This document shows positions 1 through 55,040 of a stretch of 55,040 bases of DNA, in pieces. Numbering within the stretch: position 1 is the first letter of the stretch; each line of letters starts with the position of its first letter. Source of the stretch: Minisyncoccota bacterium (lineage in GTDB: Bacteria; Patescibacteriota; Minisyncoccia; UBA6257; GWB1-50-10); NCBI GenBank assembly GCA_041665265.1, contig JBAYJE010000005.1, positions 1 through 55,040 of the forward strand. The letters are read 5' to 3'. The position numbers were made by a program, and so were the translations under genes. The notes beneath the pieces are model-generated. The model saw only the letters and a list, made by a program, of their open reading frames with translations. It made no database searches and was not told the DNA's origin.

Positions 1-1
1 G

Positions 2-766
2 CTTGAGGCGGAACTTCGCGCGTATGAAAAGCTTTCAAGTATTGAGATCATGGTTGTTACTGTTTCCTCACTTGGTGAGCGTACCGTAGCTGATTATGGC
101 AATGATCTTTTCACTGCATGGGGAATCGGTAAAAAAGGAATGGACAACGGAGTACTCATCCTTCTTGCACCTACGGAGAAGAAATGGGTTATTCGTACGG
201 GCTATGGCGTCGAAGGCTATCTTACGGATGCACAAGCAAGTCAGATAGGCCGCGAAGCGGTAAAGAGCCACAAAGGAAATTATCCCGCGATTATTCAAGT
301 GATAGTAGCGAATATAAAATCCACACTTGGCAATTTTACCCAAGAGCAGAGAAATGAATATGCACAGCAAAAACAGATTGCAAGACAGAAGGCCGATGAA
401 GAGATTGAAAATTTCATGATTTGGTCACTCGTGCTTTTCGGTGTTCTCTGCATCATTATAATTCCCATTGCTTTACAAGCCCGGCGTAAACGACTCGCAC
501 AAGAAAAAGAGGAAATAAGGAATATCAAGAAATATCGCGCAGAGCACCCCTACGTTCACCACTCATCACCACTTCTTCCGATAGTTCCTCCTCCAGAACG
601 TCATTACGAGAGTACATCTCAAAAACACGTTTCGGAAGATGATGAACCGACCTTTCGGCATTCTGTATCTGATAATGACGAAAGTTCTCGAAGTAATAAC
701 GATGATAGCTCATTCGAGCCAGGTGGCGGAGGTACTGCTGGTGGCGGCGCCGATGGTGATCTTTAG
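2..766 (+). CDS. TPM-domain (YgcG/TLP18.3-like) membrane protein, 5' end outside window
   Basis: The frame is open from nt 2 (LEAELRAYEKLSSIEIMVVTV...). TPM-like motifs GNDLFTAWGIGKKGMDNGVLILLAP and GYGVEGYLTD, one TM helix, and a Gly-rich C-terminal tail GGGGTAGGGADGDL. Confidence 0.7.
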   Translation, partial: LEAELRAYEKLSSIEIMVVTVSSLGERTVADYGNDLFTAWGIGKKGMDNGVLILLAPTEKKWVIRTGYGVEGYLTDAQASQIGREAVKSHKGNYPAIIQVIVANIKSTLGNFTQEQRNEYAQQKQIARQKADEEIENFMIWSLVLFGVLCIIIIPIALQARRKRLAQEKEEIRNIKKYRAEHPYVHHSSPLLPIVPPPERHYESTSQKHVSEDDEPTFRHSVSDNDESSRSNNDDSSFEPGGGGTAGGGADGDL

Positions 767-791
767 TAGTTATTTGTAGTAGCATTTTATC

Positions 792-821
792 AACTCCGTT
801 TCGAAAGATTCGGAGTTTTTT
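792..821 (+). terminator. intrinsic terminator
   Basis: Stem AACTCCG/CGGAGTT followed by a T-run. Confidence 0.7.
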
Positions 822-847
822 ATTTGTGAGAGTGATACTATTACTGT

Positions 848-1375
848 ATGAGGCTCAAAGGGGAAAAAGTAATATTACGGCCGCTCGCACTTTCAGATGC
901 ACCACGATTTGTGACTTGGTTTAATGACCCTGCAGTACATCGTTTTCTTGCACGACGAGAACTTACGCTTCAAGAAGAACGTAAGTGGATTCGCTCACTT
1001 CCAAAAAAGAAAGATGGAGTGCATTTTGCGATAGACACACGAGAGGGAGTTCATATAGGAAGCGTAGGATTCAATGATATTAATCGAAAGGATAATTATG
1101 CGGTATTCGGAATCGCAATTGGAGACAAGCGATATTGGGGGAAGGGTTATGGCACTGATGCAATGAAGTGCATCATAGATTATGGATTTCGAACATTGAG
1201 ATTGCATCGCATTGAACTTGAGGTCTATGAATATAATGTGCGTGGAATAAAATTATATTGTCGCTTAGGATTTAAAATAGAAGGAGAAAAACGTGAGAGA
1301 GTGTATTGGAAGGGAAAATACTATAATACGTTTCAGATGGCCATTCTTCGAAATGAGTGGCAAAAGGCCGAATAA
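848..1375 (+). CDS. GNAT family N-acetyltransferase (RimJ/RimL-like)
   Basis: 175-aa ORF with ...FAIDTREGVHIGSVGF... and RYWGKGYGTDAMKCIIDYGF... LHRIELEVYEYNVRGIKLYCRLGF, a typical GNAT acetyl-CoA-binding core. Confidence 0.8.
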   Translation: MRLKGEKVILRPLALSDAPRFVTWFNDPAVHRFLARRELTLQEERKWIRSLPKKKDGVHFAIDTREGVHIGSVGFNDINRKDNYAVFGIAIGDKRYWGKGYGTDAMKCIIDYGFRTLRLHRIELEVYEYNVRGIKLYCRLGFKIEGEKRERVYWKGKYYNTFQMAILRNEWQKAE

Positions 1376-1389
1376 ACCACCTTATTCAT

Positions 1390-1668
1390 ATGATAAAAGT
1401 AAGCATACATAAGACGGGATTAGTGTTCGGGGGATTGTTTGGTATCTTGCACGCTATGTGGGCACTCTTGGTGCTCCTTGGACTCGCGCAAGTATACTTG
1501 GATTGGATATTTGGACTTCACTTTTTGAATTTCCAATATTCCATCAATTCCTTCTCGTTTGGTAATGCGATAATGCTCATTGTCGTGACCTCGATTGTGG
1601 GTTATGTCGCAGGATGTGTATTTGGATGGCTTTGGAATGTTGCCTGCAAGGCTCCGAACCAAAACTAA
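1390..1668 (+). CDS. small membrane protein, unknown function
   Basis: Three hydrophobic segments. I chose the ATG at 1390 over the GTG at 1357, which overlaps the GNAT gene. A terminator follows. Confidence 0.45.
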   Translation: MIKVSIHKTGLVFGGLFGILHAMWALLVLLGLAQVYLDWIFGLHFLNFQYSINSFSFGNAIMLIVVTSIVGYVAGCVFGWLWNVACKAPNQN

Positions 1669-1682
1669 CACGCGAAACAAGA

Positions 1683-1712
1683 AACCGTTCCGAAATTTCG
1701 GAACGGTTTTTG
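1683..1712 (+). terminator. intrinsic terminator
   Basis: Perfect 11-bp stem AAACCGTTCCG/CGGAACGGTTT followed by TT. Confidence 0.8.
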
Positions 1713-1771
1713 GTATACTGAAATTACGTACCATAAAGAATAGAAAATAATTTTATTTGTAGAACATCGTA

Positions 1772-2332
1772 ATGCGCACTGAATTGGTTTCCATATTTAA
1801 TAAACTTGGCATAAAAAAAGGAAGAGCGACTGCGGAGAAGGCCCACAAAGAGGGACTCTGGCACCGTTCAGCCCATGTCTGGGTATACACGCCTGATGGG
1901 CGCGTTTTGCTTCAACAAAGGGCTAAATCGAGGCATGTGTATCCCTCGCGATTCGATATGTCTGCTGCAGGACACGTGCCCGCAAATGAGACGCCGAAAA
2001 AAACCGCGGTGCGTGAAGCGTTCGAGGAAATACACCTGATGATAGACCCGATGTATCTCAAGAAGATTGAGGTTATTCGTACACACGAGGAGAATAAGAA
2101 AACCCATTGGACGAATAATGAATTTGATTACATCTTCATTTATCCTTTTGAAGGAGACCCGAAGACACTGAAGATAAACTATAACGAGGTAGAAGGACTG
2201 CGATTTATACCACTTTACCAATTTGAAGCAGAAATACATTCTCCGCGGCTTTTCCGTCGCTACGCACCGCATACAAAAAGATATTATCTAAGTGTTATTC
2301 GCGCAATACGCGAAGAATTGAAACATAAATAA
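1772..2332 (+). CDS. NUDIX hydrolase
   Basis: Nudix box GHVPANETPKKTAVREAFEEIHL (GX5EX7REUXEEXGU pattern) and an N-terminal GLWHRSAHVWVY, as in IDI/NUDIX proteins. Confidence 0.8.
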   Translation: MRTELVSIFNKLGIKKGRATAEKAHKEGLWHRSAHVWVYTPDGRVLLQQRAKSRHVYPSRFDMSAAGHVPANETPKKTAVREAFEEIHLMIDPMYLKKIEVIRTHEENKKTHWTNNEFDYIFIYPFEGDPKTLKINYNEVEGLRFIPLYQFEAEIHSPRLFRRYAPHTKRYYLSVIRAIREELKHK

Positions 2333-2372
2333 CTTAGTACTATACTTTCCTTATTAGTAATTCGCTGAATAT

Positions 2373-2861
2373 ATGAAAAAGGAGCAAGTATTTGTAACAA
2401 AAAAAGGACTTCAGATTCTCAAGGAAAAAGTAAAAAAACTTGAAGAAGAGTATGCGGAAGTAAGCCGCGGAAAAATGCTGGCTGCCGAAGATGGAAATCT
2501 ATGGCACGATAATCCTGCGTATGACGAGGTAGAGGAAAAACAACGTATGTTGGGATTTCGTATTGATGAAGCAAAAACCGCACTTATCAATGCAGTAGTA
2601 GTAGAACACGAACCGCTTTCTGCGGCGAAGGTAGTTTCTATTGGTTCCGAGGTTGATGTGGAATTTGTTGGAGGAAAAAAATCCGTATATCACATTGTTG
2701 GTTCCGCAGAGGCAGACCCTTCGAAGGGAAGTATTTCGTATATGAGCCCACTGGGGGTTGCACTTATGGGCGCAAAAGAAGGGGAGACTCGAGAATATAA
2801 AATTAGAGAGAAAGTAATAAGTGTTATAGTGCGAAAAATAATTGCTTCGTCGGTACAATAA
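2373..2861 (+). CDS. greA: transcription elongation factor GreA
   Basis: 162 aa. N-terminal coiled coil with the acidic tip EDGNLWHDNPAYDEVEEKQ, and a C-terminal FKBP-like domain with YMSPLGVALMGAKEGE. Confidence 0.85.
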   Translation: MKKEQVFVTKKGLQILKEKVKKLEEEYAEVSRGKMLAAEDGNLWHDNPAYDEVEEKQRMLGFRIDEAKTALINAVVVEHEPLSAAKVVSIGSEVDVEFVGGKKSVYHIVGSAEADPSKGSISYMSPLGVALMGAKEGETREYKIREKVISVIVRKIIASSVQ

Positions 2862-2871
2862 CATTTCACGC

Positions 2872-3459
2872 ATGAAACCCTCACCACGAGTATTAAAGAA
2901 TAAATTTATTGTGCTTGAGGGATTGAGTGGTTCAGGAAAAACTACTGTTGCAAAACTTCTTGCAAAAAAGCTTCATGCGGCATCTTTTAAAACCCCGTCT
3001 GGTTCTTTTGCGGTAGTGCGCGAAATTATCGATAACGCATCTATCTCTCCTAGCGCGCGTGCATTTTTTTACCTTGGTGGAATTCTTGATTCATCAGAAG
3101 CAATTAAGACACTTCTCAAAAAAAGAACTGTGGTATGCGATCGCTATTTTCTTACTACTTATTGTTATCATAAGGCAATTGGGGCAGATTTTTCTTTGGC
3201 TCCAGCTGATTTTATTAAAAAAATAAAGAAACCAGATATTACCTTTCTTATCACCTGCGAAGAACGCGAACGACGGCGTAGACTCGGCATACGAGGAATG
3301 AGCCATAATGATAAGCAAGAGATCAAGCTTCATTCGGATCGAAAATTTCTGCGCGAGTACAGAAAGTTCTCTCCCGTGGAGATTGATAATACGACACGAG
3401 ATGTACATCATGCAGTTGAGAAAATTATTTTTATACTTTCAAACAATTTTTCGCAATGA
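2872..3459 (+). CDS. thymidylate (dTMP) kinase-like nucleotide kinase
   Basis: P-loop LEGLSGSGKTT, a DRY motif (VCDRYFLTTYCYH) and an Arg-rich lid ERERRRRLGIRG. The ATG at 2872 follows the greA stop; the ORF-track start at 2842 is a TTG inside greA. Confidence 0.7.
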   Translation: MKPSPRVLKNKFIVLEGLSGSGKTTVAKLLAKKLHAASFKTPSGSFAVVREIIDNASISPSARAFFYLGGILDSSEAIKTLLKKRTVVCDRYFLTTYCYHKAIGADFSLAPADFIKKIKKPDITFLITCEERERRRRLGIRGMSHNDKQEIKLHSDRKFLREYRKFSPVEIDNTTRDVHHAVEKIIFILSNNFSQ

Positions 3460-4670
3460 CGCACCAAGAAGATAAAATGAATCTTACGCTTGAGGCACTT
3501 CATGCAACGAATGAGGAGCGTGGGCAATTTCTTATTAAAAAATATCAAGGTCTGTATGGACTTCCTACTATTGAGACACGGGAGACCGTAGATTATAAAT
3601 TTTTTCTTCAGGCGAAGCGTGGTATTAATTTTGTGGTGATTGCTGCATATGACCACGCGCGTGATTTCCTTACTATTCGCAATTTTTCTCGTGGAGCGGG
3701 ATGGGAACTTTTGGGAGGATTTATTCACGATGCAATACAGGAGCAACCTGAACACGCCGCACTTCGTATTGTGCTGGGAGAGAGTGGTCTTGCAGTGAGT
3801 GAAATGACACCGATTGCTATGGTAAAAAATATATTTGTGTATGGAGAAGAGTCGGTTACTCACTATGGTATTGCGTTTATGGCAGAGTGTCGTGGAACAC
3901 CTTCTCTCATTCATGATTTTCGTGGGGAATTTTCTGCAAATATTCCTTCGCACATGCTTGCATCTGATAAATCAATCTTGAAACTTGCCCATCATGAAGT
4001 GCATAAAAAGAAAGGAGGAACGCCGCTTCAGGAGATAGACTCAGTAAATAAATTTCATATATTGATTTGGTTTCATGAGTGGGTAGTAAGCCCTCTTATG
4101 CATTATTTAAGTTCTTCTATCATTGACGCCTTTCTCTTTAAAGCAATCGGATGTCCCACAACATTTCTTGATGTTGCAGTAGGGGATGATGATTTTATCA
4201 TTCATCTTGCAAAGAAATGCAGAAAAGGATTTTTTGTGGCAAATGATATCTCTTTTAGAACAACCGAATTTTTGAGAAAACAAGTAAACGATGATGAGTT
4301 TATTGTGTTTACCAATCATAATGCAACCCACCTCCCTTTTGTGGAAAAATTTGATGTAACCCTTTGTAAAAATACAATGCATCATATGAACTCTAAAGAA
4401 GAGATGTTTTTGCTTTTAGAGTCATTGAAGAATGTTTCTCGGAAACTTGTTATCGTTGATATAGAAAACCCACGCCAATCAACGAAGGCCGCATATGTAT
4501 GGAATTGGTATTATCGGAAGATATTAGGTGACCAAGGTGGATTTTTTCTTTCTCAGGAGCAATTTCACAATATAATTAAAGGATTTTTTTCGCATGAGCG
4601 TGTTAAGTTTGGCGTAATTTACACAGTAAAAGGGAGATATCTTACTGCAATTGTAGATAGTAAAGAATAA
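3456..4670 (+). CDS. fusion protein: degenerate Nudix-like N-domain + class I SAM-methyltransferase-like C-domain
   Basis: Nudix-box-like GGFIHDAIQEQPEHAALRIVLGESGL (aa 87-112). Later comes the methyltransferase motif-I-like FLDVAVGDDDF. The start overlaps the tmk-like stop (ATGA). Confidence 0.5.
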   Translation: MTHQEDKMNLTLEALHATNEERGQFLIKKYQGLYGLPTIETRETVDYKFFLQAKRGINFVVIAAYDHARDFLTIRNFSRGAGWELLGGFIHDAIQEQPEHAALRIVLGESGLAVSEMTPIAMVKNIFVYGEESVTHYGIAFMAECRGTPSLIHDFRGEFSANIPSHMLASDKSILKLAHHEVHKKKGGTPLQEIDSVNKFHILIWFHEWVVSPLMHYLSSSIIDAFLFKAIGCPTTFLDVAVGDDDFIIHLAKKCRKGFFVANDISFRTTEFLRKQVNDDEFIVFTNHNATHLPFVEKFDVTLCKNTMHHMNSKEEMFLLLESLKNVSRKLVIVDIENPRQSTKAAYVWNWYYRKILGDQGGFFLSQEQFHNIIKGFFSHERVKFGVIYTVKGRYLTAIVDSKE

Positions 4671-4699
4671 AAAACCGCACCTGATTTGGTGCGGTTCGC
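4671..4699. terminator. bidirectional intrinsic terminator between convergent genes
   Basis: 9-bp stem AACCGCACC/GGTGCGGTT flanked by an A-run and T/C. Confidence 0.75.
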
Positions 4700-4700
4700 A

Positions 4701-5159
4701 TTACGAGATAGCTATTATTTGTATTCTTTTTGTTATCTTACCAAGAACTGCTTCGCGTATTTCTTTTACACGCGCTCCTATGAGCATTCGTGCAAGAGGC
4801 GCATTATATGAAATAGCGTTTCGATCATCAAATACTATATATCCCCCGATTTCGAATGTTTGGATTTCGTCTGTATCGAGATATTTGATAGTGACCACGC
4901 ACCCTACAATTGCTCGATCTTTTAGTTTCGGCGGTTGGATAAGTCGCGCGTTATGGCGTATTTCTGTGAGTTCTTTAAGTCGAAGGGAGAGCATTTCTTG
5001 TATCCGTCTACCTTCTTCATATGAAAAATTATCATGCCATTCGTTGCCTCCCTCAGAACTCTCCGCGGCTTCTTTTGCCACTTCCTTGATTTGTTCTGTG
5101 AGTTTTTTGATTTCGTCGTTTAATACGTTTAAATCTTTTTCAAGAAAAAAGAATGTCAT
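4701..5159 (-). CDS. GreA/GreB-family paralog
   Basis: MTFFFLEKDLNVLNDEIKKL...SSEGGNEWHDNFSYEEGRRIQ... and ISYNAPLARMLIGARVKE are collinear with the GreA at 2373. A near-consensus promoter lies inside the longer ORF-track version, so I call the start at M37. Confidence 0.75.
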   Translation of the reverse strand: MTFFFLEKDLNVLNDEIKKLTEQIKEVAKEAAESSEGGNEWHDNFSYEEGRRIQEMLSLRLKELTEIRHNARLIQPPKLKDRAIVGCVVTIKYLDTDEIQTFEIGGYIVFDDRNAISYNAPLARMLIGARVKEIREAVLGKITKRIQIIAIS

Positions 5160-5211
5160 TTTCTTATGCCCCCTTTGCTCGATAGAATTATGATGTGAAA
5201 TTGCTTTGCAT

Positions 5212-5240
5212 ACTATAGTATTTATAACTACTATTGTCAA
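5212..5240 (-). promoter_or_regulatory. sigma70-type promoter for the GreA paralog
   Basis: The minus strand reads TTGACA-17 nt-TATAGT. Confidence 0.55.
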
Positions 5241-5318
5241 TTGAATGACAGATAGTAATAAAACCATGTTTGCAACAGAAGTGCGCGTGCATCGTTATAC
5301 CTTATGAAAGGAGATACT

Positions 5319-5459
5319 ATGAAAAAAATTACTATGAATTACCTTAATTGTCTTTCGCTTCATATGACGCAGGGTTCTACTCATCCAGTATGGATGGGAC
5401 CAAGACTCTTTAGCCAAGGCGGTTTTCATATCTCGAAAATGTGTGCATTCACACCATAA
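5319..5459 (+). CDS. small ORF (46 aa), unknown
   Basis: AAGGAG sits 6 nt before the ATG. Peptide MKKITMNYLNCLSLHMTQGSTHPVWMGPRLFSQGGFHISKMCAFTP. A strong terminator follows. The ORF is below the ORF-track length cutoff. Confidence 0.35.
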   Translation: MKKITMNYLNCLSLHMTQGSTHPVWMGPRLFSQGGFHISKMCAFTP

Positions 5460-5490
5460 CCTTATAGGCACACATGTGAATCTGAAGACA

Positions 5491-5515
5491 ATCTCGGCTA
5501 GATAGCCGAGATTTT
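5491..5515 (+). terminator. intrinsic terminator
   Basis: Perfect 10-bp stem ATCTCGGCTA/TAGCCGAGAT, 2-nt loop, then TTTT. Confidence 0.7.
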
Positions 5516-5674
5516 GTCTATCTAGGTTCATTTACAAAAACAAATCAGGCGACGAACGGTGCCACGATGTCGGGCGCACTTCTTATGAAACAGAGTCCCT
5601 GATACGTTTCCATAATTCTCCATTACATGTGATGTATTTACTTTTTCTACCACCTTTTCTATATGGAGGTAGAG

Positions 5675-5725
5675 ATGATGAAAAACCTGCCGCCATGCGG
5701 TGAGGTTTTGTTGCGCCTTGTATGA
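5675..5725 (+). CDS. candidate leader peptide / uORF (16 aa, MMKNLPPCGEVLLRLV)
   Basis: GGAGG sits 5 nt upstream of the ATG. The ORF runs through the hairpin at 5682-5709 and stops 16 nt before the PAP2 ATG. Confidence 0.3.
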   Translation: MMKNLPPCGEVLLRLV

Positions 5726-5741
5726 TATTCTAAAAGAGATA

Positions 5742-7256
5742 ATGAAACGATTTATTCTTTCTGTATTGAAATCTTTTGCTGATGCAGTCCGTACAAATGA
5801 ATATAGTCTTAGGCTTCAGCATCATTTCCCCACACTTTTTGCGTGGTTAGCAAAGAGGACTTCTTGGGTAGGGAAATATGGATTTCGTTTTACTTTAGGA
5901 ATGTTTCTTTCTTTTTGTTCGTTTGTAGCTTTTCTTGATATTGCAATTGATGTGCTTTTTCTTGATCCGTTTGTGAATGCAGATAGGCGCATTATGAATC
6001 TTGTTGCTGCATTACGAAATATACCTGCTGCAGAGAATTTTCTTTTTTTCACCTCCCTTGGTAATTGGGAAGTAGTGATAAGTCTCAGTATGGCAGCGTT
6101 TCTTATCTTGTTGCTTTTTAAGAAGAAAAATGCGGCACTTGTATTTGCGGGAAGTGTAATAAGTGGTGCTGGATTCACTTATTTTCTTAAATTAATTGTA
6201 CACCGCATTCGTCCTGGAATCGCGTTTTCAATGATTGAACAAGGAGGATACTCGTTTCCAAGTGGTCATGCCATTATCGCTTTCGCGTTATATGGTATGC
6301 TTGGTTATTTTGTGATGAGGGTAGTAAAACATCGTTTTCTTAAAATACTCATGGTACTCGCTACACTCACATTCGTCGTACTTATTGGTCTTTCGAGGGT
6401 GTATCTTGGCGTGCATTGGATATCCGATGTAGTAGCGGGATGGTTTCTTGGATTTTCTGTTCTTGTTTTTTGGATAACTTTTTTTAAGGAGCGTGAACGA
6501 TTTGATAGAGATAAAGATCATGGGCATTCAAGAATGCGCGTATTATTCGTGGTGCTTATGATTGTGTTTGTTGAGGTACTTTTTATATTCCGTTTTACTA
6601 TTACTCATCCGTTGGCATTGGGCGCATTGCCTGAGAATAAAAAATTAGAACATATTGCATATAGCACAAGTACTGATGTGCAGTTCATGATTTTAGACAA
6701 AGCGTTTCCTAAATTCAGCGAGATGTTAGGAGGAGAGAAGATGGAGCCAGTAAGCTTTATTGTAATTGGTTGGCAAGATCAACTTGTAAAAGTTTTTCAT
6801 AATGCGGGATGGTTTGTTGCTGAGAAACCAAGTACAAATTCTCTTACTAAACTTGCGTTGGCGGCGGTATTGAACAGACCTTACTCTACTGCACCCGTGA
6901 CCCCTTCATTTGTGAAGTCTATTACGGAGACGCTCGCATTTCAGAAACCAACGAAAAAAAATTCAATTGTAGAGAGACACCATACTCGTTTTTGGCTTAC
7001 CAGTTTTGAGTATGGAGGAGTTCCTGTGTGGGTGGCAACAGCAAGTTATGATAATGGATTGCGCTATTATATAACGCATAAAATAAGTCCCGACATAGAT
7101 ACCGAGCGAGATTTTATTAAGGAGGAAATTACACAGAACGCGAACGCAATTCAGAGTGTTGCAGAAATTCAACTTGTTCCAAGAATGATGGGAATGAATC
7201 AAGGACGCGATCGATTTTTTACTGACGGGAAGGCATATATCATTCAGTTGCAGTAA
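5742..7256 (+). CDS. PAP2-family phosphatase fused to an LssY-like C-terminal domain
   Basis: PAP2 motifs KLIVHRIRP, SFPSGHA and SRVYLGVHWISDV in a multi-TM N-terminal half. The soluble C-terminal half carries HHTRFW...WVATASYD, resembling LssY_C. I call the ATG at 5742, not the GTG at 5700. Confidence 0.75.
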   Translation: MKRFILSVLKSFADAVRTNEYSLRLQHHFPTLFAWLAKRTSWVGKYGFRFTLGMFLSFCSFVAFLDIAIDVLFLDPFVNADRRIMNLVAALRNIPAAENFLFFTSLGNWEVVISLSMAAFLILLLFKKKNAALVFAGSVISGAGFTYFLKLIVHRIRPGIAFSMIEQGGYSFPSGHAIIAFALYGMLGYFVMRVVKHRFLKILMVLATLTFVVLIGLSRVYLGVHWISDVVAGWFLGFSVLVFWITFFKERERFDRDKDHGHSRMRVLFVVLMIVFVEVLFIFRFTITHPLALGALPENKKLEHIAYSTSTDVQFMILDKAFPKFSEMLGGEKMEPVSFIVIGWQDQLVKVFHNAGWFVAEKPSTNSLTKLALAAVLNRPYSTAPVTPSFVKSITETLAFQKPTKKNSIVERHHTRFWLTSFEYGGVPVWVATASYDNGLRYYITHKISPDIDTERDFIKEEITQNANAIQSVAEIQLVPRMMGMNQGRDRFFTDGKAYIIQLQ

Positions 7257-7337
7257 GGAGAATATATTCTCTTGACGCAGAGAAGATATGGAATTATTCT
7301 TCAGCCAGATACTTTCACAATTTTTCTGGAGGAATTT

Positions 7338-7685
7338 ATGTCTGTAAAAACACGTTGGTATCTTGAAGCGGTAGACAGTAACGCGGAAAAAGTTCTCAAT
7401 GGGTATCCTGAATTTCAGAAGCATATGCTGGATGAGGATATTCTTCACAACATAAAGGACTACAAAGAAGGGCGTCATGACGAAGTGTATCGTTGTGACT
7501 ATGATTTTGTGGTGCAATTTCGGATGTATGTAAATATACTGAGCAAAGAAAACGGAGACGAGTATCAATTCATCGACCTTTTTCGAGTGTTTGTTCGTTA
7601 TGGTAGAGATCCAATGAAAGACGCGACAAAACTTTTTAAGGTTCGTCGTTGGAAGAAAAAACTTCTTGTAAATAAGAAGAAATAA
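7338..7685 (+). CDS. hypothetical protein
   Basis: GGAGG precedes the ATG at 7338. Basic C-terminus, terminator downstream, no recognisable motif. Confidence 0.5.
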   Translation: MSVKTRWYLEAVDSNAEKVLNGYPEFQKHMLDEDILHNIKDYKEGRHDEVYRCDYDFVVQFRMYVNILSKENGDEYQFIDLFRVFVRYGRDPMKDATKLFKVRRWKKKLLVNKKK

Positions 7686-7690
7686 TATAT

Positions 7691-7723
7691 AGCGCCATAC
7701 AACTTGTGTGGCGCTTCTTTTTT
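7691..7723 (+). terminator. intrinsic terminator
   Basis: Stem AGCGCCA/TGGCGCT followed by TCTTTTTT. Confidence 0.75.
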
Positions 7724-7740
7724 GTGGTTTACTGGTCAGG

Positions 7741-8832
7741 ATGGGTATATATGCAAAAAGGATAGTACTTGTTGTGTGCGCACTTTTAATTAGTTTTTTG
7801 GGGTTTCGTTACGGATATATATTAAAAGGCATACCAGGATTTTCTGGTTTTTTTGCGTCTATTTCAGAAGTTCCTATAGCTATGGTAATACCTCCAGTCC
7901 CCATGCCCGAAGAGGTTCGCGCGATATACATAACGGCAGCTACTGCAGGAAGTAAAAAACGTGTTGAAGAGCTCATTACGTTTGTACACAAAAGTGGCAT
8001 GAACGCGATTGTGGTGAATGTGAAAGATGGCGATGGTGTGTATTTGGGAAGTGGTATGCAGGAGTTTGCAGAGCGATTAAGAAAAGAAAATATATATTCA
8101 ATTGCGCGTATTGTTGTATTTCAAGATAATTATTTTGCAAAACAGCATTTTGAGTTTGCATTGAAAACGGCGAGTAGTACACTTTGGCGTGGAAATGGTT
8201 ATGCGTGGGTTGATCCTTCAATTCAGAAAGTGTGGGAGTATAACGCCGAGATTGCTCTGCGCACATTCAAGAGCGGATTTTCAGAAGTGAACCTTGATTA
8301 TGTACGTTTTCCTGCGGATGGTAATTTGGGTGATATTGTATATCCCGCATATGATGGTAAGACAAAAAAATGGAAAGTTATTGCTGATTTTTCAGCATAT
8401 ATGAAAAATAAAATAAAGGAGCAATATCCTGAACGAATACTCTCACTTGATATATTTGCTTACAGTTTTCTTATCGATGGCGATTTAGGCATTGGTCAAC
8501 GTTTTGCAGACCTTATTGATTTGTACGATGTAATTGCGCCAATGGTGTATCCTTCGCATTTTTCTCCTGGTAATTTCGAATACGAGAATCCTGCAGAAGA
8601 ACCCTATGAAGTGGTGCTTGCGACACTTCAAAACGGAATTTTTGCTATGGAGGAACAAGGGAAATATACGATAATACGGCCGTGGCTTCAGGACTTTAAT
8701 ATGGGTGCAATATATAATCGTGAAAAAATACAGGCAGAAATAAAGGCGGTGCGCGACGTAGGACTGACCACTGGTTGGATGATGTGGAATCCATCGAATC
8801 GGTACGATATTTCAAAATACGAGGTGAAGTAA
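7741..8832 (+). CDS. putative glycoside-hydrolase-like TIM-barrel protein (GHL10/DUF4015-like), membrane anchored
   Basis: N-terminal TM helix, then MNAIVVNVKDGDGV... and NLDYVRFP..., the pattern I associate with DUF4015. The ORF-track GTG start lies inside the upstream terminator. Confidence 0.55.
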   Translation: MGIYAKRIVLVVCALLISFLGFRYGYILKGIPGFSGFFASISEVPIAMVIPPVPMPEEVRAIYITAATAGSKKRVEELITFVHKSGMNAIVVNVKDGDGVYLGSGMQEFAERLRKENIYSIARIVVFQDNYFAKQHFEFALKTASSTLWRGNGYAWVDPSIQKVWEYNAEIALRTFKSGFSEVNLDYVRFPADGNLGDIVYPAYDGKTKKWKVIADFSAYMKNKIKEQYPERILSLDIFAYSFLIDGDLGIGQRFADLIDLYDVIAPMVYPSHFSPGNFEYENPAEEPYEVVLATLQNGIFAMEEQGKYTIIRPWLQDFNMGAIYNREKIQAEIKAVRDVGLTTGWMMWNPSNRYDISKYEVK

Positions 8833-8845
8833 GCGTGAAGGCAAA

Positions 8846-8876
8846 TAAAAATCCCGCCGAAGCGGGATATTTTTTA
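8846..8876. terminator. bidirectional intrinsic terminator
   Basis: AAAAATCCCGCCGAAGCGGGATATTTTTT lies between convergent genes. Confidence 0.8.
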
Positions 8877-9596
8877 TGACTCATTGTAAAGGATATTAGC
8901 AAGCTCTTCGCTTGCTCGAAGGACTGCCTGTTCCAATTCCTCAGTGGATGAAACGTAATGTATGGAGTCCCCAATATAAATATCGACCGGACCACAATTA
9001 AAATTGGGAATGAAGCGTCCTGGCGCGAGAGCAAATTCAGCTCCTTCCACCCATATAGGAATAATAATGGGGCGTTCGACATGTTTTGAAATAAATTTAA
9101 CGCTTTCCGAGAATTTTCCAATTCCTCTTCCACGAGGTGAGAAAACTTTTATCTTGCGTTTGTGGGTTCTTCCGCCCTCAGGAAAGAGTATTACCGTTCC
9201 CTTTTCATCTTGTATAATCTTTATGATTTTTCGCAACACAAGAACATTTTGAGAAGCATTTTCAGCATTGCGGTCAATAAGAATCATGCGTGCGTGGCGA
9301 AATATTTTGAAATACCAATACTTCATAATATTTTCTCGATCAGGCGTATTCCAAGGAATGTATTTGAATGGTTGCAAAATGCATCGAGGGAAAAAGAGGA
9401 AGGGGAGTAATACGGTTTCAAAAAGGGATGGATGATTTGATATTATTAGCATCCCTTGTTTGTGATGCCACAATTTTTCTAATCCATGAATACGTATTTT
9501 TCCGCGCATACGCAGCCAAAGTATTGGTGGACCCATGATAAGCATCACAGCATAGACCGCTGCAAGAAATTTTAATTTTTCAAGAAATTGCTTCAT
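8874..9596 (-). CDS. plsC: lysophospholipid (1-acyl-glycerol-3-phosphate) acyltransferase-like
   Basis: NHPSLFE (HX4D/E-type block) and FPEGGRT blocks typical of PlsC-family acyltransferases. N-terminal TM helix. GGAGA SD. Confidence 0.65.
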   Translation of the reverse strand: MKQFLEKLKFLAAVYAVMLIMGPPILWLRMRGKIRIHGLEKLWHHKQGMLIISNHPSLFETVLLPFLFFPRCILQPFKYIPWNTPDRENIMKYWYFKIFRHARMILIDRNAENASQNVLVLRKIIKIIQDEKGTVILFPEGGRTHKRKIKVFSPRGRGIGKFSESVKFISKHVERPIIIPIWVEGAEFALAPGRFIPNFNCGPVDIYIGDSIHYVSSTEELEQAVLRASEELANILYNES

Positions 9597-9671
9597 CGCT
9601 GTCTCCGTATATTAATGAATGAAAATGACTGGCGTTATTATGCTCATTTTCTTCTTTTTTTGCAATTGTAT

Positions 9672-9693
9672 AAAAAATCCCGCCGAAGCGGGA
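9672..9693 (-). terminator. intrinsic terminator (same hairpin as at 8851)
   Basis: TCCCGC-CGAA-GCGGGA with a T-run on the minus strand. Confidence 0.7.
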
Positions 9694-9695
9694 AT

Positions 9696-10289
9696 TTATT
9701 GAAGAACTCTTTTTCGTGGCAAGAAGAGTAAGCCGGTAATAAATCCGATGACTAGCACCATTGCAACTGGATAAAGAGCAATTGCAAATATCCATTCTCG
9801 GATTGCAAGTACATTTGCGATAGCGCCAAGGAAGAAAAGAGCCCATGCGGTTTTATCTTCTTTTTGTGGTTCATAATACACTTTTCGTACGGTCGGCATT
9901 GATGCAGAGAGATCGACGAGTGTAGTCGTGACGAGTGCCACAAGAGCAGAATCGAAGATGAACCAAAAGAAGAGACTTAAGGCCGCGACGAATATGCATT
10001 TTTGATCAAATGGCGTCCATCCCCCTTCTCCATATTTTATGGAGAAGAGTGCGATTATGGAGCTGCCAATCACATATCCGATTGGGACCCAGATAGTTTC
10101 TCGCGCACCAGATGCATATGAACTTACTGCGATGATGCCGCTTACACCTGCCCAGATGAACCATGATGCGCGATTCGGCTTAGTTCTTTTATTAGGATCA
10201 GGATTCAGAATTGAGCGAATGTAGGGCACATATGAGGCGATTGAGAAGAGTCCTGCAAGTACGCCAAAAATTTCTTTAATGTCGTACAT
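9696..10289 (-). CDS. polytopic membrane protein (PQ-loop-like?)
   Basis: About 6-7 TM segments. The N-terminal FSIASYVPYIRSIL is reminiscent of PQ-loop repeats. TGGAGA SD. Confidence 0.5.
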   Translation of the reverse strand: MYDIKEIFGVLAGLFSIASYVPYIRSILNPDPNKRTKPNRASWFIWAGVSGIIAVSSYASGARETIWVPIGYVIGSSIIALFSIKYGEGGWTPFDQKCIFVAALSLFFWFIFDSALVALVTTTLVDLSASMPTVRKVYYEPQKEDKTAWALFFLGAIANVLAIREWIFAIALYPVAMVLVIGFITGLLFLPRKRVLQ

Positions 10290-10373
10290 AACATCTCCAG
10301 ACGTGAATGAATTTTAGTGAACTGGGAATATTCTATCATTAATTTATTAAAAAGTCAATGATTGTGGAGATTC

Positions 10374-10402
10374 TTGCATAAAGTATAAAAAGGTTGTAAT
10401 GT
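10374..10402 (+). promoter_or_regulatory. sigma70-type promoter
   Basis: TTGCAT-17 nt-TAATGT. Confidence 0.45.
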
Positions 10403-10450
10403 ATGGCTATTCGTTCGTTCACATTTTAATAACAACTATAGGAAACCACC

Positions 10451-10873
10451 ATGATGACAGTTGTTCATAGATTAGCGCACATTTTCTCGATTCAAACTCG
10501 TCATAATACTACAAAGAAGATAGAAGAGGTGCTGTGTCAGAATCTGAATCTCTCAAGGGAAGAAAAAGTAGAAGTGCTTGCGGAAAGCAAAAATGAGGGA
10601 GAAAAGGCCATTATTAAAACAAAGGATGGTGTTCGTAAGTTATGGATTCGTCATTTTGGAAATCAAATTGAATTGCTTGTTCAATTTGGTAACAACGATA
10701 AAAAGTCGATGGTTGATGAATTCTTACTCTTTTCTGAGCACAGCAATCTGCCGAAAAGATCAGAAATTCCTATTGTGTTGAATTTCCCTTGTGGACGGAA
10801 GATTCCTGCCCATTTTCCGAACGGTGATGAATGTGAGACCGTCTCTGTATATGAGAAAAATCAGGAAGAATAA
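10451..10873 (+). CDS. hypothetical protein
   Basis: 140-aa ORF with a terminator downstream and no recognisable motif. Confidence 0.45.
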   Translation: MMTVVHRLAHIFSIQTRHNTTKKIEEVLCQNLNLSREEKVEVLAESKNEGEKAIIKTKDGVRKLWIRHFGNQIELLVQFGNNDKKSMVDEFLLFSEHSNLPKRSEIPIVLNFPCGRKIPAHFPNGDECETVSVYEKNQEE

Positions 10874-10880
10874 AGAATAG

Positions 10881-10909
10881 CCCACTCCAGTAATCGGAGT
10901 GGGATTTTT
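10881..10909 (+). terminator. intrinsic terminator
   Basis: Stem CCCACTCC/GGAGTGGG followed by ATTTTT. Confidence 0.8.
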
Positions 10910-10974
10910 ATTATGATACACACAGATTTTGTTCATTTTGCAAAGCATAGAGGGGAGCGTGTACACTAAGAGCA

Positions 10975-12684
10975 ATGGCAAAGGAGGTAGATCTTATTAA
11001 GGAAAAATTACCCGTACTCGATTTTTTGCGTTCCTATATTGCGGTGACTCCTGCAGGAAGGAATTTTAGAGCGCTCTGTCCTTTTCATCCTGAAAAAACA
11101 CCCTCATTTATTATTTCTCCTGATAGGGGGCGATGGCATTGTTTTGGATGTGGCGAAGGAGGAGATGTCATTACTTTTGTAATGAAGTATGAGAATCTCG
11201 AATTTCCTGAGGCGCTTCGCTTTCTTGCCGAGCGCGCAGGTATTACCTTGCCCTCACTTAATCCTCAATATCAGCGTGAGTTCGGAGTACTTTATGATGC
11301 AAATGAAGCCGCAAAAGATTTTTTTACTGCGGAGCTTTTGAAAAATTCTGCAGCGCTTGAATATTTTACAAGTCGTGGATTAACAAATGAAACAATAAAA
11401 GAGTTTTCTCTTGGGTTTTCGCCAGGAGGAGATGCAATGACACTCGCGCTTATCAAAAAAGGATTTGACGTAAATGATATTGCGCGTGCAGGACTCGCGT
11501 ACAAAACTGCGCGTGGATTATTCCGTGACCGATTTGAACATAGAATAATGTTTCCACTTGCGAATCATGTGGGGAAGACGGTAGCATTTACCGGGCGTAT
11601 TTTTGGATCACAGACCATGCCTGAGGGAGAGATTCCTAAATATATGAATAGTCCTGAAACGCCTATATTTAATAAATCACGCATGCTCTATGGATTGCAC
11701 AAATCAAAGATTGAAATTGCACGCGCGAAAGCGGTGGTTGTGGTAGAGGGGCAGATGGATTTTCTAATGTTGTGGCAGTGTGGAGTGCGTAATGCAGTGG
11801 CAGTTTCTGGTACTGGATTTACTGAGTATCATTTAGAACGATTGCGCCGGCTTGCTGACACGGTGTATGCGAGTTTTGATAATGACGCCGCAGGAGTAAA
11901 AGCAATGGAGCGCATGCTCGCTATGCTTTCGCAACAGGATTTTCATGTGAAGGTTCTCCAATTTGGAATATATAAGGATCCTGCCGAGGCACTTCAGAAG
12001 GAGCCCGAGTATATGCAAGGTGCATTGGAAAAAGCAGTGCCCGCATTCCAATTTCTTTTCAAAAAATATTTTAGTGCAGAAATGGTGCGTAGTGATTTGG
12101 CACTAAAAAAGCGCATAGTGGCGCACATGCTGGAACTTATCTTTCTAGTAAAAAATTCAGTAGAACGAAGCGAATGGATGAGAGAACTTGCATCCGCATC
12201 ATCTGTTTCGGAAAATGCACTTCGCGAAGAATTTGAGAAACTCGAGGAGAAAAAAGGAAATACCGAGAAAGAGAAAGAACCTTCGCGGGATGCAGGCTCT
12301 TTGTATGAAGATCGCACTAACCGTATTGCAAAACGGCTTCTCGCGCTCGCATTTACAAATGAGGCATTAAAGGGTATAATCACCGAAAATAAAGAATATA
12401 TGCCAAAGGTTTTCTCGCAAATGCTTGAACATCCTGAGGCGGAATCCGCTGAATTGTTTCAAATGCAATCAAGCTATTTATTTGGAACGGCGGATGAAAA
12501 AGATGTTCGTAACGAATGTTATGAGCTCATAAAACAATTAAAGCTTGAATATTTCAAGCGAGAGCAGGAAGACCTGAAGAGGTCTATCAATGCGGCGGAG
12601 GCAAGCGGCGATGAGGCGAAATTTCTCGAGGCGATGGGGAAATTTCAAGAACTTTCGAAAAAAATGAATGAATTAAAATCTTAA
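10975..12684 (+). CDS. dnaG: DNA primase
   Basis: Zn-finger [11 protein letters not shown]...[17 protein letters not shown] block [10 protein letters not shown]...DNDAAG. Confidence 0.93.
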
Positions 12685-13880
12685 TGAAGAAAAAACAAAC
12701 AAAAGTAAAAGGAAAGACCGCAAAGCATCCAGTAGCAAAGAAGACAGTAGCAAAGTCAGCAAAGAAAACAAAGAAAGGGAAGAAAGCAATTGTTATTCCC
12801 GAGGAATATGCACAACACCTTATTGATCTCGTAAAGCGCGGTCGCGTACGTGGATTCGTAAACGACGCGGAAATTTTAAACTATTTCCCCGATATTGAAA
12901 AAAACCTCTCCTTCCTTGAGGAAGTGTATACACGTCTTGATAAGGAGGGTATTAAGGTGCACGAGACATCCCCGCTTATGAAGGCGGCACAGACTGACCG
13001 TGAAGAGGTAACAGTAAAAGAGCTTGAGGATTCTACTCGTATTGATCAGGACCTTCCTGATGCAGTACAGATGTATTTGAAAGAGATTGGCCGCACCCCA
13101 CTCCTTAATTCAAAAGAAGAGAAAGAACTCGCAAAACGAAATGAGGCAGGTGATGAGTTGGCGCGTCAGAAGTTAATTCAGGCAAACCTTCGTCTTGTGG
13201 TCTCTATCGCAAAGCGTTATGTAAATAGAAGTCCACATCTTTCTATTCTTGATCTTATTCAAGAGGGAAATATCGGTCTTTCACGTGCGGTTGATAAATT
13301 TGATTATCGCAGAGGATTTAAGTTTTCAACCTATGCAACTTGGTGGATTCGCCAAGCGGTGACTCGTGCGCTTGCAGATTATTCGCGTACTATTCGTATT
13401 CCTGTACATATGGTGGAAACTATCACAAAGTATACGCAGACGAAACGTCGTCTTATGCAGGAATTGGGCCGAGAGCCATTACCTGAGGAAATTGCGACTG
13501 AGATGAATTTGGACGTGGAAAAAGTACATTACATTCAAAAGATTTCTCAAGAGGTTATTTCTCTTGAAACGCCAATTGGCGACGATGACGAGGACTCAAC
13601 ACTTTCCGATTTCATTAAAGATGAGACGAGTATGAGTCCCGATCAGCTCGCAAATGCCGCTCTCTTACGCGACCAGATTCGCGAAGTACTTACCGATCTT
13701 ACCGAACGGGAACGCAAGATTCTTTCTATGCGTTTTGGGTTGGAGGATAATATTCCTCACACTCTGGAAGAAGTAGGGAAGGTGTTTGGAGTAACTCGTG
13801 AGCGTATTCGTCAGATTGAGGCAAAAGCACTGGAAAAAATTCGAGGACATAAAGATATTAAGAAACTTGAAGGATACTAG
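12684..13880 (+). CDS. rpoD: RNA polymerase sigma-70 factor
   Basis: Regions 1.2-4.2 are recognisable: [66 protein letters not shown]. The start overlaps the dnaG stop (TAATG). Confidence 0.95.
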
Positions 13881-13884
13881 GTAC

Positions 13885-13919
13885 ATTCCGCTCATCCGAA
13901 CTGGATGAGCGGAATTTTT
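13885..13919 (+). terminator. intrinsic terminator
   Basis: 13-bp stem ATTCCGCTCATCC/GGATGAGCGGAAT followed by TTTT. Confidence 0.85.
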
Positions 13920-13920
13920 A

Positions 13921-13950
13921 TTGACACAGCTTCATGAATTGCGGTAATGT
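13921..13950 (+). promoter_or_regulatory. sigma70-type promoter
   Basis: TTGACA-18 nt-TAATGT. Confidence 0.5.
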
Positions 13951-13994
13951 AGGGATAGTTTTTTTCATATCACTTATCTACAAAGGAGATTATT

Positions 13995-14369
13995 ATGCAC
14001 AACATATTTTGGGGTATCTGGGTGCAAACCGAAACGAATATCCAAAAACTTATTGATGAACAGGTCCGCATGCTTCTTACTTACGTTGGGGAACACGAAA
14101 ACTGTTTTCCTCAGATTCATGTGCGACTTCCTCACCATTCGGGAGATACGAGCGAAGTGGAGCATTCACTCACTCATTTAGGTAGCATGATAGGATATGA
14201 GAGCAAGCGTTTGTATTCGCTTTCTAACACCGCTCATCCTGCGTATGTCGTTGCGCGTGAATGTACCCATGAGGAACTTGCCCGTCTTGTGCGGAATCCC
14301 CAATTTATTAAAGGGCTTGCCGACATAGTTTCAATTTTTTTGAAAAAAGAAGAGGAGAAAAAACAGTAA
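13995..14369 (+). CDS. hypothetical protein
   Basis: AAAGGAG SD, 124 aa, terminator downstream, no recognisable motif. Confidence 0.5.
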   Translation: MHNIFWGIWVQTETNIQKLIDEQVRMLLTYVGEHENCFPQIHVRLPHHSGDTSEVEHSLTHLGSMIGYESKRLYSLSNTAHPAYVVARECTHEELARLVRNPQFIKGLADIVSIFLKKEEEKKQ

Positions 14370-14377
14370 ACATGCAT

Positions 14378-14406
14378 TTCCCCACCATTGGTGGGGATTT
14401 TATTTT
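14378..14406 (+). terminator. intrinsic terminator
   Basis: Stem CCCCACC/GGTGGGG followed by ATTTTATTTTT. Confidence 0.75.
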
Positions 14407-14446
14407 TATGGAAATCGTGCGTGAGGTAGGGTAGAATAGAAAAATC

Positions 14447-16219
14447 ATGACAAAGGTGATGGCATATGAAATACGTGAGAAGTTTCTTTCGTTTTTCCGC
14501 ACAAAACAACATACACTCATTCCCTCCGCATCGCTTATTCCGGAGAATGACCCTACCGTTCTTTTTACAACCGCAGGTATGCATCCTTTGGTTCCCTTTT
14601 TGCTTGGTGAAAAACACCCAGGTGGCGTGCGACTTGCGGATGCGCAAAAATGTATTCGCACCGGAGATATTGATGAGGTGGGCGATGCCACACATCTTAC
14701 TTTTTTTGAGATGTTAGGAAATTGGTCACTCGGTGATTATTTTAAAAAGGAAGCGATAGAATATAGTTTTGAATTTCTCACTTCAAAAGAGTGGCTTGGA
14801 TTTGATAAGAAATTTTTGGCAGTTTCTGTATTCGAAGGAGATAATGATGCGTCATTTGATGAAGAGGCATTTACTATTTGGAAGTCACTTGGTATTCCCG
14901 AAGAACGCATTGCAAAATTGCCGAAGAAAAATAATTGGTGGGGGCCAGCAGGCGAGACGGGGCCTTGTGGACCTGATACTGAGATGTTTTATTGGACGGG
15001 GAAACCGGAAGAAATTCCTGATTCATTTAATGATGATAATCCACTTTGGGTAGAGATTTGGAATGATGTTTTCATGCAGTACAACAAGCGTGCGGATGGA
15101 ACATTTGAACCGTTGAAGCAAAAAAATGTTGATACTGGTATGGGACTCGAGCGCACGGTTGCGGTCTTGAATAAGTGCGATGTGTATCAGATTGATACGT
15201 TTAAACCAATTATTGAGGAGATAGAAACATTGTCTGGTAAAAAGTATGGAGTAAACGCGGAGGATACCCGTGCAATGCGAATTATTGCTGATCATCTTCG
15301 TGCGGCAGTATTTATTGTGGGCGATGAGCGAGGAGTGGTGCCGAGTAATACGGGTCAGGGATATGTATTACGAAGACTTATTCGTCGTGCGGTAAGATAT
15401 GGAAAAGTATTGGAAATTGAGCATATGTTCGCAAAAAATATTGCAATAAAAGTGATTGGTATATTTGGCGAGTATTACCCAGAACTTATAACCAATAGTG
15501 ATAAAATTCTTGAAGAAGTAGAAAGAGAAGAAGACAAATTCGGTTTGGCACTAAAACGTGGTCTTGCTGAGTTTGAGAAAATTGCACACATAGACGGAAA
15601 GGTTGCATTTGATCTTTATCAATCCTACGGATTTCCTTTGGAGCTTACTGAAGAACTTTCTCACGAGCGTGGTCTTGCTATAGATAAGGAAGTATTTATT
15701 GCAGAGTTTAAGAAGCATCAAGAGCTTTCTCGTACTGCTTCCGCGGGTCAATTTAAAGGTGGTCTTGCAGATAGTTCGGAGAATGTGGTGAAGCTTCATA
15801 CGGCAACACACTTATTACATCAGGCACTTATTGATGTACTTCATATTCCTGCGAATCAAAAAGGATCGAACATCACTGCGGAGCGATTACGATTTGATTT
15901 TGAATGTTCACGTAAGGTAACGCCGGAAGAAATTGTAAAAGTTGAAGAAATTGTAAATAAGAGAATCCAAGAAGACCTACCAGTGCACTTTGAATTACTT
16001 ACTGTAGATGAGGCAAAAGAGAAGGGGGCGATTGGTATTTTTGAAGATAAGTATGCGCAACTAGGGAGTAAGGTAAAGGCGTATTTTGTAGGGGATTATT
16101 CAAAAGAAATTTGTGGCGGGCCTCATGTAGAACATACGGGTGTTCTTGGGCATTTTAAAATACAAAAAGAAGAGGCGGTTTCGGCAGGAGTGCGAAGAAT
16201 TAAGGCTATTGTAAGCTAA
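14447..16219 (+). CDS. alaS: alanine--tRNA ligase, short form (no C-Ala domain)
   Basis: Class II core (FTTAGM, GNWSLGDYFK, WWGPAGETGPCGPDTE, DTGMGLER) and editing-domain motifs HTATHLLH and CGGPHV. The ORF ends right after GVRRIKAIVS at 590 aa. The ATG at 14459 is an alternative start. Confidence 0.9.
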   Translation: MTKVMAYEIREKFLSFFRTKQHTLIPSASLIPENDPTVLFTTAGMHPLVPFLLGEKHPGGVRLADAQKCIRTGDIDEVGDATHLTFFEMLGNWSLGDYFKKEAIEYSFEFLTSKEWLGFDKKFLAVSVFEGDNDASFDEEAFTIWKSLGIPEERIAKLPKKNNWWGPAGETGPCGPDTEMFYWTGKPEEIPDSFNDDNPLWVEIWNDVFMQYNKRADGTFEPLKQKNVDTGMGLERTVAVLNKCDVYQIDTFKPIIEEIETLSGKKYGVNAEDTRAMRIIADHLRAAVFIVGDERGVVPSNTGQGYVLRRLIRRAVRYGKVLEIEHMFAKNIAIKVIGIFGEYYPELITNSDKILEEVEREEDKFGLALKRGLAEFEKIAHIDGKVAFDLYQSYGFPLELTEELSHERGLAIDKEVFIAEFKKHQELSRTASAGQFKGGLADSSENVVKLHTATHLLHQALIDVLHIPANQKGSNITAERLRFDFECSRKVTPEEIVKVEEIVNKRIQEDLPVHFELLTVDEAKEKGAIGIFEDKYAQLGSKVKAYFVGDYSKEICGGPHVEHTGVLGHFKIQKEEAVSAGVRRIKAIVS

Positions 16220-16228
16220 AAGCACCTA

Positions 16229-16257
16229 TTGACAAATTATATATAATATGCTATCAT
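16229..16257 (+). promoter_or_regulatory. near-consensus sigma70 promoter
   Basis: TTGACA-17 nt-TATCAT. Confidence 0.6.
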
Positions 16258-16303
16258 GTTAGCATAGTTCATTGATTTTCAAATCTATTTTTGGAGGCTA
16301 CAT

Positions 16304-16528
16304 ATGGTTGTCAGTGAAAAAAGTTTTGTTGGATACGGCAGTTATCGCGAAGAAACGCGAGTACCGCTTAGTGTTGCAATTTCGCGTTTCTTGAGCGAAG
16401 CGAATGCACGCATTTCAATGCATACATCAGGAATGAATGAAATTGCAGTGCAGCGTACACGGCGTATGTCACACAAGGAAGCGGTAAGAAAATGTGGTGC
16501 CAAGTTTGCTCGCAAATTTGGTTATTAA
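16304..16528 (+). CDS. small basic protein (74 aa), unknown
   Basis: GGAGG SD, its own promoter and its own terminator. Arg/Lys-rich C-terminal half. Confidence 0.55.
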   Translation: MVVSEKSFVGYGSYREETRVPLSVAISRFLSEANARISMHTSGMNEIAVQRTRRMSHKEAVRKCGAKFARKFGY

Positions 16529-16533
16529 TATAT

Positions 16534-16573
16534 AATCTCTGGATGTACTACGGTATATTCAGAGATTTTTTTT
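16534..16573 (+). terminator. intrinsic terminator
   Basis: 8-bp stem AATCTCTG/CAGAGATT followed by T8. Confidence 0.75.
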
Positions 16574-16597
16574 ACTATTAAGGTATAATAAACATAA

Positions 16598-18478
16598 ATG
16601 GCAGAGGATCCACGCGATGTAGTATATTTCGGCCGTACCAATTTCCGTAATCGGGAGCAGTTATTTGGTATACGCCGAAGAGATAGGAGACAGCACATGT
16701 ATGTCATAGGACAGACCGGTACTGGGAAGTCTGCGATGATTCACAACATGATTATGCAAGATATCGCTAATGGCGAGGGCGTGTGTCTTGTGGACCCCCA
16801 TGGTGAAAATGTAGAAGGACTTCTTTCAAAGATTCCTGAAAATCGCATGAATGATGTGGTGTATTTCAACCCTGCTGATGCAGATTTTAATATCGGATTT
16901 AATGTACTTGAATTACCCGATCCAAAATATAAACATCTCGTGGCGTCAGGTCTTATGGGAATTTTCACAAAGATTTGGTCAGGGGTTTGGTCTGCGCGTA
17001 TGGAGTACATTATGAATAATGCAGTTTTGGCACTTTTAGATACTCCAGGAACCACACTTCTTGGTATTACCCGCATTCTTGTGGATAAGGAGTATCGCCA
17101 GAAAATTGTGGGAAACGTAAAAGACCCAGTGGTGAAAGCATTCTGGATAAATGAATTTGAAGAATGGAAGGATCAATTTCGTAATGAAGCTATCGCACCT
17201 ATTCAAAATAAAGTGGGTCAATTTCTTTCGACCGCACTCGTAAGAAATATTGTGGGGCAATCAAAAAGTACTATTGATATTCCTGAGATAATGAACTCGG
17301 GCAAGATTTTTCTTGTGAATGTTTCTAAGGGACGCATTGGCGAAGATAATTCAGCATTACTTGGTGCTATGCTTATTACTAAAATTCAGCTTGCGGCGAT
17401 GGAACGTGTGAGAATTCCTGAGGCGGAGCGTCTCGATTTCTATCTTTATGTCGACGAATTTCAAAATTTTTCCACTGATTCATTTGCAAACATTCTCTCT
17501 GAGGCACGTAAGTATGGTTTGAATCTTGTGCTTGCACATCAATATGTGGGTCAGCTTATCACGGATACTTCAACGAAAGTGCGTGATGCGGTGTTTGGTA
17601 ACGTGGGTACCATGATTGTGTTTCGTGTGGGAGCAACGGACGCAGATTTTCTAGAAAAAGAATTTGAACCAGAGATTGGAGTTCAAGATATGGTGAATTT
17701 GCCGAACTATCATATTTATCTCAAATTGTTGTCGCAAGGACAACGAAGCAGACCTTTTTCTGCAACTACACTTCCACCACTCAAGATGAAATCGTCAGAA
17801 GATACCGAGGAGAAGGTTATTCAGAATTCACGGAAGCGGTATGCGCGACCACGATGGGCCGTTGAAGACGAAATTAATGTGTGGAGCGGCATGGGGCAGA
17901 GTGCAGAAAATGAGGCTGATTGTATGAATTGCGGGAAGCATATTAAATTGCCGTTTACTCCAATTCCGGGGCGTCCTGTCTACTGTCCTGAGTGTTATGC
18001 AAAAGTGAAATCAGGAGAAGTGGCGCCCGCACGTGTAATGCCAGAGGGAGGCGCATTTCAACGAAAACCTTCTTCGAGAAGTGTAGATGAGCTTGCGAGC
18101 CTTGGTATTGAATTTAAACCACGAGGCGCATCTGAAGAAGAGCCTTCTCATCCCACAGCAAGAGAAGAAATAAGAGAGGCTCGTCCTGCGCGACGCGAAG
18201 AATATAGGCCTCGTCCATCGTTAACCCCACATCTTCCTCCAAGGAGTAGTGAGCATGGGAGCGCGTCGAGAGGATCTGCACGACCAGAGCGACGCCCATC
18301 GATAATTCGTGAGAGGCCTGCGCCTGTTGCACCAAAACCTCCAGAACAAAAATCATCGTTGAGTCTTTCAGAATTGAAGCCGATGGAAAAAAAGGAATCG
18401 AAACACGTGCACGATGATAGTCATGTAGATGAATTGCGTGCGGCACTTGGTGCAGCACTAAAGAAAATGAAAGAATAA
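16598..18478 (+). CDS. VirD4/TraD-like (type IV coupling protein family) P-loop ATPase with C-terminal zinc ribbon and disordered tail
   Basis: Walker A GQTGTGKS, Walker B YLYVDEFQNF, LVLAHQY. CxxC...CxxC at nt 17921-17995 (CMNCGK...PVYCPECY), then a ~160-aa Arg/Pro/Glu/Ser-rich tail. Confidence 0.75.
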   Translation: MAEDPRDVVYFGRTNFRNREQLFGIRRRDRRQHMYVIGQTGTGKSAMIHNMIMQDIANGEGVCLVDPHGENVEGLLSKIPENRMNDVVYFNPADADFNIGFNVLELPDPKYKHLVASGLMGIFTKIWSGVWSARMEYIMNNAVLALLDTPGTTLLGITRILVDKEYRQKIVGNVKDPVVKAFWINEFEEWKDQFRNEAIAPIQNKVGQFLSTALVRNIVGQSKSTIDIPEIMNSGKIFLVNVSKGRIGEDNSALLGAMLITKIQLAAMERVRIPEAERLDFYLYVDEFQNFSTDSFANILSEARKYGLNLVLAHQYVGQLITDTSTKVRDAVFGNVGTMIVFRVGATDADFLEKEFEPEIGVQDMVNLPNYHIYLKLLSQGQRSRPFSATTLPPLKMKSSEDTEEKVIQNSRKRYARPRWAVEDEINVWSGMGQSAENEADCMNCGKHIKLPFTPIPGRPVYCPECYAKVKSGEVAPARVMPEGGAFQRKPSSRSVDELASLGIEFKPRGASEEEPSHPTAREEIREARPARREEYRPRPSLTPHLPPRSSEHGSASRGSARPERRPSIIRERPAPVAPKPPEQKSSLSLSELKPMEKKESKHVHDDSHVDELRAALGAALKKMKE

Positions 18479-18504
18479 AAAATCCCCCGAAGTGGGGGAT
18501 TTTA
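18477..18504. terminator. bidirectional intrinsic terminator
   Basis: AAAAAATCCCCCGAAGTGGGGGATTTTATTT lies between convergent genes. Confidence 0.8.
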
Positions 18505-18505
18505 T

Positions 18506-19087
18506 TTAACTTTTTTCTACGCGCTCTACGTATTGTCCGGTAAGGGTACTTACCTTGATGGTGTCTCCTTCATTAATGAAGAGGGGCACATTCACTTTTG
18601 CACCCGTCTCGATCGTGACTGATTTCGTTCCACCCTGAGCAGTATCTCCTTTAATTGCGGGAGGTGCCTCGGTTACCTTGAAATCCATTTTCACAGGCAC
18701 TTCAACGTTGATGAGTTTCTCGCCGTACTTAAATGATTTTACCTCTGTGTTTGGTTTCAAAAATCCGGCGATATCGCCAAGCGTTTCCTCTTTAAGAGAG
18801 AAGCGGTTTTTCGGATTTTTCACTTCAGTGAACCAATATTCTCCGCGATTTGAATAGAGAAAAGTAACAGGGACCATATCAATTTCCGCCTCTCTAAAAT
18901 CCTCATTTTGGTGTGCGGCATACTCAAGCACCTTCCCTGTGAGAAGATTCTTGATTTTAAGCTGGGCCACAGGTTTTCTTTGCTGCATACGGATGAAGGC
19001 ATATTCCTTCACTTCATACGGGTCTGGGTCATCATTCTTGGTGAACCGCGTCCCGATTTTCAATTCGTTATATGAGAGTTGTGCCAT
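18506..19087 (-). CDS. efp: elongation factor P
   Basis: KIKNLLTGK..., PPAIKGDTAQGGTKSVTIETGAKVNVPLFINEGDTIKV are collinear with bacterial EF-P. I call the start at MAQLSYNELKIG. Confidence 0.88.
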   Translation of the reverse strand: MAQLSYNELKIGTRFTKNDDPDPYEVKEYAFIRMQQRKPVAQLKIKNLLTGKVLEYAAHQNEDFREAEIDMVPVTFLYSNRGEYWFTEVKNPKNRFSLKEETLGDIAGFLKPNTEVKSFKYGEKLINVEVPVKMDFKVTEAPPAIKGDTAQGGTKSVTIETGAKVNVPLFINEGDTIKVSTLTGQYVERVEKS

Positions 19088-19129
19088 AACGCTTCCTATT
19101 TTATTGAATAATAAGGAATTTTGCAAATT

Positions 19130-19160
19130 AAAAAATCCCGGAAATAATTCCGGGATTTTG
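19130..19160 (-). terminator. intrinsic terminator (bidirectional shape)
   Basis: 9-bp stem ATCCCGGAA/TTCCGGGAT flanked by A and T runs. Confidence 0.75.
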
Positions 19161-19162
19161 TG

Positions 19163-19849
19163 CTATTCTACCCAGTTTTCTATTCGACGATTCCTTCTTT
19201 GTTTCTTTTTTATGGCGAGGATTTCAAGTAATGCTCCTATTCCAAAAATAGAAACTATCGGCGAAATAAGAATTATCAACGCATATTCAGGAACTCGTTC
19301 ATTTGGATTTCTATCAATCCAATAATTGCCACCGGTAAAGGTTCCAGATTTATCACTCATCCTCATCTTATCAGCTTTTTCCATGGTGAGGATTATGGCT
19401 ATACCGAGAATGACCCAGACAATTGCAATCATCCCGTAAACACCCACAAGTTCAGCGAGTCCTCCTGCAAATATGAATGTTGCAAGAAAAGAAACAAGAA
19501 AAGAAACGAGATACCAAATCCCATAAGCTATCCATGAGAGTGCAGAGACTATAAAGAAAAGAGGCCAAAAAATGGAAGAAATCATCCGAAGAGCGCCGAG
19601 AGAGTCTTTGTGTTCCCCGTTGGAGAGGGGAATCCTATCGTTTTCAATAGCAATCTCATGACTCGTTTTTTCATGAGGGTTAAGTAAGAGTATGTTCCAT
19701 CCACCAGAGAGAATTCGCGCAGGTGTGTTCATCTTTGCGGGGTCGGATTGAATCAAATTATCATGAACGAATGTTCCGACGGACCAGCCGATATTTAGAT
19801 AGACCGTGAGTATCACGATGCAAAATAGGATTTCCATGATTTTTTTCAT
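19163..19849 (-). CDS. membrane protein, paralog of 19986-20306 with a C-terminal extension
   Basis: AAGGAG SD. Shares TVYLNIGW and FIFAGGLAELVG with the neighbouring gene. About 5 TM segments. Confidence 0.6.
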   Translation of the reverse strand: MKKIMEILFCIVILTVYLNIGWSVGTFVHDNLIQSDPAKMNTPARILSGGWNILLLNPHEKTSHEIAIENDRIPLSNGEHKDSLGALRMISSIFWPLFFIVSALSWIAYGIWYLVSFLVSFLATFIFAGGLAELVGVYGMIAIVWVILGIAIILTMEKADKMRMSDKSGTFTGGNYWIDRNPNERVPEYALIILISPIVSIFGIGALLEILAIKKKQRRNRRIENWVE

Positions 19850-19936
19850 GTGAATCTCCTTATGTTGTGAATAAAAGAATTATTTAGATAAAAGTTTCTG
19901 CTTACATCTCAGTATATTTGTGCAAGAAAGTCAAGT

Positions 19937-19964
19937 AAAAAAATTCTCCCCATTGAGGGGAGAA
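19937..19964 (-). terminator. intrinsic terminator
   Basis: Stem TTCTCCCC/GGGGAGAA with a T-run on the minus strand. Confidence 0.7.
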
Positions 19965-19985
19965 AAGATAATAAAGGAGGAATAA

Positions 19986-20306
19986 TCAGACGGCGCCCAT
20001 AAGGCGAGCAAGTCCTCCCCAGAAAATGAACCACAAGATGAAATAAATAATCCAAGTGACAGAGAGCCAGATGAAATCGATGAACCAGATGAAGGAATAG
20101 CAGAATATCCACATACTATGATTAACAGCTTCGATGGCTGCTTTTTCTCCAGCGAGTACATTTATAGGTCCAGAAAGGAATTTCCCGAACGTTGTCTGAG
20201 GTACTGTTCCTTCGAGACTCACCCAATATGAGCCGATTGCCCAGCCAATATTGAGATAAACTGTTGCTGCAATGATGATGAGAAAAATCTTTTGAGATTT
20301 TGTCAT
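19986..20306 (-). CDS. small membrane protein (106 aa), paralog of 19163-19849
   Basis: GGAGG SD. TVYLNIGW and FIFWGGLARLMG motifs. Confidence 0.6.
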   Translation of the reverse strand: MTKSQKIFLIIIAATVYLNIGWAIGSYWVSLEGTVPQTTFGKFLSGPINVLAGEKAAIEAVNHSMWIFCYSFIWFIDFIWLSVTWIIYFILWFIFWGGLARLMGAV

Positions 20307-20334
20307 GTAACACCTCCTAAAAAATGGTTGTTAA

Positions 20335-20763
20335 TTATGGTGTAGTATAGACACCAAAATTTAATTCATTCAGTGAGTGAATATGTATAATCGCCGAATC
20401 GGGGAATCCAATATTAGTGTTAAAATATTCGACATAAAGAGAACTGTTTTCAGGACAATCCTGCTTTATGGTGTAATGATATGCGCGTCCAGAATTAACG
20501 CCATCATTAGATGATCTTGTGCAAAGAGTTTTGGAATCATCAATCCAGAAGATTGAGTACACATTTCTGTTTACTACTACTTTGATATCGCGAATAACTT
20601 CACATGGAACCCCAGGTTTGAAATCCGCGCGCATTTTATCCCGTTCCTGATTCGTGGTAAAGATAGCAAATATGAAAGCTCCCGCAATGAGAACAACAAG
20701 GAGTAAAAGAATTTCAAAAAAATGTTTTGTAACAAAAGCAATTGTGCGACTTTCTTTTGCCAT
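20335..20763 (-). CDS. membrane-anchored hypothetical protein
   Basis: GGAGG sits 5 nt before the ATG at 20763. One N-terminal TM helix and a Cys-containing extracytoplasmic domain. Confidence 0.55.
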   Translation of the reverse strand: MAKESRTIAFVTKHFFEILLLLVVLIAGAFIFAIFTTNQERDKMRADFKPGVPCEVIRDIKVVVNRNVYSIFWIDDSKTLCTRSSNDGVNSGRAYHYTIKQDCPENSSLYVEYFNTNIGFPDSAIIHIHSLNELNFGVYTTP

Positions 20764-20792
20764 ACAAACCTCCAAGCATAAGTGATATTTAG

Positions 20793-20821
20793 TTGATTAA
20801 TTACTGAAATATTTATATAAT
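20793..20821 (+). promoter_or_regulatory. sigma70-type promoter 12 nt upstream of the mnmA ATG
   Basis: TTGATT-17 nt-TATAAT. Confidence 0.55.
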
Positions 20822-20833
20822 ATTCGAGCTTAC

Positions 20834-22018
20834 ATGTCAAGAATTATAAAGAAAAAAAAGAAAGTTTTTGTGGGTATGAGCGGCGGCGTTGATTCGTCTG
20901 TTGCGGCATTATTGCTCAACAAACAGGGATACGAGGTGACTGGAGTTTTTATTAAATGCTATAACATTGATGGATGTGCGGAACGCGATGCAGAAGATGC
21001 GCGACGCGTTGCGGAGCATATTGGTATTCCCTTCTATGTATTCGATTTCGAGAAGGAATATAAGAAAAAAGTAGTGGAATATATGATTGAAGGATATCGG
21101 GCAGGACTTACGCCAAATCCTGATGTGATGTGTAATCGTGAGATAAAGTTTGGTCTTTTCCTTAAAAAAGCACTTTCACTTGGGGCAGACTATGTGGCGA
21201 CAGGACATTACGTGAGAGTACGCTCATCCGGCACCTCCGCTCAGGGTGTCTCCGGGGCCCTGCCTGCCGGCAGGCAGGGACGCTCCAAGTCTTACCTTTC
21301 GCGGAAGCATCGGATTTCGCCAAGTTTTTTCCTTCGAGAGGCGGAGGATAAGAACAAGGATCAATCGTATTTTTTGTGGACACTAACTCAAAATGAACTT
21401 CAATATTGTCTTTTTCCGATAGGTGATTATATAAAGCCTGAGGTGCGTGCAATTGCAAAAAAGGCGGGATTACCGACCGCAGAAAAGAAAGATTCTCAAG
21501 GAATCTGCTTTTTGGGAATGGTGGATATAAAAGATTTTTTAAAGAAGTATATTCGGGCAAAGAAGGGAAAAGTACTTAATATGGAAGGAGAGGTGATTGG
21601 CACACACGACGGAGCTGCATTTTATACGATAGGGCAGCGGCACGGATTACATATCGAAACAAAAGTTCGTGGAGCTCACGATACTGCGGCGCATTATGTG
21701 GCGGCAAAAGATGTGAAGAGGAATATTCTTGTGGTTGCTGAAGGAAGTGAGAACCCCATTCTTTTTAGAAAAGAAATTATTCTTATAGGTGTAAATATAA
21801 TGATGCCAGTTGATATAAAGAAAAAAATCTCTGTGGTTGCGCGCGTAAGGTATCGTCAGTCGGTTTCAGAGGCGATTTTGGAGAGAGTAAAGAGCTCGAA
21901 AAAAGCTGAAATGTATAAACTCACCTTTAATCAACCACAAAAGTTCGTAGCAGAGGGTCAATCAGCCGTGTTTTATACAAATGCAGGAGGTCTGGTCGGC
22001 GGGGGCATAATAGTGTAG
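20834..22018 (+). CDS. mnmA: tRNA 2-thiouridine(34) synthase MnmA, with an internal GC-rich insertion
   Basis: PP-loop VGMSGGVDSSVAA, NPDVMCN, ATGHYVR, KDQSYFLW, DSQGICF. An extra Gly/Ser/Ala/Arg-rich segment lies between GHYVR and KDQSYFL. Confidence 0.9.
   Translation: MSRIIKKKKKVFVGMSGGVDSSVAALLLNKQGYEVTGVFIKCYNIDGCAERDAEDARRVAEHIGIPFYVFDFEKEYKKKVVEYMIEGYRAGLTPNPDVMCNREIKFGLFLKKALSLGADYVATGHYVRVRSSGTSAQGVSGALPAGRQGRSKSYLSRKHRISPSFFLREAEDKNKDQSYFLWTLTQNELQYCLFPIGDYIKPEVRAIAKKAGLPTAEKKDSQGICFLGMVDIKDFLKKYIRAKKGKVLNMEGEVIGTHDGAAFYTIGQRHGLHIETKVRGAHDTAAHYVAAKDVKRNILVVAEGSENPILFRKEIILIGVNIMMPVDIKKKISVVARVRYRQSVSEAILERVKSSKKAEMYKLTFNQPQKFVAEGQSAVFYTNAGGLVGGGIIV
21258..21279. repeat. 22-bp perfect GC-rich palindrome inside the mnmA coding sequence
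   Basis: CCCTGCCTGCCGGCAGGCAGGG. The surrounding 60 nt (21229-21288) are 46/60 G+C by hand count. Confidence 0.9.
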
Positions 22019-22029
22019 AATAGGGACAT

Positions 22030-22599
22030 ATGAAAAAGACCATTGGGTTTTTCATTGGTTTTATAATGCTTTTGGGAGCTTTTAGCCCTGTATTTGCGGA
22101 AATGGAGGAAATAGCAACCACAACGACTGCAACCTCAACCCCTTTCACAAAGTGGGATATTATTCGCCTTATGCAGCGCGGGAAATTTGCTCCTGATACA
22201 ACATATGAGGCGTCGTTTTCAGAGCAAGAATTGAACGATTTTTTTGAAAGTGAGCTTGTCTCACTTAAGATGAAGTGGTTTGTAGAAAAGGCATCTATAA
22301 AAATTATGGAAGATTCGGTTGAAGTGACTGCAAGAGTACTTCGTCCTATAAAAGGGAATATGGTGGTAAGAGGTGCTGTTGAAGTGCGTGATGGAGAGGC
22401 CCGTCTTAAGGTTCTTTCTGCAAAGTATGGCTATTTCCCTGTTCCCACATCATTTGTGGAGAGGACCGGTAATTTTATTATGAAGCGTAAGTCACTTAAT
22501 GAGTGGCTTACTATTGGAAATGGAATATGGGATGAGTTGAAATTGAATGATGGAAGTCTTGATATTAAGATTCGTGCCCCGTCTCAGAATTCAGTATAA
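22030..22599 (+). CDS. secreted hypothetical protein
   Basis: Signal peptide MKKTIGFFIGFIMLLGAFSPVFA, a Thr-rich linker, and no recognised domain. Confidence 0.55.
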   Translation: MKKTIGFFIGFIMLLGAFSPVFAEMEEIATTTTATSTPFTKWDIIRLMQRGKFAPDTTYEASFSEQELNDFFESELVSLKMKWFVEKASIKIMEDSVEVTARVLRPIKGNMVVRGAVEVRDGEARLKVLSAKYGYFPVPTSFVERTGNFIMKRKSLNEWLTIGNGIWDELKLNDGSLDIKIRAPSQNSV

Positions 22600-22610
22600 C
22601 GAGACATGGT

Positions 22611-24074
22611 ATGCTTCCGTATGAGATTTTCTTCTTTGGAGTAATATTTTTTCTGGGTGGTGTTCTTGCTGCAAGCGCAGGGATACCACCTTTTTTTGTT
22701 ACCACATTTGGAATGATAGTAAGCATTCTTTGTGTTGTTCTACGAATTCGTACGAAAAATACACGCATATCGTGGTATGCAGGACTTATCCTTTTTCTTG
22801 TTGTGGGCTCACTTTATTATCGAATCGATAATACGCGATTTTTTGCGTCACCTGTGGTGTTTGAAACCTCAATAACTTTTTCAGGTGTAGTTGAAGAAGA
22901 TCCTGTTATTAAAGAAAGTGGCCAGGAAATAGTAGTAGGTATTACTGTGCCGTATCATGCACGTATTCTTGTGCGTTTACCCGCATATCCTCGATTTGCG
23001 TATGGAGATGTGATTCACGGAAAGGGGAAAATACAGAAGCCTTCAACGAGTTCATACGCACATTACCTCGAGAAGGAACGTATTCGTGGCACGATGAGTT
23101 TTGCAAGCGTAAAAAAAGTTGGACAAGGAGGTGGTTTCTCATTTCGCACTGCACTTTTTGCAATAAAACACAGAATTATGAATGCGTTTGTAAGCGTACT
23201 ACCTCCTGAAGAGGCAACTTTTTTGAGTGGGCTTACTATTGGTGCGCGTGGTAGTTTTTCTAAGGAATTAAAAGACAATATGCAGAAGAGTGGCACCACA
23301 CATCTTGTGGCACTTTCGGGGTACAACATTACTATTCTTGTTTCAGTAGCTATGAGCTTTTTATTATTTTTGTTCTCGAGACGTACTGCATTTATTTTTA
23401 CAATACTTCTTATTGTTGCATTTGTGGTTATGACTGGCGCAGAAGCATCCGTGGTACGTGCTGCAATCGTAGGATTTTTAGCACTTCTCGCATCTGAAAT
23501 TGGGCGCGTGTATGATATTCGCAATGCGGTCTTATGTGCAGCACTTGTAATGGTTCTTATAAATCCAAAAGTGCTTGCATTTGATATTGGATTTCAACTC
23601 TCTTTCCTTGCACTTCTCGGTATCGTGTATCTTCATCCCGCATTGCAACGTTTTCTGAGTATTGCGGAGAGCACTACCATTTTTTCGTGGAGGGAAAATA
23701 TATTGACTACACTCGCAGCACAACTTGCAGTGACACCAATTCTTATTGCAAATTTTGGATTCGTCTCTTTGATCTCTCTTTTTGCTAATGTTGCTATCTT
23801 AGAATTCATTCCAATTACGATGGGTCTTGGATTTCTTATCGCGGGAGTATCTTTTTTGTCTCATACAATTGCACAAGGCCTTGGATTTTTCGTTTCTCTA
23901 TTTTTAAAAATAGAGCTTTTTCTCATTTCATTTTTTGCTCATATACCAATTCCCGTGTCGTTTAAAGCAGGCGTGGTATTCACTATTGTATGGTATGTAG
24001 GACTTGGGGTATTGGTATGGCGCTATACTATACAAGATGCCGGACGAAATATTCAATTGGCTCAAAACCAATAA
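22611..24074 (+). CDS. comEC: ComEC/Rec2 DNA-uptake channel, membrane (competence) domain part
   Basis: Polytopic. GTTHLVALSGYNI, VVMTGAEASVVRAA and FQLSFLA are typical of the ComEC competence domain, and the N-terminal part is OB-like. Confidence 0.8.
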   Translation: MLPYEIFFFGVIFFLGGVLAASAGIPPFFVTTFGMIVSILCVVLRIRTKNTRISWYAGLILFLVVGSLYYRIDNTRFFASPVVFETSITFSGVVEEDPVIKESGQEIVVGITVPYHARILVRLPAYPRFAYGDVIHGKGKIQKPSTSSYAHYLEKERIRGTMSFASVKKVGQGGGFSFRTALFAIKHRIMNAFVSVLPPEEATFLSGLTIGARGSFSKELKDNMQKSGTTHLVALSGYNITILVSVAMSFLLFLFSRRTAFIFTILLIVAFVVMTGAEASVVRAAIVGFLALLASEIGRVYDIRNAVLCAALVMVLINPKVLAFDIGFQLSFLALLGIVYLHPALQRFLSIAESTTIFSWRENILTTLAAQLAVTPILIANFGFVSLISLFANVAILEFIPITMGLGFLIAGVSFLSHTIAQGLGFFVSLFLKIELFLISFFAHIPIPVSFKAGVVFTIVWYVGLGVLVWRYTIQDAGRNIQLAQNQ

Positions 24075-24927
24075 AAAACAGGCGATTCTTATTGTGTCTG
24101 CACTTATAATACTCGACGTCACTCTCTTTTTGGGTATTTTTTCTGATCTGGGAGTACAAAATAAATTAGTGCTTCATTTTTTTGATGTGGGTCAGGGTGA
24201 TTCGGAATTTGTGGTGTTACCAGGTGGTGTAAAGATGCTTATTGATGGAGGCCCCACAAACGGGCGGGTTATGAATGAACTTGCACGATCTATGAGTCAG
24301 GGGGACCGCTATATTGATCTTGTACTTATGACTCATCCGCAACTCGATCATTTCGGTGGACTTATTGATGTGGCAAAACAATATACTATTGGTACATTTA
24401 TTTGGAGCGGACGCGAAAGCGATGCGCCTGCATTTCAGGAATTAAAAAAAGAATTGCGTGGTCAGAATGCACATATAATTTCACTTAGTGCGGGGGATAG
24501 TATTCACAATGAAAAGAATGACATATCTATTCTTTCTCCTCACGTGAAATTTTTGAATGATAAGGATTTAAACAATTCATCATTAGTAATCCGTGTGAGT
24601 TCGGCAAGTACCACCGCACTTTTTGTGGGTGATATCGGTGCAAACGTTGAAGAATATCTTGTCCGCAATTTTGACATACAGACAGATATTCTCAAGGTTC
24701 CTCACCATGGTTCGCGCTTCTCATCAACTGATAAGTTTCTTCATGAAGTAAGCCCGAAGCTAGCAATTATTGAGGTGGGAAAAAATAGTTATGGTCATCC
24801 TACACAAGAAGTGCTCACCCGTTTGAGTGCAATTGGAGCTCGTATTCTTCGGACCGATTTGAATGGCGCAACTGAAATAATCAGTGAAGGGACACGAAGC
24901 AGCGTCCATCTTTCGAGAGAAAGGTAG
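24037..24927 (+). CDS. ComEC-type metallo-beta-lactamase domain protein (separate ORF, +1 frame)
   Basis: TM anchor, then FFDVGQGDSEFVV, MLIDGGP, HPQLDHFGG, VPHHGS and GHP. Overlaps the preceding ORF by 38 nt, or 71 nt from the TTG at 24004. Confidence 0.75.
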   Translation: MPDEIFNWLKTNKKQAILIVSALIILDVTLFLGIFSDLGVQNKLVLHFFDVGQGDSEFVVLPGGVKMLIDGGPTNGRVMNELARSMSQGDRYIDLVLMTHPQLDHFGGLIDVAKQYTIGTFIWSGRESDAPAFQELKKELRGQNAHIISLSAGDSIHNEKNDISILSPHVKFLNDKDLNNSSLVIRVSSASTTALFVGDIGANVEEYLVRNFDIQTDILKVPHHGSRFSSTDKFLHEVSPKLAIIEVGKNSYGHPTQEVLTRLSAIGARILRTDLNGATEIISEGTRSSVHLSRER

Positions 24928-24973
24928 AGAATTTCTTTTTCTTCTTATTTTTTTGTGCTATCATTTTTTTGTT

Positions 24974-26368
24974 ATGAGAACACTTACACGAGATGTCGGT
25001 ATGCATGTTGATAAAGAAATAACGCTTCGAGGATGGGTGGATACACGCCGCGATCATGGGAAGCTTATTTTTATCGATTTTCGTGATTGGACTGGACTTG
25101 CACAGGTAGTTTTTCTTCCGAATAATAAGGAACTTCATGAAAAAGCGAGCGTCTTACGCTCCGAATGGGTCATCGAGCTTAAAGGGAAAGTACAAAAACG
25201 TCCTCCGGGATTAGTAAACGAAAAGATGGCCTCGGGTGCATATGAGTTGCTTGCAACTGACCTTATAATTCTTTCTGAAGCAAAAACACCACCATTTGAT
25301 ATTGGTACTGACGGGCTTGCTATAGGTGAGGAATCACGTATGAAATATCGTTACCTCGATTTGAGACGTGCACGCATGCAGAAGAATTTACGTAATCGTG
25401 CAAAGGTTTTTCAGCATATTCGTACGTTTCTTGCATCAAAAGATTTTGTGGAAATAGAGACTCCTGTGCTTTCCAAATCAACACCAGAAGGAGCGCGCGA
25501 TTATTTGGTACCTTCTCGTATCCATGAGGGTAAGTTTTATGCACTCCCACAGTCACCTCAGCAATACAAACAATTATTCATGGTGGCAGGTATGGATAGG
25601 TATTTTCAGCTTGCACGCTGTTTCCGCGATGAAGATACACGCGGCGATCGTCAACCTGAATTTACTCAACTCGATCTAGAGATGAGTTTTGTGGCACGTG
25701 AGGACGTGATGGCGGTGAACGAGGAGTTACTTATTAAAATTGTCACTGAACTTTATCCCGAGAAGAAAATTCAGGAAATTCCTTTTCCGCGCATTACGTA
25801 TAAAGACGCACTTGAAAAGTATGGTACTGATAGACCTGATATGCGCAAAGACAAAAATGACCCGAATCTTCTTTCATTTTGCTGGGTAATAGATTTTCCA
25901 TTTTTTGAAAAGACAGAAACAGGGTGGACATTCACTCACAATCCTTTTTCAGCGCCTAAACCAGAGTTTATGGCGGATCTCCTTGCAAAGAAAAATGTGG
26001 GCGAAATACTTACCACACAATATGATATTGCATTGAATGGATGGGAGATTGGTGGGGGAAGTGTTCGCAATCATCGTTCAGAGGCATTGAAAGCGGTGTT
26101 TAGTATTATGGGATTTGAGGACGAACGTATCTATAAAAATTTTGGTCATATGCTTGAAGCGTTCGATTTCGGAGCGCCTCCTCATGGTGGTATTGCGTGG
26201 GGTATGGATCGCTTGATGATGATATTAGAGCAGGAGGCGAACATTCGTGAAGTCATTGCATTTCCGAAGACGGGAGATGGAAGCGATCTTATGATGGATG
26301 CACCATCTGATGTAGCGCCAGAACAACTTCGAGAATTACACATAACGATTAAAGAAAAAAAGAAATAA
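24974..26368 (+). CDS. aspS: aspartate--tRNA ligase, bacterial type without the GAD insertion
   Basis: OB-fold LRGWVDTRRDHGKLIFIDFRD, class II motifs FRDEDTRGDRQPEFTQLD and GGGSVRNH, GIAWGMDR. DRPDMRKDKNDPNLLSFCWVIDFP joins directly where the GAD domain normally sits. Confidence 0.9.
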   Translation: MRTLTRDVGMHVDKEITLRGWVDTRRDHGKLIFIDFRDWTGLAQVVFLPNNKELHEKASVLRSEWVIELKGKVQKRPPGLVNEKMASGAYELLATDLIILSEAKTPPFDIGTDGLAIGEESRMKYRYLDLRRARMQKNLRNRAKVFQHIRTFLASKDFVEIETPVLSKSTPEGARDYLVPSRIHEGKFYALPQSPQQYKQLFMVAGMDRYFQLARCFRDEDTRGDRQPEFTQLDLEMSFVAREDVMAVNEELLIKIVTELYPEKKIQEIPFPRITYKDALEKYGTDRPDMRKDKNDPNLLSFCWVIDFPFFEKTETGWTFTHNPFSAPKPEFMADLLAKKNVGEILTTQYDIALNGWEIGGGSVRNHRSEALKAVFSIMGFEDERIYKNFGHMLEAFDFGAPPHGGIAWGMDRLMMILEQEANIREVIAFPKTGDGSDLMMDAPSDVAPEQLRELHITIKEKKK

Positions 26369-26369
26369 T

Positions 26370-26981
26370 ATGGCACATCAAAAAGAAGAAAAAACATTTG
26401 TAATCGTAAAACCTGATGGCATCCAGCGTTCACTTATTGGAGAAATTATTCAACGCTTAGAGAGGACGGGCTTGAAATTTGTGGCGTTTAAATTTTTAGT
26501 TCCTTCACGCGAAGTATGTCTTGCACATTACAACAAAGATGATGCATGGTTTGAAAAAGTTGGTGCACGTATTGCAAATGAGAGAAAAGAGAAAGGATTT
26601 TCTGTTGAGAAATCAGTTATTGATTATGGTAAAGATATCCTTGAGGGTAATGTGACCTTTTTGACTTCTGGTCCCGTGCTCGCGATGGTGCTCGAAGGTA
26701 ATCAGGCGGTAGGTATTGTTAAAAAAATTGTAGGAGGTACAGAACCTCTTACTTCTGATGTGGGTACTATTCGAAGTGACTTTACTATTGATTCATACGC
26801 AATGGCGGGACTTGATAGCCGATGTGTAAGGAACCTTGTGCATTGTTCTGATGTGCCAGCTGAGGCAGAGAGAGAAATTAAACTTTGGTTTCGTGATGAT
26901 GAAATTCTTAAGTACCATCACATTAACGAGGCCATTCTCTATGAGAAAGACTTAAGTCATATTTTAGGGAAAGAAGAGTAG
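26370..26981 (+). CDS. ndk: nucleoside-diphosphate kinase, long form
   Basis: TFVIVKPDGIQRSLIGEIIQRLERTGLKFVAFKF, GTIRSDF, NLVHCSD (catalytic His context). About 50 aa longer than typical Ndk. Confidence 0.8.
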   Translation: MAHQKEEKTFVIVKPDGIQRSLIGEIIQRLERTGLKFVAFKFLVPSREVCLAHYNKDDAWFEKVGARIANERKEKGFSVEKSVIDYGKDILEGNVTFLTSGPVLAMVLEGNQAVGIVKKIVGGTEPLTSDVGTIRSDFTIDSYAMAGLDSRCVRNLVHCSDVPAEAEREIKLWFRDDEILKYHHINEAILYEKDLSHILGKEE

Positions 26982-26985
26982 AGTT

Positions 26986-27013
26986 AAAAAACCCACATAC
27001 GATGTGGGTTTTT
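26986..27013 (+). terminator. intrinsic terminator
   Basis: 9-bp stem AACCCACAT/ATGTGGGTT followed by TTT. Confidence 0.8.
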
Positions 27014-27071
27014 GGTATAACTTATCCACTTTGTTGAAAGAAACTATATGTGGAGAGTGCTATACTATAGG

Positions 27072-27215
27072 TAGATCCTGCTTTCTAGATTTCGGCTCGA
27101 ATTACTTACCAAGGGATTCCATATTGTATTGCATTGCTGGTTCGTCCGGAACTGCAACACAGAGGAAACCCACCTGACTTTCAGCCGGGATAATTCTTTA
27201 GAGCGGGATCTTTTA
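27072..27215 (+). ncRNA. candidate structured small RNA (rod-like, ~145 nt; 6S-like shape), identity unknown
   Basis: Extended -10 TGcTATACT at 27058-27066. The 5' end 27074-27084 pairs with 27200-27210 (11 bp including G-U). Inner helices are 27090-97/27183-90, 27113-20/27164-71 and 27125-33/27153-61. There is a 15x11-nt internal bubble and a U-rich 3' end. Confidence 0.4.
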
Positions 27216-27300
27216 GTTTTCAGATTAAAAATCTCACCATAATTTATAGCATACAGTCAAGTTTGACATTATCGGGGGGCACGGCCAGAATGGGGATGCT

Positions 27301-28302
27301 ATGGAACCGAAGAATCTCATAAAACCAGCAAAATTGAAATCTGGCGATGTTGTTGGGGTTATTTCTCCTTCAACGCCTGTATTTTCGAAGAAAAACCTTG
27401 CGAGTGGAATGAAAACACTCGAATCCTTCGGTTTTAAACCAAAACTTGGTCCTAAGGCACTTGAGGTACGAGGCGGTTATCTTGCGGGCACACGAGAAGA
27501 TAGGCTTCAGGATTTGCATACTATGTTTTTGGATGATGAGGTAAAAGCTATTTTTTGCACGGGAGGAGGTTATTCTGCAATACAACTTTTGCCAGACCTT
27601 GATTGGGAAGCGATTCAAAAAAATCCTAAAATTTTTGTTGGTTATTCTGATGTAAGTATTCTTTTAAATGCAATTACTGAAAAAACTGGACTCGTTACTT
27701 TTCATGGACCGACAGTAGAAGCAGGACTTGCATCTGATGTTGGTGGAAGCATGAGCAAAGGAAAGAAATTCACGTTGAATAGTTTTAAATCAACCCTTAT
27801 GAAGGGAGAGACCGGAAAATTAAAAGAATATACAGAATGGAAAGTTTTAAAACCAGGACGTGCCGAAGGACAACTTTTGGGTGGTAATTTGGATGTGGTC
27901 GCGAGTCTTATAGGAACACCGTACGAACCAAGATGGGATGGGAAAATCCTTTTTTGGGAAGAAGTGGGTGCAACCATCGAAACCATTGATAATATGTTAT
28001 GGCGTCTCCGGATTGCAAAAGTATTTAAAAAAATAGAGGGTATGGTTGTTGGGAAGATAACAAATCTTGAATCAATCGAAGATGATGGAGAGCCATGGAC
28101 GAGTATGGACAGAGCGCTCACTATTGAGGACGTTATTTTAAAAGCGACAGAGGGATTTAATTTTCCAATTATTTATGGTGTAGATTTCGGTCATGATGTG
28201 CCGAATATGACACTGCCTATTGGAGGACAGGCGAGACTTGAGTGTCCTGCAACTGGAAGGATTGGAAAGATATCAATTTTAGAAAAATACCTCGCTGATT
28301 AG
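27301..28302 (+). CDS. LD-carboxypeptidase (peptidase S66, LdcA/MccF-like)
   Basis: FCTGGGYSAIQLL, nucleophile motif FVGYSDVS, and C-terminal GVDFGHDVPNMTLPIG. Confidence 0.8.
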   Translation: MEPKNLIKPAKLKSGDVVGVISPSTPVFSKKNLASGMKTLESFGFKPKLGPKALEVRGGYLAGTREDRLQDLHTMFLDDEVKAIFCTGGGYSAIQLLPDLDWEAIQKNPKIFVGYSDVSILLNAITEKTGLVTFHGPTVEAGLASDVGGSMSKGKKFTLNSFKSTLMKGETGKLKEYTEWKVLKPGRAEGQLLGGNLDVVASLIGTPYEPRWDGKILFWEEVGATIETIDNMLWRLRIAKVFKKIEGMVVGKITNLESIEDDGEPWTSMDRALTIEDVILKATEGFNFPIIYGVDFGHDVPNMTLPIGGQARLECPATGRIGKISILEKYLAD

Positions 28303-28316
28303 TGAGGTATTTTTTT
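28288..28316 (+). terminator. intrinsic terminator overlapping the stop codon
   Basis: Stem TACCTCGC/GTGAGGTA followed by T7. Confidence 0.75.
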
Positions 28317-28331
28317 GCTTTCTTAGGAACT

Positions 28332-28448
28332 GCGGGTTGCATAGGATGCGACACTGCTGTTTTCTAAGCTCATTCGCATTCACTAAGAAAACAGGGAGCC
28401 CGCGGTTCGATTCCTCATCCCGACAAAAATACCCTTACGGGTATTTTT
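28332..28448 (+). other. tRNA-like / degenerate tRNA remnant region followed by a terminator hairpin
   Basis: 7-bp acceptor-like stem GCGGGTT (28332-38) / AGCCCGC (28397-403) enclosing a GCAT-AGG-ATGC hairpin and a 9+2-bp hairpin (28357-28394). Then a GGTTCGATTCC T-loop-like box without a matching T-stem, then ATACCC-TTAC-GGGTAT plus TTTT. Confidence 0.3.
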
Positions 28449-28493
28449 CTAGTCTTGCACACAAACACTACTGTGTACTGCCGGGAAGCGAAC

Positions 28494-28568
28494 AAATTTT
28501 GCGAATGCAAAATTTTTGAAACCCATCGGTTTCAATTCTTCCGCTACGGGAAAACTTCCGTTTTCCCG
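28494..28568. repeat. three consecutive perfect palindromes/hairpins with 4-nt centres
   Basis: AAATTTTGC-GAAT-GCAAAATTT (28494-28515), TTGAAACC-CATC-GGTTTCAA (28516-28535) and CGGGAAAAC-TTCC-GTTTTCCCG (28547-28568). Confidence 0.85.
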
Positions 28569-28576
28569 ACCCCTTT

Positions 28577-28660
28577 CCCGTTCAATTCCCAGCAGCCCTA
28601 AAACAAAAAGCCTCTCAAAGGCCTTTTGTTTTTTAGTCGGGCTGCCGGGAATTGAACCCG
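28577..28660. repeat. imperfect ~84-bp palindrome: inverted copy of the tRNA-Pro 3' half plus flank
   Basis: The left arm CCCGTTCAATTCCCAGCAGCCC (28577-28598) is the near reverse complement of GGGCTGCCGGGAATTGAACCCG (28639-28660). The spacer is itself palindromic. Confidence 0.8.
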
Positions 28661-28707
28661 GTCTACATGCACCCCATGCATGCGTACTACCGGTATACTA
28701 CAGCCCG
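28637..28707 (-). tRNA. tRNA-Pro (anticodon GGG)
   Basis: Manual cloverleaf: acceptor CGGGCTG/CAGCCCG, D stem GTAT/GTAC, anticodon stem CATGC/GCATG with loop AT-GGG-GT, T arm CCGGG-TTCAATT-CCCGG, discriminator A. No encoded CCA. Confidence 0.85.
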
Positions 28708-28815
28708 TAGTGAACTCTGTCTGTTGGGATGCAAGCGTCTGCGCTTACAGCCTGTAGTGAGGAGCAAAATAATTTCTCACTGACTTAGTATACATACATA
28801 TATTTTCTTGTGAAA

Positions 28816-28845
28816 TAAAAAATCCCGCATTAAGCGGGGTTTTTC
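28816..28845 (-). terminator. intrinsic terminator downstream of rpmB
   Basis: CCCGC-ATTAA-GCGGG flanked by A7/T5 runs. Confidence 0.7.
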
Positions 28846-28846
28846 T

Positions 28847-29035
28847 TTATTTTACTTTACTTAAGGTTCTTAGACACTTGGTGCAAACTTTGGATCGTTT
28901 TCCTAATGTTAAAAGGCTAGTCCATTGAAGGTTAGCTCTTTTTTTATTCCATCCCGTTGGATTATATTTACCGCGGAGTAACTGTCTTGTTCCTCCCATT
29001 TTGCCGGTTTTTACACATCGTTCACATGCTCGCAT
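28847..29035 (-). CDS. rpmB: 50S ribosomal protein L28 (short, Cys-containing form)
   Basis: 62 aa. MRACERCVKTGKMGGT...RGKYNPTGWNKKRANLQW...KVCTKCLRT fits my recollection of the L28 pattern (CxxC...NLQ...CxxC). Confidence 0.6.
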   Translation of the reverse strand: MRACERCVKTGKMGGTRQLLRGKYNPTGWNKKRANLQWTSLLTLGKRSKVCTKCLRTLSKVK

Positions 29036-29044
29036 AGTTTTTGT

Positions 29045-29073
29045 ATTCTAAAGGGTAATAGAACACTCGTCAA
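29045..29073 (-). promoter_or_regulatory. sigma70-type promoter 9 nt upstream of the rpmB ATG
   Basis: The minus strand reads TTGACG-17 nt-TAGAAT. Confidence 0.55.
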
Positions 29074-29111
29074 CTCCAAAAGAGGGGAAAACAAGCGGTT
29101 GTAAGAATATA

Positions 29112-29140
29112 TTGACTTATTAATGATTTTATCGTAGTAT
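29112..29140 (+). promoter_or_regulatory. sigma70-type promoter
   Basis: TTGACT-17 nt-TAGTAT. Confidence 0.5.
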
Positions 29141-29212
29141 TTTTCTCGTGTAATATATACACATGCTCTTTCACATTAATTTATATAACCAATCACTTTT
29201 TGGAGGTTTGTT

Positions 29213-30574
29213 ATGAAGTTCTTTGTACGTTTATGTATCATCGTATGTGCATTTTTTATGCTTCCATTTTCGGCGTTCTCTCAAACAGAACCCCCAAGGG
29301 AAACGTGTTCTTCAATGATTTGGCCTCATGCGGATTATCGTATGTGGGTGAATCGGGAGTATGTAATCCCGGGATCATTTATCCAAGTTCCTATGATGTT
29401 CGGTCTTCCGCCATCTGACACCGTACTCGTTGCAGACGCATCGGCTGTATTCAATCGATGGATTATGCCGCAATGGGGATGGTGGTTCAATCAGTGGAAT
29501 TTCTGTCCGTCTTCGGTCAGTTCGCAGCCTGATTTTAAATCAGATCGATTTAGAGTAATCGTTGTGGGATATCCTCACATCGGCGCAGGTGAAGTCGAAG
29601 TCGGTTCATTTATGGCACAAGTGGACAGGGATGCTATTCCTGGTGACACTATCGTCATTGAGCATCTGTTTGCAATTAACGACAGAGAAGTTGAACGACA
29701 TAAAGCAGAATTATATGTTCATCCTCGCGTAGTTTATGCGGATTTGAACGGAGATTCACTTGTGACAGGAATGGATGCTGCACTTATCTACCGCTTTCTT
29801 GTGGAAAATGGTGCGACTATCACTGTAAAGCAATTACTTACTTCGGATCTTGATGGTAATTACAAAATTGGATGGTACGATTTATATCTCTGTCTCTCGT
29901 ATATTTTGGGGCAGCGTTCGGGATTTCCCGTCGAGGGATATAATACAGAAGGAAAAGGAATGGTTACGGAAAAAGTTCCTCTTATTATGGTTCCATTTGG
30001 CAGCGCTACCGCAATCTCTTTTGGGACTAACGAGATAACGAACGGAGAACTCGAGTTTAGGATACCGCAAGGAGCGACCCTTGAACCTACGAGCGCGTTC
30101 TCAGGATCTCTTTCTGATATTGCATATGGATCGAATGGTGTTGTGAAAGTACGGTTTGCAAAAGGTGTTTCTATGACCGGTGCGCTTTTTACCATACGCA
30201 ATGCATCACCTGAACAGATTGCGGTATGTGGGAAGGTCAATCGAGGAAATCTAATTGATCCGATCATAGAGCGCGCAACAGGAGTGGAAGGAAAGACAAT
30301 CATTCCGCACATTTTTTCACTTGAGCAGAACTATCCGAACCCGTTTAATCCGACAACAGTGATTGCATTCTCTGTTCCTTATGCGTCGCGCGTGACCCTA
30401 AAGGTATACAACCTTCTTGGTCAGGAAGTCGCAACGCTTATGGAAGGAAGTGAACAATCCGCAGGCATGCATTCTGTTCCATTCGATGCTTCGCATCTCG
30501 CATCTGGTGTCTATCTTTATAAGATGAACGCAGGGGAGTTTGTTATGACGCGGCGAATGGTTCTTCAGAAATAG
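29213..30574 (+). CDS. secreted protein with dockerin-like repeats and a T9SS (Por) type A C-terminal sorting domain
   Basis: Signal peptide ...LPFSAFS/Q. DLNGDSLVTGMDAALIYRFL and DLDGNYKIGWYDLYLCLSYIL. C-terminus EQNYPNPFNPTTVIAFSVPYASRVTLKVYNLLGQEVATL...SGVYLYKMNAGEFVMTRRMVLQK. GGAGG SD. Confidence 0.8.
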   Translation: MKFFVRLCIIVCAFFMLPFSAFSQTEPPRETCSSMIWPHADYRMWVNREYVIPGSFIQVPMMFGLPPSDTVLVADASAVFNRWIMPQWGWWFNQWNFCPSSVSSQPDFKSDRFRVIVVGYPHIGAGEVEVGSFMAQVDRDAIPGDTIVIEHLFAINDREVERHKAELYVHPRVVYADLNGDSLVTGMDAALIYRFLVENGATITVKQLLTSDLDGNYKIGWYDLYLCLSYILGQRSGFPVEGYNTEGKGMVTEKVPLIMVPFGSATAISFGTNEITNGELEFRIPQGATLEPTSAFSGSLSDIAYGSNGVVKVRFAKGVSMTGALFTIRNASPEQIAVCGKVNRGNLIDPIIERATGVEGKTIIPHIFSLEQNYPNPFNPTTVIAFSVPYASRVTLKVYNLLGQEVATLMEGSEQSAGMHSVPFDASHLASGVYLYKMNAGEFVMTRRMVLQK

Positions 30575-30585
30575 ATTTATTTTTT

Positions 30586-30615
30586 ATCCCCTCAGCAATG
30601 AGGGGATTTTATTTT
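30586..30615 (+). terminator. intrinsic terminator
   Basis: 9-bp stem ATCCCCTCA/TGAGGGGAT followed by TTTTATTTT. Confidence 0.8.
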
Positions 30616-30693
30616 GACAAAAACATCAAAAAGTTGTTTACTGGAGTCAGTAATATTCACAATTATTTAATCATCTTTTGATTGGAGGCAGTT

Positions 30694-31242
30694 ATGAAGT
30701 GTAATAGTACGCGTTTCAGTATTGTCGGTATTTTTTTATCACTTCTCATTACGGGATATATTATTCCATTTTTCTCTTCACGTGAGACACGACCAACATT
30801 GGAAGAGGGTATTGTGCGCGTGCAGATATTTTACAACGAACAATGTGATTTGAGAGGGGAGATAAATGAAAATTACACGAAAGTGAAAGAAAGAATGAGT
30901 AGATATGAACGGAAAATAGTTGATAGTCTCTTTTTGGAAAATCGTCAGATGCTTGATAGCAGTGCACTGATGATTGCTGGTGCCTTTCCCGACTCCTTGG
31001 ACTTCGATGTTCGAAAGAATCTATTGTTGAGTGCAATGAGAGAGATGAAACAGGCACTCAGACCTCTTGTTCGCATATGCACAATTCTCGCACCTTATTT
31101 AGGTGAAGATGAAAGTGAAGAAGTAAAACAGCTAGTGTTGAATAATAAAAAAGCGACTCATTACGAGTCGCTTTTATTTTTTATCCAATCACTGTTTCTT
31201 TATATATTTTCTTCCCAAAATCGAACTCATAAAATTTCATAG
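30694..31242 (+). CDS. membrane-anchored hypothetical protein
   Basis: GGAGG SD and an N-terminal TM helix. The last ~30 codons read through a bidirectional terminator and overlap the convergent gene. Confidence 0.45.
   Translation: MKCNSTRFSIVGIFLSLLITGYIIPFFSSRETRPTLEEGIVRVQIFYNEQCDLRGEINENYTKVKERMSRYERKIVDSLFLENRQMLDSSALMIAGAFPDSLDFDVRKNLLLSAMREMKQALRPLVRICTILAPYLGEDESEEVKQLVLNNKKATHYESLLFFIQSLFLYIFSSQNRTHKIS
31146..31181. terminator. bidirectional intrinsic terminator
   Basis: 9-bp stem AAGCGACTC/GAGTCGCTT flanked by A and T runs. Confidence 0.7.
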
Positions 31243-31813
31243 TGTCTCCCGAGCCCACCTGAAGAATGAATGTGTTTTTATCGGTAGGGAGCTTAAAGAG
31301 AAGAGCCCCACTTACTGCACTCTTAGGTGGCATAGAAGAAAATGAGCCAATCACTTGCGAGCTTTTTTGGTTATTACCATCGAGGTTTAATACTTGAATA
31401 AGGTCATCAAAGGAAATGGCGGTATAGGATGATGCTTGTGCGGTAAATATCTTTACTCCAATACGTATGGTGCCATCCGAAAGTTTTGTGGCGCGTTCTA
31501 TGGTAACCGTAAGAGGTGATTGAGGAGAAAGTGCTGAACTTGAAGGAGTTTCAAAGAGAATTGCAGAGGATATTACAATACCGCCTTCTTCTGGTTCGGC
31601 AGGAGGAGTTGAAGTTGGGATAGGTGAGGAAATTGTCTCCGTGCCCGGTGTTTGAGGTGTTGTGACAGCCTGATTCTTCATTTCAAGAGTGAGTTCAACA
31701 TTTTTTACACTACTCGAAAGCATGGACATCTTATCAAAGACAATATAGAACCCCGTCATTACGAGGAATGCAAAGAGAATGAGAATAACATAGATTATTT
31801 TTTCGTTGCGCAT
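31181..31813 (-). CDS. membrane-anchored secreted hypothetical protein
   Basis: N-terminal TM helix, a Thr/Pro/Ser linker and a beta-rich C-domain. I call the start at MRNEKIIYV. Confidence 0.55.
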   Translation of the reverse strand: MRNEKIIYVILILFAFLVMTGFYIVFDKMSMLSSSVKNVELTLEMKNQAVTTPQTPGTETISSPIPTSTPPAEPEEGGIVISSAILFETPSSSALSPQSPLTVTIERATKLSDGTIRIGVKIFTAQASSYTAISFDDLIQVLNLDGNNQKSSQVIGSFSSMPPKSAVSGALLFKLPTDKNTFILQVGSGDTMKFYEFDFGKKIYKETVIG

Positions 31814-31865
31814 GACTTTATTATACACTTCGATTGCTTATGAGTGTGGTATAGTGGAAATATCT

Positions 31866-32492
31866 ATGAATCCAGTTTTATTTATTTTTCAGATGATTGT
31901 GCTTGTGTTCTCGGTTATTATTCATGAGGTGTCTCATGGATTTGTTGCAGAAAAATTTGGAGATTCAACCGCACGACGTATGGGACGACTTACGTTGAAC
32001 CCCTTAAAACACATTGATCCATTTGGTTCTATTATCTTGCCGCTTCTTATGGCACTTGTGCCTGGAGGAGTAGTGTTTGGATGGGCAAAGCCTGTGCCAG
32101 TAAATACTACAAGTCTTAAAAACCCAGAGCGCGATATGGCATACATTGCAGCAGCAGGACCTTTGAGTAACCTTACCCTCGCGCTTGTGTTTGCTCTTTT
32201 GTATCGTGCACTTTTAGTCTTTTTTTTGCCTACGACCTACACAATGGTACTTGGTGATTTTTTCAGCCTTATCGCAATTACGAACATCTCGCTTGCGATT
32301 TTCAATTTAGTGCCGATTCCGCCACTCGATGGTTCAAATGTGCTCTTTGCACTCTTGCCAAAATCTGCACACGAGGTACGCGCATTTCTTACTCAGTATG
32401 GTTTTTTTCTTCTTCTTGGATTCATTTTCTTTGGTATTGAACTTATTAGTCCTGTTATCTTTTTCTTCTATAAATTATTTTTTGGTCTCTAG
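31866..32492 (+). CDS. site-2 protease family (M50) zinc metalloprotease
   Basis: HEVSHGF (HExxH) in a TM helix, and NLVPIPPLDGS. I call the start at MNPVLFIF. Confidence 0.8.
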   Translation: MNPVLFIFQMIVLVFSVIIHEVSHGFVAEKFGDSTARRMGRLTLNPLKHIDPFGSIILPLLMALVPGGVVFGWAKPVPVNTTSLKNPERDMAYIAAAGPLSNLTLALVFALLYRALLVFFLPTTYTMVLGDFFSLIAITNISLAIFNLVPIPPLDGSNVLFALLPKSAHEVRAFLTQYGFFLLLGFIFFGIELISPVIFFFYKLFFGL

Positions 32493-32518
32493 TCTCTTTG
32501 TGGGGATGGTGGGGTTGA

Positions 32519-32638
32519 CCCCGTTAGAGGTGTCATATTGCAATCATGAAATGTTTTAATTATTTTGTTGTTTTGTTTATAAATGTTATGTAGAGTAAAT
32601 GAACAACGGGTGCCATAAGCACCCTGCTTCTAACGGGG
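32519..32638. repeat. 10-bp inverted repeat CCCCGTTAGA / TCTAACGGGG bracketing the rpsL upstream region
   Basis: The arms are at 32519-32528 and 32629-32638. Each is adjacent to a GGGGTTGAC copy (32511-19 and 32635-43). The same 9-mer pair occurs upstream of secY. Confidence 0.85.
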
Positions 32639-32667
32639 TTGACGATTTTTACGATGCCCTCTATACT
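32639..32667 (+). promoter_or_regulatory. near-consensus sigma70 promoter 12 nt upstream of the rpsL ATG
   Basis: TTGACG-17 nt-TATACT. Confidence 0.6.
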
Positions 32668-32679
32668 AATTTCTGTTTT

Positions 32680-33093
32680 ATGCCAACCATTGGACAACTT
32701 ATAAGAACCGGACGTACGAGTAAAAAAGGTAAAGACAAGACCCCTGGTCTTGGTTATTATTTTAACTATTTAAAAAATCGCCCCGTGAATTCCGCATCGC
32801 CATTTAAACGTGGCGTATGTCTCAAAGTATTCACGACCACACCAAAGAAGCCAAACTCCGCACTTCGTAAGGTGGCACGTATCCGACTTACCAACGGTAT
32901 GGAAGTCACTGCTTATATTCCTGGAGAAGGGCATAACCTTCAAGAGCACTCCGTAGTAATGATTCGTGGCGGCCGTGTAAAAGATCTTCCGGGTGTACGT
33001 TATCACATCGTTCGTGGTGTTCTCGATACGTCTGGCGTAGATCGCACTGCACAGAGGTCAAAGTATGGCGCAAAGAAAAAGAAGGCAAAATAA
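32680..33093 (+). CDS. rpsL: 30S ribosomal protein S12
   Basis: MPTIGQLIR...[19 protein letters not shown]...[26 protein letters not shown]. Confidence 0.97.
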
Positions 33094-33096
33094 ATC

Positions 33097-33576
33097 ATGA
33101 GGAAAAGAGGATATTTCAAAAAAAGAGAATTTTTACCTGACACAAAATATAATCGTACTGACGTCGGCCGATTTATTAATTATATGATGATGGGTGGCAA
33201 GAAGAATGCGGCAGAACAGGTTATTTATGAAGCATTTGCGAAGATTGAAGAGGTAACCAAAGAAGATCCTATCAAGACTTTTGAAAAGGCACTCGAGAAT
33301 GCAAACCCTCTTCTTGAGGTAGTATCAAAGCGTATCGGTGGTGCAAACTACCAGATTCCTCGCGAAGTACGTCCTGAGAGACAGTTTTTCCTTGCAACTC
33401 ATTGGATTATTAATGCCGCGAAAGGAAAAAAGGGAAAGCCAATGGGCGAGAGACTCGCAGAAGAGCTTCTTATGGCCGCAAAGAACGAAGGAAGCGCCAT
33501 TAAAAAGAAACAGGACACTCATCGTATGGCAGAGGCAAACCGCGCGTTTGCATCACTTATGCGCTCGTCCTCCTAA
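33097..33576 (+). CDS. rpsG: 30S ribosomal protein S7
   Basis: [14 protein letters not shown]..., [19 protein letters not shown], and position after rpsL. Confidence 0.95.
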
Positions 33577-33588
33577 GAGTCGAAGTAC

Positions 33589-33614
33589 ATCGGCTCATAC
33601 GAGGGCCGATTTTT
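33589..33614 (+). terminator. hairpin plus T-run between rpsG and fusA (terminator or attenuator)
   Basis: Stem ATCGGC/GCCGAT followed by TTTT. Confidence 0.5.
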
Positions 33615-33629
33615 ATAAATTATTATTTT

Positions 33630-35744
33630 ATGCCACGGGAATATCCTATTGAAAACGTAAGAGATATCGGTATTATCGCGCACATCGATGCAGGCAAAAC
33701 CACTGTATCGGAGCGTGTTCTTTTTTATACTGGTGTCTCTCACAAAATTGGTGAAGTGCATGAAGGTGAGGCGGTTATGGACTGGATGGATCAGGAGCGT
33801 GAGCGTGGTATTACGATTACCTCAGCGGCCACAACTTGCTTCTGGACGCCTTCGTACGTTCCTTTAGAAAAGAAAAAAGAATTTGGATATCGCATCAATC
33901 TTATTGATACTCCAGGACATATTGATTTTACCGTTGAGGTAAAGCGTTCACTTCGTGTACTCGATGGAGCAGTGGTGGTATTTGATGGAGTGTCTGGTGT
34001 AGAGCCACAGTCAGAAACAAACTGGCGTTATGCGGACGAGTATAATGTACCGCGTATTTGTTTTATTAATAAACTTGATCGTATGGGTGCGAGTTTTGAA
34101 AATAGTTTTAATTCGATTATTGAGCGTCTTACCCCTAATGCAATTCCGATACAGCTCCCGATTGGACTCGAGGAACACTTAAAAGGTGTGGTGGATCTCA
34201 TTGGTAACAAGGCATACCTTTTTGAAGGAGAGCGCGGAGAAAAAATTATTGAAACCCCAATTCCTGATGATATGAAGGAGATGGTGAGCAAGAAGCGTCA
34301 TGAGATTGTAGAGAAGATTGCAGAAACTGATGATGAGCTTATTTCTAAATTTTTGGATGGAGTAGAGCCAACCATTCCTGAACTTAAGAAAGCACTTCGC
34401 GCGGCCACATTAAAAGTAAAATTAGTGCCCGTACTTTGTGGTTCTGCATTGAAAAATAAAGGCGTGCAATTTATGTTGGATGCAGTTATTGATTATCTTC
34501 CATCTCCTATCGATCTTCCTCCTACAAAGAGTATTAATGCTGACACGCATGCAGAAGCATTTCATCACCCTGATGACAATGAGCCTTTGACTGCACTTGC
34601 CTTTAAAATCGCAACCGATCCTTTCGTGGGTTCACTCACATTCTTCCGTGTGTATTCAGGAACTTTGAAACGTGGCAGTTATATTTTGAATGCAACAAAA
34701 AATACCCAGGAACGCATTGGCCGCATCGTGCGTATGCACGCGAACCATCGCGAAGAGGTGGAAGAAATTTATGCAGGTGATATTGGTGCACTTGTGGGAT
34801 TGAAAGATACGACAACAGGAGACACTTTAACTGACCCAGAGCACCCAACTATTTTGGAGCGCATTGTTTTCCCAGAGCCTGTTATCTCAATGCGTATTGA
34901 GCCTAAAACAAAAGCTGACCAGGAGAAGATGGGTATCGCACTCCATAAACTTGCGGAAGAAGATCCAACCTTCCGCGTGGCGGGTGATGTGGAAACGGGA
35001 GAAACTATTATTTCTGGTATGGGAGAGCTTCAGCTTGAAGTACTTGTAGAGCGTATGAAGCGCGAATTTAAAGTGGAGGCAAACGTAGGCCGTCCACAAG
35101 TTGCGTATAAAGAAACCATTAAAGGAAAGGGTGATGCAGAAGGAAAATATATTCGTCAGTCTGGTGGTAAGGGTCAGTATGGTCACGCGAAATTGAGAAT
35201 TGAACCTATGGAACGCGGTACCGGATTTGAATTCGTAGATGAAATTAAAGGAGGTTCTGTTCCTCAGGAATTTATTAAACCTATTGAAAAGGGTGTTGAA
35301 GAAGCTGCGCAACGTGGCGTGGTTGCGGGATATCCAGTGGTAGACATTAAAGTGACTCTTTATGATGGATCGTTCCATGAAGTGGACTCTTCTGAATTCG
35401 CGTTTAAGATTGCCGGTTCCATGGCATTCCAAGAAGCAGTACGACAAGCAAAGCCAATTATTTTGGAGCCAGTTATGAAAATTCAAGCAATCGCACCAAC
35501 CAATTTTCTTGGAGATATTACAGGAGATTTGAGTTCACGTCGTGCAAGAATTTCAGCAATGGGGGAGCGTGGTAATTTGCGTATTATTGATGCGACTGTT
35601 CCTTTGGCAGAAATGTTCGGGTATGTCACAAACCTTCGTTCAATTACGCAGGGACGTGGAAGCTTTAACATGGAATTTTCTCATTATGAGGAAGTGCCAA
35701 ACAATGTTGCTCAGACCATCATCGAAGGAAAGGCAAAGAAATAA
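33630..35744 (+). CDS. fusA: elongation factor G
   Basis: [27 protein letters not shown], and full-length collinearity with EF-G. Confidence 0.97.
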
Positions 35745-35762
35745 AAAGCATTATATTTTTGC

Positions 35763-35790
35763 AAAACGCCGCTTCAAGCGGTGTTTTGTT
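35763..35790 (+). terminator. intrinsic terminator after fusA
   Basis: 11-bp stem (one G-U) AAAACGCCGCT/AGCGGTGTTTT. Confidence 0.75.
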
Positions 35791-35807
35791 TGTAGTATAA
35801 TTATGAT

Positions 35808-36773
35808 ATGAAAAACCTAACTCAATTCCTTGCAGTATGCATGGTTATTTTGGTTTTCGGAGCATCGTCGATTGCTTCGGCTCAGGTTTCTACTTCTGTT
35901 TCTACTTCTACATTTTCCAATCTTGGCACTTTGCCAGATAGTTCTTTTTATTTTTTAAAATCGTGGAAAGAACAAATCCAACTTTTTTTCACGTTTGATA
36001 TGGAAAAGAAAGCTGAACAATATTTACACCTTGCTGATGTGAGATTAGCCGAGTATCAAAAAATGATTGAGAAGGGAAAACAAGCGATTGCGGAAAAAAC
36101 GTTGACGAAGTACGAGAATCAATTAACTCGCGCATTGGAAAAGGCAGAGGAGCTTAAAACAAAGAGCAATGAGAAAGCAAACAATGTAAGAGCTAAAATA
36201 GAAGAGGTCTCTACAAAGCATGTTCGGATTCTTCAAGAAAATTTTGCAAAAGCATCTGAAGGTGCAAAACAAGGACTGGAACGAGCACTTGAAGCTTCAA
36301 GAAAAGGAATTGAGAAAATTCAAGAAAAAGATAAGAGCGAAAATGAAGAATCAACTTCAACTTCCGTCTCAACTACTTCTCGTTTCAATTTCACTTTTAA
36401 ATATGGTGTTGGAGCAATAAATGAATTGAATACTTTTGATAAAACCTTCACAAAGGACATGATTATGGGGTCCCCAATAAAAGTAAACTTAAAATTATCT
36501 GAGAATGAACTTAATAATATTTATGAGAAAATAAATGAACTAAGATTGTTTAGTAAAAGCCCCGAATCTTCTCAGGCTAATGCGTTTGTTACTCCTTGCT
36601 CCAGTTATTCTTTGAAAGTGCAGGAAAATACTGATCAGAAAGAATTATCTTGGAATAATTGTCGTGGGAAAATTAGTGACGAGTTTCAACAATTTAGTAA
36701 TTTTGTTGTTTCTCTTATTGAATCAAAAGAAGAATATAAGAATTTACCAGTTGCAAAGGGAGGGTATCAATAA
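35808..36773 (+). CDS. secreted coiled-coil protein (DUF5667-like N-domain)
   Basis: Signal peptide, then LPDSSFYFLKSWKEQIQLFFTFDMEKKAEQYLHLADVRLAE, as I recall for DUF5667. A TATAAT sits 6 nt before the ATG. Confidence 0.6.
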   Translation: MKNLTQFLAVCMVILVFGASSIASAQVSTSVSTSTFSNLGTLPDSSFYFLKSWKEQIQLFFTFDMEKKAEQYLHLADVRLAEYQKMIEKGKQAIAEKTLTKYENQLTRALEKAEELKTKSNEKANNVRAKIEEVSTKHVRILQENFAKASEGAKQGLERALEASRKGIEKIQEKDKSENEESTSTSVSTTSRFNFTFKYGVGAINELNTFDKTFTKDMIMGSPIKVNLKLSENELNNIYEKINELRLFSKSPESSQANAFVTPCSSYSLKVQENTDQKELSWNNCRGKISDEFQQFSNFVVSLIESKEEYKNLPVAKGGYQ

Positions 36774-36781
36774 AAAATTTC

Positions 36782-36958
36782 ATGAAAAAGATTTTACTTA
36801 GTATCGCAATTATTATTGTGGCTTTGATTGTTGCTCTCTTTATTTATTCTGCAATTACGAATTCAATTTTGAAGCGTTGTGAAAATACTTCTCCTCTTCC
36901 GGGCCGCGCAATGATGCAATGTAATTGGTTTTGGCAACAAACGCGTCCTTTGGTTTGA
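36782..36958 (+). CDS. small membrane protein (58 aa), unknown
   Basis: MKKILLSIAIIIVALIVALFIYSAI... with one TM helix. It starts 9 nt after the previous stop and is below the ORF-track cutoff. Confidence 0.4.
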   Translation: MKKILLSIAIIIVALIVALFIYSAITNSILKRCENTSPLPGRAMMQCNWFWQQTRPLV

Positions 36959-36988
36959 AAATAATCAGTTGAAGGATATAATGGCGCA

Positions 36989-37663
36989 ATGGATAAAAAA
37001 CATTCCGCAGTAACTAAAATAGCAGCAGGAGCATTTATTTTTGGTGTGATAATTGCGTATGTAGCATTTTCTGAGAAAAATGTACCGAAGAACGAAGAGC
37101 AACAAGAAAATATTGCTGCAACTTCGACTTCTGACGTAGCTATTTCAACTTCGATACTTCCTTTTGCACCAACATCGACGGTAAAAAATGAGAGCGCACC
37201 AAAACCAATAGCGTGGAAGACATACGCAGATCCAAGCTATGGATTTTCGTTTCAATATCCTGCTGCATCAAAATTACTTTTCTCATCCTCAAGTAACTCA
37301 ATGGCAAATGCAGTGGCTATTGTAGTACAAGCAGAAAATATTGCTGCGGCAAATATTGGAAAATTAATAGAATTCAAAGTGTATGAGAAAGGAACATTTA
37401 CGCAATATACAGAGGCGTCAGCGTGTAAGTTATTTGCACATTCCGAACTTGTGATTGATGGGAAGACGATTGATATCGCAGAACATGAAAAGTGTCGCGG
37501 CGAAGAAGGCGTTATAAGCTCAACTCATTATATGCACGCAATTATTCCTCTTTCGGAGAATGAAATTATTGTTTTTACCGCAAGTTTGGGAGATATTCCA
37601 TTCGGAAAAGCTGATTTTGCGAAGTCAATTCTTGACACCTTTAAATTTATTCCAAGAGTGTAA
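36989..37663 (+). CDS. membrane-anchored secreted hypothetical protein
   Basis: TM anchor, a Ser/Thr linker and WKTYADPSYGFSFQYP, a motif common in small-genome secreted proteins. Confidence 0.55.
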   Translation: MDKKHSAVTKIAAGAFIFGVIIAYVAFSEKNVPKNEEQQENIAATSTSDVAISTSILPFAPTSTVKNESAPKPIAWKTYADPSYGFSFQYPAASKLLFSSSSNSMANAVAIVVQAENIAAANIGKLIEFKVYEKGTFTQYTEASACKLFAHSELVIDGKTIDIAEHEKCRGEEGVISSTHYMHAIIPLSENEIIVFTASLGDIPFGKADFAKSILDTFKFIPRV

Positions 37664-37789
37664 GAGTTGTTCAATAGCGGGTTGTATACAGGGTTGACTT
37701 TTTTAAAGGAATAAGTAAGAATTATCACTGCTTTTGGAAAACCCTAACTAGGTCGAAAAAAATAAAAAACCAAGCAAAAAACTAGTTAT

Positions 37790-38989
37790 ATGGCAGAAAA
37801 AGAAAAATTTGTTCGTTCGAAGCCTCACGTAAACGTGGGAACTATTGGACACGTTGACCACGGGAAGACAACTCTTACCGCGGCAATGACGCACGTCCTT
37901 TTTATGAAAGGTCTTGCAAAGAAGGAAGAGGGTGTCGATAACATCGACAATGCTCCTGAGGAAAAAGCGCGTGGTATTACCATCGCACTCCATCACTCAG
38001 AGTATGAGTCTGCAAAACGTCATTATGCACACATTGATGCACCAGGACACGCAGACTACATTAAGAACATGATTACGGGAGCTGCGCAGATGGATGGCGC
38101 AATTCTTGTGGTGGCAGCGACTGACGGCCCTATGCCTCAGACACGTGAGCACATCCTTTTGGCATACCAAGTTGGTGTACCAAACGTCGTAGTATTCTTG
38201 AATAAATGCGATATGGTGGATGATCCTGAACTCATCGATCTTGTTGAGTCAGAAGTTCGTGAGCTCTTGAAGAAGTATCACTATGACGGTGATAACACAC
38301 CCGTCATTCGTGGTTCAGCGTTGAAGGCACTTGAGACAAAGTCTGCAGATAGCCCTGAAGCAAAGCCAATTCTCGATCTTATCGAGGCCTTGGATAACTT
38401 TATTCCTGAGCCAGTTCGTGCAACTGACAAGCCTTTCCTTATGCCTATCGAAGATATCTTCTCGATTGAAGGCCGCGGTACTGTGTGTACTGGCCGTGCA
38501 GAACGTGGAATTCTTAAGGTGAACGAAGAAGTAGAAATCGTAGGATTGAAGCCTACCGTAAAGAGCACCGCAACAGGAATCGAAATGTTCCAGAAGCTTC
38601 TTGATGAAGCACGCGCAGGAGACAATGTTGGTATTCTTCTCCGTGGACTTAAGAAAGAAGATGTGGAGCGTGGTCAGGTTATTGTAAAACCAGGCTCAGT
38701 AACACCTCATACCGAATTTGAAGCAGAAGTTTATGTACTTTCAAAAGAGGAAGGCGGACGACATACCCCATTCTTTAAGGGATATAAGCCTCAGTTCTAC
38801 ATTCGTACTACGGACGTGACAGGAGAAGTGATTCTTCCTGCAGGTGTTGAAATGGTTATGCCAGGTGATACCGTTTCTATTACCGTAAAGCTTATTGCAC
38901 CAGTAGCTCTCGAAGAGAAGCAACGCTTTGCAATCCGTGAGGGTGGCAAGACGGTGGGTGCGGGTGCAGTAGTAAAAATCTTGAAATAA
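37790..38989 (+). CDS. tuf: elongation factor Tu
   Basis: [25 protein letters not shown], and full-length collinearity with EF-Tu. Confidence 0.98.
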
Positions 38990-39019
38990 GGACGGTCTCG
39001 CGCGAAAGCGCATTATGCT

Positions 39020-39352
39020 ATGGCAAAAAAAGACGAGCAACTTCAAAAAGAAAAATTACGCCTTCGTATAAAATCGTACGATGCAAAACTCATTGATAAC
39101 TCTGTGAGGCAGATTATTGAAGCGATAAAGCGACAGGGTGGGGACGTGGTAGGTCCCATCCCGTTGCCGACTGAGTTCAAAAAATACTCAGTTAATCGTT
39201 CAACCTTTGTGCATAAAAAGTCAGTCGATCAGTTCGAGCTGCGCGTGCACAAACGCCTCATAGATATCTTGAATCCTCAGCAAAAGATTATTGAATCGCT
39301 TACTGATTTGAATCTCCCTGCTGGTGTGGATGTTGAGATTAAGATGGGATAA
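39020..39352 (+). CDS. rpsJ: 30S ribosomal protein S10
   Basis: LRLRIKSYDAKLIDNSVRQI...GPIPLPT...SVDQFELRVHKRLIDI. Confidence 0.95.
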   Translation: MAKKDEQLQKEKLRLRIKSYDAKLIDNSVRQIIEAIKRQGGDVVGPIPLPTEFKKYSVNRSTFVHKKSVDQFELRVHKRLIDILNPQQKIIESLTDLNLPAGVDVEIKMG

Positions 39353-39464
39353 CAAGTTATTTCTTGAATGATTCTGGCATCGACCCCAGATTTCAGGAAA
39401 GAATTGACTTTCGTGCGTGAAATATAATAGGATAGTTAGGGTTCAGCCACATTTCATCTACGAA

Positions 39465-39492
39465 AAACAACAGGGCTCACCTCTGTTGTTTT
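39465..39492 (+). promoter_or_regulatory. hairpin plus U-tract in the 156-nt S10-L3 spacer (possible attenuator)
   Basis: 9-bp stem AAACAACAG/CTGTTGTTT, 9-nt loop, 17 nt before the rplC ATG. An isolated TATAAT lies at 39423-39428. Confidence 0.35.
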
Positions 39493-39508
39493 CATAAGAA
39501 ATCGTTCC

Positions 39509-39943
39509 ATGGAAAAAATAATCGCAAAAAAAATGAAAATGGCGCAGATTTGGAAAGACGGGAACGTCGTTCCTGTAACACCGCTTCTTTGCCAAACGGG
39601 CGATATTGACGCATTCCTCTCATCCCTTAAGGAAGGGGAGATGGTTGCGGTTTCTGGAACAAGTCGTGGTAAAGGTTTTCAGGGTGTAGTAAAGCGTCAT
39701 GGTTTTCATGGTGGTCCAAAAACTCACGGTCAAAAAGATAGACTACGTGCTCCTGGTTCTCTTGGTCCTACTGCACCACAGCGTGTGGTAAAGGGCAGGA
39801 AAATGGCAGGACACACTGGCAATAAACGTGTGACGGTAAAGAATCTTGTGGTTGCAAAAATTCAGCCAGAGGAAAAGATTGTCATGGTACGTGGTGCAGT
39901 TCCTGGTAATAAGGGAGGGAAGATTGAAATTCGAAATAAATAA
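39509..39943 (+). CDS. rplC: 50S ribosomal protein L3, unusually short (144 aa)
   Basis: The N-terminus MEKIIAKKMKMAQIW..VPVT and the C-terminal two-thirds GTSRGKGFQGVVKRHGF.GGP.THG...RAPGS.G....RV.KG.KMAGH.G...VTV.NL are L3. About 60 aa between them are missing relative to E. coli L3. Confidence 0.9.
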   Translation: MEKIIAKKMKMAQIWKDGNVVPVTPLLCQTGDIDAFLSSLKEGEMVAVSGTSRGKGFQGVVKRHGFHGGPKTHGQKDRLRAPGSLGPTAPQRVVKGRKMAGHTGNKRVTVKNLVVAKIQPEEKIVMVRGAVPGNKGGKIEIRNK

Positions 39944-39945
39944 CC

Positions 39946-40569
39946 ATGACTACTGATCTCTACAATCAAGAACATAAGAAAGTAGGCACAGTCACCTTAC
40001 CTGAGCCAGTTTTCAATTCACCATGGAATGCAGATCTCGTGCATCAAGTAGTAGTCGCTTATGAAGCAAATTTGCGCAAGCCTCTCGCTCATGTGAAAGG
40101 ACGCGCAGAAGTAAGCGGAGGAGGAAAGAAGCCATATGCGCAAAAGCATACTGGTCGCGCACGTCAGGGTTCAACACGCTCCCCAATTTGGAAAGGTGGT
40201 GGTGTGACTCATGGACCTACGGCCGAGAGAAATTTTTCAAAAAAAGTTAATAAAAAAATGAGACAGAGCGCACTCTTCTCGGTGCTTTCTAGAAAATTGC
40301 ATGAGGGTGAGGTGTTTGTGGTAGATTCACTTTCATTTGAAAAAGGAAAGACAAAAGAAGTTGCTTCAATGCTCACTCGTTTTTTCACGACAAAGCCGAA
40401 TGTGCTTTTCGTTTCAGAAAAGGGGAATGGTACATTAGTACGCACAGGACGAAACATTCCTAATGTAGACATTGTACGGGTAACTGGACTTACCGCATTT
40501 ACAGGATTACGACATAAGAACATCATCTTTGAAAAGGCCGCGCTTGATGAATTTGTTATGAATAAATAA
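39946..40569 (+). CDS. rplD: 50S ribosomal protein L4
   Basis: GGGKKPYAQKHTGRARQGSTRSPIWKGGGVTHGP, plus gene order. Confidence 0.95.
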   Translation: MTTDLYNQEHKKVGTVTLPEPVFNSPWNADLVHQVVVAYEANLRKPLAHVKGRAEVSGGGKKPYAQKHTGRARQGSTRSPIWKGGGVTHGPTAERNFSKKVNKKMRQSALFSVLSRKLHEGEVFVVDSLSFEKGKTKEVASMLTRFFTTKPNVLFVSEKGNGTLVRTGRNIPNVDIVRVTGLTAFTGLRHKNIIFEKAALDEFVMNK

Positions 40570-40570
40570 T

Positions 40571-40918
40571 ATGGGTATTTTAGGCACCACAAAACCAAAA
40601 AAGGAGGTAGAAAAGAAAGACGTGGTTGTTGCACTTTCATCTGGTGTGGAACGAAGTATTTTAAAGAAGCCACACGCAAGTGAAAAAGCGTACGGACTTC
40701 ATAAACAGAATCAGTACGTATTTCTCGTGGAGATGTCTGCAAATAAAATAATGGTAAAGGAGGAAGTGCAGCGTCGGTATAACGTGAAAGTTGTTGATGT
40801 TGGTATTTTGGTGAATAAAGGAAAGGTAAAAAATTATCGTGGAAGACCAGGAAAGGCTTCCAAATTTAAAAAGGCGTACGTGACCTTACAAGAAGGTGAT
40901 AAAATTGAGCTTGAATAA
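40571..40918 (+). CDS. rplW: 50S ribosomal protein L23
   Basis: ILKKPHASEKA...YVFLV...ANKIMVKEEV...NVKVVDV, plus gene order. Confidence 0.9.
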   Translation: MGILGTTKPKKEVEKKDVVVALSSGVERSILKKPHASEKAYGLHKQNQYVFLVEMSANKIMVKEEVQRRYNVKVVDVGILVNKGKVKNYRGRPGKASKFKKAYVTLQEGDKIELE

Positions 40919-40923
40919 TAATT

Positions 40924-41763
40924 ATGAAGCAGTATAAACCGACAACTCCATCACGCAGGCACATGACAGTCGTAGATTACGGCTCGTTGACTCCTGGCGT
41001 TCGTCCTTTGAAGAAGTTCACCTCACGATTGGTAAATCGCGCAGGCCGCAACTCACAAGGCCGTATTACGGTTCGCCATCAAGGAGGTGGAAGTAAGAAA
41101 TTATACCGTGAGATTGATTTTGTGCAGAAGAAGCATGGTATTTTAGGAGCAATTGAGACGATTGAATACGATCCTTATCGAACAGGATTTATTGCACTTG
41201 TATGCTATAAGGACGGAGACCGTCGTTATATTCTTGCTCCAGATGGTATGAAAGTAGGTGATAAAATTATTTCCTCTGAGACTTCATTATTTACTCCAGG
41301 CAATCGCACTTCATTGAAGAGAATTCCTGTTGGTATGTTCGTACATAGCGTAGAAATTACCCCAGGAAAAGGTGGGCAGTTTGCACGCTCTGCAGGTACA
41401 TCAGTTCAGGTGCTCGCAAACGAAGATGGGTATACTCATTTAAAGATGTCTTCAGGTGAAGTACGTAAGGTACTTTGGGATTGTTTCGCGACTATTGGAA
41501 AAGTTTCCAACATGGAACACAACCTCGTAGTAAGTGGGAAAGCAGGCCGTTCACGTTGGCTCGGCATTCGTCCGACTGTTCGTGGAAAGGTCATGAACCC
41601 ACGCGACCATCCATACGGTGGTGGTGAAGGAAGAACACAACGTGGTACGAAACGCCCGAAGACCAAGTGGGGTAAGATTACCGGTGGTAGGAAGACTCGT
41701 AACAAAAAGAAGTGGTCGACTGAAATGATTGTAAGTCGAAGACCTTCTCGGATTCGAAAATAA
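40924..41763 (+). CDS. rplB: 50S ribosomal protein L2
   Basis: GRNSQGRITVRHQGGG, SSGEVRKV, MNPRDHPYGGGEG. Confidence 0.97.
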   Translation: MKQYKPTTPSRRHMTVVDYGSLTPGVRPLKKFTSRLVNRAGRNSQGRITVRHQGGGSKKLYREIDFVQKKHGILGAIETIEYDPYRTGFIALVCYKDGDRRYILAPDGMKVGDKIISSETSLFTPGNRTSLKRIPVGMFVHSVEITPGKGGQFARSAGTSVQVLANEDGYTHLKMSSGEVRKVLWDCFATIGKVSNMEHNLVVSGKAGRSRWLGIRPTVRGKVMNPRDHPYGGGEGRTQRGTKRPKTKWGKITGGRKTRNKKKWSTEMIVSRRPSRIRK

Positions 41764-41829
41764 TAGTCATTCATTGAAGAAAGAGAAAAATCGTGTATAC
41801 TAATGTCCGTTTCACCTATTAAATAAATT

Positions 41830-42147
41830 ATGAGTCGTTCAATAAAAAAAGGTACTTGGGTTGACCCAAAAATTGTAAAGAAAGTTGCAAAGGCAACACA
41901 GGGTGACCACACTCCTATTAAGATTTGGTCACGTGATTCTGAAATTGCACCAGAAATGGTCGGTTTCACTTTTGGTATTCACAACGGCAAGGCATTTATC
42001 GAAGTAACGATAAGTGAAGATATGATTGGGCATCGTTTTGGTGAGTTTTCTCCCACAAGGAAGTTCATTAAGCATGGTGGTAAGATGCAGCGTGATATTG
42101 AGAAAGGTCCTACACCTGCAGCTGCAGCACCTGCCGCAAAGAAATAA
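41830..42147 (+). CDS. rpsS: 30S ribosomal protein S19 (Ala/Pro-rich C-terminal extension)
   Basis: SRSIKKG.WVD..., IWSRDSEIAPEMVGFTFGIHNGKAF, GHRFGEFSPTRKF. Confidence 0.95.
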   Translation: MSRSIKKGTWVDPKIVKKVAKATQGDHTPIKIWSRDSEIAPEMVGFTFGIHNGKAFIEVTISEDMIGHRFGEFSPTRKFIKHGGKMQRDIEKGPTPAAAAPAAKK

Positions 42148-42156
42148 TAGTATTAT

Positions 42157-42714
42157 ATGGAAAACGCAATTGTCGCAAAATTGAATTACTTGAGATTATC
42201 GCAGAGAAAGGTGCGTCTTTCCGCAAACATAATTAAAGGACTTTCTGTGAATGAAGCAGAGGGACAACTTATTCTTTCTCCTCGTCGTAGTCGCGATTAT
42301 CTTTTGCGTCTTTTACGTAGTGCAGTAGCGAATGCAAAAAATAACAACAAGATGGACGTAGAAAAACTTTATGTGAAGGACGTTCGTGTTGATAAGGGTC
42401 CTTCCCAAAAGCGTTTTGTACCTCGTGCTCGCGGTAGCATGAGTCAGATTGAGAAAAAAACATGTCACGTCACTCTTGAACTAGGTGTTCGGGATGAGGC
42501 GAAGAAAAGCCGATTTACAATCATTGCGAAGAAAAAGAAGGATGTACAATCAAAGAAGGGAGAGCATGGTAATAAAGAAGCTCCTGCAGCAGCAAAGTCA
42601 CCAAAAGAACATGTAATTCCTTCGAAAGTTTCAAAGAAGACATCAAGTGAAAAGCGTGAACCGAAAGGTAAGATAGTAACAGTTCCAGGCTCATTTAATA
42701 GGAAGGTGATTTAA
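42157..42714 (+). CDS. rplV: 50S ribosomal protein L22 with a ~70-aa Lys-rich C-terminal extension
   Basis: YLRLSQRKVRLSANIIKG.SVNEA...L, VDKGPSQKRFVPRARGSMSQIEKKTCHVT, then a KKKK-rich tail. Confidence 0.93.
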   Translation: MENAIVAKLNYLRLSQRKVRLSANIIKGLSVNEAEGQLILSPRRSRDYLLRLLRSAVANAKNNNKMDVEKLYVKDVRVDKGPSQKRFVPRARGSMSQIEKKTCHVTLELGVRDEAKKSRFTIIAKKKKDVQSKKGEHGNKEAPAAAKSPKEHVIPSKVSKKTSSEKREPKGKIVTVPGSFNRKVI

Positions 42715-42722
42715 TAACATAC

Positions 42723-43406
42723 ATGGCACAGAAAATTAACCCAAATACATATCGATTAGGCATCACACTTCCTTGGGCAAGTCGTTGGTTTTTCACCCGA
42801 AAATCTCGCTACTTTCTTGAAGAAGACCATGCTATTCGTACGTTCATTCGCGAGAAGATTAAGGATGCAGGGATTGCAGGTCTTTCTATTGAGCGCACGA
42901 GCGACGTAGTGAGGGTTAATGTTCAAGCTGCTCGTCCAGGTCTTATTATTGGTAGAGGAGGAAAGGGAATTGAGGAACTTCGCGAAAAACTTTTGAAGAT
43001 CGTAAAGAAGCTTCGTGTAGAAAACAAAGTTCCTCTTATTTTCTCGTTTAACCTTAATGTTGAGGAATTAAAGCGCACAGATGTTTCTTCGGGTGTGCTT
43101 GCTCAGCAAATTGCGACAGATCTTGAGAAGCGTCAGCCTTATCGCAAACTTATGAAGCGTGCAATTGAAAGCACGATGCAGAATCGTGATGTGAAGGGAA
43201 TTAAAATTAAACTTTCCGGGCGTTTGAATGGTGCTGAAATTTCTCGTGTTGATTGGCTTGCAAAAGGACGCATGCCTCTTCAGACACTTCGTGCAATTAT
43301 TGATTATGCTGAGGCAACTTCGTTCAATAGTTATGGTACGATTGGCGTAAAAGTATGGATTTATAAAGGCGAGGTTTTTGATGAGAAGAGAGCAGCACGT
43401 AAATAA
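42723..43406 (+). CDS. rpsC: 30S ribosomal protein S3
   Basis: MAQKINPNTYRLGI...W.SRWF, KH domain GLIIGRGGKGIEEL, LNGAEISR. Confidence 0.96.
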   Translation: MAQKINPNTYRLGITLPWASRWFFTRKSRYFLEEDHAIRTFIREKIKDAGIAGLSIERTSDVVRVNVQAARPGLIIGRGGKGIEELREKLLKIVKKLRVENKVPLIFSFNLNVEELKRTDVSSGVLAQQIATDLEKRQPYRKLMKRAIESTMQNRDVKGIKIKLSGRLNGAEISRVDWLAKGRMPLQTLRAIIDYAEATSFNSYGTIGVKVWIYKGEVFDEKRAARK

Positions 43407-43419
43407 GTAATTACCCCAT

Positions 43420-43830
43420 ATGTTACAGCCAAAGAAACAAAAACATAGAAAAATGCAAAAAGGACGCTCTCGCAAGCGACTCGTGGAAACGCGGGGTATT
43501 ATGCTTTCGTATGGCAACTTTGGACTTCGTGCAATGGGTGCTTCATGGATGACCGCAAACCAAATTGAAGCAGGAAGAAAGGCAATCGCGCATTCAATGA
43601 ATCGTGAAGGAAGACTTTGGATTCGTATTTTCCCTGATAAGCCCGTTACGAAACTTCCTCCAGAAGTCACTTTGGGAGGTGGAAAGGGAGAAGTAGATCA
43701 TTATGTGTTTCCTGTGAAACCAGGACGCATTATTTATGAAGTTGATGGTGTGTCGAAAACAGTTGCGGAACGCGCACTTAAAATGGCTGGATTTAAGATG
43801 CCATTTAAGACAAAAATAATTTCACGATAA
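43420..43830 (+). CDS. rplP: 50S ribosomal protein L16
   Basis: MLQPKKQKHRKMQKGR..., LWIRIFPDKPVT, GGGKGEVDHYV. Confidence 0.96.
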   Translation: MLQPKKQKHRKMQKGRSRKRLVETRGIMLSYGNFGLRAMGASWMTANQIEAGRKAIAHSMNREGRLWIRIFPDKPVTKLPPEVTLGGGKGEVDHYVFPVKPGRIIYEVDGVSKTVAERALKMAGFKMPFKTKIISR

Positions 43831-43838
43831 TTACGTCT

Positions 43839-44054
43839 ATGAAAAAGAAAGACTTTGCCATAATGAAAAATAAGCCAGTCGCAGAACTCGACAAAGAGCT
43901 CTATAATTTGCGCACACGGGTGAGCAGTCTTAAATTTGATTTGGCTGCCGGCAAGGTGAAAAATATTCAGGAGGTGAAGAATGCAAAGAAGGGAATTGCA
44001 CAAATTCTTACCGTGAAAAAGGAAAGGTCTTTAAAAGAAGTAAAAAGCAACTAA
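43839..44054 (+). CDS. rpmC: 50S ribosomal protein L29
   Basis: ELDKELYNLRTRVSSLKFDLAAGKVKN, plus gene order. Confidence 0.9.
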   Translation: MKKKDFAIMKNKPVAELDKELYNLRTRVSSLKFDLAAGKVKNIQEVKNAKKGIAQILTVKKERSLKEVKSN

Positions 44055-44058
44055 TCAT

Positions 44059-44286
44059 ATGAGAAAACTTCAAGGAACAGTCGTATCTGACAAGATGCAA
44101 AAGACATGCGTAGTATCGGTAGAGCGCATGAGAAAGCACCCTCGATATGAAAAATTTTATAGAATAACGACGAAATTCAAAGCGCATGATGAAATGGGCG
44201 AATATCATACGGGAGATAAGGTGGTAATTCAGGAGTCTCGACCACTTTCTCGCGGTAAACGCTGGACAATAGTCGGTAAAGCATAG
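44059..44286 (+). CDS. rpsQ: 30S ribosomal protein S17
   Basis: LQGTVVSDKMQKTCVVSVERMRKHPRYEKF...KAHDE...GDKVVIQESRPLS. Confidence 0.95.
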   Translation: MRKLQGTVVSDKMQKTCVVSVERMRKHPRYEKFYRITTKFKAHDEMGEYHTGDKVVIQESRPLSRGKRWTIVGKA

Positions 44287-44312
44287 TATTCTAGGTACTC
44301 GGTACTAATTCA

Positions 44313-44678
44313 ATGATACAAGAACGATCAATATTAAAAGTAGCAGACAACAGCGGTGCAAAGGTAGTGCGCTGTTTTCGTGTTCTTGGTGGAAGCCGAA
44401 AGAGATACGCTACTCTTGGCGATATTATCGTTGCTTCAGTGCAAATTGCTGAGCCTCGCAAGCAGGTAAAAAAGAAAGACGTAGTGCGTTGTCTTGTGGT
44501 TCGCCAACATGCACCAACTCGTAGAAAAGATGGTTCATACATCCGTTTCGATGACAATGCAGTAGTTATTCTTGAGAAAGGGGAACCAAAAGGAACTCGT
44601 ATTTTCGGCCCTATTCCTCGCGAAATAAAGGAAAAAGGATACGATACAATTGCATCACTTGCTGAAGAACTTGTATAA
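44313..44678 (+). CDS. rplN: 50S ribosomal protein L14
   Basis: [17 protein letters not shown]...IRFDDNAVV...[11 protein letters not shown]. Confidence 0.97.
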
Positions 44679-44687
44679 CCTAGAGTC

Positions 44688-44993
44688 ATGAATATTAAAA
44701 AAGGCGATACAATTAAAGTTTTGTTGGGAAAAGATAACGGGAAAACCGGTAAGGTTGTTAGTGTTGATGCTAAAAAAAACCAGGTTCATCTTGAGGGTTT
44801 AAATCTTTACAAGAAACATGTGCGTCCACGGAAGCAGGGAGAGAAAGGAGAAATCGTTTCTGTAGCGCGTCCAATTAATGCGTCGAATGTAGCAATCATA
44901 TGTCCGAATTGCAATAAACAAACACGCGTTGGCCATCGCAAAGATGGAGAAACCAAAATTCGATTTTGCGTGAAATGCAAAGGAACAATTTAA
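44688..44993 (+). CDS. rplX: 50S ribosomal protein L24 with a C-terminal CxxC...CxxC zinc ribbon
   Basis: KKGDTIKVLLGKDNGKTGKV (KOW motif), and CPNCNK...FCVKCKG. Confidence 0.92.
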   Translation: MNIKKGDTIKVLLGKDNGKTGKVVSVDAKKNQVHLEGLNLYKKHVRPRKQGEKGEIVSVARPINASNVAIICPNCNKQTRVGHRKDGETKIRFCVKCKGTI

Positions 44994-44995
44994 GT

Positions 44996-45502
44996 ATGAA
45001 AAAGGATATGTCCACAATTGAAAAAACAGGACTCTTGAAAATCGTGGTAAATGCCGGCGTCGGCAAGTTGCGCTCAATGCAGCAATTTGATGACAAGGTA
45101 CTTCCTGAGATTCAGAAAGAAATTGCCACTATTACTGGCCAGAAGCCAGCTGAACGCAAAGCGAAGAAATCAATTGCAACATTTAAAGTGCGTGAAGGAG
45201 AGGTTGTGGGATTGCAGGTGACTCTTCGTAAGCAGCGCATGCATGATTTTTTCACGAAAGTGGTACATATTGTATTGCCTCGCGTAAAAGATTTTCGTGG
45301 GTTGGCGCTTTCGAATGTGGATCATGATGGTAATTTAAATTTTGGATTTCGTGACCAACTCGTATTTCCTGAAATCAATCCGGAAAAATCAAAAGTAGCT
45401 TTTGGTATTCAGGTAACGGTTGTTCCTAAAATTCGAGATCGCGAAAAAGCAATTGCACTTTACAGGTCGCTTGGGGTACCATTAATGCGTTCTGAAAAAT
45501 AA
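44996..45502 (+). CDS. rplE: 50S ribosomal protein L5 (short N-terminus)
   Basis: KIVVNAGVG..., ITGQKP...[27 protein letters not shown]. The ATG at 44996 directly follows the rplX stop. Confidence 0.93.
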
Positions 45503-45504
45503 TT

Positions 45505-45690
45505 ATGGCAAAGACATCAGTCGTCGCGCGGGCAAAAAAGAAACCGAAGTATTCCACTCGTATTGTGCGACGCTGTTTCCGTTGTGGAAGAAAGCGTGGG
45601 TTTATGCGCGATTTTAATCTTTGCAGAATCTGTTTTAGAGAATTAGCGAGCAAAGGAGAGATTCCGGGAGTGAAGAAAGGATCTTGGTAA
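45505..45690 (+). CDS. rpsZ: 30S ribosomal protein S14 type Z (zinc-binding)
   Basis: 61 aa, [23 protein letters not shown]. Confidence 0.95.
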
Positions 45691-45698
45691 TTGAAGAC

Positions 45699-46070
45699 AT
45701 GTATATTGACTTACTTATAAAATTAAAAAATTCACAGGCTGCAGAAAAGAGCACCGTGAAGACACGCTACACCAAGATGGATAACGCCGTTGCGGACGTA
45801 TTAGTGCGCTTTGGATTTTTGAAAAAGGTAGAAGTAAAAGGGAAGTCAATAAAAAAAGTAATGGAAATGGAACTTGATCCTCATCGTCCTATTCGCGGTT
45901 TGAAACTTTTGAGTAAGCCTTCACTTCGACGTTATGCAGGGTATGAAGAATTTCGAAGAGTGAAGAGTGGACACGGCATTCTCGTCGTATCAACTTCAAA
46001 AGGAATCATGACTGGTACCGATGCACGAAGGGAAAAAGTAGGAGGTCAACTTCTTTTCGAATTGTGGTAA
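45699..46070 (+). CDS. rpsH: 30S ribosomal protein S8
   Basis: DLLIKLKNSQ..., GILVVSTSKGIMT...AR..KVGGQLLFELW. I call the ATG at 45699. Confidence 0.93.
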   Translation: MYIDLLIKLKNSQAAEKSTVKTRYTKMDNAVADVLVRFGFLKKVEVKGKSIKKVMEMELDPHRPIRGLKLLSKPSLRRYAGYEEFRRVKSGHGILVVSTSKGIMTGTDARREKVGGQLLFELW

Positions 46071-46077
46071 TACATAT

Positions 46078-46626
46078 ATGTCAAAAATTGGAAAAAAACC
46101 TATAACAATTCCGAGTGGGATAACCGTAAGTGTTGACGGTGGACTTGTGATAGTAAAAGATGCAACACGAACCCTTTCCATTCCACGTCTCTCAGGTGTC
46201 GAGGTAAAGGTAGTAGAAAATGAGGTTATCCTTACCACTGTTGCTACTTCAAAGCAGGTGCGTAGCAATTGGGGAACACTTCGTTCACTTATTCAAAATG
46301 CCATTGATGGTCTTGTGACTGGATACGGAAAAACACTTTTGCTTGAGGGTGTGGGATATAAGATTGCAAAGGATGGTAATGATTTGCTATTAAACCTTGG
46401 ATTTTCACATCCGGTGAAATATAAAGCACCAGAGCATGTTACCTTTGAAGTTGAGAAGAACACCATTTTAAAAATTAAAGGTTTTGATAAAGCACTCGTA
46501 GGACAGGTTGCTGCAGAAATTCGAGAGCTTAAAAAACCAGAGCCATACAAAGGAAAGGGATTCCGTTATTCTACTGAGATTATTAAGAGAAAAGCAGGAA
46601 AGAAAGCAGGAGCAGCATCAGCTTAA
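46078..46626 (+). CDS. rplF: 50S ribosomal protein L6
   Basis: SKIGKKPITIPSGITV..., LEGVGYK, GFSHPV, PEPYKGKGFRY. Confidence 0.96.
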   Translation: MSKIGKKPITIPSGITVSVDGGLVIVKDATRTLSIPRLSGVEVKVVENEVILTTVATSKQVRSNWGTLRSLIQNAIDGLVTGYGKTLLLEGVGYKIAKDGNDLLLNLGFSHPVKYKAPEHVTFEVEKNTILKIKGFDKALVGQVAAEIRELKKPEPYKGKGFRYSTEIIKRKAGKKAGAASA

Positions 46627-46639
46627 ATAAAATAAAAGT

Positions 46640-46993
46640 ATGAACGCACGAAAGCAATTAATTCAAAAAAGAGGCAGAAGGGCAAATCGCGTACGAGCGA
46701 CGGTGCGTGGTTCTGAGGTACGCCCACGTCTTTCTGTATTTCGAAGCAATAAATTTACTGCCGTGCAGCTTATTAATGATGTGAGCGGTAAGACACTCGC
46801 ACAAGCATCTTCACGAGAATCAAAGAAGAAAATGACAAAGACCGAAGGAGCAGAATTTGTAGGAACGACAATTGCAGAGCGCGCAAAAGCGTTAGGCGTG
46901 TCTGCAGTAGTATTTGATCGTGGTTCATATCGCTACCATGGTCGCGTTAAAGCGCTTGTCGAAGCGGCACGTAAGGGAGGTCTTCAAATTTAA
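46640..46993 (+). CDS. rplR: 50S ribosomal protein L18
   Basis: [20 protein letters not shown]..., [27 protein letters not shown]. Confidence 0.96.
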
Positions 46994-46997
46994 ATAT

Positions 46998-47528
46998 ATG
47001 TTTAATTCACGAGGGCAAAAAAATGAAGGAAGAGGTCCACGAAGACCATTTGTAAAGCGCGTTACCGAATTCAAAGAGCGCGTACTTGAAGTGCGTCGCG
47101 TAACTCGTGTGGTTGCAGGAGGAAAGCGTTTTAGTTTCCGTGCAACAGTAGTAGTAGGTGACATGAAAGGACGTGTGGGAATTGGTATTGCAAAAGGACT
47201 GGATTTTGCAGCCGCAGTGCAAAAAGCACAGCGTCAAGCAGAAAAGAGTGTAGTAACAATTGCACTTGTTGAGAGCCGAACAGTTCCTTATGAAGTAGAA
47301 GCAAAATATGATGCAGCTCGAGTACGTATTAAGCCAGCGAAAAAAGGGCATGGCCTTATTGCAGGAGGTTCTCTTCGTGTAGTACTTGAACTCGTAGGAA
47401 TAAAAGATGTGTCAGCAAAAATATTAGGTCGCACAAAGAACAAAATTGCAAACGCTCAGGCAGGCATTGAGGCGTTGCGCATGATTCGTCCTATTGTAAA
47501 AGCCCCCGCTGTTTCTGTAGTTAATTAA
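46998..47528 (+). CDS. rpsE: 30S ribosomal protein S5
   Basis: VLEVRRVTRVVAGGKRFSFRATVVVGD..GRVGIG.AKG, GHGLIAGGSLRVVLELVGIKD. The ATG at 46998 follows the rplR stop. Confidence 0.95.
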   Translation: MFNSRGQKNEGRGPRRPFVKRVTEFKERVLEVRRVTRVVAGGKRFSFRATVVVGDMKGRVGIGIAKGLDFAAAVQKAQRQAEKSVVTIALVESRTVPYEVEAKYDAARVRIKPAKKGHGLIAGGSLRVVLELVGIKDVSAKILGRTKNKIANAQAGIEALRMIRPIVKAPAVSVVN

Positions 47529-47535
47529 TAGCCAT

Positions 47536-47958
47536 ATGCAATTAAACGATTTAAGACCTAAAAAAGCAGTACGAAAAAGTCAGAAGCGCGTAGGCCGTGG
47601 CGGTAAACGTGGCACGACTTCTGGACGTGGACAGAAAGGACAGAGAGCTCGCTCTGGTCATAGAATTCGCCCCGCACAGCGCGATCTTTTGATTCGCATT
47701 CCTAAATTGCGTGGTGTAAAGAATCGCGTAGTATTTCCAAAATCAACTGTAGTAAATGTAGGTGATTTAGTACGTCTCTTCCCTGGAGGGGAGATTTCAA
47801 AGAAGCATTTCTTAGTAAAAGGATTAATTCCTAATCTTCGCGCACGTGTAAAGATTCTTAGTGATGGAGAATTGAAAAAAGCATTTGTAATAGAGGGATG
47901 CGAAGTATCAAAGGAAGCACGCAAAAAGATTGAAGCGGCTGGCGGTACTATCAAGTAG
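47536..47958 (+). CDS. rplO: 50S ribosomal protein L15
   Basis: LNDLRP....RKSQKRVGRGGKRGTTSGRGQKGQ.ARSG. It directly follows rpsE with a 7-nt gap, so there is no L30 gene. Confidence 0.95.
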   Translation: MQLNDLRPKKAVRKSQKRVGRGGKRGTTSGRGQKGQRARSGHRIRPAQRDLLIRIPKLRGVKNRVVFPKSTVVNVGDLVRLFPGGEISKKHFLVKGLIPNLRARVKILSDGELKKAFVIEGCEVSKEARKKIEAAGGTIK

Positions 47959-47997
47959 ACTCTCTTACGGTATTCGGATAACCTTCTTATAAGATGA

Positions 47998-48101
47998 ATC
48001 CCGTTAGAATTTCGCCAAAATAGTCAAAACAGAATTTATTATCAAAGATACATAATCGTCAATTAGAAGAAATGACCAATACTATAAAAATCTAACGGGA
48101 T
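47998..48101. repeat. 11-bp perfect inverted repeat ATCCCGTTAGA / TCTAACGGGAT bracketing the rplO-secY spacer
   Basis: The arms are at 47998-48008 and 48091-48101. The second arm covers the first two nucleotides of the secY ATG (48100). Confidence 0.85.
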
Positions 48102-49371
48102 GAATAAATTACTTCTTATCTTTAAATCCCCCGATCTTCGCAAGAAGGTACTCATGGTTCTCCTTCTTCTTTTTGTGTTTCGTCTTCTCGCCGCTATTCC
48201 TATTCCTGGAATTGATGCATCAAAATTACAGCAATTTTTTAGTTCAAACCAATTATTTGGTTTCTTAAACATTTTTTCTGGTGGTGGCCTTTCAAATCTT
48301 TCTATCATGATGCTTGGCGTAGGTCCTTATATTACGGCTACCATTATCATGCAGCTTCTTACTATTATTTTCCCTAATTTAAAGAAGGCTTACTACGAAG
48401 AGGGAGCTGCGGGACGGGCAAAATTTAATCGTATTTCTCGTTATATTACCGTGCCGCTCGCAGCACTTCAGGGATATGGATTTTTGAATCTTCTTGCATC
48501 ACAAAACATTATTCAGCGTTTATCGTTTCTTGATACCGCAACGAACGTACTTATTATTACTGCAGGAAGTATGCTTCTTATGTGGATTGGGGAACTTATC
48601 TCCGAATATAAGATTGGGAATGGTATCTCACTTCTTATTTTTGCGGGTATCATAAGTGGCCTTCCGAGCGCGGTGACTACTGCATTTTTGAACTATACAC
48701 CCGCAGTGATTCCTACTTATCTTGTTTTCCTCGTTCTTAGTATTGTGGTTATTGCAGCAGTGGTATTTGTAAACGAAGGGGAGCGAAAAATTCCTGTGTC
48801 TTATGCAAAACAAGTGCGTGGTATGAAGATGTACGGCGGTGTTTCAACCTATCTTCCTCTTAAAGTGAATCAGGCAGGTGTGATTCCAATTATTTTTGCA
48901 ATATCCATTCTTCTCTTTCCTCAGTTCATTGCACAGGCGTCTTCAATCATCTCTCCATCTTTCTCACTTACACTAAATGCATTTGTTACAAGAGTTTTTA
49001 ATAATCAATTTATTTATAGTTCACTCTACTTTGTACTCGTAGTTCTTTTCACCTACTTCTATACCGCAGTAACGTTTGATCCAAAAGAAATTGCAAAAAA
49101 TCTTCAGCAAAGTGGCGGTTTTATTCCCGGTATTCGTCCGGGGCAAGCGACCGCAGAAGTGATTGCAAAGACAGTTCACCGCACTACACTTTTTGGTGCA
49201 ATGTTTCTTGGTGTTATTGCTATCTTGCCAAATATTACTCAATCAGTAACAGGTATCCAGATGCTTACTATTGGTGGCACCGCACTTCTTATTGTGGTGT
49301 CGGTGGCACTTGAATCAATGAAGCAGATTGAGTCTCAACTTACGGTTCGCGAATACGAAGGAATATTTTAA
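48100..49371 (+). CDS. secY: preprotein translocase subunit SecY
   Basis: 10 TM segments. IPIPGID, LGVGPYITATIIMQLL, GISLLIFAGI, and position after rplO. Confidence 0.96.
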   Translation: MNKLLLIFKSPDLRKKVLMVLLLLFVFRLLAAIPIPGIDASKLQQFFSSNQLFGFLNIFSGGGLSNLSIMMLGVGPYITATIIMQLLTIIFPNLKKAYYEEGAAGRAKFNRISRYITVPLAALQGYGFLNLLASQNIIQRLSFLDTATNVLIITAGSMLLMWIGELISEYKIGNGISLLIFAGIISGLPSAVTTAFLNYTPAVIPTYLVFLVLSIVVIAAVVFVNEGERKIPVSYAKQVRGMKMYGGVSTYLPLKVNQAGVIPIIFAISILLFPQFIAQASSIISPSFSLTLNAFVTRVFNNQFIYSSLYFVLVVLFTYFYTAVTFDPKEIAKNLQQSGGFIPGIRPGQATAEVIAKTVHRTTLFGAMFLGVIAILPNITQSVTGIQMLTIGGTALLIVVSVALESMKQIESQLTVREYEGIF

Positions 49372-49388
49372 AAGATAAGTTATATTTT

Positions 49389-49421
49389 GAACGACACTTC
49401 TGAATCTCAGGAGTGTCGTTC
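49389..49421 (+). terminator. hairpin after secY (terminator, weak T-run)
   Basis: 10-bp stem GAACGACACT/AGTGTCGTTC followed by TTAAT. Confidence 0.55.
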
Positions 49422-49509
49422 TTAATAGAATCAGTATTCCTTGCTTTCATTTGCGGTTTATTGCATAATCGCGGTAGTATTTGTATTCACAAATTTGTAG
49501 GAGGAAAAA

Positions 49510-49857
49510 ATGATACATATCATTTGTTTCGGTATCTGGATTCTTGTGCTTGCATATCTTTTATGTCTTAGATATAAATATTTTCAACAGAAATCGATAT
49601 TGTTTGTGGTATTTTTTTCTGCGCTTGGAGCAATAACTTCTGCGGTGGCAGGTGCATTTATCTTTTTCACATTTGTATCTTTTATTGAAACAATAACTCA
49701 GATACCTCTTTCATCTTTATCTTTCTCATCTCAATTCTTGGATACCTGGGCGAGATTAAGCGAAGTAGTACTTGTCTTTTTCGGAGGGCTTTTTGGTCCG
49801 TTGTGGCAGATAAATCGAGAACTAAATAAAGCTGCGAAAAAAGAAAAACAGTTTTAG
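49510..49857 (+). CDS. small membrane protein inserted between secY and adk
   Basis: AGGAGG SD, 3 TM segments, Lys-rich C-terminus. Confidence 0.55.
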   Translation: MIHIICFGIWILVLAYLLCLRYKYFQQKSILFVVFFSALGAITSAVAGAFIFFTFVSFIETITQIPLSSLSFSSQFLDTWARLSEVVLVFFGGLFGPLWQINRELNKAAKKEKQF

Positions 49858-49911
49858 CGAGAAATTACTCCGTCGAATGGCGGAGTTTTTATTTTGGGGT
49901 ACAATAAATCC

Positions 49912-50595
49912 ATGCAACAAAAAGCAGTCATTATTTACGGACCTCCTGGGTCGGGGAAGGGAACACAAGCAGATCTTTTGGTACGAAAGTTTAGTTTTAT
50001 TCACTTCGATACGGGGCGGTATATTGAGTCACTTCTTCGTTCTCCTGATGCCAAGAAGGACGCAATTTTGAGAAGAGAAAAGAAGCTTTTTGATTCGGGA
50101 ATACTTTGCACTCCAGAATGGGTTTTAAAAGTGGTACGAGAAGAAGCAACACGCATTGCAAGGGCGGGATACAACATCGTGTTTAGTGGTTCTCCTCGCA
50201 CGCTTTTTGAGGCATTCGGTGATAAAAACACAAAAGGACTCGTGGAAACACTCGCTGCACTTTATGGAGTAAAAAATATGGCGGTAGTACTTCTTGGTGT
50301 GCGGGACGCAACCTCAATCAAGCGAAACAGTCATCGATTAGTGTGTTCAGTGTGTGGACTTCCCAAACTTGAAAGTGCAAAGCTTCCTCATTGTCCGTTA
50401 TGTGCGGGACCAATGCGTACTCGCTCGCTTGATAATGCAGACGTGATAAAGGTACGTCTCCAGCAATATAGAGAGCGAACGTATCCAATCGTGGCGGGTA
50501 TGAAAAATTTGAAATTCAATATTGTAAAAGTAAATGGGGAGCCATTGCCGTATAAAGTTTCAGAGAAAGTAGTCACCGCATTAAAACTTAAATAA
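49912..50595 (+). CDS. adk: adenylate kinase (zinc-lid type)
   Basis: IIYGPPGSGKGTQ. The lid carries CSVCGL...CPLCAG. I call the ATG at 49912. Confidence 0.9.
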   Translation: MQQKAVIIYGPPGSGKGTQADLLVRKFSFIHFDTGRYIESLLRSPDAKKDAILRREKKLFDSGILCTPEWVLKVVREEATRIARAGYNIVFSGSPRTLFEAFGDKNTKGLVETLAALYGVKNMAVVLLGVRDATSIKRNSHRLVCSVCGLPKLESAKLPHCPLCAGPMRTRSLDNADVIKVRLQQYRERTYPIVAGMKNLKFNIVKVNGEPLPYKVSEKVVTALKLK

Positions 50596-50598
50596 ATT

Positions 50599-51357
50599 AT
50601 GGTCAGGTTGAAGAGTGAAAAAGATTTAGAATTGTTACGTATTTCTGGGCGCATCCTTGCGGCCACGCTTCGCGCACTTTCGAAAGAAGTGAAGGCGGGA
50701 GTGATACTTTCTAATCTCGATAAAAAGGCAAAGGAATTAATTTTGAAGGAAGGTGCTACGCCTACATTTTTAGGATATACCCCTGAAGGAGCAACTAAGG
50801 CCTACGCTGCTTCAATCTGTGCATCGGTAAATGAAACTATTGTACATGGACTTCCTGGAAAATATATTCTGAAAGAAGGTGACATTATTTCAATAGATTT
50901 AGGAGTAACGTATAAAGGGTATGTAACCGATGGCGCGGTAACGGTTGGAGTAGGAAATATATCCGAGGAAGCAAGAGCGCTTTTGCGCGTAACTCACGAA
51001 GCGCTTCAAAATGGGATTGAAGAATGTATACCTGGAAAACACTTGGGTGATATTGGTTATGCCATCGAAAAGACTGCTCAAATAGGCAAATTTCGCGTAA
51101 TTCAGGGCCTTACAGGGCATGGCGTGGGGTTCGCGCTCCATGAGGACCCGTCTGTATTTAACTATGGAAAACGGGGTGAGGGGATGAAATTAGTGCCTGG
51201 ACTTGTGATTGCAATTGAGCCAATGTTCTCTGTAAAATCGCCTTATATTCAACAGAAAAAAGATGATAGCTTTGCAACAAAAGACGGAAGCCTAAGTGCT
51301 CATTTCGAGCATACGGTAGTAATTACCGAAGAAGGATTCGAGGTGCTCACCGCATAA
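50599..51357 (+). CDS. map: methionine aminopeptidase type I
   Basis: VHGLPG, GDIISIDLG, DGAVT, GHGVG, IEPM, HFEHTV metal-ligand blocks. Confidence 0.95.
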   Translation: MVRLKSEKDLELLRISGRILAATLRALSKEVKAGVILSNLDKKAKELILKEGATPTFLGYTPEGATKAYAASICASVNETIVHGLPGKYILKEGDIISIDLGVTYKGYVTDGAVTVGVGNISEEARALLRVTHEALQNGIEECIPGKHLGDIGYAIEKTAQIGKFRVIQGLTGHGVGFALHEDPSVFNYGKRGEGMKLVPGLVIAIEPMFSVKSPYIQQKKDDSFATKDGSLSAHFEHTVVITEEGFEVLTA

Positions 51358-51371
51358 TTTTTTGCATAAAT

Positions 51372-51397
51372 AAAAAACGGCCCGCGAGCCGTTATTT
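51372..51397. terminator. bidirectional intrinsic terminator
   Basis: AACGGC-CCGCGA-GCCGTT flanked by an A-run and ATTT. Confidence 0.7.
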
Positions 51398-51401
51398 GTA
51401 T

Positions 51402-51686
51402 TTAGAATAACTGAACAATTTTCTCTTTAATAAAATCCTTACTCAAGGAGACACCGTCTTCTGAGAAAAAAGATGTGACTCCAAGAATAAGAGAAAAGGG
51501 TCCTGTGATAAGACAGGGTATAATAGAAGAATATTCTATCGGATTCCAATTACTACCAACAGTAATATCCATTTCTTTAAAGCTTTTCGAAATATACCAA
51601 TTTTTTAGAAGCGTAGGAAGTGTTTGGAAAATAAATCCAATAACTCCTAGACCAAGCCAAATTAAAAAAATCATATACTCCGTCAT
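51402..51686 (-). CDS. small membrane protein (94 aa)
   Basis: MTEYMIFLIWLGLGVIGFIF..., 2-3 TM segments. A promoter lies inside the longer ORF-track version. Confidence 0.5.
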   Translation of the reverse strand: MTEYMIFLIWLGLGVIGFIFQTLPTLLKNWYISKSFKEMDITVGSNWNPIEYSSIIPCLITGPFSLILGVTSFFSEDGVSLSKDFIKEKIVQLF

Positions 51687-51733
51687 AAAGATTCCTTTAG
51701 AAAAGGTGAGTAAAAAGGTAAATATCTGAGTGT

Positions 51734-51763
51734 ATAATAGCACAATATTAGCATTTTTGTCAA
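51734..51763 (-). promoter_or_regulatory. sigma70-type promoter
   Basis: The minus strand reads TTGACA-18 nt-TATTAT. Confidence 0.5.
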
Positions 51764-51964
51764 TAGTATTACAAATCTGAACATATAAAGATGATTGGTA
51801 GAGCAATATACTGGAATGGAGGAGCTCGACCAATAGCATGAAGAATCGCGAGGCACTTGCATTTTTTAGAGAAGTGTGCTACATTGTTGGTGTTGAGAGT
51901 AATGTTTTCCCTATCTCCATAAGCTTCGGTTTACGGAAAAAATTAAGGAAAGTATTATCCTATT

Positions 51965-51996
51965 CATCTCCCTGCTTCGGCGGGGAGATGTTTTTT
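51965..51996 (+). terminator. strong orphan intrinsic terminator (UUCG tetraloop)
   Basis: 11-bp stem CATCTCCCTGC/GCGGGGAGATG, TTCG loop, then T6. No convincing gene lies upstream on the + strand. Confidence 0.75.
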
Positions 51997-51998
51997 AT

Positions 51999-52179
51999 AA
52001 ATAAGTCTCATTTTTATACTATTTTCGTGAAATCCGGCATACCAAAAAAGTGTGTACTCCGGGCCGTTAGGCCAAGTCTTACCCACTTTTTTAGTATGCC
52101 AAGTTTCACTTCAGCCATTTGGATTCCTATATTTTATTCCCTCGCTTCAAGGGTTCTTTTGGAAAAAAGAGACTTATTT
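51999..52179. repeat. 181-bp element bounded by 17-bp inverted repeats, with an internal 17-bp-stem hairpin
   Basis: AAATAAGTCTCATTTTT (51999-52015) pairs with AAAAAAGAGACTTATTT (52163-52179), 16/17. The inner arms 52036-52052 and 52084-52100 also match 16/17. Confidence 0.8.
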
Positions 52180-52206
52180 TTTTGATGAAGTGGAGAGAGG
52201 TGTATA

Positions 52207-52235
52207 TTCTTGTTTTTTCAAACCTATGCTACAAT
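52207..52235 (+). promoter_or_regulatory. candidate extended -10 promoter for secA (about 100-nt leader)
   Basis: TGcTACAAT at 52227-52235 and a weak -35 TTCTTG at 52207-52212. Confidence 0.4.
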
Positions 52236-52346
52236 AATCGCAAGCATTATTGGGTGGGAAGAGTGGTTATGGATAGAGCACTCTCTCAACAATAAAAATA
52301 GGAGGTCACCGCCATAGCCACTCCTGCCACCGAATAGTGCATCATT

Positions 52347-54851
52347 ATGTTTGATTTTCTGTCCAATTTATTTCCGGATCGTACTTTAGAGCGCCTTCGA
52401 GGCGTTGTTTTGCACGTGAATAAACTTGAGGATAGTGTGCGTTCGCTTTCCAATGATGAGCTTCGTGCGGCCTCATTAACATTAAAAACAGAGATTATTG
52501 AAAAAGAAGCGACCGAAGAGGTTCTTCAAGAGGCGCTCCCACAAGCATTTTCACTTATTCGAGAAGCGGGGAAACGCAATTTAAAACAACGTCATTTCGA
52601 TGTGCAACTTATGGGAGGTATGGTGCTTCACGAAGGAAAGATTGTAGAAATGTTAACGGGTGAGGGGAAGACGCTTACCGCAACTGCGGCAGTGTATTTA
52701 AACGCGCTTACCGGAAAAGGAGTGCACGTGGTTACGGTGAATGATTATCTTGCGCGTCGCGATGCAATATGGATGGGACAGATTTATCATGCTCTTGGGC
52801 TTTCTGTTGCGTGTATTGTGCACGATGCGGCATATCAATATGACCCAAAGTTTGATGCAACAACACTCGATAAGGAACGTGATCTCGTAGGTGGATTTCG
52901 TGTGGTAGAAAACTTTTTACGACCTATTGCACGCAAGGAGGCATATGCATGTGATATTACCTATGGAACCAATCACGAATTTGGTTTTGATTTTTTGCGA
53001 GATAATTTAACCTTGCGTCTTAATGATAAGGTGCAGCGTCCACACTATTTTGTCATTATTGATGAAGTTGACTCCATTCTTATCGATGAGGCGCGCACCC
53101 CACTTATTATTGCGGCACCTGATTCAGAATCGAGCGAATACTATAAAGTTTTTGCACGTATTACTGAGAAGCTTCAGCCAGAAGAAGATTATTTGGTTGA
53201 TGAAAAACTTCGCACCGCAAATGTAACTGATGCGGGCATTGAAAAGGTAGAAAAGGCACTTAATATTGAAAACATATTTTCTCCAGAACATTCACGTCTC
53301 GTGCATTTTCTCCAGGAGAGTATTAAAGCAAAAGCATTATTTCGTCGTGACAAGGAGTATCTCGTAAAAAATAACGAGGTACTTATTGTTGATGAGTTTA
53401 CAGGGCGCATGCTTCAAGGACGCCGTTATTCAGGAGGTCTTCATCAGGCCATTGAGGCAAAAGAGGGACTTTATGTAAATCAAGAAAATCGAACATTTGC
53501 GCAGATTACGATTCAGAATTATTTTAGACTTTATAAGAAAATTGGTGGTATGACAGGTACCGCACAAACATCCGCCGAAGAATTTCATAAGGTATATGGA
53601 CTCGAGGTAGTAAGTATTCCTCCTAACAGGCCAATGGTGAGAGATGACCTTCCTGATTTGGTATATAAATCGAAAGAGGCAAAGTATCGTGCTATCGCGG
53701 AAGAGGTAAAGAAGCTACATAACGAGGGGCACCCCGTACTTATTGGTACTACCTCCATTGCAAACAATGAGATTGTTTCGGAATACCTTGCAAGCGCACA
53801 TGTTCCTCATGAGGTATTGAATGCAAAAAATAATGAACGAGAGGGTTCAATTATTGCGCAAGCAGGACGAAAAGGAGCAGTCACGGTGGCCACCAATATG
53901 GCGGGAAGGGGCGTTGACATCATCCTGGGTGGTAATCCACGAGATTCTGTGGAAGCTGAAGAGGTTTTAAAATTAGGAGGACTTCATGTGATTGGTACGG
54001 AGCGTCATGAGGCGCGACGCATTGATAATCAGTTGCGAGGCCGCGCAGGACGACAGGGAGATCCTGGTTCATCGCGTTTCTTTCTTTCGCTTGAGGATGA
54101 TCTGATGCGTATCTTTGGTGGCGATCGCATTAAGAATCTTATGCAGGCAGTTAATTTTCCCGAGGAGGTGCCTATTGAATCAAAGATGGTTTCAAAAGCA
54201 GTGAACCAGGCCCAGCAGCGGGTAGAAGGAAATAATTTTGATATTCGCCATCATTTATTGGAGTACGATGATATTTTAAATAAACAGCGTACCGCAGTAT
54301 ATGCGAAACGTTTTAAATATCTTGAGCTAGGAGAAAAAAATGAGATTATGCCCGAAGTAAAAGAATTACTTGAGCGTTTTGAGAACACTTATGCACATGC
54401 GTATGCACAAGGAGAGTATTCTGCAGAACAGGAGAAACTTGTTGCAGAAGCAAAAGAGAAAGTAAGTCATATTCCAGAGAAAGTCGAAGCTGATCGCGCA
54501 ATAGTAATTGGTCAGCACCTTGTGCGTATTTTAGATATGCTTTGGGTTGATCATCTTGAGAGCCTCGATTCACTTCGAGAATCAGTGAATATTCGAGCCT
54601 ATGGTCAGCACGAACCACTCGTGGAGTACCGACGTGAAGCACACGGACTTTATCAGCGTTTACAGCAGACATTTGAACAGCTTGTATTTAATTCTGTGTT
54701 TCAACTTTTTGAAATGGATATGTCAAAAATAAAAACACACGAAGTGGCAAAACCAAAAACACCACCACCTCCTTCTGCAAAGGAGATTGGCCGTAACGAT
54801 CCTTGTTGGTGTGGTTCTGGAAAGAAGTATAAGAAGTGTCATGGGAAGTAG
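52347..54851 (+). CDS. secA: preprotein translocase ATPase SecA
   Basis: MLTGEGKTL (Walker A), VIIDEVDSILIDEARTPLII, TNMAGRGVDI, C-terminal zinc motif CWCGSGKKYKKCHG. Confidence 0.97.
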   Translation: MFDFLSNLFPDRTLERLRGVVLHVNKLEDSVRSLSNDELRAASLTLKTEIIEKEATEEVLQEALPQAFSLIREAGKRNLKQRHFDVQLMGGMVLHEGKIVEMLTGEGKTLTATAAVYLNALTGKGVHVVTVNDYLARRDAIWMGQIYHALGLSVACIVHDAAYQYDPKFDATTLDKERDLVGGFRVVENFLRPIARKEAYACDITYGTNHEFGFDFLRDNLTLRLNDKVQRPHYFVIIDEVDSILIDEARTPLIIAAPDSESSEYYKVFARITEKLQPEEDYLVDEKLRTANVTDAGIEKVEKALNIENIFSPEHSRLVHFLQESIKAKALFRRDKEYLVKNNEVLIVDEFTGRMLQGRRYSGGLHQAIEAKEGLYVNQENRTFAQITIQNYFRLYKKIGGMTGTAQTSAEEFHKVYGLEVVSIPPNRPMVRDDLPDLVYKSKEAKYRAIAEEVKKLHNEGHPVLIGTTSIANNEIVSEYLASAHVPHEVLNAKNNEREGSIIAQAGRKGAVTVATNMAGRGVDIILGGNPRDSVEAEEVLKLGGLHVIGTERHEARRIDNQLRGRAGRQGDPGSSRFFLSLEDDLMRIFGGDRIKNLMQAVNFPEEVPIESKMVSKAVNQAQQRVEGNNFDIRHHLLEYDDILNKQRTAVYAKRFKYLELGEKNEIMPEVKELLERFENTYAHAYAQGEYSAEQEKLVAEAKEKVSHIPEKVEADRAIVIGQHLVRILDMLWVDHLESLDSLRESVNIRAYGQHEPLVEYRREAHGLYQRLQQTFEQLVFNSVFQLFEMDMSKIKTHEVAKPKTPPPPSAKEIGRNDPCWCGSGKKYKKCHGK

Positions 54852-54898
54852 GAGCTGACAAATAGAGCCGTTTCCGTCCGCAAACTGCGGATAAAGGG

Positions 54899-54929
54899 AA
54901 AAACCCCGTGCAATGAGCACGGGGTTTTT
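54899..54929. terminator. bidirectional intrinsic terminator
   Basis: 8-bp stem CCCCGTGC/GCACGGGG flanked by AAAAA and TTTTT. Confidence 0.8.
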
Positions 54930-54956
54930 CTATGCCAAAATCCCGATCTCGAAAAA

Positions 54957-55040
54957 TTAACACTGCTCGTCGAAGGTCGAGGTACGCGGCACCAGAGTCC
55001 GCAAGCTTACAAAAGTTGACACAACACCGAGTATGAAAAA
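54957..55040 (-). CDS. possible 3' end of a convergent gene running off the window
   Basis: The minus-strand frame is open for 27 codons up to the window edge (...FFILGVVSTFVSLRTLVPRTSTFDEQC*), with the stop at 54957-54959 just after the bidirectional terminator. Confidence 0.25.
   Translation of the reverse strand, partial: FFILGVVSTFVSLRTLVPRTSTFDEQC

Follow-up and report, generated by a model that had tools for sequence, protein, structure and literature searches.

A T9SS type A sorting domain is conserved in a hypervariable dockerin protein of Candidatus Paceibacterota

The stretch of DNA analysed here (the window, 55 kb in full) comes from a genome of the CPR, that of a Candidatus Paceibacterota bacterium, and encodes a 453-aa protein that combines a Sec-type leader and a dockerin module with a T9SS type A C-terminal sorting domain (CTD). 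The T9SS is described as occurring only in the FCB superphylum, and its CTD is treated as diagnostic of FCB-type outer-membrane secretion (PMC11205867). CPR bacteria are regarded as having no outer membrane, and they have a monoderm-type T4SS (bioRxiv 10.1101/2025.01.22.634366). This raises the question as to what such a tail does in this lineage. We show that constraint is strongest on the tail of a protein whose ectodomain is hypervariable, and that the gene has resided in the lineage for a long time. Our best reading, to which we assign a probability of about 0.5, is that this is a surface or adhesion protein, hypervariable and exported via Sec, in which the CTD fold is used without a T9SS. 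The headline of an earlier note on this DNA, that a Patescibacteria-type genome encodes a dockerin together with a T9SS type A CTD, is correct, as profile matches and the CPR context of the gene show. The coding sequence and the modules of its product are as follows.

29213..30574, + strand: coding sequence of a modular secreted protein of 453 aa, stop codon included (ORF listing)
29213..29284, + strand: Sec-type signal peptide, aa 1-24 (MKFFVRLCIIVCAFFMLPFSAFSQ), without a lipobox (inspection)
29339..29719, + strand: N-terminal beta-sandwich, aa 43-169, cohesin-like at the fold level only (AF2 model, 42-sequence alignment)
29735..29917, + strand: dockerin module, aa 175-235 (PF00404, family profile, Ca2+ loops)
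29975..30268, + strand: Ig-like beta-sandwich, aa 255-352 (AF2 pLDDT about 90-95)
30278..30343, + strand: flexible linker, aa 356-377 (pLDDT <50 in both AF2 models)
30332..30571, + strand: T9SS type A CTD, aa 374-453 (TIGR04183, PF18962, AF2)

The tail scores 42.4 bits against TIGR04183 (cutoff 23; aa 374-452 of 453) and 37.8 bits against PF18962 (cutoff 27; aa 374-449), and AF2 models residues 381-451 as a compact seven-strand Ig-like sandwich with a pLDDT of about 85-90. It is a T9SS type A CTD by HMM score, by its extreme C-terminal position in a protein with a Sec-type leader and by fold, as had been proposed from the letters alone. The leader (MKFF...FSAFSQ), likewise recognised earlier as a Sec signal peptide, is modelled as a helix at residues 2-16 followed by a disordered stretch, and its Q24 is nearly invariant among 42 family members. 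Both of the dockerin-like Ca-binding repeats seen in the earlier note hold up: the two loops, DLNGDSLVTGMD (D177-D188) and DLDGNYKIGWYD (D212-D223), are canonical, with 12 residues and a helix after each (AF2 helices at 186-197, 205-211 and 221-231), and D188, D212, G215 and D223 are invariant or nearly so in the 42 members. The single sequence reaches 22.3 bits against PF00404, just under the Pfam cutoff of 22.9; the family profile matches the solved dockerins 8x39 and 4uyq at E = 4.5e-10 to 1e-8, and 17 of 34 family members match PF00404 (best E = 2.2e-6). Judged by HMM and by its duplicated Ca2+ loop, the module is a type I dockerin, for which cohesin binding is predicted. Candidate partners are the protein's own N-terminal domain and the product of a conserved neighbouring gene at 31181-31828.

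The cohesin-like assignment of the N-terminal domain is putative, comprising one fold match without sequence support: Foldseek returned the cohesin 5nrk_A (target-normalised TM 0.64, rmsd 4.3 Å over 146 columns, with the aligned domain deduced from its size) alongside many generic Ig matches, and the Pfam cohesin profile (PF00963) gave no match in the query or in 34 family members. For the Ig-like sandwich, Foldseek matches include tandem-Ig adhesins and S-layer proteins, e.g. PrgB, antigen I/II and 7ptp. All of these assignments use the AF2 model from 42 sequences, which replaced one from 8 sequences that had a pLDDT of 54.7 and matched generic antibodies in Foldseek.

The genome is assigned to Candidatus Paceibacterota by the NCBI names of relatives in the 90%-identity clusters of the window's EF-G, SecA and target protein. 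A collinear related locus, L004, comes from a GTDB MAG labelled 'MAG: Candidatus Paceibacterota bacterium' and encodes an orthologue that is 91% identical and automatically named "T9SS type A sorting domain-containing protein" by NCBI. The traits that had pointed to a Patescibacteria-type genome (no L30, a short L3 and a GAD-less AspRS) are all borne out: S5 (46914-47528) and L15 (47536-47958) are directly consecutive with L30 absent between them, uL3 has 144 aa and matches the C-terminal half of the bacterial model only, and AspRS, at 494 aa, matches a 590-aa model in two pieces. The elements around the gene are listed below.

28636-28707, - strand: tRNA-Pro(GGG)
29112..29140, + strand: sigma-70-like promoter candidate TTGACT-17-TAGTAT, matching at 9/12 positions
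29202..29206, + strand: Shine-Dalgarno sequence GGAGG, 6 nt 5' of the ATG (direct sequence reading), kept in L004
30586..30617, + strand: intrinsic terminator, a 9-bp stem (30586-30607) with 5 GC pairs followed by a T-rich tail
31181..31828, - strand: conserved neighbour, coding for a 215-aa protein that is anchored in the membrane and combines a Pro/Thr linker with a beta-rich ectodomain; L001, L002, L004 and L011 have it at the same position

The gene had been described as a self-contained unit with its own promoter, ribosome-binding site and terminator, and each of these could be located. The promoter candidate carries little weight because the AT-rich region holds 10 such sites versus 5.4 ± 2.2 in shuffled sequences, a mild enrichment; it is fully conserved in L004, with which the intergenic flank is collinear up to the start codon. 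The product of the neighbouring gene has no Pfam or PDB sequence match and no recognisable fold family; it may be a partner or an anchor, and a role as a cohesin-like anchor is a guess.

An exhaustive HMMER search places the protein in a family that forms about 45 clusters at 50% identity, whose representatives match the N-terminal profile end to end and which have in common the cohesin-like domain, the dockerin, the Ig-like domain and the CTD. Word-indexed searches with N-terminal profiles had each returned only 7 proteins, so their candidate filter evidently missed relatives. Forty-eight proteins end in the CTD with 79-148 bits (42 of the about 45 representatives plus six members already collected), and in the 42-member alignment invariant and near-invariant columns concentrate in this module. 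Relative to the L004 orthologue, dN/dS is 0.083 overall, with 0.014 for the CTD (at dS 0.75) versus about 0.10 for the other modules. Gene conversion was considered as a cause of this conservation and rejected, given that the tails of the tandem paralogues in L008 are just 72% identical at the nucleotide level. The remainder of the protein can differ altogether: the loci L005 and L010 are 99% identical in the flanks and in the first 33 and last 249 nt of the gene, and between these ends there is no nucleotide similarity over about 945 nt. These strains differ by a swapped ectodomain.

The age of the gene is evident from its surroundings. All 16 related loci have housekeeping neighbours in CPR-like settings and fall into at least five synteny classes, of which classes c to e were called CPR-like from gene content only; the window holds one such gene, and each related locus holds one or two. 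In L001, L002, L004 and L011, which are separate assemblies in JGI, NCBI and GTDB, the gene is followed by a reverse gene of 209-222 aa, an M50 peptidase and S12-S7-EF-G-EF-Tu-S10-L3 and so on. Between the window and L011, EF-G is 76% and EF-Tu 88% identical, and the genes in the same slot share 24% identity over their ectodomains and 63% over their tails. It is likely that the CTD module was captured from FCB bacteria long ago, since the tail matches the FCB consensus.

We detected no T9SS machinery (SprA/Sov, PorV, PorU or PorK-N/GldK-N) and no outer-membrane families in the 55-kb window, none are listed in the 16 related loci examined, and we saw no partner gene that recurs throughout the synteny classes. 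A search for literature on T9SS or sorting domains in CPR, Patescibacteria or Parcubacteria yielded nothing relevant. Since CPR have no known outer membrane and the examined DNA holds no T9SS part, we infer that the tail is not a T9SS export signal. It is real, old and strongly conserved in an outer-membrane-less lineage, and therefore probably serves some other, so far undescribed job. Re-use of the sorting-domain fold for another purpose, one of three explanations offered in the earlier note, survives as the best if unproven reading; of the other two, a chimeric assembly is refuted and horizontal acquisition is not supported as a recent event. In the preferred scenario, the protein would be exported via Sec to the surface of the Candidatus Paceibacterota cell, where the tail would more likely be a conserved C-terminal module that keeps the protein on the symbiont's own surface or displays it there, much like the conserved wall-anchor end of variable surface proteins in Gram-positive bacteria. 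Dockerin and cohesin-like part could provide Ca-dependent protein docking, be it in self-assembly or in attachment to a partner or host, and the variable ectodomain would point away from the cell and experience diversifying selection. Against this, the FCB-like consensus would be odd had the tail long served a different partner: CTD identity is 57% within the family, 55% between the family and FCB proteins and 59% within FCB.

In another reading, the symbiont would display an FCB-type CTD so that the surface T9SS components of an FCB host (its PorV shuttle or PorU/PorZ attachment complex) bind it, or even process and covalently anchor it, to create a tether; dockerin, cohesin-like part and swappable ectodomain would then link the protein back to the symbiont. 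Such host-directed mimicry, although unlikely, is the alternative that survives best. It fits a tail that is the most constrained module, keeps the FCB consensus without CPR-specific drift and shares 55-71% identity with CTDs found in Ignavibacteria, Bacteroidota and Calditrichaeota. In addition, Bacteroidota are reported to be over-represented both as horizontal transfer partners and as co-occurring neighbours of groundwater Patescibacteria (PMC12455944). However, conserved ends around a variable middle are more typical of self-anchored surface proteins. Moreover, we know of no route by which a CTD that arrives from outside the cell would engage PorV.

Alternatively, the proteins could be true cargo of a native CPR pathway that recognises the CTD for sorting or anchoring, based either on a T9SS-like system that is cryptic and divergent or on a sortase resembling PorU at the monoderm envelope. 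Leader and tail are kept while the passenger is swapped, much as in real T9SS cargo families, the purifying selection on the tail is very strong, and the family persists in at least five genomic contexts and about 45 clusters. We nevertheless consider this improbable: neither the window nor any related locus examined holds a T9SS family, the synteny classes have no partner gene in common, and the reported FCB confinement of the T9SS (PMC11205867) and the view that CPR lack an outer membrane (bioRxiv 10.1101/2025.01.22.634366) both count against it.

A recent transfer of the whole gene from an FCB bacterium, with the tail as a functionless leftover, is largely refuted and has very little left to recommend it. 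In its favour, identity between the tail and FCB CTDs reaches 71%, the tetranucleotide distance of the gene lies at the 96th percentile of windows and its GC content is 44.6% versus 40.9% for the window. The earlier statement that composition does not flag the gene as foreign agrees with its codon usage, which is ordinary and native (z = -0.69). The tRNA-Pro with tRNA fragments about 500 bp away, a further point that could suggest mobility, was also confirmed: a repeat search found partial copies at 28478-28493 and 28580-28608, and ARAGORN with introns and Rfam at a relaxed E-value found tRNA-Pro only and no further tRNA. These copies lie beyond an L28-like gene and do not bracket the target, and a genomic-island model was rejected for this reason. 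Recent transfer is unlikely because the slot is kept across deep divergence, down to 76% identity in EF-G, and because codon usage is native; a dN/dS of 0.014 does not suit a leftover tail. The N-terminal 350 aa, finally, have no full-length relatives outside the family in the exhaustive HMMER search, and the contexts examined are all CPR-like. Of the horizontal acquisition proposed earlier, the recent event is thus lost and the old capture of the CTD remains. As for a chimeric contig or mis-binned FCB DNA, nothing was found in its favour and it can be dismissed, because five other assemblies show the identical gene order, with gene and ribosomal protein operon on the same contig in six assemblies from separate sources, and because the intergenic flank is collinear with that of L004.

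How does the protein compare with known systems? Like T9SS type A cargo of FCB bacteria, especially of the Ignavibacteria, Calditrichaeota and Bacteroidota-MAG type, it has a Sec leader, a variable passenger and a C-terminal 80-aa beta-sandwich CTD, and it shares 55-71% identity with thousands of such tails and their consensus LEQNYPNPFNP.T.I...P....V.LKVY..LG.EVATLV....AG.H.V.FDAS.L.SGVY.Y...AG.F..TKKM.L.K. Unlike FCB cargo, it belongs to a CPR host (Paceibacterota) without a known outer membrane and without a T9SS gene in the examined sequence, and its passenger is an array of cohesin-like, dockerin and Ig domains, not an enzyme. FCB genomes typically carry many T9SS CTD proteins, unlike the single gene in the window and the one or two in each related locus. 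In functional T9SS cargo, PorU removes the CTD, and the protein is then released or attached to anionic LPS. The two EF-hand-like Ca loops with their helices, the profile matches to solved dockerins and the adjacent, putatively cohesin-like fold recall non-cellulosomal cohesin/dockerin proteins (PF00404), from which the protein differs in having a fused T9SS CTD and in lacking a carbohydrate-active module, a scaffoldin and a sequence-level cohesin match. The pairing of PF00404 with PF18962 is not unique to CPR, as the FCB protein P0109 also has both. A conserved leader and C-terminal module around a hypervariable, recombining ectodomain are also found in variable surface proteins of monoderms (LPXTG adhesins, M-protein-like proteins), and the tandem Ig-like architecture resembles that of PrgB and antigen I/II adhesins. 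In contrast to LPXTG adhesins, there is no LPXTG motif, transmembrane anchor or SLH/LysM domain, and in contrast to monoderm anchors the C-terminal module is a T9SS-type beta-sandwich, without known monoderm anchoring chemistry.

Here the CTD is a module under strong selection that has been kept by vertical descent, in a lineage regarded as lacking both an outer membrane and a T9SS. The name that NCBI gives to such a protein, "T9SS type A sorting domain-containing protein", is no evidence of a T9SS in genomes of this kind. Either the CTD fold has a second, undescribed function, such as anchoring or partner recognition, or it targets the T9SS of another organism. The latter, if true, would be the first attachment mechanism to be defined in this CPR group, and also the first instance of a secretion signal that works between species. 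To our knowledge, host attachment of ultra-small CPR symbionts is largely undescribed, and a hypervariable, cassette-swapping surface protein with a cohesin-like domain, a dockerin and a conserved tail offers a concrete, testable candidate for it.

The 453-aa target was described in the earlier note as a self-contained unit with its own promoter, Shine-Dalgarno sequence and terminator, encoding a dockerin and a T9SS-type C-terminal sorting domain (CTD). The last two expression signals stand as described. The promoter claim holds only in part, since a matching site is present but such sites are common in the AT-rich stretch around it (10 seen vs. 5.4 ± 2.2 expected).

Features of the target gene (window coordinates).
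29112-29140, + strand, promoter candidate, 9/12 consensus positions matched
6 nt before the ATG, + strand, Shine-Dalgarno sequence GGAGG
29213..30574, + strand, target coding sequence, 453 aa
30586-30607, + strand, terminator with a 9-bp stem, 3' of the target

Profile searches place a T9SS type A CTD in the last 80 residues, above cutoff with both TIGR04183 (42.4 bits, cutoff 23) and PF18962 (37.8 bits, cutoff 27). For the dockerin, the target sequence alone is marginal with PF00404 (22.3 bits, cutoff 22.9), but a profile of the family (relatives sharing the N-terminal architecture and the CTD) matches solved dockerins with E = 4.5e-10 to 1e-8. PF00404 is matched by 17 of 34 family members, both calcium loops of the target (D177-D188 and D212-D223) are canonical, and the key loop residues are invariant or near-invariant over 42 family members. 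The dockerin with its two Ca-binding repeats is genuine. An AlphaFold2 model built with 42 family sequences (pLDDT 81.6, pTM 0.65) divides the protein into six segments.

Segments of the target in the AlphaFold2 model.
aa 2-16, leader helix
aa 43-169, N-terminal beta-sandwich
aa 186-231, three helices, the dockerin
aa 255-352, second beta-sandwich
aa 356-377, linker, disordered
aa 381-451, seven-strand sandwich, the CTD

Foldseek comparison of this model with the PDB returned tandem-Ig adhesins and S-layer proteins (PrgB, antigen I/II, 7ptp) and one single-domain cohesin, 5nrk_A (target-normalised TM 0.64, rmsd 4.3 Å). No sequence profile supports a cohesin in the target family, so that "cohesin-like" holds at the fold level only.

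The clues that had suggested a reduced, Patescibacteria-type genome are borne out: L30 is absent from the window operon, where L15 comes directly after S5, uL3 has 144 aa, and AspRS, with 494 aa, gives two separate matches to the 590-aa model; AlaRS, at 590 aa, is a short form. The uL3 (39509-39943) corresponds to the C-terminal half alone of the bacterial model (positions 97-202 of 202), its shortness (144-145 aa) is kept in four loci (the window and the related loci L001, L004 and L011), and the 157 nt that follow S10 leave no room for the other half. Relatives in the 90%-identity clusters of the window EF-G and SecA carry the NCBI name Candidatus Paceibacterota. Among GTDB species representatives, the N-terminal 368 aa of the target found a single locus, L004 on JBAYKY010000007.1, with 89% identity over that segment and collinear with the window. 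The remainder of the window holds ordinary CPR housekeeping genes, small membrane proteins, a DUF5667 protein and a VirD4-like coupling protein, and no T9SS or outer-membrane families occur in its 55 kb. The T9SS is described as restricted to the FCB superphylum (PMC11205867); CPR are held to lack an outer membrane and to have a monoderm-type T4SS (bioRxiv 10.1101/2025.01.22.634366).

In an exhaustive HMMER search using an N-terminal profile with the CTD removed, about 45 representatives (50% identity) match end to end. The CTD lies at the C-terminal end of 48 proteins (79-148 bits), comprising 42 of these representatives and six earlier-known members; the other matches are multi-dockerin proteins, matching in the dockerin only. 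The 16 related loci fetched fall into at least five synteny classes, L006 being too short to class.

Synteny classes of the family loci.
Class 1 (the window's class), L28/M50/S12 slot
Class 2 (L005, L007, L010), CSD, gene, split TruB, HisRS
Class 3 (L003, L008, L009), IleRS, PrsW, HSP20, Grx, 1-2 gene copies, YtxH, PPDK, enolase
Class 4 (L012, L013), adjoining P-type ATPase and DnaG
Class 5 (L014-L016), adjoining CysRS, Dus, VirD4-like protein, DnaX

At all 16 loci the family gene lies amid housekeeping genes in a CPR-like setting, and no T9SS or outer-membrane families are listed for any of them; NCBI uses the name Candidatus Paceibacterota for a class 2 member, P0121, as well. In the orthologue P0004 (L002, 919-2238) the CTD begins with a gap of 18 alignment columns that removes the NYPNPFNP motif entirely, and the protein matches Pfam only weakly; the gap reflects either a deletion in nature or a fault of assembly. 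L008 carries two paralogues of 424 and 508 aa in tandem (7421-11527). The gene between them encodes a lipoprotein-like product of 281 aa that matches the Ig-like Kre9/KNH family weakly. P0148, a family member recorded with this locus, is found on at least 23 contigs from several sources, so its organism appears widespread.

The tail is the most conserved part of the family, with nearly all invariant columns, and its dN/dS is 0.014 at dS 0.75 (target vs. L004), whereas each of the other modules stands at about 0.10. Gene conversion was ruled out as the cause: the tails of the L008 paralogues are only 72% identical in nucleotide sequence, so that tail conservation reflects selection on the protein. 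The family ectodomain, between leader and tail, can be replaced wholesale. Between L005 and L010, HisRS is identical and identity is 99% in the flanks, the gene's first 33 nt and its last 249 nt, with no nucleotide similarity over the ~945-nt ectodomain (~35% identity at the protein level). This is an allele-level cassette swap (L005 95-1360 vs. L010 920-2146) in a related Paceibacterota, with identical signal-peptide start and CTD. In consensus, the family CTD hardly differs from the CTD of cargo proteins in Ignavibacteria, Bacteroidota and Calditrichaeota, and CTD identity is 57% within the family, 55% between family and FCB and 59% within the FCB matches. Family tails cluster partly, in neighbour-joining clades of 24/27 and 20/22, and the pattern fits a few old captures of the tail rather than constant re-import.

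The central finding is a strongly constrained tail, its consensus unchanged, in a cell that has no known reader for it. Our preferred reading, with a probability of about 0.5, is that the target is a Sec-exported hypervariable surface or adhesion protein whose CTD fold is a conserved, T9SS-independent C-terminal module. The tail would serve retention or presentation at the symbiont surface, and the dockerin and cohesin-like part would mediate Ca-dependent docking. Self-anchored surface proteins show this pattern too, keeping leader and tail while the middle varies and recombines. Alternatively, the tail may mimic the host, being kept at the FCB consensus because it is aimed at T9SS surface components of an FCB host. 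In favour of this reading, Patescibacteria in groundwater are reported to have Bacteroidota often as gene-exchange partners and as neighbours (PMC12455944), but we consider mimicry unlikely. A CTD-dependent pathway native to CPR finds no support in the examined DNA (window and related loci) and seems about as unlikely.

Horizontal acquisition and chimeric assembly, both raised in the earlier note, fare worse. Recent transfer with a dead tail is very improbable, because codon usage is ordinary (z = -0.69) and a family gene occupies the same slot in the far more distant relative L011 (GCA_043723165.1; AspRS, NDK, 61-aa reverse gene, target homologue, 222-aa reverse gene, M50, S12 onward), at an EF-G identity of only 76%. 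EF-Tu is 88% identical between window and L011, the target tail 63% and its ectodomain 24%. The observation that composition does not flag the gene as foreign is largely upheld: GC is 44.6% in the gene and 40.9% in the whole window, the tetranucleotide distance lies somewhat high (96th percentile), and there is little sign of foreign origin. Chimeric assembly or mis-binning has a negligible probability, as full-length orthologues (71-91% identity) share the gene order (target, reverse 209-222 aa membrane protein, M50 peptidase, S12-S7-EF-G-EF-Tu-S10-L3-L4) in separate assemblies (L001, JGI metagenome; L002, NCBI metagenome; L004, GTDB MAG), and the upstream intergenic region matches base for base between window and L004 up to the start codon.

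The tRNA fragments remarked on near tRNA-Pro (28636-28707) do exist, as partial copies of its 3' end at 28478-28493 and 28580-28608, one direct (88%) and one inverted (83% complementary), but an L28-like gene (weak Pfam match) separates them from the target, which they do not bracket. Their appearance suggests that integration or rearrangement events at the tRNA left them behind, and the same spacer of L004 holds further short repeats. Nearby, a ~95-nt element (28330-28447) that combines a 12-bp hairpin, the T-arm-like GGTTCGATTCC and a terminator of its own (28429-28447) is ~99% conserved in L004 amid heavily rearranged intergenic DNA; ARAGORN with introns and Rfam called no tRNA, tmRNA or known family in it, and it may be an unannotated small RNA.

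Elsewhere in the window, the DUF5667 gene (35808-36773, 321 aa) lies between fusA and a 224-aa gene preceding tuf, and its GC of 34% is the lowest among the genes tabulated for composition. In L004 this position holds no ORF of such length; the gene is a strain-specific insertion in the str operon region. A VirD4/TraD-type coupling protein (16598-18478) has a treble-clef zinc finger and a long Pro/Arg/Ser-rich tail, and similar orphan T4CP genes lie near family members in L015 and L016, fitting the reported abundance of orphan T4CPs in CPR (bioRxiv 10.1101/2025.01.22.634366). ComEC is split into overlapping ORFs (22611-24074, Competence and DUF4131; 24004-24927, metallo-beta-lactamase domain), as in L004. 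Two GreA/GreB-like genes (2373-2861 and 4701-5267) lie ~2 kb apart on opposite strands, the latter with an N-terminal hydrophobic extension.

The domain call itself is not new, since the NCBI pipeline already gives the orthologues MFA6365118.1 and MFA5838883.1 a T9SS sorting-domain label; our literature search found no paper noting or discussing T9SS sorting domains in CPR. What is new is the finding of known domains in this lineage and under evolutionary conditions in which the function accepted for them would not be expected to hold.

Follow-up and report, generated by a model that had tools for sequence, protein, structure and literature searches.

Inverted-repeat pairs at the rpsL promoter and the secY start codon of a Minisyncoccota bacterium as probable termini of two insertions of a MITE-like element family

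Why do the same two short inverted-repeat arms bracket the spacers in front of both rpsL and secY in a Minisyncoccota bacterium? The window, by which we mean the whole stretch of 55,040 nucleotides that was analyzed (positions 1 to 55,040 of contig JBAYJE010000005.1, from a groundwater metagenome), contains CCCGTTAGA or its reverse complement TCTAACGGG at 32520(+), 32629(-), 48000(+) and 48091(-) and nowhere else. These four occurrences form two facing pairs (32520/32629 and 48000/48091), as the initial annotation had noticed; in the shuffling test, the chance expectation for CCCGTTAGA in the window is 0.19 and none of 100 shuffles reached four. That annotation had explained the pairs by a regulatory or processing element common to two translation/secretion operons, and had named, third among its candidates, the two ends of a small insertion. 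It is this third candidate that duplications, empty sites and a whole family of copies bear out: very probably, both pairs are the termini of two independent insertions, belonging to one small, non-coding, palindrome-ended mobile (MITE-like) family spread through Patescibacteria/CPR.

The first pair lies between a peptidase M50 gene (31806-32492, plus strand; Pfam PF02163, E 5.5e-21) and rpsL, the open reading frame of ribosomal protein S12 (32681-33093, plus strand; the orthologues that follow elements in loci L035 and L059 were confirmed as members of the S12 family). The adjacency of the M50 gene to rpsL is kept in the relatives L121-L128. The candidate insertion, called E1 hereafter, is a non-coding segment of 120 bp (32519-32638) with the ends CCCCGTTAGA (32519-32528) and TCTAACGGGG (32629-32638) around an interior of 100 nt, AT-rich as had been described. 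Its distal arm does abut the -35 box of the rpsL promoter, TTGACG-17-TATACT (32639-32667, plus strand; 10/12 matches in a promoter scan), and the copies of GGGGTTGAC reported beside each arm are found at 32511 and 32635 only. The second pair was rightly placed in the rplO-secY spacer, and its right arm continues into the secY ATG. Here the candidate insertion, E2, is a non-coding segment of 102 bp (47999-48100) with the ends TCCCGTTAGA (47999-48008) and TCTAACGGGA (48091-48100) and an AT-rich interior of 82 nt; its last base is the A of the start codon of secY (48100-49371, plus strand; PF00344 on the called gene). In both elements the terminal inverted repeat is perfect over 10/10 bases, and direct repeats flank each pair, GTTGAC/GTTGAC for the first and ATGAAT/ATGAAT for the second. 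The two interiors present no significant similarity in either orientation, and neither element contains an open reading frame beyond a 9-codon read-in. When the window was searched strictly for YCCCG...CGGGR pairs whose inverted repeat measures 8 bp or more, E1 and E2 were the sole results.

A doubtful third facing pair, CCCGTTGGA / TCTAAAGGG (28953-29055), was seen upstream of the gene at 29213, with one mismatch per arm and arms 85 nt apart. It has neither a duplication nor a pairing 10th base, it is 95% identical in L121, and the number of one-mismatch arm matches in the window is at chance level. We did not count it as a family member, and it is probably due to chance or a very old relic.

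The history of both sites was read from relatives. Scanning species-representative genomes with ribosomal protein L4, we obtained 80 Paceibacterota/Parcubacteria loci spanning both sites. The closest relative, L121 (95% L4 identity, about 87% DNA identity, collinear over 21 kb), has both elements, and the next relatives (61-70% L4 identity) have the same gene order and neither element; among the compared relatives, the sites are filled in the window and in L121 only. E1 is absent from L122-L125, and E2 from L122, L123, L125, L128 and L138. In the latter five, the rplO-secY spacer is reduced to 2-15 nt, and the secY start found directly after rplO is either ATGAAT (L123, L125, L138) or ATGAAC (L122). 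Between the M50 gene and rpsL there are 60-83 nt in L123-L125 and 276 nt in L122, still with no element inside. The native rpsL promoter is GGGGTTGACG-17-TATACT in L122-L124, where GGGGTTGACG occurs once each, and L125 has GGAGTTGACG. To judge from their sequences, these sites read exactly as the duplications predict for the state before insertion, and this match argues that E1 was inserted at the TTGA of the rpsL -35 box and E2 at the TGAA of A-TGAA-T at the secY start. Neither filled/empty polymorphism nor excision joints were seen for the sampled population in the assembled contigs of the runs.

The proposed course of events at rpsL starts with the insertion of E1 into the TTGA of the -35 hexamer. 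The left duplication copy of this TTGA would be the one at 32515-32518, which is present as a single copy in the relatives' empty sites, and the right one that at 32639-32642, the first four bases of the rpsL promoter. Placed after the terminal GGGG of the element, the right copy would recreate the native GGGGTTGACG, so that the promoter stays intact. The GGGG that precedes the -35 box belongs to the native sequence, and the left GGGGTTGAC can be read as this GGGG followed by the duplicated TTGA and by the first base of E1 itself, and the right GGGGTTGAC as the terminal GGGG of E1 followed by TTGA and a native C. A 9-bp duplication of GGGGTTGAC was considered and rejected because E2 and the first copies of tandem arrays (see below) are without GGGG on their left side; these array-first copies also argue that GGGG is not required.

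For secY, a terminus of the T..A type would have provided the A of a rebuilt ATG, with duplication copies of TGAA at 47995-47998 (ATGAAT/ATGAAC at the relatives' empty sites) and at 48101-48104, inside secY codons 1-2. The old secY ATG would now open a short upstream reading frame, and this orphaned original start (ATG AAT) indeed begins a 9-codon mini-ORF translated as MNPVRISPK (47994-48023, plus strand), whose frame continues into the left end of E2. The mini-ORF of L121 is lengthened to 35 codons by a 2-nt deletion, with a stop TGA overlapping the secY ATG. Such read-in ORFs look like by-products, their length and frame varying across the family.

The family itself was collected by a metagenome scan with the 18-mer GGGGTTGACCCCGTTAGA, which gave at least 119 loci from many groundwater and sediment samples; the search word included GGGGTTGAC, so the copies are biased to the TTGA class and the counts do not give the relative abundance of the niches described below. 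Among the matches listed, 91 of the 123 occurrences of GGGGTTGACCCCGTTAGA are accompanied by an exact TCTAACGGG no more than 200 nt away, and most others have a decayed right arm. Assembled contigs of two groundwater runs contain further copies of the arms, with interiors of 48-50 nt and other flanks. For the statistics, 130 non-redundant copies were gathered from all loci, again among the matches listed. The 10th base pairs in 130/130 copies (C..G in 116, T..A in 13 and G..C in 1), and the 4-bp direct repeat is identical in 100/130. Beyond TTGA, the duplicated tetramers include TTTA, TAAA, TTAA, TGAA, TGTA and CGAA, and the outermost flank bases are free. Together, the pairing and the flank statistics point to a conserved inverted repeat of 10 bases, YCCCGTTAGA ... 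TCTAACGGGR, with a target duplication of 4 bp, mostly TNNA. The 6-bp repeats of the window would then consist of the 4-bp duplication and coincident neighboring bases. Reading them instead as 6-bp duplications (GTTGAC, ATGAAT) outside a 9-base terminal repeat was rejected, because non-canonical copies repeat flank positions 2-5 only and the adjacent base always pairs. Further inside, positions 11-13 of the inverted repeat are about 90% complementary and covary (AGT/ACT, GGT/ACC, AAT/ATT, GAT/ATC), even within one interior class, and from position 14 on the pairing falls towards background. This covariation of the ends suggests structural selection.

What these ends enclose is mostly unrelated from copy to copy: 74 of the 130 interiors are singletons, the largest class has 12 members, and the interiors of E1 and E2 have no relatives in this collection except their orthologues. 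Interior lengths go from 6 to about 170 nt, which makes whole elements of 26-190 bp. Tandem arrays are common in the metagenome loci, with adjacent units sharing one TTGA, and they recall a repeat-spacer array. In this reading, TCTAACGGGG-TTGA-CCCCGTTAGA would be a palindromic repeat of 24 bp placed between acquired "spacers", and E1 and E2 would each represent a minimal array in the window. We consider this very unlikely. Bases 11-13 pair across each interior and not across the repeat, array-first copies and E2 indicate that full ends come with the insert at sites without any part of the repeat, and recurrent interior classes are shared between different contigs.

Short inverted repeats bracketing about 100 bp just upstream of genes could also suggest promoter switches that invert (invertons such as fimS, whose inverted repeats measure 9 bp), operated by one site-specific recombinase. 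In favor of this reading, the minus strand of E2 presents a promoter-like site, TTGACG-18-TAAATT, and that of E1 a terminator-like hairpin. Nevertheless, the contigs of runs X1 and X2 contained neither strand-switch joints nor inverted variants, and one orientation only was found in the window, in the second strain of these runs (strain B) and in L121. Moreover, the 6-14-nt interiors of some copies are too short for a promoter, and inversion leaves the flanking 4-bp direct repeats and the exact empty sites unexplained. Invertons are thus barely credible as an explanation of the two pairs, and we return to the reading of E1 and E2 as independent insertions.

The niche of a family copy goes with its end variant: the C..G form is found at -35 boxes of housekeeping promoters and the T..A form at start codons, and the window has one example of each niche. 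Orienting the TTGA-class copies by their duplication, we found that 57/72 terminal ones (79%) have on their right TTGAC(A) and, at 16-18 nt, a -10-like hexamer; the proportion among 3994 control TTGAC sites in the same loci is 13% (Fisher 4e-36). Although the search word leaves the base after the right TTGA free, about 90% of copies have a C there, and half have an A at the next position. The downstream gene is rpsL in three lineages, with a different element interior in each; infA was found four times, tuf twice and grpE twice (Pfam-confirmed in two, one and one cases, respectively, the rest being named from N-terminal sequences), and efp, rpsS, rpsB and topA once each, all Pfam-confirmed. 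In the second niche, 12/13 T..A-ended copies rebuild an ATG that opens an ORF of 55-1043 amino acids, against 3/28 other, C..G-ended copies located on GTG or ATG (Fisher 7e-7).

The rpsL promoter deserves separate mention. Its GGGG-TTGA-C was hit in L035, in L059 and at 32515-32642 of the window, by elements with unrelated interiors of 91, 48 and 100 nt, and these insertions in three separate lineages suggest that the native rpsL promoter, whose sequence mimics an element end with its duplication, is an insertion hot spot. The GGGG was also considered as a general promoter extension and discarded: it precedes 6 of 103 promoter-like TTGAC sites in the 80 unbiased loci, and four of these six are the orthologous rpsL promoter. 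The niche bias may reflect a mix of target choice (TNNA, and possibly a GGGG-TTGA context mimicking the element end) and of survival, only those insertions that restore the signal being retained.

The comparison with L121 separates the fates of the two elements. E1 is 83% identical between the window and L121, where the right arm is mutated to TCTCACGGGG by one substitution; around it, the identity is 82% for the M50 gene, 88% for rpsL and 100% for the rpsL promoter and leader. The substitution in the right arm argues that E1 is drifting, probably immobile DNA that spared the promoter, and E1 would now be neutral. E2 is 97% identical (three substitutions and a 2-nt deletion), with 85% for rplO, 78% for the spacer before E2 and 89% for the first 500 nt of secY; the binomial probability of so few changes in E2 is at most 0.005. 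The second strain of runs X1 and X2 also has E2, which differs by a 2-nt deletion only, and its flanks differ by 8-20%. Selection on E2, or a recent exchange between strains, is likely. E2 is the whole leader of secY, an essential gene without Shine-Dalgarno sequence, and for this reason it is probably under selection and may have been co-opted.

These data bear directly on the regulatory proposal, in its full form a shared cis-regulatory or RNA-processing module that would co-control rpsL and secY through a long-range RNA stem or through paired operators of one regulator. A stable stem can form between the ends, with RNA fold z-scores of -5.5 for E1 and -2.9 for E2; in E2 this stem takes in the first two bases of the secY ATG. 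Both the high conservation of E2 relative to its flanks (78-89%) and the complementarity kept by the covarying ends count in favor of the module. On the other hand, relatives without the elements keep the same rpsL promoter and the same secY start, and E1 is located upstream of the -35 box, hence outside the rpsL transcript. E1 also drifts like neutral DNA and has lost a perfect arm in L121, and the same ends enclose unrelated interiors at more than 100 unrelated loci. G.T and A.C mismatches at the ends are equally frequent, a symmetry that gives no sign of selection on one RNA strand, and a scan of the window with Rfam 15 gave no match at E1 or E2, its sole gathering-score match being tRNA-Pro. 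As the origin of the pairs, a regulatory module is largely refuted by these observations and we regard it as unlikely. Within the insertion reading, the conservation of E2 and the covarying ends indicate that selfish spread may not account for the whole pattern, some of which may be due to function.

Two other differences were observed along the same alignment. Between the window (32681-33093) and L121 (3861-4271), protein identity is only 67% for RpsL, against 99% for its neighbor RpsG. RpsL has an extra N-terminal segment of 18 residues, also present in L059, and a second strain of the same samples differs there at 35 of 258 bases. In addition, a 1.2-kb segment of the window (35752-36948), located between fusA and the next gene and carrying a gene for a 321-residue DUF5667 protein (PF18915), is absent from the otherwise collinear L121, which has 22 nt instead.

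Which enzyme could move such elements? About 2 Mb of loci and a set of viral contigs yielded neither an autonomous copy nor a transposase bounded by these ends, and none of the copies carries a gene; the viral contigs contained no family elements, and their 12 matches to a 15-mer are attributed to chance. Two candidates for an autonomous copy were rejected: L046 has a 277-nt interior without a convincing ORF, and L029, with 1972 nt and a membrane-protein gene, probably consists of two separate ends. Solo left arms mostly have decayed right arms. GIY-YIG mini-genes (PF01541) exist in the same kind of contigs, with inverted repeats of their own of 9-13 bp (A[C/T]CCCGCCCTCTA, ACCCCGCACCTT) that have only the YCCCG terminus in common with the CCCGTTAGA family and show no clear duplication. 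With different repeats and no visible duplication, this is a weak resemblance and not a link, and the mini-gene was not retained as the mover; among the 130 copies, no CCCGTTAGA-ended element contains a GIY-YIG gene. Transposition would be carried out by a putative enzyme acting in trans and probably recognizing paired (hairpin or cruciform) ends, since ends that covary and are always complementary argue for an enzyme that reads a paired end.

The GIY-YIG units form a group of their own. The mini-genes code for 71-93 residues (L112, plus strand, ORF from 11862; L100, minus strand, ORF from 8056; L213, 581-829; L224, 615-868) and lie within perfect inverted repeats of 9-13 bp (ATCCCGCCCTCTA, ACCCCGCCCTCTA, ACCCCGCACCTT), the stop codon being inside the right repeat. 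One unit is located between clpB and mraZ and another stands in a gas-vesicle operon with an ATGA overlap; the GIY-YIG proteins met on many contigs represent one locus sampled repeatedly. A second type of GIY-YIG gene (GFVYIMTN...; L152, about 9200-9700; L194, about 8500-9100) is flanked by longer inverted repeats, GTCATTGCGAGCC...GAAGCAATC and GATTGCTTC...CTCGCAATGAC.

A further-reaching proposal can be made, which we hold as tentative. The family would represent a new, structure-recognized class of CPR mobile elements that actively target the opening bases of expression signals (the TTGA of consensus -35 boxes in strong housekeeping promoters and the TG of start codons), with C..G and T..A ends matched to their niches and every insertion self-healing. 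An enzyme recognizing the hairpin ends and not the interior (a tiny GIY-YIG or another structure-specific nuclease) would move it in trans, and some copies, like E2, would since have been co-opted as leaders.

Genomes of CPR/Patescibacteria are tiny and tightly packed and are generally thought to be poor in mobile DNA. The present family is very widespread in ultra-small groundwater bacteria, and the 10 bases of its ends recur identically in numerous metagenomes from groundwater and sediment. Its insertions would sit in -35 boxes (rpsL, infA, tuf, grpE, efp) and in start codons of essential genes (secY) without breaking these signals, the ends rebuilding what was interrupted. Searching papers and preprints, we found no description of the family, no mention of the motif in a relevant context and no description of MITEs of CPR bacteria. 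New here are the exact empty sites at both loci, the statistics of the 10-base end and of the 4-bp duplication, the link between end variant and niche, the quantified -35-box niche at housekeeping promoters, and the opposition between a drifting E1 and a conserved E2. The insertion reading accounts for a recurrent "motif", which one might otherwise take for the signal of a regulon or for an extended promoter, and filled versus empty sites would offer ready markers of strain history. It also carries a warning for annotation: in these bacteria, long spacers in ribosomal operons and upstream mini-ORFs of the MNPVR type can be by-products of insertion. The question it poses is which enzyme moves elements that share just a short paired end, and how promoters and start codons are found.

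Two other inverted-repeat features were noticed in the window. At 51999-52179, upstream of secA, lies a nested palindrome of 181 bp with outer arms of 17 nt (94% complementary) and inner arms of 30 nt (83%), another intergenic palindromic element with ends different from those of E1 and E2. At 28580-28657, the 3' part of tRNA-Pro (28636-28707, minus strand) recurs just upstream on the plus strand, as an inverted repeat of 29 nt (83% complementary); it is a partial tRNA duplicate, a footprint of the kind left by integrative elements.

How does the family compare with known mobile elements? Like MITEs, its members are short and non-coding, with terminal inverted repeats, a fixed 4-bp duplication and filled versus empty orthologous sites. 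A shared interior is what they lack (74/130 singletons, with E1 and E2 unrelated to each other and to all others), and mostly unrelated interiors are unusual for MITE families. The IS1380 family and piggyBac are DDE elements with 4-bp duplications (TTAA in piggyBac) and CC(C) termini (CCC...GGG in piggyBac), which the E1/E2 family recalls by its 4-bp duplication of T..A type and by its own CCC...GGG termini. IS30 is known for end-targeting, that is, for insertion next to element ends, and the head-to-tail arrays sharing one duplication look as if produced by insertion of the family next to its own end. Unlike with these three, no DDE transposase with the family ends was found in the loci and viral contigs searched, and the elements measure 26-190 bp. 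REP/BIME and REPINs are short intergenic palindromic units that form hairpins and often arrays, with a GTAG head, no target duplication and a RAYT gene; the family is likewise made of short intergenic palindromes, often in arrays, and differs by its clear duplications (100/130); no RAYT-like gene was noticed beside its copies.

By analogy, the E1/E2 family would work like MITEs, and its nearest analogue would be the Correia elements (CREE/NEMIS) of Neisseria. These are non-coding, palindrome-ended elements of about 100-150 bp located at gene boundaries and restricted to Neisseria, with 26-bp inverted repeats, a TA duplication and homologous interiors; they can adjoin or contribute to promoter boxes and are co-transcribed with neighboring genes, and they are not known to have a cognate transposase. 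The family shares with them its non-coding nature, palindromic ends, gene-boundary position, contact with promoter boxes and, probably, co-transcription with neighbors. It differs in its ends, with 10 conserved and 3 covarying bases, in its duplication, which is 4 bp long and of TNNA type, and in its interiors, most of which are unrelated. Furthermore, whereas Correia elements belong to one genus, identical ends of the family occur in contigs of many metagenomes and in several named Parcubacteria lineages, and, unlike in Correia elements, its two end variants are tied to two niches.
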